Assembly (NCBI GenBank): GCA_950097015.1
Contig: CATNEN010000001.1
Location: forward strand, 11,160,001 to 11,224,000
Source of the DNA: Macrostomum hystrix
Taxonomy: Eukaryota; Animalia; Platyhelminthes
Length of the DNA: 64,000 bases
Direction: 5' to 3'
In this document: one piece after another, positions 1-64,000 of the stretch
Numbering within the stretch: position 1 is the stretch's first letter
Layout: each line of letters begins with the position of its first letter
The notes under the pieces: generated by a model
Seen by the model: only the letters and a program-made list of their open reading frames with translations
Database searches by the model: none
What the model was told of the DNA's origin: nothing
Position numbers and translations under genes: made by a program

Positions 1-3000
1 ATGAGGTATGGGATTGTGTCTGATATGAGGTATGGGATTGTGTCTGATATGAGGTATGGGATTGTGTCTGATATGAGTTATGGGATTGTGTCTGATATGA
101 GGTATGGGATTGTGTCTGATATGAGGAATGGGATTCTGTCTGATATGAGGTATGGGATTGTGTCTGATATGAGGTATGAGATTGTGTCTGATATGAGGTA
201 TGGGATTGTGTCTGATATGAGGTATGAGATTGTGTCTGATATGAGGAATGGGATTCTGTCTGATATGAGGTATGGGATTGTGTCTGATATGAGGTATGGG
301 ATTGTGTCTGATATGAGGTATGGGATTGTGTCTGATATGAGGTATGGGATTGTGTCTGATATGAGGTATGGGATTGTGTCTGATATGAGGTATGGGATTG
401 TGTCTGATATGAGGTATGGGATTGTGTCTGATATGAGGTATGGGATTGTGTCTGATATGAGGTATGGGATTGTGTCTGATATGAGGTATGGGATTGTGTC
501 TGATATGAGGTATGGGATTGTGTCTGATATGAGGTATGGGATTGTGTCTGATATGAGGAATGGGATTCTGCCTGATATGAGGTATGGGATTGTGTCTGAT
601 ATGAGGTATGGGATTGTGTCTGATATGAGGTATGAGATTGTGTCTGATATGAGGAATGGGATTCTGTCTGATATGAGGTATGGGATTGTGTCTGATATGA
701 GGTATGGGATTGTGTCTGATATGAGGTATGGGATTGTGTCTGATATGAGGTATGGGATTGTGTCTGATATGAGGTATGGGATTGTGTCTGATATGAGGTA
801 TGGGATTGTGTCTGATATGAGGTATGGGATTGTGTCTGATATGAGGTATGGGATTGTGTCTGATATGAGGTATGGGATTGTGTCTGATATGAGGTATGGG
901 ATTGTGTCTGATATGAGTTATGGGATTGTGTCTGATATGAGGTATGGGATTGTGTCTGATATGAGGAATGGGATTCTGTCTGATATGAGGTATGGGATTG
1001 TGTCTGATATGAGGTATGAGATTGTGTCTGATATGAGGTATGGGATTGTGTCTGATATGAGGTATGAGATTGTGTCTGATATGAGGAATGGGATTCTGTC
1101 TGATATGAGGTATGGGATTGTGTCTGATATGAGGTATGGGATTGTGTCTGATATGAGGTATGGGATTGTGTCTGATATGAGGTATGGGATTGTGTCTGAT
1201 ATGAGTTATGGGATTGTGTCTGATATGAGGTATGGGATTGTGTCTGATATGAGGTATGAGATTGTGTCTGATATGAGGTATGAGATTGTGTCTGATATGA
1301 GGTATGGGATTGTGTCTGATATGAGGTATGGGATTGTGTCTGATATGAGGTATGGGATTGTGTCTGATATGAGGTATGGGATTGTGTCTGATATGAGGTA
1401 TGGGATTGTGTCTGATATGAGGTATGAGATTGTGTCTGATATGAGGTATGGGATTGTGTCTGATATGAGGCATGGGATTGTGTCTGATATGAGGTATGAG
1501 ATTGTGTCTGATATGAGGTATGGGATTGTGTCTGATATGAGGTATGAGATTGTGTCTGATATGAGGTATGGGATTGTGTCTGATATGAGGTATGAGATTG
1601 TGTCTGATATGAGGTATGGGATTGTGTCTGATATGAGGTATGGGATTGTGTCTGATATGAGGTATGAGATTGTGTCTGATATGAGGTATGGGATTGTGTC
1701 TGATATGAGGTATGAGATTGTGTCTGATATGAGGTATGGGATTGTGTCTGATATGAGGCATGGGATTGTGTCTGATATGAGGTATGAGATTGTGTCTGAT
1801 ATGAGGTATGGGATTGTGTCTGATATGAGGTATGAGATTGTGTCTGATATGAGGTATGGGATTGTGTCTGATATGAGGTATGAGATTGTGTCTGATATGA
1901 GGTATGGGATTGTGTCTGATATGAGGTATGAGATTGTGTCTGATATGAGGTATGGGATTGTGTCTGATATGAGGTATGAGATTGTGTCTGATATGAGGTA
2001 TGGGATTGTGTCTGATATGAGGTATGGGATTGTGTCTGATATGAGGTATGAGATTGTGTCTGATATGAGGTATGGGATTGTGTCTGATATGAGGCATGGG
2101 ATTGTGTCTGATATGAGGTATGAGATTGTGTCTGATATGAGGTATGGGATTGTGTCTGATATGAGGTATGAGATTGTGTCTGATATGAGGTATGGGATTG
2201 TGTCTGATATGAGGTATGAGATTGTGTCTGATATGAGGTATGGGATTGTGTCTGATATGAGTCATGGGATTGTGTCTGATATGAGTTATGGGATTGTGTC
2301 TGATATGAGGTATGGGATTGTGTCTGATATGAGGTATGAGATTGTGTCTGATATGAGGTATGAGATTGTGTCTGATATGAGGTATGGGATTGTGTCTGAT
2401 ATGAGGTATGGGATTGTGTCTGATATGAGGTATGGGATTGTGTCTGATATGAGGTATGAGATTGTGTCTGATATGAGGTATGGGATTGTGTCTGATATGA
2501 GGCATGGGATTGTGTCTGATATGAGGTATGAGATTGTGTCTGATATGAGGTATGGGATTGTGTCTGATATGAGGTATGAGATTGTGTCTGATATGAGGTA
2601 TGGGATTGTGTCTGATATGAGGTATGAGATTGTGTCTGATATGAGGTATGGGATTGTGTCTGATATGAGTCATGGGATTGTGTCTGATATGAGGTATGGG
2701 ATTGTGTCTGATATGAGGTATGGGATTGTGTCTGATATGAGGTATGGGATTGTGTCTGATATGAGGTATGGGATTGTGTCTGATATGAGGTATGGGATTG
2801 TGTCTGATATGAGGTATGAGATTGTGTCTGATATGAGGTATGGGATTGTGTCTGATATGAGGTATGGGATTGTGTCTGATATGAGGTATGGGATTGTGTC
2901 TGATATGAGGTATGGGATTGTGTCTGATATGAGGTATGGGATTGTGTCTGATATGAGGTATGAGATTGTGTCTGATATGAGGTATGGGATTGTGTCTGAT

Positions 3001-3330
3001 ATGAGGTATGGGATTGTGTCTGATATGAGGCATGGGATTGTGTCTGATATGAGGTATGAGATTGTGTCTGATATGAGGTATGAGATTGTGTCTGATATGA
3101 GGTATGAGATTGTGTCTGATATGAGGTATGGGATTGTGTCTGATATGAGGTATGGGATTGTGTCTGATATGAGGTATGGGATTCTGTCTGATATGAGGTA
3201 TGGGATTGTGTCTGATATGAGGTATGGGATTGTGTCTGATATGAGGTATGGGACTGTGTCTGATATGAGGTATGGGACTGTGTCTGATATGAGGTATGGG
3301 ATTGTTTCTGATATGAGGTATGGGATTCTG
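1..3330. repeat. 24-bp minisatellite (ATGAGGTATGGGATTGTGTCTGAT)n, ~139 copies, runs off the window start
   Basis: Direct periodicity; translates as (MRYGIVSD)n, which produces the spurious 1116-aa ORF. Confidence 0.97.
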
Positions 3331-3751
3331 TCTTTTTTAGACACAGTCTAAAAATTGTCTAAAATTGAGACACAAAAAAGAATTTTTGCTTAATGATGCT
3401 GCTGTTTTTCTTGTTGTGTGGACACAGGCGAACGGCATACGAAAATTGGTGTGTGTAAGCCCGGAACACACTAATATGAACCGATGTTACATGCAGTGTG
3501 GGATAATTGCAATCCTGCGATGGGATCAATCTATTGCTGTGTCTATTTAAACAAATAGCAAAGAGTTTAACTTGCAGAAAACTTCCAAAATTTTAACGAG
3601 CTTACATAGTTGTCGTAGAATAAGTTGCTCAAATGATATTCGGAATTTAAAATGTTTCAATTGATTTCGAATCCTAAATTAATTGATCCTGAAAAATCTA
3701 AATATGTGGACTTTTGAGACTTCAAATCCTAAATCAATTGATCCTTAAGAT

Positions 3752-4655
3752 TGAAATCCCAAATCCAAGGATCTTCCAGACCTGAAATCCCAAATCCAAG
3801 GATCTTCAAGACCTGAAATCCCAAATCCAATGATCTTCAAGACCTGAAATCCCAAATCCAAGGATCTTCAAGACTTGAAATCCCAAATCCAAGGATCTTC
3901 AAGACCTGAAATCCCAAATCCAAGGATCTTCAAGACCTGAAATCCCAAATCCAAGGATCTTCAAGACCTGAAATCCCAAATCCAATGATCTTCAAGACCT
4001 GAAATCCCAAATCCAAGGATCTTCAAGACTTGAAATCCCAAATCCAAGGATCTTCAAGACCTGAAATCCCAAATCCAAGGATCTTCAAGACCTGAAATCC
4101 CAAATCCAAGGATCTTCAAGACTTGAAATCCCAAATCCAAGGATCTTCAAGACTTGAAATCCCAAATCCAAGGATCTTCAAGACTTGAAATCCCAAATCC
4201 AAGGATCTTCCAGACTTGAAATCCCAATTCCACGGATCTTGCAGGCCTGAAATCCCAAATCCAAGGATCTTCCAGACCTGAAATCCCAAATCCAAGGATC
4301 TTCCAGACTTGAAATCCCAATTCCACGGATCTTGCAGGCCTGAAATCCCAAATCCAAGGATCTTCCAGACCTGAAATCCCAAATCCAAGGATCTTCCAGA
4401 CCTGAAATCCCAAATCCAAGGATCTTCCAGACCTGAAATCCCAAATCCAAGGATCTTCCAGACCTGAAATCCCAAATCCAAAGATCTTCCAGACCTGAAA
4501 TCCCAAATCCAAGGATCTTCCAGACCTGAAATCCCAAATCCAAAGATCTTCCAGACCTGAAATCCCAAATTCAATGATCTTCAAGACTTGAAATCCCAAA
4601 TCCAACGATCTTCAAGACCTTAAATCCCAAATCCAAGGATCTTCAAGACTTGAAA
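3752..4655. repeat. 31-bp minisatellite (GAAATCCCAAATCCAAGGATCTTCAAGACCT)n
   Basis: Direct periodicity, ~29 copies. Confidence 0.95.
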
Positions 4656-4795
4656 TAATAAATTGGCTGATTCTAAATATTTTAGATCCTAAAAATCCTT
4701 GGATGTTTCAGACCTTCTAATAGAAATTAATATACTAGCAATCTCAGTTAAGGGAATGAAAAGTAGTTAGACTGAAAATCAATCAGTGTTTTCAC

Positions 4796-4886
4796 CTCTC
4801 ACAAGCTCGGGTGCTCGAACAAGCAGAGTCCGGAGACTGGCCAGTGAGTTCAAAAGAGAATTCTCAGTTATGGACCATAGCTCCAT
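4796..4886 (-). CDS. Probable first coding exon of an unidentified gene continuing left (MELWSITENSLLNSLASLRTLLVRAPELVR...)
   Basis: Minus strand reads tgttgcag|gtcattt...gccATG (exon start 4915, ATG 4886) with an open frame to AGA G|gtgaaa (exon end 4796). Higher GC than the flanks. No homology recognised. Confidence 0.4.
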
Positions 4887-5369
4887 GGCTATTCTTTCAT
4901 GCTTCCTAAAATGACCTGCAACACGAATAGTGGGCTAATTGCCACAGCTTATTTGCTTTAGTTAGCTTTTTAAAAAGAGCACGGAAAAAAGCTGCTCAGA
5001 GAGATTGTTGAAGCCGTTTTACTGCGCAAAATCACTTTTTCTAAAAGCAACCTTCTCGTTGGTTGGTGCAAGCAATGACCTTCCTGTGTAGGCTTTCACC
5101 CTATAGGCCAGATATCGACATGTATAACATACTGTAGATAACATGTGCTAAGTATCTAAAGCGTGAGAACATTCCTTTGCTCTTCTGCTGACTTTACAAT
5201 TATATTTATCAAATTGAAGCCACTAAATTTCTTATCGCGAGAAAGTTTATCGCGAATTCAACATAATTTGAGTCTTGCAACAAGAATTGCTTTGATCAAG
5301 CAACCTTTTTTCTATCAATAAATCATTTTCTTAGCAACCGCTTATCGATCAAATCAATTGTTTTCCCTC

Positions 5370-5755
5370 ATCAATTAGTGTGCATAGATTAGCAATCCAT
5401 TCTATTCCTGCGTGTGCATAGATTAGCAATCCATTCTATTCCTGCATCAATTAGTGTGCATAGATTAGCAATCCATTCGATTCCTGCATCAATTAGTGTG
5501 CATAGATTAGCAATCCATTCGATTCCTGCATCAATTAGTGTGCATAGATTAGCAATCCATTCTATTCCTGCATCAATTAGTGTGCATAGATTAGCAATCC
5601 ATTCGATTCCTGCATCAATTAGTGTGCATAGATTAGCAATCCATTCTATTCCTGCATGTGCATAGATTAGCAATCCATTCTATCCCTGCATGTGCATAGA
5701 TTAGCAATCCATTCTATTGCCTCCTCAATCAGTGTGCATAGATTAGCAATCCATT
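5370..5755. repeat. 42-bp minisatellite (ATCAATTAGTGTGCATAGATTAGCAATCCATTCGATTCCTGC)n
   Basis: Direct periodicity, ~9 copies. Confidence 0.93.
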
Positions 5756-6519
5756 ATACACCAATCAGTGCATAGATGAACATCTATTAATTGTTACTTC
5801 TGATTGGAATAAAATAAAAGTATTTACTTGCTTTATCTAATAGTGTACTTTAGGCTTTCCAAATAGACAGCAAGCCATTGCACAGTGAACGAACCATCAA
5901 CCACTTAGATCTGTCCCCAATTACGCGCCTGCGTTCCTGGCTCACTGTAGACTAGAATGAGAAAGATAACGAGAAGCAAAAAAATATTTTAAAAGCGGCG
6001 GGATCAAAGACTAGGGGTGGCTCAATAAAATCTCGATCTGAAATGTTCTTTTTTTAAAATAGAAAAAGAGAAGCTGACGCAAGTCAGGTTTGCCGGGAGT
6101 TGTTTAATTTCCATTTTTTAATCACTGAGAGATAGAGCTGCTGCTGTTGCTGGCGATTCTCACAGATTTAGAGTAAAAGCTGACGATTTGTATTTTATAA
6201 TTTTATAGCACACACACAGACTATTGGGTGAACAGTAATTGAAACCTTGCACTAAGAAATTGAACTAGCTCGTAGAATTTTTTAATATAATTGAATGCAC
6301 TTTAGTTATTTGTCGTAAATAACACCGGAAAAAAGAGCTGCTAGATGACAGATGGCAGTTAAATAAACGAAAGAATCGCTTTAGTGAATAACCGGAATTT
6401 CGGTACATTGTGCTGCTGTTCTACGTATGCAATTTAAAAGGAAAGTAGAAGTTAAATAAAATGACTAACTCCATCACGATATTTAGTCCAGGCCGGGACG
6501 GGTGATTATACGCACACTT

Positions 6520-6682
6520 AGAGGAAATTCCTGGCGGGGTTGGCTGACTGATGTACAATTGTACACTAGAGGGGTTAGGAAATTCCTGGAGGGATGGGTG
6601 TTGGCTGACTGATGTACAATTGTACACTAGAGGGGTTAGGAAATTCCTGGCGGGGATGGGTGTTGGCTGACTGATGTACATC
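6520..6682. repeat. ~62-bp tandem repeat, ~2.5 copies, 3' of NUDCD1
   Basis: GGAAATTCCTGG...TTGGCTGACTGATGTACA recurs three times. Confidence 0.8.
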
Positions 6683-6769
6683 TAGGAGGCTAGAAAATTC
6701 GGCTCGAATGTGTAACTGAATTAGAAAACAAGCGTGACACTGATTCGATTGTTTAGAAAAGAGCCGTAT

Positions 6770-9413
6770 TTAGTGTCTATTAATTCGCACAAGATACAGA
6801 GCTCGCTCAGTGAGCACCAAAATTCTAGAATCGCAGCAGGCGAATCCGATCAACGCATCTTGAGTAGCCAGCGACACCACCTGCTGCGAGGAGCGCTCGG
6901 CAATCACCCGGCCAGTTTGCCGATTTCTCAACTGAGTGTCGGCCGGCCGAGGGCTGTGATAGACGTACACGTGCCGGAAGCAGTCGCACACGGCCGCGTA
7001 GCCGAAGCTGGGCGCGCAGGCGACAAATTTGGCATCAGTTTTAGAGGCTCGAACGAACCCGAAGGCATGAAATGTGGCCACGTGCTGCCAGATTTGGGTT
7101 CCACTGCCGCCGCCGGCCGATGGCTCGGACAGACCGGCGCTGTCAGGACGCCAGAGAATGCCATCCACATCGCGGCGCAGGCAGAGGTAGGGCGGCTCGC
7201 CAGGTGTTACGCGAGTGGCAAAGAGCCACTGGGTGGAGTCGAGGGCTGGAGAGGGAGGAGACAGTATTAAAGTTGAGATGGAGTCATGTGGGTGTCTAAG
7301 GGAAGGAGGTGGATGTCGGAAGGGTGTCTGAGGGAGGGAGGTGGATGTCGGAGGGGTGTCTGAGGGAGAGAGGTGGATGTCGGAGGGGTGTCTGAGGGAG
7401 AGAGGTGGATGTCGGAGGGGTGTCTGAGGGAGAGAAGTGGATGTCGGAGGGAGTGATGCGTGTGTCTAAGGGAGTGAGGTGGGTGTCTGAGAGAGAGGTG
7501 GGTATCGGTGGGATTGAGGTGGGTGTGTAAGGGAGTGAAGTGGGTGTCTAGGGAGTGAGCTGGATGTCTAGGGAGTGATGTGGGTGTCTAAGGGAGCGAG
7601 GTGGGTGGCTGAGGGAGCGAGGTGGGTGTCAAAGTGGGTGGGTGAGTGATCGCAGTTGCTGACTAAATGAAGATCTCACCAGTGTGCGCCACCACGCGTT
7701 GTTCTTCACCATCAATCCAAACAAGAGCGCCGCGAGTCAGACCGTCGTCTCCGGAGCCGCCAGCGTCGGGGAAGTCGCAATCTTCCAGCTCCTGGGCGTT
7801 GTAGAGATCTCCGGAGCCGGCAACCAGAGCGGCGGCGGCTGCGGCCGCGGCGGGGTCGGGCAGCTCGGAGCCGCGAGAATCGTTTGTTACTAGGCAGGGC
7901 CATGGAGTGGCCGGGTCGCGCTTGCCAAGCAGGTGCAGCTCGAGCAGGCGAGAATCCGAGTTGGAATCGAACTGCAAGAGTGCGGTTAAACAGGAACCTT
8001 AATTTTCAAAAATCAGCAGAAGGTGCCATAGTTTGATACGACAAAACGGCACTACCGGAGAGCACCTACCGTCCAGGTGCAAGCGTCCTTATCTAAGGCT
8101 TCAAAGAGCGGGCCGTCTAGAATTGGTCGACCGTGAACAGCCACGCGCAGGTGAGTGCCAGTGATGACCACATCTACGTCCGCTTTGCTGACGCCGGGAG
8201 GCAACGGCACGTAGGCGACAATGCTGCCGTCGTCAGCCGATTGGCTCCAGGTGTAGGGCGACGGGACCGACTCCGAAGTCATGGACACTGAAGCCTTGGC
8301 AGTGCGATTACGCTGACTATGGCTGAAGGAATTCAGGTTAAATAAGGACTACATCGTTAGGTGTACACATCAAGGTCAGGTGTACACTTTAAGGTCAGGT
8401 GTACACATCAAGGTCCAGTGTACAAATCAAGGTCAGGTGTACCCATCAAGGTCAGGCGTGCGCATCAAGGTCAGGTGTACAAATCAAGGTCAGGTGTACA
8501 AATCGCGACATACTCACCCAGGTACACTAGTCGCCTTCTTAGTCTGATTGTCTGGGTTTCCATTGTCACGGCTAAGAAACTCGAACGGTCTGTCGCAGGC
8601 CAGCAGAAGGTGTCGGCAGTCGGCATCGAAGCTGGCATAGTTGGGCACGCAGCTGCTCTCCAGGCTGCGACTGCGCACCTGCTGATAGTCGCTGGAATCG
8701 CCGAAGGCGTCAAACGACAGCCAGTCCAGTACGCACCGGAAGGCGTCGGTATCTGTAGTGTTAGCTTCGCGCACTCGCATTAGCAGGCAGTGCAGCGTCT
8801 TCTTGTTTTGCTGCTGCTGCTGTTGCTGTTTGGCGTATATTAATAGGCCAGGTTCGACTTCAAAGGTTGCTAGAATTTGCCAATCAGTTCGCACAGTCTG
8901 CTGCTGCTGCTTACCATCCTCACCCAGTCCGGCCCGATCGCCGGTGTCAATGACAAACAGCCGCCCGCAGCCATCAGCAGCGCAGGCCGCAGTGTCGCTA
9001 GCGAACAGCAGTGTTGGCTGACACCTGCCAGCTAGGAGCTTCCGATCAGCGGCGTTCGGCAATTGCAGCACGGATCTGGGCGGGTCAGGACTCGAGTCGA
9101 CAACAGTTGTAACTCGCATCACATTCCAATCACTGTCCAGATAATAGGCGCTATCGAAATCCCACGGGTCCAAGCTCAGGTGATTCTGTACACCGTAGGC
9201 TTTCAAATGATCGAAACTGTATTGCCGTTCGGTTAGTTGAGGATTATCGACCCCTCGTGGCAGCTTTAATTCCACAATGCCAGCCTGGTCTAGGGCAAGC
9301 TTGTAGCCTTCAAAATTCGGCTCCAACAAGTCCCGGTTCACTTTCAACTCCGGGTAGATGACAGAGGCGGTTGAAGGCGAGACGGAGCTCGCTGCATCCT
9401 GTTCAGCGGACAT
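6770..9413 (-). CDS. NUDCD1: NudC domain-containing protein 1 (CML66-like), 4 exons
   Basis: Exons 9413-8518, 8322-8070, 7971-7680, 7245-6770, all GT-AG with continuous frame. Motifs: LKVNRDLLEPNFEGYKL, CS/p23 domain YTWSQ...CTWT, ELEDCD, QWLF...CLRRDVDGILW, HVATFHAFGFVRASK. Confidence 0.92.
7300..7645. repeat. G/T-rich ~33-bp minisatellite in NUDCD1 intron 3, degenerating to ~21 bp
   Basis: GAGGGAGAGAGGTGGATGTCGGAGGGGTGTCT repeats. Confidence 0.8.
8360..8502. repeat. 19-bp minisatellite (CAGGTGTACACATCAAGGT)n in NUDCD1 intron 1
   Basis: ~7 copies. Confidence 0.88.
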
Positions 9414-9464
9414 GACTAATGCTGAAGACAGATTGACAGGTGTTTCATTGATGCTAAGTATTGC

Positions 9465-9708
9465 CTGGTCTGTATATCCTACAGTCTGTCTGTATACCCT
9501 GCAGTCTACCTGTCTGTATACCCTACAGCCTATCTGTCTGTATACCCTACAGCCTACCTGTCTGTATACCCTACAGCCTACCTGTCTGTATACCCTACAG
9601 CCTACCTGTCTGTATACCCTACAGCCTACCTGTCTGTATACCCTACAGCCTACCTGTCTGTATACCCTACAGTCTACCTGTCTGTATATCCTACAGTCTA
9701 CCTGTCGT
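9465..9708. repeat. 24-bp minisatellite (CTGTCTGTATACCCTACAGCCTAC)n just upstream of NUDCD1
   Basis: ~10 copies. Confidence 0.92.
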
Positions 9709-11342
9709 ATATAGATGTCTGTGGTAAATTGTAAATGAAAAGACTGCGCACAAATTAAAAAATGAATTTTTTAATAAAAAAAAACAAAATTTACATGAAT
9801 ATACTCCAAGTAAAACCAAACACTGCACTGTTAGCCCGCAGGTCAAATATATGGCTGAAAAAATAATTGTTTTAATAATAATCCTGTAATGCAGCATGAC
9901 ACTTGTTGTCAAGCCAACAAACACAGTTAGACAGAAGCATGAAATATTGGTGTTAATATTGTCTGTTATCCAAATGTTTTTACCTTTCAAAACCCGACCA
10001 ATAAATAAGACGAAGATTATCTGCTAAAGAGTTTAGCATAGGATTAAACATATTAATTACTAAAAAAACCAACACGAGTGAAGTAGAAAACTGTTAAAAA
10101 ATACTATACAGAAGCAATTTTTATACACAATTAGCCCACTTTTTTTGCTGTAAAATAAACATTCTCTCTCAGGAAATAAATAAATAAATAAATAAATTTA
10201 TAGGCGCTAAGCTACACACACCGCTACTGAAAGTAGGCAACATAGCAAATTACGCATAATAAAATAGCCTTGATCGAAGTATTATTAAAAATTTCCGTTA
10301 AAACCAGCGCAGCAAAGAAAATTCCTGTTGACATGAAAACAGATTAATAGCCGGATATCACGCGGGAACACAGTTCATAATAGAAAAAAGAAAGAAGCAC
10401 GAATTGTTTAATAAAAAAAACTAAATTTATTTGGTATTTTAGAACACCAAACAATGAAATAGAAGAAGCTTATTTAATTATCAGCGGTAGCAGCAGAAGC
10501 AGCAGCTAACAGTGTTCTAATCAGTCCCCAGTTCTGCAATTTACTCTCAACAATATCAAAATCTCTTATTTTACACAATGCAAAATAGTAAACAAAATAA
10601 AAAAATTTATAGTTGAAAGCCAGACTGACAAAATAAAACTGCTTGAACCCTAAACAAGGAGAATTATAAAACAACAATGCAATAGGCGGACAACGAGACG
10701 GAGGTAAATAATAGGCCACAGAGAACAGCAAGCAAACAGGCTTAAATAATGCGAGTGCACAATTTACAGCGAGACCAAATACACAAGCGCCAACTATAGA
10801 AAGACATCCGAGTCCTCATTGCTAACAATGCGACTAAATCAATAGCCCAGCGGTTTTAGAGTGTTTGAAATTCTCATTTTTTCTTAGAAAACCTACTTAA
10901 CCTAACAAAGCAGCAATAAGGACTTTACTAAAGCCAAACGTGAGCTAGTTTTACATAGAAAGATATAAAGTATGGGTGTTCGAGACTATACATATATATC
11001 AATATGAGCTTCCTTAATATGACCTGCATTATCAAAATTCATCAATATAGTGCTTAAAAATACAGAATAAATCATTGTCTCTTCTTATTAACTGCTATTT
11101 TTTTCCTCTTATATAGATTCTGACGTAGATATAATGCAATATATTATGCACTAAAAAGCAGTATAGATAGCTGATATTCAAAATAGAATCTTTAAACCAA
11201 ATTTACAAGATGAGAATCAAATATATAAAAAAATTGTGCCACAATAATATGTAAACTTATCAAGCAAAACTGTTTTTGTCCTGGTTCTTTACGATGACTG
11301 CGAGAAAGAAGATAAGCCACTATTCAAGAAAGCAATTGTAAG

Positions 11343-14095
11343 AAGGATTCAGTATAGGACAGAGCAGTTGTGAGTAGGATTCAGTATGGGACAGAGCAGT
11401 TGTGAGTAGGATTCAGTATAGGACAGAGCAGTTGTGAGTAGGATTCAGTATGGGGCAGAGCAGTTGTGAGTAGGATTCAGTATGGGACAGAGCAGTTGTG
11501 AGTAGGATTCAGTATAGGACAGAGCAGTTGTGAGTAGGATTCAGTATGGGACAGAGCAGTTGTGAGTAGGATTCAGTATGGGGCAGAGCAGTTGTGAGTA
11601 GGATTCAGTATGGGACAGAGCAGTTGTGAGTAGGATTCAGTATGGGGCAGACCAGTTGTGAGTAGGATTCAGTATAGGACAGAGCAGTTGTGAGTAGGAT
11701 TCAGTATAGGACAGAGCAGTTGTGAGTAGGATTCAGTATGGGGCAGAGCAGTTGTGAGTAGGATTCAGTATAGGACAGAGCAGTTGTGAGTAGGATTCAG
11801 TATGGGACAGAGCAGTTGTGAGTAGGATTCAGTATGGGGCAGACCAGTTGTGAGTAGGATTCAGTATAGGACAGAGCAGTTGTGAGTAGGATTCAGTATA
11901 GGACAGAGCAGTTGTGAGTAGGATTCAGTATGGGGCAGAGCAGTTGTGAGTAGGATTCAGTATAGGACAGAGCAGTTGTGAGTAGGATTCAGTATGGGAC
12001 AGAGCAGTTGTGAGTAGGATTCAGTATAGGACAGAGCAGTTGTGAGTAGGATTCAGTATGGGACAGAGCAGTTGTGAGTAGGATTCAGTATGGGACAGAG
12101 CAGTTGTGAGTAGGATTCAGTATAGGACAGAGCAGTTGTGAGTAGGATTCAGTATGGGACAGAGCAGTTGTGAGTAGGATTCAGTATGGGGCAGAGCAGT
12201 TGTGAGTAGGATTCAGTATGGGACAGAGCAGTTGTGAGAAGGATTCAGTATGGGGCAGACCAGTTGTGAGTAGGATTCAGTATAGGACAGAGCAGTTGTG
12301 AGTAGGATTCAGTATAGGACAGAGCAGTTGTGAGTAGGATTCAGTATGGGGCAGAGCAGTTGTGAGTAGGATTCAGTATGGGACAGGGCAGTTGTGAGAA
12401 GGATTCAGTATGGGGCAGAGCAGTTGTGAGTAGGATTCAGTATGGGACAGAGCAGTTGTGAGAAGGATTCAGTATAGGACAGAGCAGTTGTGAGTAGGAT
12501 TCAGTATGGGACAGAGCAGTTGTGAGTAGGATTCAGTATGGGGCAGAGCAGTTGTGAGTAGGATTCAGTATGGGACAGAGCAGTTGTGAGAAGGATTCAG
12601 TATGGGACAGAGCAGTTGTGAGTAGGATTCAGTATAGGACAGAGCAGTTGTGAGTAGGATTCAGTATGGGACAGAGCAGTTGTGAGTAGGATTCAGTATG
12701 GGGCAGAGCAGTTGTGAGAAGGATTCAGTATGGGACAGAGCAGTTGTGAGTAGGATTCAGTATAGGACAGAGCAGTTGTGAGTAGGATTCAGTATGGGAC
12801 AGAGCAGTTGTGAGTAGGATTCAGTATGGGGCAGAGCAGTTGTGAGTAGGATTCAGTATGGGACAGAGCAGTTGTGAGTAGGATTCAGTATGGGACAGAG
12901 CAGTTGTGAGAAGGATTCAGTATGGGACAGAGCAGTTGTGAGTAGGATTCAGTATAGGACAGAGCAGTTGTGAGTAGGATTCAGTATGGGACAGAGCAGT
13001 TGTGAGTAGGATTCAGTATGGGGCAGAGCAGTTGTGAGAAGGATTCAGTATGGGACAGAGCAGTTGTGAGTAGGATTCAGTATGGGACAGAGCAGTTGTG
13101 AGTAGGATTCAGTATGGGGCAGAGCAGTTGTGAGAAGGATTCAGTATGGGACAGAGCAGTTGTGAGTAGGATTCAGTATGGGGCAGAGCAGTTGTGAGTA
13201 GGATTCAGTATGGGACAGAGCAGTTGTGAGTAGGATTCAGTATAGGACAGAGCAGTTGTGAGTAGGATTCAGTATGGGACAGAGCAGTTGTGAGTAGGAT
13301 TCAGTATAGGACAGAGCAGTTGTGAGTAGGATTCAGTATGGGGCAGAGCAGTTGTGAGTAGGATTCAGTATGGGACAGGGCAGTTGTGAGTAGGATTCAG
13401 TATGGGGCAGGGCAGTTGTGAGTAGGATTCAGTATGGGACAGAGCAGTTGTGAGTAGGATTCAGTATGGGACAGAGCAGTTGTGAGTAGGATTCAGTATG
13501 GGACAGGGCAGTTGTGAGTAGGATTCAGTATGGGGCAGGGCAGTTGTGAGTAGGATTCAGTATGGGACAGAGCAGTTGTGAGTAGGATTCAGTATGGGGC
13601 AGGGCAGTTGTGAGTAGGATTCAGTATGGGACAGAGCAGTTGTGAGAAGGATTCAGTATGGGACAGAGCAGTTGTGAGTAGGATTCAGTATGGGACAGAG
13701 CAGTTGTGAGAAGGATTCAGTATAGGACAGAGCAGTTGTGAGTAGGATTCAGTATGGGACAGAGCAGTTGTGAGTAGGATTCAGTATAGGACAGAGCAGT
13801 TGTGAGTAGGATTCAGTATGGGACAGAGCAGTTGTGAGAAGGATTCAGTATGGGACAGAGCAGTTGTGAGTAGGATTCAGTATGGGGCAGGGCAGTTGTG
13901 AGTAGGATTCAGTATGGGACAGAGCAGTTGTGAGTAGGATTCAGTATGGGACAGAGCAGTTGTGAGTAGGATTCAGTATGGGACAGAGCAGTTGTGAGTA
14001 GGATTCAGTATGGGACAGAGCAGTTGTGAGTAGGATTCAGTATGGGACAGAGCAGTTGTGAGTAGGATTCAGTATGGGACAGCAGTTGTGAGTAG
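11343..14095. repeat. 32-bp minisatellite (GGATTCAGTATGGGACAGAGCAGTTGTGAGTA)n, ~86 copies
   Basis: Direct periodicity; lies 3' of the FBXL stop codon. Confidence 0.97.
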
Positions 14096-14311
14096 GCAGA
14101 TGACAGAGGAAACTTAAAAAATAAACAGACGTGTTTGAGCTGGTATACTAGAGAAACCAGACAGGACATAAGCAAATCGGTAAATATAAAAATGAAACTC
14201 GACGCAGACCTAGCCGTTATTGATGAGAAAGCATTGCAGTTATGTACACACAGAAGCACACACACAGATCGCACACTGTGAGTTGAGTGACTCAGTCTAG
14301 CCACAGAATGA

Positions 14312-17300
14312 TCAGAGCACTGAGCAGCAACAGCGGCAGTAGCGGCGCCGCCTCGGTTCCGGCTGACCGGGTGGCGTCACCGGAGCAAAATAGGCGTGCA
14401 CTTTTAAATTGGGCAAATGACTAACCAGGCGGCGAATGCCCGACCGAGTGATCTGCTGACAGTCGTACAGATCGATTTGCTGCAGAGCATGGCATGCGAC
14501 TAAATGTTCCAGGGCTGTGTCCGAGATATGCGGACAATTGTCCAACTCCAACACCTGGCATGGCATGGGGGCGATCTGCTTTAGCGATCCTCAGTTCTCC
14601 CCTCACTGTATCCCCAGTTCTCCCCTCACTGTATCCTCAGTTCTCCTCTCACTGCATCCTCAGTTATCCTCTCACTGCATCCTCAGTTCTCCCCTCACTG
14701 CATCCTCAGTTCTCCCCTCACTGCATCCTCAGTTCTCCCCTCACTGCATCCTCAGTTCTCCCCTCACTGCATCCTCAGTTCTCCTCTCACTGCATCCTCA
14801 GTTCTCCCCTCACTGCATCCCCAGTTCTCCCCTCACTGCATCCTCAGTTCTCCTCTCACTGCATCCTCAGTTCTCCCCTCACTGCATCCTCAGTTCTCCC
14901 CTCACTGCATCATCAGTTCTCCCCTCACTGATTCCCCAGTTCTCCCCTCACTGCATCCTCAGTTCTCCTCTCACTGCATCCTCAGTTCTCCCCTCACTGC
15001 ATCCTCAGTTCTCCCCTCACTGAATCCTCAGTTCTCCCCTCACTGCATCCTCAGTTCTCCCCTCACTGCATCCTCAGTTCTCCCCTCACTGCATCCTCAG
15101 TTCTCCTCTCACTGCATCCTCAGTTCTCCCCTCACTGCATCCTCAGTTCTCCCCTCACTGCATCCTCAGTTCTTCCCTCACTGCATCCTCAGTTCTCCCC
15201 TCACTGCATCCTCAGTTCTCCCCTCACTGCATCCTCAGTTCTCCCCTCACTGCATCCTCAGTTCTCCCCTCACTGCATCCTCAGTTCTCCCCTCACTGCA
15301 TCATCAGTTCTCCCCTCACTGATTCCCCAGTTCTCCCCTCACTGCATCCTCAGTTCTCCCTTCACTGCATCCTCAGTTCTCCCCTCACTGCATCCCCAGT
15401 TCTCCCCTCACTGCATCCTCAGTTCTCCCCTCACTGCATCCTCAGTTCTCCCCTCACTGCATCCCCAGTTCTCCCCTCACTGCATCCTCAGTTCTCCCCT
15501 CACTGCATCCTCAGTTCTCCCCTCACTGCATCCTCAGTTCTCCCCTCACTGCATCCCCAGTTCTCCCCTCACTGCATCCTCAGTTCTCCCCTCACTGCAT
15601 CCTCAGTTCTCCCCTCACTGCATCCTCAGTTCTCCCCTCACTGCATCCCCAGTTCTCCCCTCACTGCATCCTCAGTTCTCCCCTCACTGCATCCTCAGTT
15701 CTCCTCTCACTGCATCCTCAGTTCTCCCCTAACTGCATTATCAGTTCTCCCCTCAGTGAATCCCCAGTTCTCCACTCACTGAATCCCCAGTTCTCCCCTC
15801 ACTGCATCATCAGTTCTCCCGTCACTGCATCATCAGTTCTCCCCTCACTGCATCCCCAGTTCTCCCCTCACTGCATCATCAGTTCTCCCCTCACTGAATC
15901 CCCAGTTCTCCACTCACTGAATCCCCAGTTCTCCCCTCATAGCATCCTCAGTTCTCCCCTCACTGCACCATCAGTTCTCCCCTCACTGCATCCTCAGTTC
16001 TCCCCTCACTGTATCCCCAGTTCTCCCCTCACTGCATCCTCAGTTCTCCCCTCACTGCATCCCCAGTTCTCCCCTCACTGCATCCCCAGTTCTCCCCTCA
16101 CTGCATCCCTAGTTCTCGCCTTATTCTACCCCTCATTTCTCCTCTCATTCTACCCCTCAGTCTCCCCTAATTCTACCCCTCAGCCTCCCCTCTGCATTCC
16201 ATTATTCCACCCAGTAGGCTAACCTGAAGACTCTCAGGCGCGCAGAGGCCGCTAGCAAGCTGTCTGATACCATCGTCTGTGAGCAATTCGCAATAAGACA
16301 GTGTCAGAATGCGCAGATGAGAACAGTGAGCCGCTAGGGCGGCCAGGGTGATGTCCGTCACCTGGACGCAGTCTTCCAGGTCCAGGCGCTCTAGCTGGGG
16401 ACAGCCGCGGGCCAGGGCCTGCAGTTGATTGGCTTTGTCGATTGATTTTGACTGCACAGCATTATCGAGTTTATTAGTTGTTATTTTACTGCTTTTAATT
16501 AACATCAGAGTAATGGACATTTTTGCAATTTAATTATTCATCGATTTATCAAAAGTATTATCTACTTAAATATACCTAACGGATTATCGATTGATTTATA
16601 CCTAACGGATTATCGATTGACATATACCTAATGAATTAGCGATTGATTTATACCAAATGGACTATCGATTGACATATACCTAATGGATTATCGATTGATT
16701 TATACCTAATGGATTATCGATTGACATATACCAAATGGATTATCGATTGACATATACCAAACGGATTATCGATTGATTTATACCTAATGGATTATCGATT
16801 GACATATACCAAATGGATTATCGATTGATTTATACCTAACGGATTATCGATTGATTTATACCTAATGGATTATCGATTGATTTATACCTAACGGATTATC
16901 GATTGATTTATACCTAATGGATTATCGATTGATTTATACCTAATGGATTATCGATTGATTTATACCAAACGGATTATCGATTGACATATACCTAATGAAT
17001 TAGCGATTGATTTATACCAAATGGACTATCGATTGACATATACCAAATGGATTATCGATTGACATATACCAAATGGAATATCGATTGACATATACCTAAT
17101 GAATTAGCGATTGATTTATACCAAATGGATTATCGATTGACATATACCAAATGGATTATCGATTGACATATACCAAATGGATTATCGATTGACATATACC
17201 TAATGAATTAGCGATTGATTTATACCAAATGGATTATCGATTGACATATACCAAATGGATTATCGATTGACATATACCAAATGGATTATCGATTGATATA

Positions 17301-20300
17301 TACCAAATGGATTATCGATTGACATATACCAAATGGATTATCGATTGATTTATACCTAACGGATTATCGATTGACATATACCAAATGGATTATCGATTGA
17401 CATATACCTAACGGATTATCGATTGATTTATACCTAACGGATTATCGATTGACATATACCAAATGGATTATCGATTGACATATACCAAATGGATTATCGA
17501 TTGACATATACCAAATGGATTATCGATTGACATATACCAAATGGATTATCGATTGATATATACCAAATGGATTATCGATTGACATATACCAAATGGATTA
17601 TCGATTGACATATACCAAATGGATTATCGATTGACATATACCAAATGGATTATCGATTGACATATACCTAATGGATTATCGATTGATTTATACCTAATGG
17701 ATTATCGATTGATTTATACCTAATGGATTATCGATTGAAATATACCAAATGGATTATCGATTGACATATACCAAATGGATTATCGATTGACATATACCAA
17801 ATGGATTATCGATTGACATATACCAAATGGATTATCGATTGACATATACCAAATGGATTATCGATTGACATATACCAAATGGATTATCGATTGACATATA
17901 CGTAATGGATTATCGATTGATATATACCAAATGGATTATCGATTGACATATACCAAATGGATTATCGATTGACATATACCAAATGGATTATCGATTGACA
18001 TATACCAAATGGATTATCGATTGACATATACCTAATGGATTATCGATTGACATATACCTAATGGAATATCGATTGACATATACCAAATGGATTATCGATT
18101 GACATATACCAAATGGATTATCGATTGACATATACCAAATGGATTATCGATTGACATATACCAAATGGATTATCGATTGACATATACCAAATGGATTATC
18201 GATTGACATATACGTAATGGATTATCGATTGATATATAACAAATGGATTATCGATTGACATATACCAAATGGATTATCGATTGACATATACCAAATGGAT
18301 TATCGATTGACATATACCAAATGGATTATCGATTGACATATACCAAATGGATTATCGATTGACATATACCAAATGGATTATCGATTGACATATACCTAAT
18401 GGATTATCGATTGATTTATACCTAATGGATTATCGATTGATTTATACCTAATGGATTATCGATTGACATATACCTAATGAATTATCGATTGACATATACC
18501 AAATGGATTATCGATTGACATATACCAAATGGATTATCGATTGACATATACCAAATGGATTATCGATTGACATATACCAAATGGATTATCGATTGACATA
18601 TACGTAATGGATTATCGATTGACATATACCTAATGGATTATCGATTGACATATACCAAACGGATTATCGATTCATATTCCAAACCTGGAATCCAGCGTCG
18701 CTTAGCAACCGACAGCCGGCCACTTCGAGGTTGCGCAGTTGGGCGCAGCCGACAGCCAAGCCGGCTAAGCCGGCATCCGTGATGTGGCCGCAATGGGATA
18801 GGCACAGGGTGCGCAGTTCCAGACAATTAGCCCCAAGAGCTTGCATGGCTTCGTCTCTGATATTGTGGCCGCATTCGTACAGCGAGAGAACTCGAAGGCC
18901 TCGGCAACGGCGGCTGAGTTCGGCGACGCCGTGGCTAGTTATCTCGCGACAGCCGCGGAGTAGCAGGGTTGCGAGGTGGGGACAGGACTGGGCTAGGCGG
19001 GTAAGGCCATCGTCAGTGATGTTGCACCAGGACATGTCCAACTCGACTAGGCGCTCGCACCTATGCGCAATTTGTTAGTAAATAAACACATTTAGTTTAG
19101 CACAGGTATCAAGACAGAGGTGGGATTATAATATCCTTCATAAAAGGGGATTAGAGCGTCGGACTCGCGACTTGAAGGTCAGTGGTTCGATTCCCGACTC
19201 CACTGGAAAAATGTGTGTCCTTTTATCAAGACACTTAACTATGCGCTGCTTGAGTTCACCCAGCTGTTATATGGATACCAGCATTAGCTGGGATAATTGA
19301 GGGTGGGTGTAGCGTCCCCCCAGTCCATGGACTGAACAGCCGTGCGCAGCCTTCACATGCGCAGCGCAATAGCTGCGGCTGTGCTGTCGGCTGCACATCT
19401 GACCCTATATTATCGGGTGACTAGTCGGGGTGACTGGTGGCAAAAACACCAATATAGGAATCACTTTTCTGCTTACAAAATGTCATCATGTAAGCATGTC
19501 GGCTATGATTGTTGACAATATTGTATTGATTATTGGTTTTTAAAAAACCAATATGGATTCACCGTAAATGCTTATAAAGATCAATGTCCTTGTCACCAGT
19601 ATCTTCGACAATAATCGCTGAATATCTCGACGATGCTGACATCGGACGGCTTTGAAAGTTCATCGTAAAGGGCAGAATCGTGAAGGATACTGGCATAGGG
19701 ATAACATTCCTCTCATTAACACTTCATACGATACCAGGGATAAAAACATGCGATAGAATCAGGAGCTCACTTAGCCAAAAATTTAACTCCCTCGTCTGAA
19801 ATGTTAGAAATGGAGTTCACTTTCAGGCTAATTAATTTCTGACAGCTGCGAATATGCTTGCAGGCCTCGTTAGTAAGCTTGCGACAGTCCGATAGATTCA
19901 ATCGTTCCAGGTTAACGCAGTGATAGCTGAATGCGCGCATTGCCGAGTCGTTCAGATTCTGGCAGCCGCGCAAATTAAGACTGCGCAAGAATCCGCCGCA
20001 TCTCTTGGCCAGGGTCTCCACCATGGCGCCAGTGATATCTTTGCCGTATTCGAATAGGCTAACATTCTGCCAGATACTCCCGTCGAATGCCAATTGGTGC
20101 CAGAATTTGCACACAAGAGAGCAGCGACAGAGTGTGACAATATCCAAATGGCTGAATATGCGAAGGATCATCTCTTTAGGTAGGCGGTCGTTGATATTTA
20201 ACGGTTCAGCAACTGGAAGAAGTGGCACAGAGCCAAGTTTGCTAGTACTGCCGCTGGCGCCGTTGCTACTGCCTGGGGCGCTTCCGCTACCATTGTTATT

Positions 20301-20336
20301 GCCGTTGGAGTAGGCAGATAGCTGATAGCCGTTCAT
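14312..20336 (-). CDS. FBXL20: F-box/LRR-repeat protein of the FBXL2/FBXL20 family, 4 exons, C-terminal CaaX
   Basis: Exons 20336-19771, 19060-18685, 16418-16224, 14554-14312 in frame. F-box LPKEMILRIFSHLDIVTLCRC; KRCGGFLRSLNLRGC; LRRs; VHAYFAPVTPP; ends RRYCRCCCSVL. FBXL2 and FBXL20 cannot be distinguished. Confidence 0.93.
14588..16185. repeat. 23-bp minisatellite (CCTCAGTTCTCCCCTCACTGCAT)n filling FBXL intron 3
   Basis: Direct periodicity. Confidence 0.96.
16570..18684. repeat. 26-bp minisatellite (GGATTATCGATTGACATATACCAAAT)n filling FBXL intron 2
   Basis: Direct periodicity, ~80 copies; abuts the 5' splice site. Confidence 0.96.
19148..19410 (+). mobile_element. tRNA-derived SINE, copy 1 (FBXL intron 1), with CORE-like domain
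   Basis: TTAGAGCGTCGGACT...GGTTCGATTCC (B box), then TGTGTCC..AAGACACTTAAC..GTTCACCCAGCTG; homologous to copy 2. Confidence 0.75.
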
Positions 20337-20367
20337 GACGAAATTATCACTGGAAAAGTCAATGGAA

Positions 20368-20622
20368 TGTAGCCTAGTGGTTAGAGCGTCAGACTAGCGA
20401 CTTGAAGGTCAGGGGTTCGATTCCAGACTGCATTAGAACAATGTGTCCAATGCAAGACACTTAACTATGCCATGCTTCAGTTCATCCAGCTGTTATATTA
20501 GGTACCAGCGTTAGCTGGGGCATTCTAGGGTGGGTGTGGCATCCCCCAGTCCATGGACTGAACAGCCTTCAGGTGTGCTGTGCCCTGTGGCCTGGTAGCT
20601 GTGGCTGCACATCTGACCCTGA
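20368..20622 (+). mobile_element. tRNA-derived SINE, copy 2
   Basis: A box TAGCCTAGTGG and B box GGTTCGATTCC; body colinear with copy 1 down to GCTGCACATCTGACCCT. Confidence 0.78.
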
Positions 20623-22719
20623 TGGGGCAAATAATTAAGTATTTTTCATACACATTGCCAGAAAGAGACATGTTTATTTTAAACTATGGCTTGGATTTAG
20701 ATCAAGCTTTTATTATTGTAAACATTTTTTTCTATTTCTTCATTAATATAAAGGGACAACATTTAAATAGACTGTATGGCCTATGATTTTAAGGCATTTC
20801 CCTAAATACAAACTTAAAGAGCTATAATTCACAGGACCATAAAAGGATCTGAAATGAAAGTTAGATAATGAAAGATTTTTGTATTATTGAAAGCTACTCA
20901 TCAAGGCATATTATGAATGCAAATATTTTAGGACATGAAAAATAAAATTTTTTTTAAACCATTTGTGTTTAAAATATAATGTGGGGGTGTAAGGTGTTAA
21001 CATATAGCACTTTCCAGTTAAATGCACCAATTCCCTAAAAAAAAGTTGTAGCCGCAGAGAAAAGTTTTCATTTAGGATATAACTATAAGTTCATGAATCA
21101 AAAAATTACATGGTCTCTACATACAATCTCAACATTTTTTCTTCAAGCTGAACAAATATCAAGGTGCAAATAATGGGCAATGTGCTAATAATATAAGAAA
21201 GCTAGCTTATACAACAATCTCTAAGCACAACATATTTTGTATTGCTGACATAATGGTAATCTAAAGAAAAACTAGGTAAGTTGCAAAATAGAATGCGCAA
21301 CACTTAGATTCAAGAAAAAGGTTCTAAAAAGATAGATAGCTACTAAAGAAGGAGTTTATCAATTATCTTTACCCAATTTTAACAAATATTGAAAACATGT
21401 CAACTCACACTTTTGAATTGAAAAGGATTGAGAAGGGTATGTTTTAGCCTAGTATTATCCAATTGTGTTAGACTATTTATGCTGAGTTGATATCACTACT
21501 GGCTGCACATGAGTGTTTTTTGAGCAGATTAAGGAAAATGATGCATGCTTTAGAAAAATCTTAACAATGCACCAGACACTGTGTGAAGATTTTCTAACTT
21601 TTCCTATACAAGTCTCTCTATTTAAGAATGGAGATAAGCATTGTTCTATATCAAAGAACAATACTAGCCAAATATTCGTGTGTGTGACACACTAGTACTA
21701 TACCAACCTAGCTATATTGTTAATTATTTTGATTAATATGCCTATAATATCAATATTGTATACTAACAAATAACAATCTAAACCATGTGATTATTAGATT
21801 ATACACTGTAAAGTAATGAGTTATAATTATAAATATAATAAATTATGATTAATACATAGTAATTATTTGCAATTTATTGTTTATTAATTACTTTGAATTA
21901 ACTTCTTAGTAAGATTGAACTTTGATGTCTACTGATTCTCTTATTATATATATGACTACAGTAAGCATCATATGGATTTAGCATGTATGTCAAAAAATGC
22001 AAAATATTAAGTTTACAAAAATGTAATACCAAAAATGCATCAAGGTAAAAAAGATTGACATGGTAGCACATTAATTAAAAAACCTTGAAGACCCAACTAT
22101 AAATAAGTTATGATATATTTCACTTTATTTATTTTTTAGCCTATCTTGTGACAAGATATAGGAGGATACAAAAGTTAAACAGTTAAGTTAGTTAATTAAG
22201 TATGTTAACACCCTTCTTAGTTAGGCCTCTATGCTGTTTGTGTAAATTGTTAGGTCATTGGGATACAAAAAACACAATTGAAGGCTAGTAGCCAATGGTT
22301 CACACATCACAACAATGAACAATGTGGTTTTGCAGATAATTGCAGCCTGTAGGCTTCCCATCCATCAGTTATAATAAAAGTGCCTTAAGTCAGATTCAAG
22401 AAGGGTGCTACTAAGTGCTCTGGGCCCTCCAGCCATGGCACAATTGACAAGTTAGCTGAAAAAAAGAATGAAAATAAATAATTTAATGCAGTAAACATTT
22501 ACAAGATTAATATTTACAAAAACCACACAATATGGACTATACTTAACAATTATTTTTTTTACTAATATTGTAAGCTGTATTTAAATATTGACATAATCAA
22601 AATATCATTTTAATTTTTATGACTGATGCTACAAATTGAGATATAAAATTGGTAAGACTGCCACTTTTTAGAAAAACCTCAAAATTTCTATTGCTTCTTT
22701 TACAAAAACAACAAATGTT

Positions 22720-23237
22720 TATAAGTACGGGATACCTTTGTTTTGATCATGATAAGGATAATGAATAAATGTATGATATTTGCGCTGCTATAAGTATATT
22801 ATTACTTTGTTGTAATTTGATATAATTATGTTTTTACACTTTTTGTTTAATAAATTAATTATCGTGGAGGAACGGGTAGTTCAAAAAACGCATTTATGGT
22901 ATTTTTCAATGAAAAGTTAATTTTATAACAAAGCCCACAAATAAATATGTGTTTCTTATTTTCTGATTAGCTAGATAAAACTGTAAAATATAATTTTTTT
23001 TAACTTTTAGGCATTAACAAAAGTGCGCAGTTACTATCGTTTTGTTCTCTGTAACGCTTTCTTTGAAACTGCTGGTTAAACGTCACTAAATATTCAGCTT
23101 TCACTAAATTGGCAAACCAATTTAAGAGTTTAAGAGTAAAGAGTCTACTTAAAGAGTTTTACTGCATACGTACGTAGCATCTTTTGTACAATACTGCTAG
23201 TTTAAAATTTGCTGGATTGTTAAGCGGCTAATATATT
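22720..23237. promoter_or_regulatory. Putative bidirectional promoter between the FBXL and SGT clusters
   Basis: Lies between divergent genes; local cluster of CpGs flanked on both sides by nearly CpG-free DNA. TSS not directly visible. Confidence 0.4.
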
Positions 23238-26200
23238 ATGAATTCAGACAAGAAAAAAACACTTGTTGCAAGCATTGTTGCTTTTCTTGAAAATGAGATA
23301 AAAGAGAATGCTGAAAAGCCAGATGCTGTTGATTTTGTTGAGGGCCTTGAAGGTATGTATTCTTTCTATGTTAATGGCATATGCAAGACATGACCCTGTA
23401 TAGGACCATAGGTTAGGTTATGCTAATATTTGGGGGAAAACTGAGTAAATTTGGCCTGGTATTTATATATTTCAGTAGACTCTGCTTAACTTTATATTAG
23501 CATACTTTTTATCATATATGATTTTTGATTACTTAAGTTATGGTGTGTCATGATGTCATGAAGTCATGATGTGTCATGTGTGTACTCAGGCATGCCTATT
23601 GAATCTTTTGTTATAGGCCTATAAAAATGAAAAAGTGGGCAATAGTTATTTAACATATTCTTTTGGTAAGCAACAATAAGGAAGTAAAATATTTTTGTAA
23701 GTTTTAAGTGTGGTGTATAGTCATGGCAGTAATGCATTTTTTTCTAAATATGCCCTTATGTTGCTAAGGAAGCAAAAGTTGGCTACACTGCAACTATTTC
23801 CCAAGCCTCTAATCTCTAATCTCTACCAGTTCTTTGCCAAATATAATCTGTGCCAAATTACATTACTGGCAATGTAATTTTCCAGTAACTCTGTTAATTC
23901 TTTATATTCTCAGATTGTCAAATAGCATTGTCTTATGCACTTTATAGTTCAATTTTTTTACTCTGTTGAAAATTTCAGCTATAAATTGTTATTTTAAATT
24001 TTTGCTGTTCTACCTGCATCTAAAAAGAAATAAGCCTAGCATAATAATTTTGTTGTTGGACCATCCTAAGTGGCAAAATTAGATATTCTCATTCCTGTGC
24101 AAGCCATTGCACCAAGCAGACTATGGTCTATATTGGGGACACAATGACTTTGTATAATATAGATTTGTTGTAGTTATTGCAACAATAATGAAATAGGTTT
24201 TTCTATGTATTTTTTAACTGATTATGTATTTTGTTGAAATAATACAATGATTGACCTTTTTCTTGAACAAATATTTTAGGCCTTGCATAGTGAAAGTAGA
24301 AATGGAAAAAATCCAACAAGCTTAGAAGGATTAAAAATGTGCTCTTAACCTTAAAGACATTTGATTGAGCAGCTAATTATATATATTAGATAGGATAGTA
24401 GATACCTTTTTTATTTCTTTTGTAGATATTTTGCTTACTAATGTTTTGCAATGAAGATTATTTACTTCACATTTAGGAAGTCTTACAAATAAAAAGACTT
24501 ATCACAAACTTCATGTATAAATCTCTAGTTTCCCAAACCAAAAATTCTTTGGCATTTATTATTTAAACAAGAAATTGTCCTAATACCATTTTTTCATTGA
24601 AATTAGATGCCAAATGAGAAGGTATTAAGTGCTATAGAACAACAACAACAACAACAAAGGACGACAACCCAAGGCCGAAGCCAGAGGGGCTGCCGTCAAA
24701 AGGCACGCGCAAGAGCAGAGTGGCGCAGAATTGTCAGTCCACGAGGGTCAGAGATCTCAGCGTCAGTCAATAGCAGTTCAGGATAGCGTAGCGCCCTCGC
24801 CTGACCACGCCGCCAGGGCCCCTGCAGGGAAAGCAGCAGCACGTCCTGCAGTGGCTCGGGGCAGCGCTGCTCCGCACGGATGACGTGGCCAGCCAGCTGC
24901 AGGCGCCTGATGCGCAGCAGCTGACTTGGCCGGCAGAGCTGGGCCCGGCGATAGAGCTCATCGTTGCTGGTGTTGGTGACGGCAGTCAGCGAATAGTGGA
25001 CGCCGAAGGCGGCTCGCAGGAGTCCGGCGTGGGCGGCATCGAGTTGCTTCTCCTGTGTGCCGTTCAGAGTCCACGTTTGAGCGTTGTAGAGAAAGACGGT
25101 CTCTATGACGGCTTGAAACAACCGCCCTCTCAGCCGATCCGGCAGCGTGGGGCACTGCAGGACAGTCCGCAGGGTGCGAAAGGCTGCCCAGGCAAGCGCC
25201 CTGCGTCGCGCCATGTCGTCCAGGATGTCGGGCACTTGACCGCCGAGATAGATGAAGGTCTCGCAGCGCGGCAGCAATGCCGCTTGCCCATTTACGCTGT
25301 GGCAGAGGATCTCGCCGTTGAGGTCATTTGGGACGGTCAGCACCATTGTTTTCTTGGTGTTCACGGACAGCCCGACCATTGCCGCCGCCGCAGTCAGCTT
25401 GTCCAGCAGATGCTGAGCACCTTCGATTGAGCTGGACAGCAGCGCCAGGTCGTCCGCGTACGCCAGGACAGAGAGTCGTCTTTCGGGGTGTCGGCTGCTT
25501 GTCCTGCGACAGAGCAGAAAGCCGTTGGCGTCGTCAGGGAGGCCAGTGCGCAGCACCCAGTCCAGGACCAGGACGAACAGAAAGGGGGCGAGTGTGTCGC
25601 CCTGCAGCACACCGGAGGTCGTGTCGAAGAAATCGGATAGGCCGTCCGGCGTCACAACTGCCGCCCTGGTCTCCTGGTACAGGGCCATCACAGCCGTTAC
25701 CAGCTGCTCAGGCACATGGTACGCGCGCAGGATCTTCGGGATGACCCGTCTCGACACCGAGTCGAAGGCCTTTAGAAAATCCACGAAGATGCAGATGACC
25801 GCCGACTGGTGGATACGGGTCTCTTCTAAAATGCGGCGCAAAGCGAGAATCTGATTCACCGTGCCCCTACCTGGCCGGAAGCCGTTTTGCTCTCGCCGGA
25901 GGAACGGGTCCAACACAGGTTGCAGCCGCGTCAGCAGCACCCTGTTGTACAGCTTCGCGGCGCAGGACATTAGGGATATTCCGCGATGCTCTTCGACCTT
26001 GACAGTTCCGGGCTTCTTCGGGATCCCGACGATGTGCGCCGTCCGCCATTCAGCGGGGGCGGGACCTCCCGCCAGCACGCAGTTCATCACTTGCGTGACT
26101 TCTTGCGCCACCAGCGGGAGGCGCAACACTTCGACAGGCACGTCATCGGGTCCGGTGGCTTTGCCGCCCGGTGTCTTCTTAGCGAGCAGAAGCACCTCGT

Positions 26201-29200
26201 CAATGGTGATAGGACTGGTGTTGAAAGAGCTTTCTTCTGGCAGTGCGACCTCTGCGGGCAGTGACATGTCGTCTCTTGGCGGCGGTGGAGACGCGTTAAC
26301 GATGCCAGAGAAAAAGGCTTTTAGTTCGTTTCGCCTCTCTTCGGGCGTGTCACCAGACAGGTTCAGCGTACTGCGCCGTTTACGGCCTGTCAATTGGTTT
26401 ACAACAGACCAAACAGCACGGGGCTTCTTGTCGGGGCCGGCGTCAGTAATTTCTTGAATTGCGGCCTCAACAGCGGCGCGTTGCCGGGCCTTAAAAACCT
26501 CTGCTAAGGCTTTCTCAGCTTCCTCCGCAGGCTGTCCGCTCCTCCGCAGTCTTTCCACAGTTTGCCGGGCCTGTCGCAGCGCCTCGTCGTTTTGCCATAC
26601 AGGCTGACCGCTTGCTACTGGTTTCACCAGAGGCAGCGTTTTAGTAGCGGCAGCCTGGACAGCGCTGCTGACGTCCGAGTATTTGGCAGGTGCTGCTGGT
26701 TCCGGTCGTTTGTCTAGCGCGTCGGCAAAGGCCAGGCAGAAACGGCCTCTTGTGCTTGGGTCGCGCAAGGCGCGGAAAAAGCGCTTTGGCTGCCGCTTCG
26801 GTGGTCGGTATAGTGGGTGCCTAAGGCGCAGTTCACAGTAAAGCAGTCTATGGTCAGACCGAATTGCCAAAGGTGCCACCGTGTCGCAGTTGACTGCACG
26901 GCGCCGTTCCCGCCAGCGGATTAGAATGTGGTCCAGCTGTGCGAGTCTTTTTGTGGCAAACTTTCCACTGGCGTTCCGGGTCGGGCGCTTGCATCCAGTG
27001 AACGTTGCCAGTCTCACAGCTGGTTTCCTAAAGAGAGTGTTCGCTGAGACCAGATCGTGCCGGTCCACGAAATCCATTAGTGCATCGGTGTTGTTGTTTT
27101 CGCGCGGGGTGACAAAGAGAGCTCGTTCAGATTTTCGCATAACAGCGTTGAGGTCTCCAAGCACCAGCACTGAGTCACGCTGAGCAACCGCCTCCAGTTG
27201 CGCCGAGAGGAACTCCAGAAATTGACGGTGCTCCGTCGGGTGCGCAGCTGTGGGTGCATAGGCACAGAATAAGTGAATATTACGGGTGCGGAGACGAAGG
27301 TCGACTCGTAGTAGTCTTGGCGATAAGCTTTCGCATCGAAAACATTTCTGTAGCCGTGGGCTGGTGAGGACACCAACTCCTCCTCGGCCTTTTGCGTCTG
27401 CTGAAGTGAACTGAAGGAGCCAGCCGCCACCGAGGTGCTCCTGATGGAGCCCAGGATCGGTTTTAATAGATAGCTCCTGCAGCATTACAATGTCTAGTTG
27501 CAGATCGGTAGCTAATTTTGCCAGTAGATGTTGCCTCCAACCTGCTCGCAGAGTCCGGCAGTTCCAAGTCGCGACTCTTAGTTGTTGTTTCTGTTTATGC
27601 GGCGTGCAATTTGGTTCAGCTTGGATCCGTTGGTTGTGGACCTCTAGGTCCCCGGCGCCACCCGGAGGAACCGTACCACTGCGCATAGAGGTTCTGCCAG
27701 CAGTGCGACGCTCGCGGGCACGGTGTCGGCCACGGCAGTTTCGCTCGCGGCGTCGTTCAATACGCCGACGCACACTGCGTTGTCCTCGTCTGCAGGGTGG
27801 TGTGCCGCTATAGAAGAAATGCCAACTGTACCAGATACTTGCATTGGTTGTCAATCATTTTTGACCTAGGCTTATCTTATGTAGTTACTTTGACACCTAT
27901 ATCTATTCCATTTAAGAAACTTGAAAAAAACCCTAAAATTTTAAGCAGAATAATGGGAATTGTAGTATGAACTACACTTTATAATTAAATGGGTAATCTA
28001 GTCTAAGTTATATTGTATTGAAAGCTTTTTGTCAAGAACAATTGCAACTAAAAAAACAAAAAATCCACCTGAAATTTACACAAAATATGGGATAATAAAC
28101 ACTATTGCAGATTTAGTAAAAAATTGTAACCAGGATATTATGTAATATTGTAATCTCCCTAAAACAGATTCTAAGCTTATAATAGCTTTTTAAAAATTTG
28201 GAAATTTTATAAAAGCTGAAAGCATGTGACTATAGAACTTCTAAAACAACTCAAAAAAAGCAACCCTTTATTAGTCCACCTTTATTCTCACAGACATATT
28301 CAATGTGTCATATTCAAGCCTCTACTCTATTGTTAGTAGTTATTAATGTGCTTCAACCTTCTATTGAAATTGCGCAGTGTCAGTGCAGTGCATTCGTTCA
28401 TCATTCGACTTGTCGTCCATCGATCTCGATCGAGTTCCGGATCTAATCGAGACCTTCTCAGCCGGCTGTCAATCATTGAACTGCTCCGACGCCGCTATAA
28501 AACGCGAAATCACTGCAGAGGACAAGATTCAAGCTGAGAAACTCAAAGCCGACGGCAATAAATTCATTAGCGAGAACAAATTCTTAGAAGCTGTCAACGC
28601 CTACACCCAGGCCATAGACAAAGATCCTTACAATGCGGTTTATTACGGCAATCGAGCCGCAGCTTACTCTAAGCTGAACGATCACGCCGCTGCTATACGG
28701 GACTGCGAACGGGCTCTACAGAATGACCCCGCCTATTCGAAAGCCTACGGCCGTATGGGCTTCGCCTACGCTGCCCAGAAGAATCATGCTAAAGCTGTGG
28801 AGTGCTACGAGAAGGCTCTTAGCCTGGAGCCCGATAATGCGTCCTATAGGCAAAACCTGGATACAGCTAGGGCCTCGCTGCCTGCTGAAGTATGTTCCTC
28901 TTGTACCTGACCCCGCACCTTCAAAGTGGCCATTCTCCCCATCGACCGAGTCGCCATTCTTCCCCCCACTGAATAGCCATTCTCCCCCTCTGCCAAGCCA
29001 CCATTCTCCACCCTAAAAAGTCGCCATTCTCCACCCAAAAAAGTCGCCATTCTCCACCCTAAGAGTCGCCATTCTCCACCCTAAGAGTCGCCATTCTCCA
29101 CCCTAAGAGTCGCCATTCTCCACCCTAAGAGTCGCCATTCTCCACCCTAAGAGTCACCATTCTCCACCCTAAGAGTCGCCATTCTCCACCCTAAGAGTCG

Positions 29201-30065
29201 CCATTCTCCACCCTAAGAGTCGCCATTCTCCACTCTAAGAGTCGCCATTCTCCATACTAAGAGTCGCCATTCTCCACCCTAAGAGTCGCCATTCTCCACC
29301 CTAAGAGTCGCCATTCTCCACCCTAAGAGTCGCCATTCTCCATACTAAGAGTCGCCATTCTCCACCCTAAGAGTCGCCATTCTCCACCCTAAAAAGTCGC
29401 CATTCTCCACCCTAAAAAGTCGCCATTCGCCACCCTAAAAAGTCGCCATTCTCCACCCTAAAAAGTCGCCATTCGCCACCCTAAAAAGTCGCCATTCTTC
29501 ACTTAACGGGGTTGCCATTTCCACCCTCTAAAGTCGGCATTCTCCAGCTTAAGGAGTCGGCATTCTCCCCTCGCTGTATTTCCATTTGCTGATAATATTC
29601 CAGCCAAGCGCCGGATTCCCAGGCTTTCCCGGCGTTGGCGGTCGCGGCGGCGGCGCCGGCGGCCTAGACTTCATGTCGCTATTGAACAATCCCCAGATGA
29701 TGCAGATGGCCTCGCAGATGATGCAGTCGCCGCATGTGCAACAGATGGTTGCCAACATGATGGGCGGCTTCGGTGGCGGCGCCGGCGCCGGCGGACCAAA
29801 TATTGGTGCAGTCGGCGAATCTTCGATCGAGTCGGCTTCGACTGGTGGATCATCGAATCAGCAGCCGCAGCCGTCTGAGTCGGCAGCTCCGCCGCCGGCG
29901 CCAAACATGGAGGATCTGCTTCGCTTGGGCCAGCAATTCGCCAGCCAGATGCAGGCAGCCAATCCCGACCTTGTGGCTTCGCTGCGTCAGGAATTTCAGC
30001 AGGGCGGCGCTGGCGGAGGCAGCGGTAGCGACGATCATCAGAATCCGCCGCCTGAAAACCAATGA
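23238..30065 (+). CDS. SGTA: Small glutamine-rich TPR co-chaperone SGT, 3 exons
   Basis: Exons 23238-23352 (MNSDKKKTLVASIVAFL...EGLE, dimerisation domain), 28378-28889 (VSVQCI..., three TPRs AEKLKADGN..YYGNRAAAYSKL..YSKAYGRMG) and 29604-30065 (M/Q-rich NNPQMMQMASQMM..NPDLVASLR). GT-AG and frame-consistent. Confidence 0.93.
24640..27806 (-). mobile_element. RTE-clade non-LTR retrotransposon in SGT intron 1
   Basis: 9-bp TSD GCTATAGAA (24631-24639 and 27807-27815); (TTG)n 3' tail; single EN+RT ORF. Confidence 0.9.
24696..27686 (-). CDS. LINE APE-endonuclease/reverse transcriptase ORF (~996 aa from the first ATG inside the element)
   Basis: EN motifs VATWNCRTL, LQE, GDLNA, LDHI, SDH; RT motifs QNGFR, FVDFLKAFDSV, GVLQGDTLAP, YADD, YLG; no internal stops. 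Confidence 0.9.
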   Translation of the reverse strand: MRSGTVPPGGAGDLEVHNQRIQAEPNCTPHKQKQQLRVATWNCRTLRAGWRQHLLAKLATDLQLDIVMLQELSIKTDPGLHQEHLGGGWLLQFTSADAKGRGGVGVLTSPRLQKCFRCESLSPRLLRVDLRLRTRNIHLFCAYAPTAAHPTEHRQFLEFLSAQLEAVAQRDSVLVLGDLNAVMRKSERALFVTPRENNNTDALMDFVDRHDLVSANTLFRKPAVRLATFTGCKRPTRNASGKFATKRLAQLDHILIRWRERRRAVNCDTVAPLAIRSDHRLLYCELRLRHPLYRPPKRQPKRFFRALRDPSTRGRFCLAFADALDKRPEPAAPAKYSDVSSAVQAAATKTLPLVKPVASGQPVWQNDEALRQARQTVERLRRSGQPAEEAEKALAEVFKARQRAAVEAAIQEITDAGPDKKPRAVWSVVNQLTGRKRRSTLNLSGDTPEERRNELKAFFSGIVNASPPPPRDDMSLPAEVALPEESSFNTSPITIDEVLLLAKKTPGGKATGPDDVPVEVLRLPLVAQEVTQVMNCVLAGGPAPAEWRTAHIVGIPKKPGTVKVEEHRGISLMSCAAKLYNRVLLTRLQPVLDPFLRREQNGFRPGRGTVNQILALRRILEETRIHQSAVICIFVDFLKAFDSVSRRVIPKILRAYHVPEQLVTAVMALYQETRAAVVTPDGLSDFFDTTSGVLQGDTLAPFLFVLVLDWVLRTGLPDDANGFLLCRRTSSRHPERRLSVLAYADDLALLSSSIEGAQHLLDKLTAAAAMVGLSVNTKKTMVLTVPNDLNGEILCHSVNGQAALLPRCETFIYLGGQVPDILDDMARRRALAWAAFRTLRTVLQCPTLPDRLRGRLFQAVIETVFLYNAQTWTLNGTQEKQLDAAHAGLLRAAFGVHYSLTAVTNTSNDELYRRAQLCRPSQLLRIRRLQLAGHVIRAEQRCPEPLQDVLLLSLQGPWRRGQARALRYPELLLTDAEISDPRGLTILRHSALARAF
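28925..29570. repeat. 22-bp minisatellite (AAGAGTCGCCATTCTCCACCCT)n in SGT intron 2
   Basis: Direct periodicity. Confidence 0.93.
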
Positions 30066-30384
30066 ACCAATCATATTTGTCTGCTTCGTTAAATAGGGGG
30101 AAATAATAACAATGATAAGCTGGAGAATTCTGTTTTTTATGTTCAGTTAGTTATTCAATCTTATTTATTCTTGGTAATGTCAACTGATGCCGGTGTTAAA
30201 CTTCTTGTGTCCTTTTGTTCGGTTATTTTTTTATTACTTTACACTTGGTTACAAATCAACAGACAGTTTTAGATAGGTTTGGAGCAACAATTTTACTCTC
30301 CGTCACTGCTTGGTTGGCTTACTATTTTTAGATCCTCGTGATGGGAGTACGATATGATAGTAGTTATTATTGTGGGTAATCGTT

Positions 30385-30730
30385 CACGATTCTGGATAAT
30401 CTTAGACGATTCTGGATAATCTTAGACAATTCTGGAGAATCTTAGACAATTCTGGATAATCTTAGACAATTCTGGATAATCTTAGACAATTCTGGATAAT
30501 CTTAGACAATTCTGGATAATCTTTGACAATTCTGGATAACATTAGACACTGCCGGATAATCTTAGACAATGCCGGATAATCTTAGACAATTCTGGATAAT
30601 CTTAGACAATTCTGGATAATCTTAGACAATTCTGGATAATCTTAGACAATGCTGGATAATCTTAGACAATTCTGGAGAATCTTAGACAATTCTGGATAAT
30701 CTTAGACAATTCTGGATAATCTTAGACAGT
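30385..30730. repeat. 20-bp minisatellite (CTTAGACAATTCTGGATAAT)n
   Basis: ~17 copies. Confidence 0.94.
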
Positions 30731-31084
30731 TATCTATCTTGTGTCGCAGAAGTTTACAAAGCGTCTTTATGTTAAAATATAAGATGTTAAAACTCAAAGT
30801 TCCTTTTCGTGTTTGCAGCTGTTGTGCTAACACTCTGATTATATTAAAAAACGACAAGTTGTAATCATTAAATCCATGGCTAGTTAGCTCTTTGCCAGTA
30901 ATTAAAAAAATACATCATTTTTCGGAACAAGGGTTTATATATCAACAACTGCTTGCCTGCTATGCTGCTACTACTAATATGTAATGGTCATTGTTATTAT
31001 TTTGTATAAGCTGTTTAGTTTGTAAACTATAGTTGTGTCGCTAAAGATAGATTTTGAACGAATTTATATTTTATACAATATCGA

Positions 31085-31570
31085 ATAAACTAAACTGGAT
31101 TTGGTTTATGGAAAAACAAATAGCTTTGTATTTTGTTTATGGTTGAATAAACAGCTTTAGACTGCGCTTATTTAAGGCATAATGAACAGCTTCAGATTGG
31201 GTTTATTGTTGAATAAACTGCTTCAGATTGGGTTTATGGTAGAGCAAACAGCTTCAGATTGGGTTTATGGTAGAATTAACAGCTTCAGATTGGGTTTATG
31301 GTAGAACAAACTGCTTCAGATTGGGTTTATGGTAGAACAAACAGCTTCAGATTGGGTTTATGGTAGAATTAACAGCTTCAGATTGGGTTTATGGTAGAAC
31401 AAACTGCTTCAGATTGGGTTTATGGTAGAACAAACAGCTTCAGATTGGGTTTATGGTAGAGCAAACAGCTTCAGATTGGGTTTATGGTAGAGCAAACAGC
31501 TTCCGATTGGGTTTATGTTAGAATTAATAGCTTTAGATTGGGTTTATGTTAGAATTAACAGCTTCAATTA
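31085..31570. repeat. 31-bp minisatellite (AAACAGCTTCAGATTGGGTTTATGGTAGAAC)n
   Basis: ~14 copies with a degenerate left edge. Confidence 0.9.
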
Positions 31571-31728
31571 CCTTTAATTGCCAATTAGATTTGAATATTT
31601 TCACTTTGTTTAATTGTTATTTTACCAAATATTTAAACAACTGCATTTTCAGCATCGAAACGCTGTGATAAGGATTTTCATGTAACTGACAAAAACACAC
31701 AATAAGCGAATCTACGAAAACAGGCAGA

Positions 31729-33460
31729 ATGTACACTCTTCTAAGCGGCCTGTACCGCTATTACACACAGAAGGAGAAATACAGCGCACTGATACTTGGA
31801 CTGGATAATGCGGGGAAAACGGTAAGTTATAAACGATTTCCTTCGCGATAATTCCAGTTTAACGATTTTATTGCTATTTTTATATCGAAATAATTTCAGA
31901 CATATTTGGAACAGATTAAAACCCAATTTAAGAAGAATTACACTAGCATTAATCTGAATAAGATTACGACAACAGTTGGATTAAATAGTAAGTGTGTTTT
32001 CTTTCTAAATGTATTTTAAATAGTAAAGAGGTCAGGAAATCTAATCTTCTGTTAGTTAACGTGTTGCGATATTTAAAAAATCTAATATTTCTACTGTCAG
32101 TAGTCTAACGGAAACGTATTGTCAAATTTAATTTTCAGTTGGCGATATAAAAATCGCCGGCGTCCAGTTAAACTTCTGGGATCTCGGCGGTCAAGAGGAG
32201 CTGCAGTCTTTGTGGGACAAGTATTACGCCGAGTCGCACGCCGTGATTTTTGTGATTGACAGCTCCGATAGAGAACGCATGGAGGAGTCTAAACAGGCGC
32301 TTGGTTAGTAGACCTTCTGTATTGAATTTTATCAACTGAGTCGGAAACAATATGTAGTCCAAGGGTACTAGGTAGTGTAGTAGTAGCGCTGCCACCAGGC
32401 CGTCAGCACTTCTGCCTTCGGTGAGGTGAAGGATCCTTGGCCCGAAAGATATGAAGTCACGAAGTCTTGAGAAGCGCACACCGTGCAGAGTTCCAGGCGC
32501 AATTAAAGGCTGTCAGAGTCCTGCGTAGCTCGGGTGGTGGTGGGAGGCTAAGTTAACTTCGGGACTTAGCCAGAACTGAGCTTGCCAGCAGTCACACGCA
32601 GAGACTGAAGCGAGGAACTTGGACTCTGATGGCACTGTATACATAATGGAGACTCCCTTTGAGGACCAGAGGAGCGGAGCTTCTTTTATAGGCAAGGGCC
32701 TCCCATAAGGTCAGTGCAGAGTTAGAAAACACGTGATGGAATCACGTGGTTTCTAAAATTAGCAACTGACGTCAGTGGCGCCAGGAACGTCACTCCTACG
32801 TAGGCTCCTGTCTCATAATCAAAGCCCAAAGTGCAGTAAACATGTTTACGTGCACTTTAAAAGACAAAGAGAGGCCACTCACGTGAGGAGAATCACGTGC
32901 TGACTGAGGGCAGACAAGCACACACAAAGAAAAGGGACGGGAAACAGTGAAGCCAGCGCGGGACAAAGAGGCGATGACTCATCCCTGGCGGGGAGAGACA
33001 TCACACTCAAAGTGCAGACGCGGCCGGGGAAGGGCAGGGCAGAGAGGGACAGACCGGACAGCGCCAGAGAGGGCGGGCTCAATGCCAGCAAACGGGGCAC
33101 CTAAGCTACCTTGCAGGTGTGGGGCTACTGACAGCTAGTGAGACACCAATCGGCCCCTTAAGCAGTGGCTCACTACACTAAAACAAACTTGGCATTGCAG
33201 AGAAGGTCGTCTCCAGCGAATCATTAGCCGGTGTTCCTCTTCTGCTCCTGGCCAATAAGCAGGATCTAGACGGCTGCCTGACTGCCGAAGAAGTCAAAGA
33301 GATCTTTTCAACTGTGTCGCCCAGTGTGGGCCAACGCGATTGCCTATTCCGCGGCGTGTCGGCATTAAAAGGCACCGGAGTCGATCAGGGCATTCATTGG
33401 CTAGTGGAGCGAGTGAAACGATTGGCCGATCGAAGACCGCCAGCCTTTGGCAACGATTGA
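31729..33460 (+). CDS. ARFRP1: ADP-ribosylation factor-related protein 1, 4 exons (missed by the ORF track)
   Basis: Exons 31729-31821 (MYTLLSGLYRYYTQKEKYSALILGLDNAGKT), 31900-31987 (TYLEQIK..KITTTVGLN), 32139-32303 (FWDLGGQEELQSLWDKYY) and 33201-33460 (GVPLLLLANKQD..SALKG). G1/G3/G4/G5 motifs present. Confidence 0.95.
32353..33177 (-). mobile_element. Probable solo LTR or other TE-derived insert in ARFRP1 intron 3
   Basis: GC-rich 825-bp block with TGTAGT...ACTACA termini and TATAAAAG on the minus strand (~32683-32690). No clear TSD. Confidence 0.5.
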
Positions 33461-34354
33461 ATTCATTCATTCATTTCTAGGCTCACTGTGCATTCCGTTC
33501 TGTTTTAATCTAGTTTAAAAAAATGATTTTTTCGATACATATCGTATGGTTTGTTGATTCAATAAAGCAGCACAATGGGGTTGGAAAGAATTCTTATTTT
33601 TTATTTTGATTGTTAAAAATTCAAATTCAATTAGACCAGAATATACAATCAGTGAGTGGCACAGCTGTTGTTCAGTCCATGGACTGGTTGGGCTGTTTGT
33701 ATCTTAAACCAATTTAACAGCCTTTTTTGCTGATGATAAATTTTCTTTGATAACGACAGAAATTTTCCTTTGATTTAAATGTCCGAAGCTCTAATTGCTT
33801 GGCTACAACATCTCAGAGAACTCAGAGATCACAACTTTCTCGTCGCATCCACACTGGCTATTATGCATGCTTATCTCTTTGTGGTTTGTTCATTTCTCTT
33901 TCGATTGTATTTGCATGCACTAGTTGCTTTTTTGCATTGTATTGGTTTGTGTCTTATACTATATTGCTACTATGAGTAGACTGTGTGGGCTAAACGCTGT
34001 ATAAACTTGCTTAATCATGAATTATTTTGACATTTTGTTATAGATTCTCAATGTTAAATATACAGAGATAAAAATGAGTGTAGACTTATACAGGCAATAT
34101 TAAAGCCAGCTGTAAATGTTGATGTGTAATCTAATTTAGGGTTAAATAAGGTTTACATCGCAACTTTACATCGCGATTTCTCTTATTTATATTATTTTAG
34201 AAACATACTTTCTTGTTATTTTATCTAGCAAGCTGCGGCTAACAGAATTACTTATCAGAATCTTCATTTTAATATATTTTTAGACACGACAATAAGCAGC
34301 ACGAAATCCCAATTATCATGTTAGCAGACACCTTAAAACCAAGCCTTAAAACCA

Positions 34355-35208
34355 AGGCACTGTCTAACAGCTAAGCACTGTCTAACAGCTAGGCACTGTC
34401 TAACAGCTAGGCACTGTCTAACAGCTAGGCACTGTCTAACAGCTAGGCAGTGTCTAACAGCTAGTCACTGTCTAACAGCTAAGCACTGTCTAACAGCTAA
34501 GCACTGTCTAACAGCTAGGCACTGTCTAACAGCTAGGCACTGTCTAACAGCTAGGCACTGTCTAACAGCTAGGCACTGTCTAACAGCTAGGCACTGTCTA
34601 ACAGCTAGGCACTGTCTAACAGCTAGGCACTGTCTAACAGCTAGGCACTGTCTAACAGCTAGGCACTGTCTAACAGCTAGTCACTGTCTAACAGCTAGGC
34701 ACTGTCTAACAGCTAGGCACTGTCTAACAGCTAGGCACTGTCTAACAGCTAGGCACTGTCTAACAGCTAGGCACTATCTAACAGCTAGGCACTGTCTAAC
34801 AGCTAGGCACTGTCTAACAGCTAAGCACTGTCTCACAGCTAGTCACTGTCTAACAGCTAGGCACTGTCTAACAGCTAGGCACTGTCTAACAGCTAGTCAC
34901 TGTCTAACAGCTAGGCACTGTCTAACAGCTAAGCACTGTCTAACAGCTAGTCACTGTCTAACAGCTAGGCACTGTCTAACAGCTAGGCACTGTCTAACAG
35001 CTAGGCACTGTCTAACAGCTAGTCACTGTCTAACAGCTAGGCACTGTCTAACAGCTAGGCACTGTCTAACAGCTAAGCACTGTCTAACAGCTAAGCACTG
35101 TCTAACAGCTAGTCACTGTCTAACAGCTAGGCACTGTTTAACAGCTAGGCACTGTCTAACAGCTAGTCACTGTCTAACAGCTAGTCACTGTCTAACAGCT
35201 AGTCACTA
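34355..35208. repeat. 18-bp minisatellite (AGGCACTGTCTAACAGCT)n immediately upstream of the kinase ATG
   Basis: ~47 copies. Confidence 0.96.
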
Positions 35209-35215
35209 TCAGGCC

Positions 35216-38200
35216 ATGCCAAAATTGAATAAATACACACTTCAGCATCCGCAGCACTCGTTGCCGCCTGAAGCTGCATCAGCAGCAGCAGCCGCTGCTG
35301 CTGAAGGTCCTTGGCCTGGACACCTTCTAGGTCGCAGCGGTCTATGGCTATTGTCTATTCAACAGTCCGAAAATTGTTTCCGATTTGATCGACACCAGCC
35401 AGGAGTTGTCGGCGCCAGCGACAGTGTGATTGTTCCCTTTGCCGATGTGTCCGGCGTTGATCTGACCGATGATGGAACGAGACGGAATCGCTATCTGTGC
35501 TTGTGTCGCTATTCAAGACGAATTCGCAGATCTTTTTCTGCCGTTCTTCCTGGCAAGTCGGCGGACACTGCTCAACATCGTCCAGCTTCTCGCCGGCGCA
35601 GTGTTGTGCTGTTTTTGCCCAGCGCACTAGTTTGCGACGGCACGCCAGACGACAGCAATGACGCTCTAGCTGATATTGTTGGCGAGCTGACCTACGATTC
35701 GCTGAACGCTGCTAAGGAGGTAAACGAATTCTAGGCAATTCTTTATACTCGTAACAACCAGACTGCTCCGAATGTACCTTAGTATAATCTAGAGGTTGCC
35801 TAAAATCTAAAATCACAGCTCACAGACAATCTCCTCAGACACAGAAGCTGCAGTTTCATTCTACGAGACTACGAGTAATAAGTGTTTAGTCTACATTTTA
35901 AACAGACTTTATGGATATTCCATGGAAATTCCATAGAAATTCCACGGAAATTCCATAAACTGCCCGCCGAATTTAAAACGTCGTTATAAACTAGGCAGAT
36001 ACAAGTCTTATGGCAGGGGTCTATAGCATGAAATCTGCTAGCTGAAGTTTGATGGCGATGAGAAAGTCAGGGTGGATGTACACACTTGTGTGCGTGTGTT
36101 CTCAGGAGTCAGCAAAATGGTCAGAATTGCCTCCTCGCTGGCTGCGGGTCTAGTGTCACCAAATGATGCGCCATTGCCGCAGCTCTCCTGCAATTATCAT
36201 TGTAATATTATTATATAGAAGTCCTACTATCCTGTACTGTACTCAGACATGTCTTCTTGCTCTACGTCGAAGCCTCTATCGGTCACAACCATACGACGAC
36301 GTCGTCAGTAGCATCGACTACCTGGCAGCTCAAGAGAACTGGTCTAAACCGGTTCTAGCTCTGGCCAATCCGGTCAGCGGCAAGGGTCGCGCGGTGGCGC
36401 TGTTTCGCACCCTGATTGGGCCGATGCTGCGAGAAGCGGACTGGGCCTACCAGCTTGTGGAGACGGAGTATGCCGGCCACGCCAGGTGCTTATTGTCAGA
36501 ATTTAGTTGCCATGTGGGGACAGCAGTTGCGGTAACTCCAAAGCCTCCAGAATAACTGGAGCGTTTAGATTCACGGTCTACTAGGCATCAGCTGATTTAA
36601 AACTAGCAAAAACTGAATTCAGATTAACTTTAGATAATCTGACTTTTCACAGAAAATATCCTAGTATTTTTCTGGAAATCCCCTAAAACTCCCTTGAAAA
36701 TATCCTGAAATTCCCCATAAGAACATCCTTTTTTTCTCAGACAGTATCCTGAAATTCCTCTGAAGTTATCGGGAATTCCTCTGAAGATATCCTGAAACTA
36801 CTCTGAAGGTATCCTGAAATTCCTCTGAAGTTATCGGGGAAATCCTCTGAAGGTATCCTGAAACTACCCTGAAGGTATCCTGAAATTCCTCTGAAGGTAA
36901 CCTGAAACTACTCTGAAGGTATCCTGAAATTCCTCTGAAGTTATCGGGGAAATCCTCTGAAGGTATCCTGAAACTACCCTGAAGGTATCCTGAAATTCCT
37001 CTGAAGGTAACCTGAAACTACTCTGAAGGTATCCTGAAATTCCTCTGAAGGTAACCTGAAACTACTCTGAAGGTATCCTGAAATTCCTCTGAAGGTATCC
37101 TGAAATTCCTCTGAAGGTATCCTGAAATCCTCTGAAGGTATCCTGAAATCCTCTGAAGGTATCCTGAAATTCCTGTGAAGGTATCCTGAAATTCCACTGA
37201 AGGTATCCTGAAATTCCACTGAAGGTATCCTGAAATTCCACTGAAGGTATCCTGAAATTCCTGTGAAGGTATCCTGAAATGCCTCTGAAAGTTTCCTGAA
37301 ATGCCTCTGAAAGTTTCCTGAAATTCCTCTGAAGGTATCCTGAAATTCCTCTTAAGGTATCCTGAAATTCTTTAGAAAGTATCCTGAAATTCTTTAGAAA
37401 GTATCCTGAAATCCTCTGAAGGTATCCTGAAATCCTCTGAAGGTATCCTGAAATTCCTCTGAAGGTATCCTGAAATTCTTTAGAAAGTATCCTGAAATTC
37501 CTCTGAAGGTATCCTGAAATGCCTCTGAAGGTATCCTGAAATTCCTGTGAAGGTATCCTGAAATTTCACTGAAGGTATCCTGAAATTCCAATGAAGGTAT
37601 CCTGAAATTCCACTGAAGGTATCCTGAAATTCCTGTGAAGGTATCCTGAAATGCCTCTGAAAGTTTCCTGAAATGCCTCTGAAAGTTTCCTGAAATGCCT
37701 CTGAAAGTTTCCTGAAAGCCTCATAAAAGTAATTAAAAAATGTGACCTGCATATCTTCCTACAATAGACTGAAAATCTTATAATAAGTCCCATAAACCAA
37801 AAAATCGCAGACATATATACCAGAATCAATTCCCTAAATAACCGGAGGGTTATTCTGAAAATATTATCATCGCATGTGTACCAAATTTGATGATGAGGTT
37901 TAATCTGCTCCCATTCTGCAGATCCCTAGTCAGGGACAACAACAGTCTGGTCGCCTATCGGTTTATTCTAGCGGTCGGCGGTGACGGGATAATCCACGAA
38001 ATTCTCAACGGCTTAGTTGATCGGTTCTACTACTGTAGAGACGACAGCTTAGGCGAGGGCGACAGTTTGGCTACACTGATGCGCCGATTACCTTTAGCCT
38101 GCGTTCCTGCCGGCAGCGGCAACGGACTGGCCGCTTCGCTGGCCTTTGCCAATGGCGACAGGTGACAGACTGGGGTGATGGGAGGGACTTGGGTGATGGG

Positions 38201-40429
38201 AACAGACTGGGGTGATGGGAGAGACTGGGGTGATGGGAACAGACTGGGGTGTTGGGAACAGATTGGGGTGATGGGAGAGACTGGGTGATGGGAACAGACT
38301 GGGGTGATGGGAGAGACTGGGGTGATGGGAGAGACTGGGGTGATGGGAACAGACTGGGGTAATGGGAGAGACTGGGTGATGGGAACAGACTGGGGTGATG
38401 GGAGAGACTGGGTGATGGAGACAGACTGGGGTGATGGGAGAGACTGGGGTGATGGGAACAGACTGGGGTGATGGGAACAGACTGGGGTGATGGGAGAGAC
38501 TGGGTGATGGGAGAGACTGGGGTGATGGGAACAGACTGGGGTGATGGGAGAGACTGGGGTGATGGGAACAGACTGGGTGATGGGAACAGACTGGGGTGAT
38601 GGGAACAGACTGGGGTGATGGGAACAGACTGGGGTGATGGGAACAGACTGGGGTGATGGGAGAGACTGGGGTGATGGGAACAGACTGGGGTGATGGGAAC
38701 AGACTGGGGTGATGGGAACAGACTGGGGTGATGGGAACAGACTGGGGTGATGGGAACAGACTGGGGTGATGGGAACAGACTGGGGTGATGGGAACAGACT
38801 GGGGTGATGGGAACAGACTGGGGTGATGGGAACAGACTGGGGTGATGGGAACAGACTGGGGTGATGGGAACAGACTGGGGTGATGGGAACAGACTGGGGT
38901 GATGGGAGAGACTGGGTGATGGGAGAGACTGGGGTGATGGGAACAGACTGGGGTGATGGGAGAGACTGGGGTGACGGGAAAAATGTAGATAATGGGATGA
39001 TAAAACTGCTATATAAAAAGTCGCGCCCCAATCCGCAGAATTAATTCATCAGCCGATAGATTTCTAACAACTTGCACTTTCAACCTAACCAAATCGATTC
39101 CGCAATCCATGGATCTTGCATTCGTAGAGCTAGCTGACTCCGGGCAGAATGCCAGCTCGAGTGGCTCACGCCAGTTGGTGTCATTCCTGACACCTGTTAA
39201 CTACGGCTTCCTGGCCAAGATTGACTTCGTCAGCGAGCGCTGGCGTCGCTGCCTAGGCGGGGCCAGGTTCGCCGCAGACTTTGTTGCTAGGCTGGCCTCG
39301 CCAACCCGCCTGCCAGTCTGTCGAGCTAGGCTGGCTTATCTGCCGCCTGAGGCTGCTGATAGAGGGGCTCGCTACTGTAGGACTGGTGAGAAATATTCTC
39401 ATTGGCTTGATTCGTTTTGGCCTACTCTCTGTCCATTCCGCTGAATATGGTTCGCAGGCTCACACTAACACTAGTGCGCACATCTCCTAGGATTTTTAAT
39501 TGTCAGGTAGTGCACACTTTCCTCCAATAATTATCCTCTTCCCCTTTCTCGTCCTCTTCCCCTTTCTCGTCCTCTTCCCCTTTCTCATCCTCTTCCCCTT
39601 TCTCATCCTCTTCCCCTTTCTCATCCTCTTCCCCTTTCTCATCGTCTTCCCTTTTCTCATCCTCTTCCCCTTCTCATCCGCTTCCCCTTCTCATCCTCTT
39701 CCCCTTCTCATCCTCTTCCCCTTCTCATCCTCTTCCCCTTCTCATCCGCTTCCCCTTCTCATCCTCTTCCCCTTCTCATCCTCTTCCCCTTCTCATCCGC
39801 TTCCCCTTCTCATCCTCTTCCCCTTCTCATCCTCTTCCCCTTCTCATCCGCTTCCCCTTCTCATCCTCTTCCCCTTCTCATCCGCTTCCCTTCTAATCCG
39901 CTTCCCTTCTCGTCTTCTCCCTTTGTCACCCTCACCTCATCTTCGCATTCCAGCAATGGCCTCTTCTAGTAGCAACCCTGAAAGCGTGAAATCAGTCGGC
40001 CTGCGCAGCCTCTGTCGCTACCTGCCGCCAGACATCAACGACCCCGAATTCTGGGATTCCGCCGCTTCAGCAGCCGCAGGTTGGGTAACCTTGGAAGCGG
40101 ACTATCTATTCGTGATGGTGGCACTGATGTCGCACATGGCTGCTGACATGCACTATGCTCCAGGCTGCCAATTGAATGACGGCCAGCTGTGGGTGACCTG
40201 GGTTGAAGCCGGAGTGGGCCGGGCTGAGCTGGCTCGCATGTTTCTCAGCCTGGAGGCCGGGCAGCACGTCAGGTGCGCTTCGTTTCACCGCCGACCGGCT
40301 GTGGCGTTTCGGCTGCTCCCGCTGACTCCAGACTGGATGGGAGTCGACGGGGAGAGAGTCGACTGTGGATTGGTGCAGGGAGAGGTGCTGCCCGGATTGG
40401 GCTGCGTCATGGCTCCGAGGATTCATTGA
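35216..40429 (+). CDS. SPHK: Sphingosine kinase-like lipid kinase (DAGK catalytic family), 5 exons
   Basis: Exons 35216-35719, 36247-36485, 37922-38161, 39039-39385, 39954-40429 in frame. C1 NPVSGKG, C2 GGDGIIHEILNGL, C3 PAGSGNGLA, C4 MDL..GFLAKIDFVSERWR, C5 VDGE. Exon 1 is less certain. Confidence 0.85.
36088..36215 (+). mobile_element. Dispersed repeat (SINE-like 3' end with ATT-rich tail), copy A
   Basis: Homologous to 51998-52120: GTCAGCAAAAT..CAGAATTGC..GGTCT.GTGTCA.CAAA.GAT..GCCATTG. Confidence 0.6.
36700..37720. repeat. 22-bp minisatellite (CTGAAGGTATCCTGAAATTCCT)n in SPHK intron 2
   Basis: Direct periodicity. Confidence 0.94.
38162..38975. repeat. 19-bp G-rich minisatellite (GGGAACAGACTGGGGTGAT)n in SPHK intron 3
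   Basis: ~42 copies; starts at the GT donor. Confidence 0.95.
39530..39905. repeat. 17/18-bp pyrimidine minisatellite (CATCCTCTTCCCCTTCT)n in SPHK intron 4
   Basis: Direct periodicity. Confidence 0.92.
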
Positions 40430-41345
40430 GATTCGACACAGTCTAGGGGTGAGATTTTAGAGATTCGACACAGTCTATGGGTGAGATTTTGAGTGATTCG
40501 ACAGTCTAGGTGTGAGATTTTAGAGATTCGACACAGTCTAGGTGTGAGATTTTAGAGATTCGACACAGTCTAGGTGTGAGATTGTTTTAGATTTGACACA
40601 GTCTAGGGTGAGATTTTTTGAGATTCGACACTGTCTAGGTGTGACATTTTTTTAGATTCGACGCAGTCTAGGTGTGACATTTTTTTAGATTCGACGCAGT
40701 CTAGGGGTGAGATTTTTTGAGATTTGACACAGTCTAGGGGTGAGATTTTTAGAGATTTGACACAGTCTAGGGTGAGATTTTTAGAGATTTGGCACAGTCT
40801 AGGGTGAGATTTTTTGAGTTCGACACAGTGTAGGGGTGAGATTTTTTTAGATTCGACGTAGTCTAGGTGTGAGATTTTTTTAGATTCGACGCAGTCTAGG
40901 GGTGAGATTTTTAGAGATTTGACACAGTCTAGGGGTGAGATTTTTCAGAGATTCGACACAGTCTAGGTGTGAGATTTTTAGAGATTCGACACAGTCTAGG
41001 GTGAGATTTTTTGAGATTTGACACTGTCTAGGTGTGAGATTTTTAGAGATTTGACACAGTCTAGGGTGAGATTTTTTTAGATTCGACGCAGTCTAGGGGT
41101 GAGATTTTTAGAGATTTGACACAGTCTAGGGGTGAGATTTTTAGAGATTTGACACAGTCTAGGGTGAGATTTTTTGAGATTTGACACAGTCTAGGGTGAG
41201 ATTTTTTGAGATTCGACACAGTCTAGGTGTGAGATTTTTTGAGATTCGACAGTCTAGGGGTGAGATTTTTCATAGATTCGACACCGTCTAGGTGTGAGAC
41301 TTTTTAGAGATTTGACACTGTCTAGGTGTGAGATTTTATGAGAAT
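40428..41345. repeat. ~33-bp minisatellite (GAGATTCGACACAGTCTAGGGGTGAGATTTTTA)n starting at the SPHK stop codon
   Basis: Direct periodicity with a variable T run. Confidence 0.93.
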
Positions 41346-44319
41346 AAGGCGGAATGTAAGCATAAAAAAATTGAGAGATTCGATTGAAATGAGGGTGTGA
41401 GATTTTAGATATTGGCAAAGTCATGAGTGAGATTTTAATCTCGCAAAGTATAATGCAGTTTAATCTTTCAATCCTGCAGACTCCTAGGATTTGATTAACT
41501 CATCACTGAAATATTTCGTTGTCCTTAATTTCTACTTGCCATGCGAGTTTATCTAAATCCATATACTTCTTTGTCTGTTCTCTTCAAATATAGTAATTGC
41601 TTTGTCCAACTTCAAAAGATCAGAAAGTTGTATTATTTCTTCTTTTTACCGTTGTTGCTGATCTAAATCAAGAACCTCTGTTTTTGTTGATTGACAAATA
41701 TCAATCATTTTTATCATTTATCAACCATCATATTTGATTTTATAACTCGCTATCCATATTCATAAAATATTACCATGAATAACATTTTATCATTACCATT
41801 TCATTAATAAATGTTCGATAATAGTTGTCTGAACGCATGACGACATTGACAACTTTTGTGGACATTGAAATGTTCATTTCATTTCAATATTTTTACCGAC
41901 TTTTAGCGGTTGTAAATTAAGTACTTCCTGTACTTAATTGTGATGTACAATGTTCAATCCCTGACATCTTTTTTAATTCGGAATTACCATGAGTATGTCA
42001 TTTTTCAACTTGCTTGCCATCGAACTAATGTTTTTACCTACTTTACTTTTGTAAGCACCTTATTGGCAATTATATAGTCATTTGTATATTGCATGACTTT
42101 TTCAAATTTTGCATTCATTTTTACGCTCATGTTGTTTTCTGCGCTAAAATTCGTCAATGTTACTGTGTGTTTTGCGAATTCGGACATGTTGTTCTTTCTT
42201 ACCATTTTAACGTCAACAGAAGGGCGTCCTGATATTTTTTCATATTTTATCTGCTGACCTACTGTCTTAAGCAGTTTATCATTGTTATTAAGTTAAGCTG
42301 CGAGACTGTTTGGTTAATCGCTCATGCATGCATTCTATACAAAGTCCTTTTCGGAAAAAATAAACTTGAAATCCTGAAAAGTGTACCATTTCAATTACAA
42401 TCGTGTCATTCTATCTACTTTAAAGATCAAATTTATTGATTGCGTGTTAATTATCTCCAGTTGATAATTTACATATCGTCCAAAGAACCAAAAGTTCAGA
42501 TCGTTGCGAAGATTATAGAAAGGAGATTAAGATTTATTTACATGTAGGTTGCTAGGTTTACAGGATTACTGGATTTTCGGATTGTGGATATGCCTACATA
42601 GGTACGCGTAGATTTTCGCGCAATTAATTATTGATAACTTAGTTAACATAAATCGTTTTATGAGTTTTTTGTGCTGGTACATTATGTACGTAGGACTTAA
42701 TGCCATTAAAGCACGTCTTAAATGGCTTAAATATGGACTTGCAACTACAAAATATAATATTTAGCCCTTCATGCCAGCTATTGCGTTGCAGTTCCTCCAG
42801 ACACTTACATTGAAGGTATTGCCTGCATAACATTAAATAAGGCAAACGTTGGTTTGGCGAAAACTGCGTAGTTAGTCTCGAGAGCTTTTGGGATTAAAAA
42901 ATAGTGGAAATAAATTTTTTGTTGCACGCAGTGTTGCACTAAGCTCAGCCCACCCAATAGTATCAGCTACATTTATCTGCATATTTTAGTTTTTCTTTTC
43001 TTTATTTTTTAGAACGAATTTAAAATACGACTCGTAATGACCAGAAATTTTATAAAGCCTGGCCGCTGGCCCTCCTTGAATTTTTGTACACATCGTATGA
43101 TTTTATTTTAATCCGAATTAATCGATGAAGTAACTTTATTGCGCATATACAATAAATCTAGCGATTAAATAATTATTATATTTATTATTTATGGAAATGA
43201 AATATTGAAGAGAACTTTAGTGTTATATACGAAAACAAAATCGCTACCAAAAAAAATTATATGAACTTATGTTTGAAAACTAATGAAATTTTTATAAATT
43301 TATTTTTGCTCAGCATTATCAATAGAGATATAAAAGACTGGCTTCAAAATAAATTAATTAGTATCCTAGTCTCTCAGTCCTATGCCTAAATTCCCGCTCT
43401 AGTGACTAGATCTAACTTTATTTGCATGAGATAAATGCTGAACTTGCTATTCTAGAGTCTTTTTTTCTCAGAAAGCCCAAGTAAAAAGTAGGTCTCGACT
43501 GTGATTGAATCATTGGAATGGAATGCTATGCATAGGCCTATGGGATTGTTGTGCCATGTAGCATATTCTAGAACATTCAGCAATAGTGCACTTTCATTAA
43601 TGAAATTATTTTTAGTTTTAATTTGCACTAGGCCTACCTACAAATGGGAACTTTAACTGATGTGGCATTGAGGCTTATAAGAAGTAGGCCTATCTATGCT
43701 AGATATTGAGACAAAAAATATTTTTGATGAATGAATGGACAGACAGACACTACTGGCAGTGCGGCCTTTGTTTGCGCCTGGGCTCTGAAGCATGCACTGT
43801 GACACTGCTTTTTCCTATCTGACAGCATATTTTTTGTTGTTGTTGATGAATGAAACATCAAAAGAGTAATAGTTAGTAAGCCTCTACTTAGTGGTACTAG
43901 TTTAGTGGATCCTAGTCATTTTGTCAACTGGTCACCTTGTCAACTGGTTTCCAATAGGCCCTATTGGTTGTTTCGTCAACTGGCCAATGGGATACTCGTA
44001 AACCTTGGTCATTTTGTCAACTGTATGGTGGTAGTGGCCGCACAGTCTCTGAGCACTGAATACACTTATCAGTCTCCATTGCCAAGACGCAAAAATTGAG
44101 TGGCCCTCCTTAAATCCTACTAAATTATATACTGTAGGGGCCTAGTATTTGTAACAGGGCTTGTCTCTCTACTTTTCTCTCTAATGGTAGTGTATCACTC
44201 GGCACGAGCGGTTTAACCTTCTAAGGCACTGGCTTACTATTCTCCAGTCTTTGCTGGGCGTTTTCTGTGGATCAGAGGGTCACAGCCTCAAATAACCAAC
44301 TCAACACTTTTCTTCTTCA

Positions 44320-44703
44320 TGTAACAGGGCTCGTCTCTCTACTTTTCTCTCTAATGGTAACGTATCACTCGGCACGAGCGGTTTAACCTTCTAAGGCACT
44401 GGCTTACTATTCTCCAGTCTTTGCTGGGCGTTTTCTGTGGATCAGAGGGTCACAGCCTCAAATAACCAACTCAACACTTTTCTTCTTCAGTAATAGCTTA
44501 TTTGCTTTTCGCCACACTGGCACGTTGATTTGTCTCAACTGAATTACACTCGTTTATATACACATAAGAAAATGTTTGTTAAAGTAAACGAATTTGACAA
44601 AATATTTAAAATATATTACATATAAAAAATATTTAACGCATTCAAACAAAAAGCATAGGCACGAATTTGACTTTAAAGAAATAATAAAAGCATCCCTACT
44701 ACA
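44320..44703 (-). mobile_element. Solo LTR of the same Gypsy family inserted inside the 3' LTR
   Basis: Complete 384-bp TGTAAC...ACTACA copy flanked by TTCA on both sides (44316-44319 and 44704-44707); carries variants absent from both host LTRs. Confidence 0.88.
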
Positions 44704-45109
44704 TTCAGTAATAGCTTATTTGCTTTTCGCCACACTGGCACGTTGATTTGTCTCAACTGAATTACACTTGTTTATATACACAAAAGAAAATGTTTGTTAA
44801 AGTAAATGAATTTGACAAAATATTTAAAATATTTTACATATAAAAAATATTTAACGCATTCAAACAAAAGCATAGGCACGAATTTGACTTTAAAGAAATA
44901 ATAAAAGCATCCCTACTACAACTTGCCTTCCCTAAAATAAAAATTGAATAAAGCATGAGTGATATTTTTAGTAATAATGTTATTTAAGCTGCATGAGTCA
45001 ATTTTACTTTATGTAGCATCAGGTCACCGTCCTCAGTCCCGTCGCCTCTGCTTCTTCGCCGCTGCTGCTGCTGCCGCTGCTGTCACTGCCGCCGCAGCTA
45101 CTGCTGCCG

Positions 45110-48100
45110 TCACTGGTAGTGGGAGTACCGCTTCCTTGGCACAAAGCCATACTTGTTAGGCTTACGCGGTGCCTCCCGGTGATTCGTGACAGGTGTCGGA
45201 CCCACTGGCTCATTGATTACTGGGCATTTTCTTGGCCGCAGGTTGTACCGCACCTCTTGCCACTGAAGTGGTGCCGCCGCTTCGCTGGCTGCATCCGCTC
45301 GGTCCTCAGCTTCCTCCTCACGGGCTGGTTCCTCTACAGCATTATGGCCTGATGGCTCCGCTTCAGGTTCTTCTTCACTATCTTCTTCCAACTCTTCTAA
45401 CTCTTCTTCCGTTTCCGTTTCAGAGTCCTCCATAAGTTCTTCTGCCGAACTTCCAGATTCCGTGTCTGGGCCTCCATCAGTTTCCTCAACCTCACTTCCA
45501 CTTATGTCTGTCCCTTTGCGGGCTCTCCATTGGATTCTTTCCTCCTCTGAGTCAGAGCTTTCTTCTTGCTCGATTTCCTGGATTGGCCTTTTCACCATCC
45601 TAGGTTGCGCTTCCCTTCTCTTTTTGGTCTTCTGAGCAGTCTCCTGCCTTCCCTTATCTGTTTGTTCTCTCTTCTCTACGTCAGAACTTATGGTCATATC
45701 CGTGGCTTTGACCGAGTTCGGTACAGGAGTCAGATTATTCCGGTGTACCAGCATCATGGCACCGATTAGTTTTCCATCCTCCTCTTTTTGAACTCGGAAA
45801 ACTGTATCCGAAAGCTTAGCTAACACTCTGTAAGAGGCTCTCTTCTTTCGGTGAAATTTATGACTCTCGTCACCATGCAACTGTGGATTGTTTATCAATA
45901 CGAGACCGCCGATTGGCACGGCCTTGGTGATCACTGTCTCAGCAGCCTGCTCCCGACGGTCTCGCACCTTTTCTAATTTCTTCTGAACCACCTTCTGCAT
46001 CTCCTCAATTCTTTTAGCATGATCGGCTACATAGCTAGGATAGTCGTAGTACAATCTGGGCCTTTTGACAACACTGTCTATTGGCAACTCCGCCTCACGT
46101 CCGAACAATAGATAATGTGGAGTGAATCCTGTTGTCTGATTTACACTCGTTCGAACAGCCACTAAAGCTGCTGGGATCAACAGGTCCCAGTCGGAGTGGT
46201 CTTTCTCAACTAGACAGGTGATGATGGACTTTATCTGACGGTTAAATCTTTCTACAAGGCCGTTGCTTTGCGCATGATATGGCGTCGTGCAGGTATGCTT
46301 GATACCATACAATGTACAAAACGCCTGGAACTGACGGCTCACAAAAGTTTTCCCGTTGTCAGTATGGATCCAACGACACTGACCATACTCACTAAAAATT
46401 CTTTCTTGTAGGAGTTTAATAACTGTGTCCGACTTTTGATTCCTGATTGGAAATGCAAACGGGAACTTAGTAGTGCTGTCGATGACTGTTAGCACGTACT
46501 TGTGTCCTCGTCGGCTTTCTTTAGAAATCGGCCCAATCAGGTCAATGTGTAGGCGATGGAATGCCTCGCACACAGGAAATGTTTGCACCGGTGCCTTCAC
46601 CTTATTACCTGCTTTACTCTCGAGGCATGGGATGCACTCGGCCACATAATTCTCTACAGTAGTAACTAGGCCAGGTTTCCAGAATCGCTCTCGTACCTTT
46701 TGTACGGTTTTATCTCGTCCAAGATGTCCTGCTAAAGGACTGTCATGCAATTCTCGGAGGACCTCTTTTTCTATTCCACTCGGAAGTACTACTTTCCGGG
46801 TACCGTCAGTCACGATGGTTAACATTCCATCCTCAATCTTCATCTGCTCGTATGATTTGATCATCTTTTTCAGCTCGTGACTAGCCCCTGTGGGTAATTC
46901 TGGCCTCAGTATTCCTTGTTCCTTCCACTCAATCAGGATTTTAATGTCCTGATCCTCTCTCTGTGCAATAACCAGCTGTTCCTTCGTCAGTGGTACTGAC
47001 AGGAAATCTGTTAATAATTTTCGGCATGCCGTTGTCTCTTCCAATTCCTCATCTTCGAAATAGTCTCTTGCGTCCACGAAAATTTCATTTGCATCATCAT
47101 CATCTGTATCGATGCCACTGTCTGTCTGACAGCTCTGACTCATCATGGCTCGTCCAGTGATTTGACTTTGGTTAATCTTTGCTTCAGAAGCCTCTTTAAT
47201 TTCCGATGGTCTTCTAGACAAGCTGTCTGCATTGCTATGCTTAGCTCCGCTTCTATGCTGGATCTCATACTGAAACTCACTCAACCGTTCGATCCACCTT
47301 CCTAAAATACCCTGGGCTTCTGTTTGACGTAGTAGCCACAGGATCGCTTTGTGGTCGGTACGTGCCAAGAACTTCTTCCCGATCAAATAGAATCGGAAGT
47401 GTTTCATACCATCCACCAAGGCGAGCAATTCCTTTCGTGTTATCGGATATCGTTTTTCAGATTCCGTCATTGCCCTGCTGAAATAGGCGATTGGTCTTTC
47501 TACTCCATCTGCCTGGATTTGTCCAAGACAGGCTCCTATCCTTCCTTCGGATGCATCAGTGTCTAACACCATTTTGACATTTTCATATTCTGAGAATTCG
47601 GGATAAGCCAACACATCGGTGGACATCATTTTCTGTTTTAGAAGTGCAAACGCCTCGTCATGTTTCGAGTTCCATTTCTCCTTAAAGTTCGTTATACCCT
47701 TTTTGGTTAACTGAAACAGCGGATGCGCTGCTTCGGCATAGTCCTTAACGAATCTACAATAGTAGTTGCATAGGCCCAAGAAACTTCTTAATTCCTTGAC
47801 GTCTTGCGGAGTAGGCCATGATCGGATGGCTTCGATTTTGGCCGGATCTGTTCGAATTCCATTTCGGCCTACTATGTGGCCTAGATATTTCAGTTCTTCT
47901 TGAAACAGATTACATTTTCTTGGTCTCAATTTCAGTCCAGCTTCGGATAATCTCCGGAACACTTCTCGTAGGTGACACAGATGTTCATCGAATTCCTTCG
48001 AGTAAGTAACGATATCGTCGATGTACGACATCGCGAACTTGTGTTGAATGCCGATCAACACAAGGTTCATCAACCTCTGGAAGGTTCCAGGTGCATTTGA

Positions 48101-49726
48101 CAAGCCTTGAGCCATTACTTGGTACTCAAACTGGCCCCTAGTTAATGTCGAGAATGCCGTCATATGTTTGTGCTCTTCTTTAATTGGGACTTGCCAGTAT
48201 CCAGAGTTAAGGTCTAAACTGCTGAAATACTGACTTCCAGTAAGGTGAGAGAATGTCTCCTGAATATTAGGTAACGGATACGGATAGTACTCCACACGAG
48301 AATTCAGTACTCGAAAGTCACTCACGATCCTTATTGTACCATCCTTCTTTGGTACTATGACCAAGGGTGTCGAATAGGTGCTATAACATGGCCTAATCAG
48401 GTTTTTGGCCAGCATGTCATCAAGCAAATCATCCACCTGTTTTTGCAAATGAGGCGGAATTCTGCGAGTCGGTATTCTGACTGGCGTAGTATCTTTAAGA
48501 GCAATTTCATGCGTCACCAAATGTGTCAGACCCATATCTTGCTCGGTCTGAGAGAACGCTGCTCTGTTCTCTTTCAGCAATTGTATAACTTGTTCCTTTT
48601 GTTCCGAATTCATCTCTCCGATGTTAACCTCCTTGATCCATTCATCAATGTCCTTTGAGGCTTCCTCTCTCTTTACAGCATTGACTTGTCCGGTATTTTG
48701 ACTCGAATTGATTGAATTAACAAAATAATTCAAGTTCTTCGCTGTTAATGGCTTGGCATAGCCAATAAGAGCTGCTCCTTTCACTTTGACTTCTCTGTTC
48801 TGTTTATTGACTAGTTCTATGACTCCAACTCCTTCGTTCAAGGTTACTAATGCTGGTACTAGCTCCAGATCATAACCTTTGGCTGCAATATAGCCGTCAT
48901 TAGTCTCAATCACCATGGGAGTACCGTAATTAGCTTCGGCATTTTCTCCCAATCGGATTGGCACTTTCAAAGCACTATTCGCTGGTATCGTGATCTGATT
49001 CTGGCAATAGACTCGTCGAATTCGAACAGGTAGTCTTGTGAACTGAATTGGGATGCAGATCCCATCTTTCAGTACCAAGACTCCTTTACTGAAATTGATA
49101 CCATCACAGTAGTCTTTGAGAAAGTCCATTCCAAGGATGTCGTCACAGTCGTGGTCACACAGAAGAAATCTTGTCTCAATCTCAATTTCTCCGAACTTCA
49201 CTTTAAGCATTGCTTCACCTCTAAGTGACACAACTGATCCGTCAAACGTGGTGACTCTCAAATTGCATGGTTCTATCTCGTCGTCACAAACCACTCTCTT
49301 CCATGAACTCCTACTTAAGAAGTTGTTTCCGGCTCCTGTGTCTATCAAAAACATAATATCTCGCTTTCGTATCTTTCCATTCACAATTGCTTCCTGACCT
49401 TTCTTGACCGGCTCTGGGATTCTGATCGTCTCAATGGGTGACTCACTTTTAATTTCTTTGCTAGCGGCTTTCTGACTTGTTTCACATGGTGTAACTGGTG
49501 CTTTCGCATGTGCTTGCATTTTTGCAGTGCTGGGTGCATACGCATGTTGCTGTCTCATTTCTCGCGGCTGATTAAACTTGTTGAAATAATAATTATTTTT
49601 CTTGTAAGCAAAACGTTGGTTATCAATTTTATACGCACTATTTACAAACTCTGAGGCCTGGAATTTGTTAAAGGATTTTCCGGAGGAACGGGGCCTCGAC
49701 TTACGTCCCTCGTATTTTAGTTTCCC
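45110..49726 (-). CDS. pol: Gypsy Pol (protease, RT, RNase H, integrase, acidic tail), probably made as a -1 frameshift fusion with Gag
   Basis: Protease FLIDTGAG; RT YIDD; RNase H LDTDAS..ELLA..TDH; integrase H-H-C-C and DDE (HIDLIG, HTDNG, VERFN). The frame is open upstream of ATG 49558 to the slippery site. Confidence 0.93.
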   Translation of the reverse strand, partial: GKLKYEGRKSRPRSSGKSFNKFQASEFVNSAYKIDNQRFAYKKNNYYFNKFNQPREMRQQHAYAPSTAKMQAHAKAPVTPCETSQKAASKEIKSESPIETIRIPEPVKKGQEAIVNGKIRKRDIMFLIDTGAGNNFLSRSSWKRVVCDDEIEPCNLRVTTFDGSVVSLRGEAMLKVKFGEIEIETRFLLCDHDCDDILGMDFLKDYCDGINFSKGVLVLKDGICIPIQFTRLPVRIRRVYCQNQITIPANSALKVPIRLGENAEANYGTPMVIETNDGYIAAKGYDLELVPALVTLNEGVGVIELVNKQNREVKVKGAALIGYAKPLTAKNLNYFVNSINSSQNTGQVNAVKREEASKDIDEWIKEVNIGEMNSEQKEQVIQLLKENRAAFSQTEQDMGLTHLVTHEIALKDTTPVRIPTRRIPPHLQKQVDDLLDDMLAKNLIRPCYSTYSTPLVIVPKKDGTIRIVSDFRVLNSRVEYYPYPLPNIQETFSHLTGSQYFSSLDLNSGYWQVPIKEEHKHMTAFSTLTRGQFEYQVMAQGLSNAPGTFQRLMNLVLIGIQHKFAMSYIDDIVTYSKEFDEHLCHLREVFRRLSEAGLKLRPRKCNLFQEELKYLGHIVGRNGIRTDPAKIEAIRSWPTPQDVKELRSFLGLCNYYCRFVKDYAEAAHPLFQLTKKGITNFKEKWNSKHDEAFALLKQKMMSTDVLAYPEFSEYENVKMVLDTDASEGRIGACLGQIQADGVERPIAYFSRAMTESEKRYPITRKELLALVDGMKHFRFYLIGKKFLARTDHKAILWLLRQTEAQGILGRWIERLSEFQYEIQHRSGAKHSNADSLSRRPSEIKEASEAKINQSQITGRAMMSQSCQTDSGIDTDDDDANEIFVDARDYFEDEELEETTACRKLLTDFLSVPLTKEQLVIAQREDQDIKILIEWKEQGILRPELPTGASHELKKMIKSYEQMKIEDGMLTIVTDGTRKVVLPSGIEKEVLRELHDSPLAGHLGRDKTVQKVRERFWKPGLVTTVENYVAECIPCLESKAGNKVKAPVQTFPVCEAFHRLHIDLIGPISKESRRGHKYVLTVIDSTTKFPFAFPIRNQKSDTVIKLLQERIFSEYGQCRWIHTDNGKTFVSRQFQAFCTLYGIKHTCTTPYHAQSNGLVERFNRQIKSIITCLVEKDHSDWDLLIPAALVAVRTSVNQTTGFTPHYLLFGREAELPIDSVVKRPRLYYDYPSYVADHAKRIEEMQKVVQKKLEKVRDRREQAAETVITKAVPIGGLVLINNPQLHGDESHKFHRKKRASYRVLAKLSDTVFRVQKEEDGKLIGAMMLVHRNNLTPVPNSVKATDMTISSDVEKREQTDKGRQETAQKTKKRREAQPRMVKRPIQEIEQEESSDSEEERIQWRARKGTDISGSEVEETDGGPDTESGSSAEELMEDSETETEEELEELEEDSEEEPEAEPSGHNAVEEPAREEEAEDRADAASEAAAPLQWQEVRYNLRPRKCPVINEPVGPTPVTNHREAPRKPNKYGFVPRKRYSHYQ

Positions 49727-50625
49727 TGGTTCTGGAAGTTCTGCTGACCGTTGCCCATCCTCATAGGACAGAATCTGGCAATATGGCCGAGTTTTCCGCA
49801 GTTGAAGCAGGTTCGGTTCTGGTTCAAGAATTGCGGCCCATTGTACTGCGTATTCTGCTGTTGCAGGAACTTAGGTACATATGGCTTCCTTGGTACGTAC
49901 TGTTTCTCAGCCATTTTGCTGGTGAGCTCCTGCAAGAGTTTCTGCTGTCTTTCAATTTCTTCCTTCTGCTTCACAATTGTTGCCCTTAGAGACTCCTCTT
50001 CCTCTTCACCATTTCTGGTAATCCTTACTCCGGCACCTTTGTGTGTCATGCTCCAGGCGGCTTCCAACCTTCTAAGCATTCTCTTTAGTTCCTGTAGATT
50101 GGCAGGCTGAGCAAAGATTAGTTTCTCCCTCATGTCAGCGGATATCTTGGCTCCCTTGATGTATTGCTCAACCAGTTCATCTTCTCGTTGCTCCATTGTC
50201 ATGTTTGGGAAGGCTCTGGCAGCCAGTTCAATCAGACTATCTGAATAGGCTTCTACCGATTCATTCTTGCCTTGCATTCTTCCTCGAAACTCTTCTCTGA
50301 ATTCTGCTGGGCTTCCAGTTCGTCCGAATCTTTCTGCTATCCGCTCCTTGAATTCTTCGTAGTCAAGGTTTTCTGGGAGGTTCATTCTCTGTACAGAGGC
50401 AAATGCTGTGGACAAGTCCAAGTTGGCAAGCAATTCCTGCTTTCGATGGTCCACATCAATTCCTTCTGTCTCGCATCTTTGATCAAATGCGGTGAGCCAC
50501 ACCTGAATATCCTGATTAGGTGTGAACTTTTGGATCTTCACATGGCGTGTTAGAGCAATCTCCAACCGATTTCTCAGCTCTTCCGCGAGTACAGCCATCA
50601 AATCTTGTGCTTGAGCTTGATCCAT
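49717..50625 (-). CDS. gag: Gypsy Gag with CCHC zinc knuckle
   Basis: RMQGKNESVEAY capsid-type motif; CFNCGKLGHIARFC. Confidence 0.92.
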   Translation of the reverse strand: MDQAQAQDLMAVLAEELRNRLEIALTRHVKIQKFTPNQDIQVWLTAFDQRCETEGIDVDHRKQELLANLDLSTAFASVQRMNLPENLDYEEFKERIAERFGRTGSPAEFREEFRGRMQGKNESVEAYSDSLIELAARAFPNMTMEQREDELVEQYIKGAKISADMREKLIFAQPANLQELKRMLRRLEAAWSMTHKGAGVRITRNGEEEEESLRATIVKQKEEIERQQKLLQELTSKMAEKQYVPRKPYVPKFLQQQNTQYNGPQFLNQNRTCFNCGKLGHIARFCPMRMGNGQQNFQNQGN

Positions 50626-50669
50626 TGTTACTCCTCAATGGGGTTATTTCGCTGTTTCTCTGATCCTTT

Positions 50670-50681
50670 CCGCTGCCACCA
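50670..50681 (-). promoter_or_regulatory. Primer-binding site (tRNA-Leu-like)
   Basis: TGGTGGCAGCGG 4 nt after the 5' LTR, complementary to a ...CCGCTGCCACCA tRNA 3' end. Confidence 0.75.
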
Positions 50682-51997
50682 AAGTTGTAACAGGGCTTGT
50701 CTCTCTACTTTTCTCTCTAATGGTAGTGTATCACTCGGCACGAGCGGTTTAACCTTCTAAGGCACTGGCTTACTATTCTCCAGTCTTTGCTGGGCGTTTT
50801 CTGTGGATCAGAGGGTCACAGCCTCAAATAACCAACTCAACACTTTTCTTCTTCAGTAATAGCTTATTTGCTTTTCGCCACACTGGCACGTTGATTTGTC
50901 TCAACTGAATTACACTTGTTTATATACACAAAAGAAAATGTTTGTTAAAGTAAATGAATTTGACAAAATATTTAAAATATTTTACATATAAAAAATATTT
51001 AACGCATTCAAACAAAAGCATAGGCACGAATTTGACTTTAAAGAAATAATAAAAGCATCCCTACTACATATTTGATATTGGTACAGTGTCAGGTTTAAGT
51101 ATTTTGGATTGGCTTGGTGTGACTTAAACCTCACAAGAGCTGCCTACCAATTAAAAGTGTCATTTACCCTCCATTCCAGCACCACCCACATTTTGATTGA
51201 AACCAAGACCAAGATAGGGCGCACATTGTCAGCTTGGAGGTGGGTACAAAGATGGAATTAATAGGTGTCAAAAGATGTTGCAATTTGTTTGAGCTTTTTA
51301 TTTGTACATGCAGCAAAGATTGCAAAGTGTATTGAGGTTAATGATTTCAATTCTCATTTGGTGGGGATTTCAGAAAGTGAGTGCCAAGGAGAGGGATAGT
51401 TAGCCATAAAACATGACAATGTGCAATGTGAATCTGCACACAACTCCCCTACTCTCTCTCACTCTCTCCCTCTCTCACACATATGTTGGTGATTTGGTTC
51501 AAATGAACCAAAGTTCATGAAGTTTTCTCTTACAATGAATTTCAATTTGCATCTAGATGCACACATGAGGGTAACTAGACAACGTTACACTATAAAACAA
51601 TTTTTGACAATGTTAACTGGTTGGCAAAGTGACTAACAATGTGAGGTTATTTTGTCAACTGGCTGATGAGGCATCCTCAAACCTTGGTCACTTTGTCAAC
51701 TGCCAGTAAGACCACCCTTAAATGTTGGTCACTTCGTCAACTGAGTTGATGAAATGACTAGCACCCAGTTTAGTTAGTATAGTTTAAATTTAACTATTGA
51801 GGTTGCAGTTATTACCACAAATTCCTATGTGACTCAAAACAGAAATTAAAAAATCTTTGCCAGAAATCTCTGATCTGAACTGCCATTGATTAGGCTCAGC
51901 CTACCCACTGTGCTATATCACAATATCAGTCACTAGTGTTGGGCACAGTTCCCATACTCCAATATACTCCAATACAACTGTGAGTATTCAGTATCTA

Positions 51998-52120
51998 TGT
52001 GTGTGTGTTAAGAAGTCAGCAAAATAGGCAGAATTGCTTTCTTGCTAGATATAGGTCTTGTGTCATCAAAAGATATGCCATTGATTATAGCCCGCCAGTA
52101 ATTATTATAATTATTATAAT
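51998..52120 (+). mobile_element. Dispersed repeat (SINE-like 3' end), copy B
   Basis: Homologous to 36088-36215, with most of copy A's CpGs lost. Confidence 0.6.
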
Positions 52121-52960
52121 TTGTTTAAGTTGGCATACTCTGGATAAAAGTTGCCCCAAATGATGGATGCTGACACATCCAGACACTTTTAGTTTATATT
52201 ATTACAAGAATAAGCTTAAAAGTTGTCAAGGATAGCAATACATTTTTATTTTATATTTAAAAGTGCTGCTTAATGCAGTATTTTTAGCTTGCTAATTTTA
52301 ATTTTGTCTAAAAGATTGTTAAGAATACTAAAAATAAAGTTATAACTATAACTCAATAAACTAGCAAACTAGAAACTAGATAAGTTTACTTATCAATAGG
52401 ACGGGATTGTTCAATATGTTCAATATATAAGACAGGTGCATTGTCTGGTTATACACATATTCATATACTTAGCACCCCCAATTTATTTTTAATGCTGTGT
52501 GCCATTCCAACCTTTGTAACATTGTAGGTTGCATCAACAATATGACTAGAAATCTCTTAATATGACTTTTAGGTCTTTTTTATGACCAAATCTTGGTAGA
52601 AATTTCTAAGAACATTCAAGTCTTCAGAGCCAAAGCCAAAGAAAATGTAAAATGTAATTACTTTGTTAGCTAACATAACTAAACAGTCTAAAATGCTTAA
52701 ACTGAAACATTACACTTTACTTTAAATTAATTAGCTTTTCTGAGCATCTTAGCAGAATTTTAATTTAATGGAAACCAAGACCTGCAATGCTGCAATTATC
52801 ACACAGATTAACACAAGTTAAAATTTGAATTAGTTAACATTGTGGGACCAAAAATACCAAGTTATAAAATAACCCAAGACCAAGTTATAGAGTATATAGT
52901 TAATTATATACATATGTAAGAGATAAGGCATATATATATATATTTATATTTATATTTATG

Positions 52961-53822
52961 AGATAGTGACTATCGATGAGATAGCTGAGGTAGTGGGTAT
53001 CTCTCACGGCAGTGCCCACTCGATTGTCACCATCAGCCTTGGTCTGAGCAAGCTGAGTACCCGCTGGGTACCGCGGCTGTTGCGGCCTGAACACCGGGTT
53101 CAGCGCACTGAATGTGCCATCAGCCTGCTGAACCGCCTGGACGCCAACTCCGAAGACTTCTACCAGCGATTGGTGACCGGCGATGAAACGTGGATATATC
53201 AGTACGATCCCGAGTCCAAAGTCCAGTCTAAGTAGTGGCTGCCACGTGGTTCAGCGGGTCCCAAGAAGTTCCGTGCCGAGCGGTCAGCAGCGAAGGTCTT
53301 GGCGACTGTGTTCTGGGATGCTGACGGAGTTGTGATGGTTGACTTCCTAGAAAGCCAGAAAACCATCAACGCCATCTACTACGAGTCGCTTTTGCGAAAG
53401 CTCCGCACCGAACTGGCCAAAAAGCGACCTGGCAAGCTGCACCGTGGAGTGCTCTTCCACCACGACAATGCACCAGCCCACACTTCTCGACTGTGCCGGG
53501 AGGCTCTGCAAGATTTCCGCTGGGAAATACTTCAGCATCCTCCGTACAGCCCTGATTTGGCTCCTTCAGACTTTTTGTTTCCAAAGCTGAAGGAGGCGAT
53601 CAAGGGAGTTCGACATGACAGCAAGGAGGCTGCCAAGAAGGCTACCGTACAGTGGCTTGCTGCGCAGCCTCCTGCCTTCTACATGAATGGCCTGGAGAGA
53701 TGGCGACACCGCATGGAGAAGTGTCTGACCCTGGAGGGGGATTATGTAGAAAAGTAGATTTGTGCGTGAAGCTTGAAGCTCGTGACAATAATATTATCAT
53801 TACTTTTTGACTGACCCTCGTA
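52961..53822 (+). mobile_element. 5'-truncated mariner (DD34D) transposon with pseudogenised transposase
   Basis: WVPRLL, TGDETWI, HDNAPAH, HPPYSPDLAPSDF; in-frame TAG at 53233-53235; 3' TIR ..TTTTTGACTGACCCTCG followed by TA; no left TIR. Confidence 0.9.
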
Positions 53823-54379
53823 TATGGCTATGTAGACGTAGAATTATATTGACTGAAGCATGCATTAGGCCTATAGCTATCTAGCCCATAGCCAACTAGA
53901 GCCAAATCTTTATATATAATTTGTCAATTGTGAATGGTTAGTTAGCTAATGTTATTCTTGCCACTGATCAAGTGATAGCTGGGTTAATGGTAGCAGTGCA
54001 GAAGTGTGTCATTGCTAGGAGATTAGAATAATGCGCTAAGAACTAGGCTACAAAACTTATTGTTTTTTTTAGTTTAAAAATTCAGATATGAATTTAAAAT
54101 TCATAATTAATAATTAGGCCACTTATAAAAATATTAATTGGCTTAAAAATAGCTGTGTAAGGAATAATGCTTCATGTAAATATATGTGTACATGTAGAGC
54201 TTCTTATAGAGCTTCATATTCTAGTACTAATTAAGTCTTTAGGTGGTAAAAAAGCGAAACACAAATTTAAAGCTAATTATAGTAAAATATTAATTTTGTA
54301 TTCTTTTATAATCAAATTTAAAAATAGACCCCGTTGCACTCCAAATTTCAGGTCCGTTTTACATAAAATAGAACACAAA

Positions 54380-57300
54380 ATGACAGACAAATTACTTGTA
54401 CTCCGCCTATACAAGGGTCTGTTGCGTTATATTAATACTTTGCAACTTTCTGACAGGCATTTCATTGTTAATAGACTTCAAGTAGAATTCAGGAAGCCAT
54501 GCAACACTAACCAGCAATTGCAGCTACAAATTCAGGTGAGTGAAGCCAAACTATTTCTAAACAAGTGCTAGCTGTTACCCCATTCTTTTATAACATTAGA
54601 TTTCTTATCTTTTTACTATCAGTACATTTTCTATCCAAAAATATTACAGAATCCCTAAATAATTAGAAATCCCTAGTATCGCAGAATCCTATTGAACCAG
54701 AAATCCCCAGTATCGCAGAATCCCTAAATAATTAGAAATCCCCAGTATCGCAGAATCCCTAAATATAATAATAATTAGAAATCCCCAGTATCGCAGAATC
54801 CTATTGAACCAGAAATCCCCAGTATCGCAGAATCCCTAAATAATTAGAAATCCCCAGTATCGCAGAATCCTATTGAACCAGAAATCCCCAGTATCGCAGA
54901 ATCCCTAAATAATTTGAAATCCCCAGTATCGCAGAATCCTATTGAACCAGAAATCCCCAGTATCGCAGAATCCCTAAATAATTTGAAATCCTCAGTATCG
55001 CAGAATCCTATTGAACCAGAAATCCCCAGTATCGCAGAATCCCTAAATAATTAGAAATCCCCAGTATCGCAAAATCCTATTGAACCAGAAATCCCCAGTA
55101 TCGCAGAATCCCTAAATAATTTGAAATCCCCAGTATCGCAGAATCCTATTGAACCAGAAATCCCCAGTATCGCAGAATCCCTAAATAATTTGAAATCCCC
55201 AGTATCGCAGAATCCTATTGAACCAGAAATCCCCAGTATCGCAGAATCCCTAAATAATTTGAAATCCCCAGTATCACAGAATCCCTAAATAATTTGAAAT
55301 CCCCAGTATCGCAGAATCCTATTGAACCAGAAATCCCCAGTATCGCAGAATCCTATTGAACCAGAAATCCCCAGTATCGCAGAATCCCTAAATAATTTGA
55401 AATCCCCTGTATCACAGAATCCCTAAATAATTTGAAATCCCCAGTATCACAGAATCCCTAAATAATTTGAAATCCCCAGTATCACAGAATCCCTAAATAA
55501 TCGGAAATCCCCAGTATCACAGAATCCCTAAATAATCGGAAATCCCCAGTATCACAGAATCCCTAAATAATTAGAAATCCCCAGTATCGCAGAATCCCTA
55601 AATAATCGGAAATCCCCAGTATCGCAAAATCCCTAAATAGCCAGAAATCCCCAGTATCACAGAATCCCTAAATAATTAGAAATCCCCAGTATCGCAAAAT
55701 CCCTATTTAACCAGAAATCCCCAGAATCGCAGAATCCCTAAATAATTAGAAATCCCCAGTATCACAGAATCCCTAAATAATTAGAAATCCCCAGTATCAC
55801 AGAATCCCTAAATAATTAGAAATCCCCAGAATCGCAGAATCCCTAAATAATTAGAAATCCCCAGTATCGCAAAATCCCTATTTAACCAGAAATCCCCAGA
55901 ATCGCAGAATCCCTAAATAATTAGAAATCCCCAGTATCACAAAATCCCTAAATAATTAGAAATCCCCAGTATCACAGAATCCCTAAATAATCGGAAATCC
56001 CCAGTATCGCAAAATCCCTATTGAACCAGAAATCCCCAGAATCGCAGAATCCCTAAATAATTAGAAATCCCCAGTATCGCAAAATCCCTATTTAACCAGA
56101 AATCCCCAGAATCGCAGAATCCCTAAATAATTAGAAATCCCCAGTATCACAGAATCCCTAAATAATTAGAAATCCCCAGTATCACAGAATCCCTAAATAA
56201 TCGGAAATCCCCAGTATCGCAAAATCCCTATTGAACCAGAAATCCCCAGAATCGCAGAATCCCTAAATAATTAGAAATCCCCAGTATCGCAAAATCCCTA
56301 TTTAACCAGAAATCCCCAGAATCGCAGAATCCCTAAATAATTAGAAATCCCCAGTATCACAAAATCCCTAAATAATTAGAAATCCCCAGTATCACAGAAT
56401 CCCTAAATAATTAGAAATCCCCAGTATCGCAAAATCCCTAAATAATTAGAAATCCCCAGTATCACAGAATCCCTAAATAATTAGAAATCCCCAGTATCAC
56501 AGAATCCCTAAATAATTAGAAATCCCCAGTATCGCAGAATCCCTAAATAATTAGAAATCCCCAGTATCGCAGAATCCCTAAATAATTAGAAATCCCCAGT
56601 ATCACAGAATCCCTAAATAATCGGAAATCCCCAGTATCACAGAATCCCTAAATAATTAGAAATCCCCAGTATCACAGAATCCCTAAATAATTAGAAATCC
56701 CCAGTATCACAGAATCCCTAAATAATCGGAAATCCCCAGTATCGCTGAATCCCTAAATAATTAGAAATCCCCAGTATCGCAGAATCCCTAAATAATCGGA
56801 AATCCCCAGTATCACAGAATCCCTAAATAATCGGAAATCCCCAGTATCGCAAAATCCCTATTGAACCAGAAATCCCCAGAATCGCAGAATCCCTAAATAA
56901 TCGGAAATCCCCAGAATCGCAGAATCCCTAAATAATCGGAAATCCCCAGTATCGCAAAATCCCTATTGAACCAGAAATCCCCAGAATCGCAGAATCCCTA
57001 AATAATTAGAAATCCCCAGTATCGCAAAATCCCTATTTAACCAGAAATCCCCAGAATCGCAGAATCCCTAAATAATTAGAAATCCCCAGTATCACAGAAT
57101 CCCTATTTAACCAGAAATCCCCAGAATCGCAGAATCCCTAAATAATTAGAAATCCCCAGAATCGCAGAATCCCTAAATAATTAGAAATCCCCAGTATCGC
57201 AAAATCCCTATTTAACCAGAAATCCCCAGAATCGCAGAATCCCTAAATAATTAGAAATCCCCAGTATCACAGAATCCCTAAATAATTAGAAATCCCAAGT

Positions 57301-58687
57301 ATCACAGAATCCCTATTTAACCAGAAATCCCCAGAATCGCAGAATCCCTAAATAATTAGAAATCCCCAGTATCACAGAATCCCTAAATAATTAGAAATCC
57401 CCAGTATCACAGAATCCCTAAATAATTAGAAATCCCCAGTATCGCAGAATCCCTAAATAATCGGAAATCCCCAGAATCGCAGAATCCCTAAATAATTAGA
57501 AATCCCCAGTATCACAGAATCCCTAAATAATTAGAAATCCCCAGTATCACAGAATCCCTAAATAATTAGAAATCCCCAGTATCGCAAAATCCCTATTGAA
57601 CCAGAAATCCCCAGAATCGCAGAATCCCTAAATAATCGGAAATCCCCAGTATCGCAAAATCCCTAAATAATTAGAAATCCCCAGAATCGCAAAATCCCTA
57701 TTTAACCAGAAATCCCCAGTATCGCAAAATCCCTAAATAATTAGAAATCCCCAGTATCGCAAAATCCCTATTTAACCAGAAATCCCCAGAATCGCAGAAT
57801 CCCTAAATAATCGGAAATCCCCAGTATCACAGAATCCCTAAATAATCGGAAATCCCCAGTATCACAGAATCCCTAAATAATCGGAAATCCCCAGTATCAC
57901 AGAATCCCTAAATAATTAGAAATCCCCAGTATCGCAAAATCCCTATTTAACCAGAAATCCCCAGAATCGCAGAATCCCTAAATAATCGGAAATCCCCAGT
58001 ATCACAGAATCCCTAAATAATTAGAAATCCCCAGTATCACAGAATCCCTAAATAATTAGAAATCCCCAGAATCGCAAAATCCCTATTTAACCAGAAATCC
58101 CCAGTATCGCAAAATCCCTAAATAATTAGAAATCCCCAGTATCGCAAAATCCCTATTTAACCAGAAATCCCCAGAATCGCAGAATCCCTAAATAATCGGA
58201 AATCCCCAGTATCACAGAATCCCTAAATAATTAGAAATCCCCAGTATCGCAAAATCCCTATTTAACCAGAAATCCCCAGAATCGCAGAATCCCTAAATAA
58301 TCGGAAATCCCCAGTATCACAGAATCCCTAAATAATTAGAAATCCCCAGTATCGCAAAATCCCTATTTAACCAGAAATCCCCAGAATCGCAGAATCCCTA
58401 AATAATCGGAAATCCCCAGTATCACAGAATCCCTAAATAATTAGAAATCCCCAGTATCGCAAAATCCCTATTTAACCAGAAATCCCCAGAATCGCAGAAT
58501 CCCTAAATAATCGGAAATCCCCTGTATAACAGAATCCCTAAATAACGAGATCCCCTGTATCACAGAATCCCTAAATAACGAGATCCCTAAATGTTCGGTT
58601 TGTATAATAATACACCAACAATAAATTTAATTTTATTTATAATTTCAGAGAGCCGAAACTCTGCTAAGAAATCGCCCGCTTTTGTAA
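54380..58687 (+). CDS. 64-aa LYR-motif microprotein, L0R8F8/AltMIEF1 (MIEF1 uORF)-like, 2 exons
   Basis: Exons 54380-54535 and 58649-58687 give MTDKLLVLRLYKGLLRYINTLQLSDRHFIVNRLQVEFRKPCNTNQQLQLQIQ|RAETLLRNRPLL*. Pattern VLxLYKxLLR..L..(S/T)D..F....EFRK; splice sites CAG|gtgagt and tttcag|, phase 0. Confidence 0.82.
54650..58590. repeat. 35-bp minisatellite (AGAAATCCCCAGTATCACAGAATCCCTAAATAATT)n, ~110 copies, filling the LYR intron
   Basis: Direct periodicity, with alternating variants giving ~70-bp higher-order units. Confidence 0.96.
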
Positions 58688-58733
58688 GGACAACTGTTCT
58701 GAACGCCTTGATCTGCCCAGTTTATTTTTAATT

Positions 58734-61700
58734 ATGGTTCGCAACAATATTCTGGATTTGTTAAAATTGTCGGCATTTAGATTCCTGTATAAAGGTTAGG
58801 ACTATATTTAAAGTTTATACAAAACTACCTTTAAATGCTATTGTAGATCAAAACATACTGCTAAATACACACGGCTTTTAGAATTCAAATTTCTATAGAA
58901 TTCTAAATATAGCTTTCTGTTGTTATGCATCTAGTTCACTTTTTATTCTGCTTGTAGCTGTTTCTAGTTAAGCTAGTGTTCTCGAATCTTTTAGAAGATA
59001 GAGAGAAACGAAAAAGTTGTGCTTTTCTTATCTCTTTTATGTAGATCGCCTTTCATTTGAATCTCTTAGTAGGTATACTTTATTTTTTCTGTGCTCATTC
59101 GCCACTTAAGCAGACCTGCGCGGCGTTCATTCTTAATTCTCTAGGTACAAAGTCTTCTAGAAGAAGAGAATAAGGTGGTTCTGCTTGGTTAAATTGCGCT
59201 GCTTATTGAATCATTTATAGCCTTTTAAAAACTTACACATCTTCTTTTCGAATTTGTCATTTAGTTAGCTGCCCACTGTCTCACTGACTTCATATGACTG
59301 TATCTCCCTTCATATCAGTCCGTAACTCCCTTCATATGAGTCTAACTACCTTCATATGAGTCTGTAACTCCCTTCATATGAGTCTGTAACTCCCTTCATA
59401 TCAGTCCGTAACTCCCTTCATATGAGTCTGTAACTCCCTTCATATGAGTCTGTAACTCCCTTCATATGAGTCTGTAACTCCCTTCATATGAGTCTAACTA
59501 CCTTCATATGAGTCTGTAACTCCCTTCATATGAGTCTGTAACTCCCTTCATATGAGTCTGTAACTACCTTCATATGAGTCTGTAACTCCCTTCCTATGAG
59601 TCTGTAACTCCCTTCATATGAGTCTGTAACTCCCTTCATATGAGTCTGTAACTCCCTTCATCTCTGTCAGTTGTTCCCTTCATCTCTGTCAGTAACTCCC
59701 TTCATCTCGGTCAGTAACTCCCTTCATCTCTGTCAGTAACTCCCTACATCTGAGTCTGTAACTCCCTTCATCTCTGTCAGTAACTCCCTTCATCTCTGTC
59801 AGTAACTCCCTTCATCCCTGTCAGTAACTCCCTTCATCTCTGTCAGTAACTCCCTTCATCTCTGTCAGTAACTCCCTTCATCTCTGTCAGTAACTCCCTT
59901 CATCTCTGTCAGTAACTCCCTTCATCTCTGTCAGTAACTCCCTTCATCTCTGTCAGTAACTCCCTTCATCTCTGTCAGTAACTCCCTTCATCTGTCAGTA
60001 ACTCCCTACACTTGAGTATGTTACTCCCTACATCTGAGTCTGTAACTCCCTTCATCTCTGTCAGTAACTCCCTTCATCTCTGTCAGTAACTCCCTTCATC
60101 TCTGTCAGTAACTCCCTACATCTGAGTCTGTAACTCCCTTCATCTCTGTCAGTAACTCCCTTCATCTCTGTCAGTAACTCCCTTCATCCCTGTCAGTAAC
60201 TCCCTTCATCTCTGTCAGTAACTCCCTTCATCTCTGTCAGTAACTCCCTTCATCTCTGTCAGTAACTCCCTTCATCTCTGTCAGTAACTCCCTTCATCTC
60301 TGTCAGTAACTCCCTTCATCTCTGTCAGTAACTCCCTTCATCTCTGTCAGTAACTCCCTTCATCTGTCAGTAACTCCCTACACTTGAGTATGTTACTCCC
60401 TACATCTGAGTCTGTAACTCCCTACATCTCAGGCTACCTTCATCTCATTATCTTAGCCTGTTAACACAAGAAAATTACTCACAAACTGTTACCAACTGAC
60501 ATTGCAGTCTACCACATTCGCGTCCACGAGTTCGGCGGCCGCCGAGTCGCCGTCCGTTAATCTTCTACTCCAACCCTGGCTAGTTGTTGTGATCATTGTG
60601 ATAATCGATTTCGCCATACAATGGGTCTGTTTTCCAATAGCTTTCGCTTTGAAAACCGAGAAATTCTACGACATGGCCGGCTCACTAACTCACCTGGCTG
60701 TTGTATGGCTGGCGTTCGGCCTACTGGCTGGCTTTAGGCACGTGCGATGCATTGTGCAATGCGTTTGCGTGTCCTTGTGGGCTCTGCGATTGGGAATCTA
60801 CCTGGTCTACAGGTAAGCTGCCAATCACTCGCCGCGCCTTTTTTCCAAGACTTCCGAAGACTCTAAACTTTTTTTCAATTGGTCACTCCGACATTCATTG
60901 ATTGGTCACTCAAACATTATTTGATATTTTCACTCCGACATTCTTTGATTGGTCACTCCGACATTCTTTGATTGGTCACTCCGACATTCTTTGATTGGTC
61001 ACTCCGACATTCTTTAATTGGTCACTCCGACATTCTTTAATTGGTCACTCCGACATTCTTTAGTTGGTCACTCCGACATTCTTTAATTGGTCACTCCGAC
61101 ATTCTTTAATTGGTCACTCCGACATTCTTTAATATTTTCACTACGACATTCTTTAATTGGTTACTCTGACATTCTTTAGTTGGTCACTCCGACATTCTTT
61201 AATTGGTCACTCCGACATTCTTTAATTGGTCACTCCGACATTCTTTAGTTGGTCACTCCGACATTCTTTAATATTTTCACTACGACATTCTTTAATTGAT
61301 TACTCTGACATTCTTTAGTTGGTCACTCCAGCATTCTCCAGTTATTCACTCCAAAATTATTTCATTGGTCACTTCGACATTCATTAATATTTTTACTCCG
61401 ACATTCTTTAATTGGTCACTCCTGCATTCTTTAATTGGTCACTGACATTCTTTAGTTGGTCACTCCAGCATTCTCCAGTTATTCACTCCAAAATTATTTA
61501 ATTGGTCACTTCGACATTCATTAATATTTTTACTCCGACATTCTTCAATTGGTCACTCCTGCATTCTTTAATTGGTCACTGACATTCTTTGGTTGGTCAC
61601 TCCAGCATTCTTGGTCACTCTAAGATAGATCCCAGGATCTCACTCCCTCGCCCGAATCTCGCCTAATCAAACAGAGCTGCTAAGCACGGCGATCGCCGCT

Positions 61701-62254
61701 TCGCCGAGATCCGTACCAGCTGTCCTCGATTCTTCATCACCTGGACTATGCAAGCGGTTTGGGTTGGCTGCAATCTGGCTCCAACCGTTGCTATGCTAAC
61801 CGCTTCGTCAACGGTTGCCATGCCGACTGCATTGGAATGGCGCGACTATCTCGGCTGGAGCATCTTTCTAATCGGCATCCTGACTGAGACCGTGGCCGAC
61901 GCTCAGAAGTCCGTATTCAAAGAGCGACAGGAAAATGCCGGCCGTTTTATCAAATCCGGCCTCTGGTCGGTGTCGAGACATCCCAACTACCTGGGCGAAA
62001 TCACACTGTGGTGGGGCCTGGCCATATCCTCATCCGCCGGATTTCACTATGCGACTGAATGGTGGTACTGGTTCACCTGGATTGGCCCATTGTTGAATAC
62101 CTTGCTAGTGTGCTTCGTTAGCGGCATTCCACTGTTGGAGAAGTCTGCCTACAAGCGTTGGGCTGAGGACCCGGAGTATCAGGAATACCTCAAGAGTACG
62201 CCTGTACTGCTGCCTCTGGTGCCTTGTCCGTTGTGCGACTTTTGCAAGGAGTAG
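58734..62254 (+). CDS. DUF1295 / steroid 5-alpha-reductase-like membrane protein
   Basis: Exons 60508-60812 (DFAIQW..KTEKFYDMAGS..WALRLG.YL) and 61675-62254 (HGDRRF..WTMQAVW..ETVADAQK..FIKSGLWSVSRHPNYLGEI..WWG..VSGIPLLEK). Start proposed as ATG 58734-58736 spliced in phase 0; the start is less certain than the body. Confidence 0.85.
59285..60440. repeat. 22-bp minisatellite with two variant blocks (GTAACTCCCTTCATATGAGTCT / GTAACTCCCTTCATCTCTGTCA)
   Basis: Direct periodicity; variant switch near 59660. Confidence 0.94.
60877..61620. repeat. 23-bp minisatellite (TTGGTCACTCCGACATTCTTTAA)n in the DUF1295 intron
   Basis: Direct periodicity. Confidence 0.92.
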
Positions 62255-62274
62255 TTCTGCATGCTCTGATTTTA

Positions 62275-63495
62275 AGGTGATTCTTGAGAATTGACCTCCC
62301 TAATATACAGTGATTATTGAGAATTGACCTCCCTAATATTCAGTGATTCTTGAGAATTGACCTCCCTAATATTCAGTTATTCTTGAGAATTGACCTCCCT
62401 AATATTCAGTGATTCTTTAGATTTGACCCCCCTAATATTCAGTGATTCTTTAGATTTGACCTCCCTAATATTCAGTGATTCTTTAGATTTGACCCCCCTA
62501 ATATTCAGTGATTCTTGAGATTCGACCTCCCTAATATTCAGTGATTCTTTAGATTTGACCTCCCTAATATTCAGTGATTCTTTAGATTTGACCCCCCTAA
62601 TATTCAGTGATTCTTGAGATTCGACCTCCCTAATATTCAGTGATTCTTTAGATTTGACCTCCCTAATATTCAGTGATTCTTTAGATTTGACCTCCCCTAA
62701 CCTTCAGTGATTCTTGAGAATTGACCTCCCTAATATTCAGTGATTCTTTAGATTTGACCTCCCTAACCTTCAGTGATTCTTTAGATTTGACCTCCCTAAC
62801 CTTCAGTGATTATTTAGATTTTACCTCCCTAACCTTCAGTGATTCTTTAGATTTGACCTCCCTAACCTTCAGTGATTATTTAGATTTTACCTCCCTAATA
62901 TTCAGTGATTATTTAGATTTGACCTCCCTAATATTCAGTGATTATTTAGATTTTACCTCCCTAATATTCAGTGATTATTTAGATTTGACCTCCCTAACCT
63001 TCAGTGATTATTTAGATTTGACCTCCCTAACCTTCAGTGATTATTTAGATTTTACCTCCCTAACCTTCAGTGATTCTTTAGATTTGACCTTCCTAACCTT
63101 CAGTGATTCTTTAGATTTGACCTTCCTAACCTTCAGTGATTATTTAGATTTGACCTTCCTAACCTTCAGTGATTCTTTAGATTTGACCTTCCTAACCTTC
63201 AGTGATTCTTTAGATTTGACCTCCCTAACCTTCAGTGATTATTTAGATTTGACCTCCCTAACCTTCAGTGATTATTTAGATTTGACCTCCCTAACCTTCA
63301 GTGATTATTTAGATTTGACCTTCCTAACCTTCAGTGATTCTTTAGATTTGACCTTCCTAACCTTCAGTGATTCTTTAGATTTGACCTTCCTAACCTTCAG
63401 TGATTATTTAGATTTGACCTTCCTAACCTTCAGTGATTATTTAGATTTGACCTCCCTAACCTTCAGTGATTATTTAGATTTGACCTCCCTAACGT
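62275..63495. repeat. 33-bp minisatellite (CAGTGATTCTTTAGATTTGACCTCCCTAATATT)n 3' of DUF1295
   Basis: Direct periodicity; produces the spurious 266-aa ORF. Confidence 0.95.
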
Positions 63496-64000
63496 TTATC
63501 TACCTAATGACATTTCTTTAACTATTTAAACTAACAAACGACTTAGAGAGCAACATGAACTTCTGTTATTAACAACTTTCGGAAATGATGCTTGCCTTGT
63601 TCTTAATGGCCACAAATGGTTTGTAAATTTGCACGCTTACTAAATTCGATTATAAAATATGTCATCAATTTAATAAAAATATTCATTTCAAAAATGTTTT
63701 AAGCCAATCTTTCTTTTTATTAAGTTTAATTGTCCATTCACAAGTGTATATAATTTCATCTCAGGAAATCTAAGCGATATTTTTTATATTTAACAAAATA
63801 ATTCTAGTTTCTTATTGTTGATAATATCTAGCTTTTTTAGTTTTCTTTAGTAGTTTTCTTAGTACTTTAGCCAAAGCTCACATAAAAACGAATAGACATG
63901 ACTTCAGATTTTTCAAAACTCCACATTGATATTTTTATAATGCTATTTTTCATTAGGATAATAAATAATTCGTTTGTTTGATCAACTTTTGTGTGTATTA

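What the first reader, a model, noticed from the sequence alone, without database searches (positions are those of the whole stretch)
54352..62254. Candidate bicistronic mRNA: L0R8F8/AltMIEF1-like LYR microprotein as a uORF of a DUF1295 reductase-like gene
Seen: a spliced 64-aa LYR ORF (54380-54535 + 58649-58687). The DUF1295 exon at 60508 begins at a strong acceptor (CTGAC..TTGCAG|). It has an in-frame TAG upstream and no in-frame ATG until after its first TM segment, so the start must come from an upstream exon. 46 nt after the LYR stop lies ATG|gttcgc (58734-58736); splicing it in phase 0 gives MSTTFAS... No AATAAA was seen between the LYR stop and the next array, and +3T donors occur elsewhere in this window (gttagt, gttagc, gtttgg). 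Known: human L0R8F8/AltMIEF1, an LYR protein that binds mt-ACP/MALSU1 on the assembling mitoribosomal large subunit, is encoded as a uORF of MIEF1. Inference: the uORF arrangement is kept here with a different downstream partner, possibly coupling a mitochondrial ACP-binding factor to a lipid enzyme by re-initiation or leaky scanning.
Basis: partly seen in the sequence, partly recalled or inferred. Interest (0 to 1): 0.85.

Follow-up and report, generated by a model that had tools for sequence, protein, structure and literature searches.

The report
Flatworm operon: LYR microprotein, then DUF1295
In this Macrostomum flatworm a 64-residue AltMIEF1-like mitochondrial microprotein gene lies just upstream of a DUF1295 membrane-enzyme gene that has no start codon of its own; the start most likely comes from the AUG that ends the trans-spliced leader, an ordinary flatworm operon rather than a uORF-type bicistronic mRNA.

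Summary
The spliced 64-aa LYR ORF is real: its M. lignano orthologue is also 64 aa, and exon 2 matches it at 8 of 12 residues. It belongs to the AltMIEF1/L0R8F8 subfamily (profile against PDB: AltMIEF1 E 1.8e-13, next LYRM4 2e-5). The DUF1295 exon at 60508 opens at an acceptor, with a TAG upstream and no in-frame ATG before 60673.

The proposed ATG|gttcgc mini-exon has no support. ATGGT occurs at chance frequency, and the donor does not fit GT[G/A]AG.

The window is from a Macrostomum flatworm. Its genome holds at least 19 spliced-leader genes. The one read in full carries the published 35-nt M. lignano leader, which ends in ATG. Joined at 60508 in phase 0, it gives M-STTFAS.... TTGCAG| fits the published trans-splice acceptor motif.

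In M. lignano the two orthologues are adjacent. They are named g1 and g2 under one transcriptional-unit prefix, and g2 is a 5'-partial CDS starting at codon 2.

The best reading is an SL-resolved two-gene operon with a leader-donated start codon. Both mechanisms are already known in flatworms.

Other readers of this scan noted the same start-codon habit elsewhere in this genome.

The parts
54346..54351 (+). TTTCAG acceptor 28 nt before the LYR ATG. It may be the SL trans-splice site of the upstream gene, or simply 5'-UTR sequence.
   Evidence: Sequence. It fits the M. lignano trans-splice acceptor motif [T/C]TNCAG. Its use was not tested.
54380..54535 (+). LYR (AltMIEF1-like) coding exon 1: 52 codons, ending in phase 0, donor gtgagt.
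   Evidence: Pfam Complex1_LYR E 5e-5, 23.6 bits against a cut-off of 24.8. The only PDB hits are AltMIEF1. 58% identical to M. lignano P0121.
54647..58578 (.). 35-bp minisatellite, about 112 copies, filling the 4.1-kb LYR intron.
58649..58687 (+). LYR coding exon 2: 12 codons plus TAA. The 3' UTR continues downstream; the poly(A) site is unknown.
   Evidence: 8 of 12 residues identical to the C-terminus of M. lignano P0121.
58734..58739 (+). I read it as a chance match, not as an exon end.
   Evidence: ATGGT is at chance frequency. The donor lacks GT[G/A]AG, the motif found at 65% of M. lignano donors.
58688..60507 (+). Intercistronic region or outron: 1820 nt, or 689 nt without the array.
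   Evidence: There is no stop-free stretch of 110 codons or more on either strand.
59300..60430 (.). 22-bp minisatellite, about 52 copies, in the intercistronic region.
60502..60507 (+). TTGCAG acceptor, the proposed SL trans-splice site. CTGAC, a candidate branch point, lies at 60496-60500.
   Evidence: Sequence. It fits [T/C]TNCAG.
60508..60812 (+). DUF1295 coding exon A: 101 codons plus 2 nt, phase 0 from its first base, no ATG before 60673, donor gtaagc.
   Evidence: 82% identical to M. lignano P0126 over residues 18-101, aligned position for position.
60877..61612 (.). 23-bp minisatellite, about 32 copies, in the DUF1295 intron.
61675..62254 (+). DUF1295 coding exon B, ending in TAG.
   Evidence: Pfam DUF1295 E 2.6e-45. 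81% identical to M. lignano P0126 residues 103-293.

Best explanation
This is a two-gene, spliced-leader-resolved operon of a Macrostomum flatworm.

One primary transcript runs through the AltMIEF1-like LYR gene (two exons, 64 aa) and on through a repeat-filled spacer into the DUF1295 gene. The upstream message is cleaved and polyadenylated somewhere after 58687. The 35-nt spliced leader, which ends in AUG, is trans-spliced to the TTGCAG| acceptor at 60507/60508.

Because the exon is in phase 0 from its first base, the leader's AUG becomes codon 1 of a 295-aa DUF1295 protein (M-STTFAS...). The mature DUF1295 mRNA is then monocistronic and carries the leader cap. The LYR ORF is a separate upstream cistron, not a uORF.

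Shown here:
- both gene models;
- the subfamily of the LYR protein;
- the missing ATG;
- the leader genes in this genome;
- the fit of phase and acceptor motif;
- conserved adjacency and the g1/g2 naming in M. lignano.

Inferred: the trans-splice junction itself, co-transcription in this species, and the position of the LYR poly(A) site.
For: - Taxon: DUF1295 exon B is 81% identical to M. lignano BOX15_Mlig019460g2.
- Leader genes: 19 exact copies of the last 18 nt of the M. lignano leader plus GTAAG are present in G000, against 0 for the control pattern.
- Leader sequence: L001 1484-1518 is identical to the published 35-nt leader ending TTGCATG (PMC8629364). The 109-nt gene folds into three hairpins, z -3.6.
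- Phase: the exon at 60508 is open in phase 0 from its first base. Conserved coding sequence, including the first TM segment, lies upstream of the first ATG.
- Acceptor: it fits the trans-splice motif [T/C]TNCAG.
- Leader AUG: the flatworm leader AUG is an established initiator (Cheng et al. 2006, cited in PMC12582326). It is noted as a start codon for Macrostomum in PMC10468722.
- M. lignano adjacency: the LYR orthologue is PAA72697.1 Mlig019460g1 and the DUF1295 orthologue is PAA72698.1 Mlig019460g2, 'partial'. A second locus has PAA83331.1 and PAA83332.1.
- M. lignano annotation method: transcriptional units were often multi-gene precursors. They were cut at experimentally mapped trans-splice and poly(A) sites after the leader had been trimmed (PMC5730564). 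This explains a CDS that starts at codon 2 (ADSTT), while the UniProt models read MADSTT.
- Spacing: the repeat-adjusted spacer is 689 nt, below the 1-kb operon threshold used for M. lignano.
Against:
- The 689-nt adjusted spacer is longer than the roughly 100-nt mode of M. lignano operons.
- No canonical poly(A) signal was found after the LYR stop.
- My reading of the g1/g2 naming is an inference from the paper's methods, not a look at the M. lignano locus.
- Flatworm acceptors can serve both cis- and trans-splicing (PMC12582326), so a minor cis-spliced isoform is not excluded.
Confidence: 0.75

Rival explanations
1. LYR exon 2 runs on to 58736, and ATG|GTTCGC is spliced to 60508. This gives a mature bicistronic mRNA in which the LYR ORF is a uORF and DUF1295 is translated by leaky scanning or re-initiation.
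For: The ATG and a GT are in the right place and phase. There is no AATAAA between the ORFs. UniProt M. lignano models start M-ADSTT, which either model predicts. Tiny ATG exons are said to exist in this genome (scan note s1-316733, not tested here).
Against: ATGGT occurs at chance frequency: 1 seen, 1.2 expected. GTTCGC lacks the GT[G/A]AG core of Macrostomum donors. Six other equally weak ATG...GT options exist in the spacer. The transcript-based M. lignano annotation splits the pair into two genes, with g2 5'-partial at codon 2. A cis ATG exon would have prevented that.
Confidence: 0.07
2. Two independent genes. DUF1295 has its own promoter in the spacer, and its outron is replaced by the leader. 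The leader AUG is still the start codon, but there is no co-transcription with the LYR gene.
For: Most trans-spliced M. lignano genes are not in operons. The spacer is 1.8 kb with 612 nt of unique sequence. The adjusted distance is above the usual roughly 100 nt.
Against: The M. lignano orthologues share a transcriptional-unit prefix at two loci. Adjacency and orientation are conserved between species whose DUF1295 proteins are only 81% identical. The adjusted distance is below the 1-kb operon threshold.
Confidence: 0.13
3. Shared-first-exon alternative splicing. 54535 is joined to 60508; both are phase 0. This gives an LYR(1-52)-DUF1295 fusion protein alongside the 64-aa microprotein.
For: The frames are compatible. 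The donor gtgagt is strong.
Against: No homologue among those read shows such a fusion. The M. lignano proteins start M-ADSTT. The M. lignano genes are annotated separately.
Confidence: 0.03

Closest known systems
SL trans-spliced operons of Macrostomum lignano (Wudarski et al. 2017, PMC5730564; Ustyantsev and Berezikov 2021, PMC8629364)
   Same: Same genus. The 35-nt leader is identical. The acceptor motif is [T/C]TNCAG. It is a same-strand gene pair with a repeat-rich spacer below 1 kb after repeat adjustment. The orthologous pair is named g1/g2 under one transcriptional-unit prefix.
   Different: The spacer is longer than the typical roughly 100 nt. Trans-splicing at this site in this species was not observed directly.
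[quoted passage not shown] 2006, J Biol Chem 281:733, as cited in PMC12582326)
   Same: The gene lacks its own ATG. The reading frame opens exactly at the acceptor in phase 0. The leader ends in AUG.
   Different: Here it is a free-living macrostomid rather than a parasite. Use of the AUG is inferred, not assayed.
Human AltMIEF1 / L0R8F8 (MIEF1 upstream ORF protein; PDB 5OOL, 7QH7 and others)
   Same: The size is 64 aa against 70 aa. It has an L-Y-K/R motif near the N-terminus, a downstream EFRK block and a helical C-terminal third. AltMIEF1 is the best PDB match by a wide margin.
   Different: It is not a uORF of MIEF1. It has its own two-exon gene, and its downstream neighbour is a DUF1295 gene. 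Binding to mt-ACP, MALSU1 or the mitoribosome was not tested.
DUF1295 (PF06966), the steroid 5-alpha-reductase-like membrane protein family
   Same: Full-length match over both exons, with 44-51% identity to animal and bacterial members.
   Different: The biochemical function of the family is unknown, and nothing here adds to it.

Membership tests
AltMIEF1 / L0R8F8 subfamily of LYR proteins | Closer in sequence to AltMIEF1 than to other LYR subfamilies. | tested here: met
   With exon 1 alone, the only PDB hits at E<=10 are human and mouse AltMIEF1 (E 0.04). The M. lignano orthologue gives E 0.004. A 5-sequence profile gives AltMIEF1 1.8e-13 against LYRM4 2e-5 and NDUFB9 0.27.
AltMIEF1 / L0R8F8 subfamily of LYR proteins | Microprotein of about 60-70 aa with an L-Y-R/K tripeptide and a conserved downstream F. 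| tested here: met
   64 aa. L10-Y11-K12 and E36-F37-R38 are invariant in the alignment.
AltMIEF1 / L0R8F8 subfamily of LYR proteins | Encoded as an upstream ORF on the MIEF1 mRNA (the vertebrate arrangement). | tested here: not met
   The downstream gene is DUF1295, not MIEF1. This is a feature of gene arrangement, not of the protein family. A fly homologue is annotated as a gene of its own (P0156).
AltMIEF1 / L0R8F8 subfamily of LYR proteins | Binds mt-ACP and MALSU1 on the mitoribosomal large-subunit intermediate. | not tested
   No complex prediction or experiment was done.
Pfam Complex1_LYR (PF05347) | Score at or above the gathering threshold. | tested here: inconclusive
Exon 1 alone scores 23.6 bits against a cut-off of 24.8. 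Homologues P0123-P0125 pass at 34-38 bits.
DUF1295 (PF06966) | Profile match above the gathering threshold across the domain. | tested here: met
   Exon A scores 22.4 bits (profile positions 2-59) and exon B 155.2 bits (positions 67-235), against a cut-off of 20.4.
SL trans-spliced gene with leader-donated AUG | The genome encodes an SL RNA whose leader ends in AUG before a GU donor. | tested here: met
   19 exact copies, the full 35-nt leader followed by GTAAG and a three-hairpin fold.
SL trans-spliced gene with leader-donated AUG | The reading frame opens at the acceptor in phase 0, with no own ATG before conserved coding sequence. | tested here: met
SL trans-spliced gene with leader-donated AUG | RNA molecules with the leader joined to the acceptor. 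| not testable with these tools
Indirect evidence: the M. lignano orthologue's CDS is 5'-partial from codon 2.
Macrostomum operon (criteria of PMC8629364) | Same-strand neighbours, downstream gene trans-spliced, repeat-adjusted distance below 1 kb. | tested here: inconclusive
   Same strand, nothing coding in between, adjusted distance 689 nt. Trans-splicing of the downstream gene is inferred, not seen.
   No reads were available. The M. lignano annotation separates the two genes, which argues against it.

The most novel reading that the evidence does not exclude
The AltMIEF1-type microprotein may be habitually expressed from someone else's transcript. In vertebrates it is a uORF of MIEF1. In Macrostomum it is the first cistron of a conserved operon with a DUF1295 membrane enzyme. 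A share of the RNA might escape trans-splicing and act as a true bicistronic message, coupling a mitochondrial ACP-binding factor to a lipid-type enzyme.
Probability: 0.08. Interest if true: 0.55.

Novelty: new member of a known kind. Interest (0 to 1): 0.2.

Why it matters
It corrects a tempting reading. In flatworms, an exon that opens at an acceptor without an ATG should first be read as a trans-splice site that receives the leader's AUG. Annotation pipelines that trim the leader will call such genes 5'-partial.

The one small new point is that the AltMIEF1 orthologue of Macrostomum is a stand-alone two-exon gene held next to a DUF1295 gene in at least two species, probably as an operon. 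This shows that the vertebrate uORF arrangement is not ancestral to the protein. Nothing here opens a new question by itself.

Tried and rejected
- Exons were searched one by one by reference.
- The search for homologous proteins with LYR exon 1 alone found nothing because it shared too few words. The HMMER library search and the profile search did find relatives.
- Rfam has no family matching the SL RNA gene.
- No second copy or retrocopy of either gene exists in G000 that could have preserved a leader-exon junction.
- Translation from the internal ATG at 60673 was considered and rejected. The 55 codons before it are conserved with M. lignano and include the first TM segment and the start of the Pfam domain.
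- GTAAGG at 58684, which overlaps the LYR stop, was considered as a donor to 60508 and rejected. It shifts the frame and leaves DUF1295 without a start.
Full report
**What is in the sequence.**
The stretch holds two same-strand genes separated and interrupted by minisatellites.

- The first gene has a 52-codon exon (54380-54535, donor gtgagt).
- A 4.1-kb intron follows, almost wholly made of a 35-bp repeat (54647-58578).
- Its second exon has 12 codons plus TAA (58649-58687).
- The second gene has an exon that starts at 60508 after ttgcag| and ends at 60812 (donor gtaagc).
- Its intron holds a 23-bp repeat, and its last exon is 61675-62254.
- In the DUF1295 frame there is a TAG 18 codons before the acceptor. 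The first ATG comes only at 60673.
- Pfam places DUF1295 profile positions 2-59 on residues 42-100 of exon A and positions 67-235 on exon B. So the first ATG lies inside the domain, and the first TM segment lies before it.

**Whose genome it is.**
Exon B is 81% identical to a Macrostomum lignano protein. The other relatives are 44-51% identical, apart from one unnamed Logan sequence at 70%. The assembly has 220 Mb in 42 contigs. Macrostomum is a flatworm genus with spliced-leader (SL) trans-splicing and operons (PMC8629364, PMC5730564, PMC10468722).

**The LYR microprotein.**
- The HMMER search of 1.8 billion representatives found a 64-aa protein, P0121, at E 2e-10. It is M. lignano PAA72697.1.
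- P0121 has the same length as the spliced model. Its last 12 residues match exon 2 at 8 of 12 positions. So the 54535>58649 splice is confirmed by homology.
- Against all PDB chains, exon 1 alone hits only human and mouse AltMIEF1 (E 0.04).
- The M. lignano orthologue gives E 0.004.
- A five-sequence profile gives AltMIEF1 1.8e-13, LYRM4 2e-5 and NDUFB9 0.27.

Binding to mt-ACP and MALSU1 follows only from family knowledge.

**Where the DUF1295 start codon comes from.**
- The published M. lignano leader is 35 nt long and ends in ATG.
- Its last 18 nt followed by GTAAG occur 19 times exactly in this genome, against 0 for the control pattern.
- At L001 1484-1518 the whole 35-nt leader is identical, and the 109-nt gene folds into three hairpins.
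- Joined to 60508, the leader's ATG is in phase with the exon and gives M-STTFAS....
- The acceptor TTGCAG fits the motif [T/C]TNCAG found at M. lignano trans-splice sites.
- The flatworm leader AUG is an established initiator (Cheng et al. 2006, cited). It is noted as the start codon in Macrostomum.
- The proteins are conserved upstream of the first ATG: 82% identity over residues 18-101, position for position. This region must therefore be translated.

**Evidence from M. lignano.**
- The LYR orthologue is PAA72697.1, BOX15_Mlig019460g1. The DUF1295 orthologue is PAA72698.1, BOX15_Mlig019460g2, flagged partial.
- A second locus gives PAA83331.1 and PAA83332.1. A third LYR copy is Mlig018510g1.
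- Consecutive accession numbers and one shared prefix for two unrelated genes mean that they sit side by side in one assembled transcriptional unit.
- Wudarski et al. state that such units were often precursors holding several genes. The units were cut into genes at experimentally mapped trans-splice and poly(A) sites, and leaders were trimmed before mapping.
- This accounts for a g2 CDS that begins at codon 2 (ADSTT), while the UniProt models of the same genes read MADSTT.
- A cis-spliced ATG exon would have been part of the transcript and would have given a complete CDS.

This is my inference from names and methods. I could not read the M. lignano locus itself.

ATGGT occurs 42 times on this strand of the window, so 1.2 are expected in the 1820-nt spacer and one is seen. 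Six other ATG...GT combinations in the right phase exist there, all with poor donors. GTTCGC lacks GT[G/A]AG, the core found at 65% of M. lignano donors. Nothing marks the site as functional. It cannot be excluded as a minor isoform, since flatworm acceptors can serve both cis- and trans-splicing.

**Operon or independent genes.**
- The spacer is 1820 nt, of which 1131 nt is a 22-bp array. That leaves 689 nt, below the 1-kb repeat-adjusted threshold used for M. lignano operons but above their roughly 100-nt mode.
- Upstream of the LYR gene lie only transposon remains: a mariner fragment at 52966-53757 and a Ty3/gypsy element at 45113-50634. The LYR gene would therefore be the first cistron.
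- Taken with the shared transcriptional unit in M. lignano, I put co-transcription at roughly 0.6-0.65 and the leader-donated AUG at about 0.8.

**Comparison and verdict.**
Both mechanisms are textbook for flatworms and are documented in this genus. Other readers of this scan report the same ATG-less pattern for other genes of this genome. One of those cases is said to be confirmed by assembled RNA. These are leads that I did not test.

The finding is a further member of a known kind. The only new detail is that the AltMIEF1 orthologue is a stand-alone gene kept next to DUF1295 in two Macrostomum species.

**Limits.**
No RNA reads were available.

Noticed in passing
window 54647-58578, 59300-60430, 60877-61612, 62277-63493: Every non-coding interval of this locus (LYR intron, spacer, DUF1295 intron, 3' flank) holds its own minisatellite with a different unit (35, 22, 23 and 33 bp). 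Together they make up about 7 kb of the 9 kb.
   Followed up: partly
window 58684-58689: A consensus-like donor, GTAAGG, overlaps the LYR stop codon (TTG TAA GG). Spliced to 60508, it would extend the LYR frame by about 25 codons into the DUF1295 exon in another frame.
   Followed up: no
window 54535 and 60508: LYR exon 1 ends in phase 0 and DUF1295 exon A starts in phase 0. Skipping LYR exon 2 would give an in-frame LYR-DUF1295 fusion. The homologues give no evidence for it.
   Followed up: partly
window 54346-54379: A TTTCAG acceptor lies 28 nt before the LYR ATG. If the leader joins there, its AUG opens a 5-codon uORF (MVRFT, then a stop) that ends 13 nt before the LYR start.
   Followed up: no
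G000 C15, C17 and C42 (for example C17:2760-37717): The spliced-leader genes recur at about 11.6-kb spacing in long arrays, in both orientations on C17. One solitary copy lies on C1, 4.8 Mb from this window.
   Followed up: no
window 45113-50634 (-): A Ty3/gypsy-type retrotransposon with long open gag (302 aa) and pol (1482 aa: protease, RT, RNase H, integrase) frames. It looks intact.
   Followed up: partly
window 24699-27854 (-): A LINE ORF of 1052 codons with an AP-type endonuclease and reverse transcriptase.
   Followed up: no
window 52966-53757 (+): A mariner-type transposase remnant in two frames (Transposase_1, DDE_3), 0.6 kb upstream of the LYR gene.
   Followed up: no
L008 (G000:C14:984840-985049, - strand): A DUF1295 paralogue, 47% identical, has its own ATG 18 nt after a CTTCAG acceptor. 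A leader AUG joined there would be in frame with it, with no stop between.
   Followed up: no
P0131 (M. lignano Mlig018510g1): In one of the three M. lignano LYR copies the frame stays open for 18 codons upstream of the ATG to the transcript end, and the copy is flagged partial. The other copies are complete at 64 aa.
   Followed up: no
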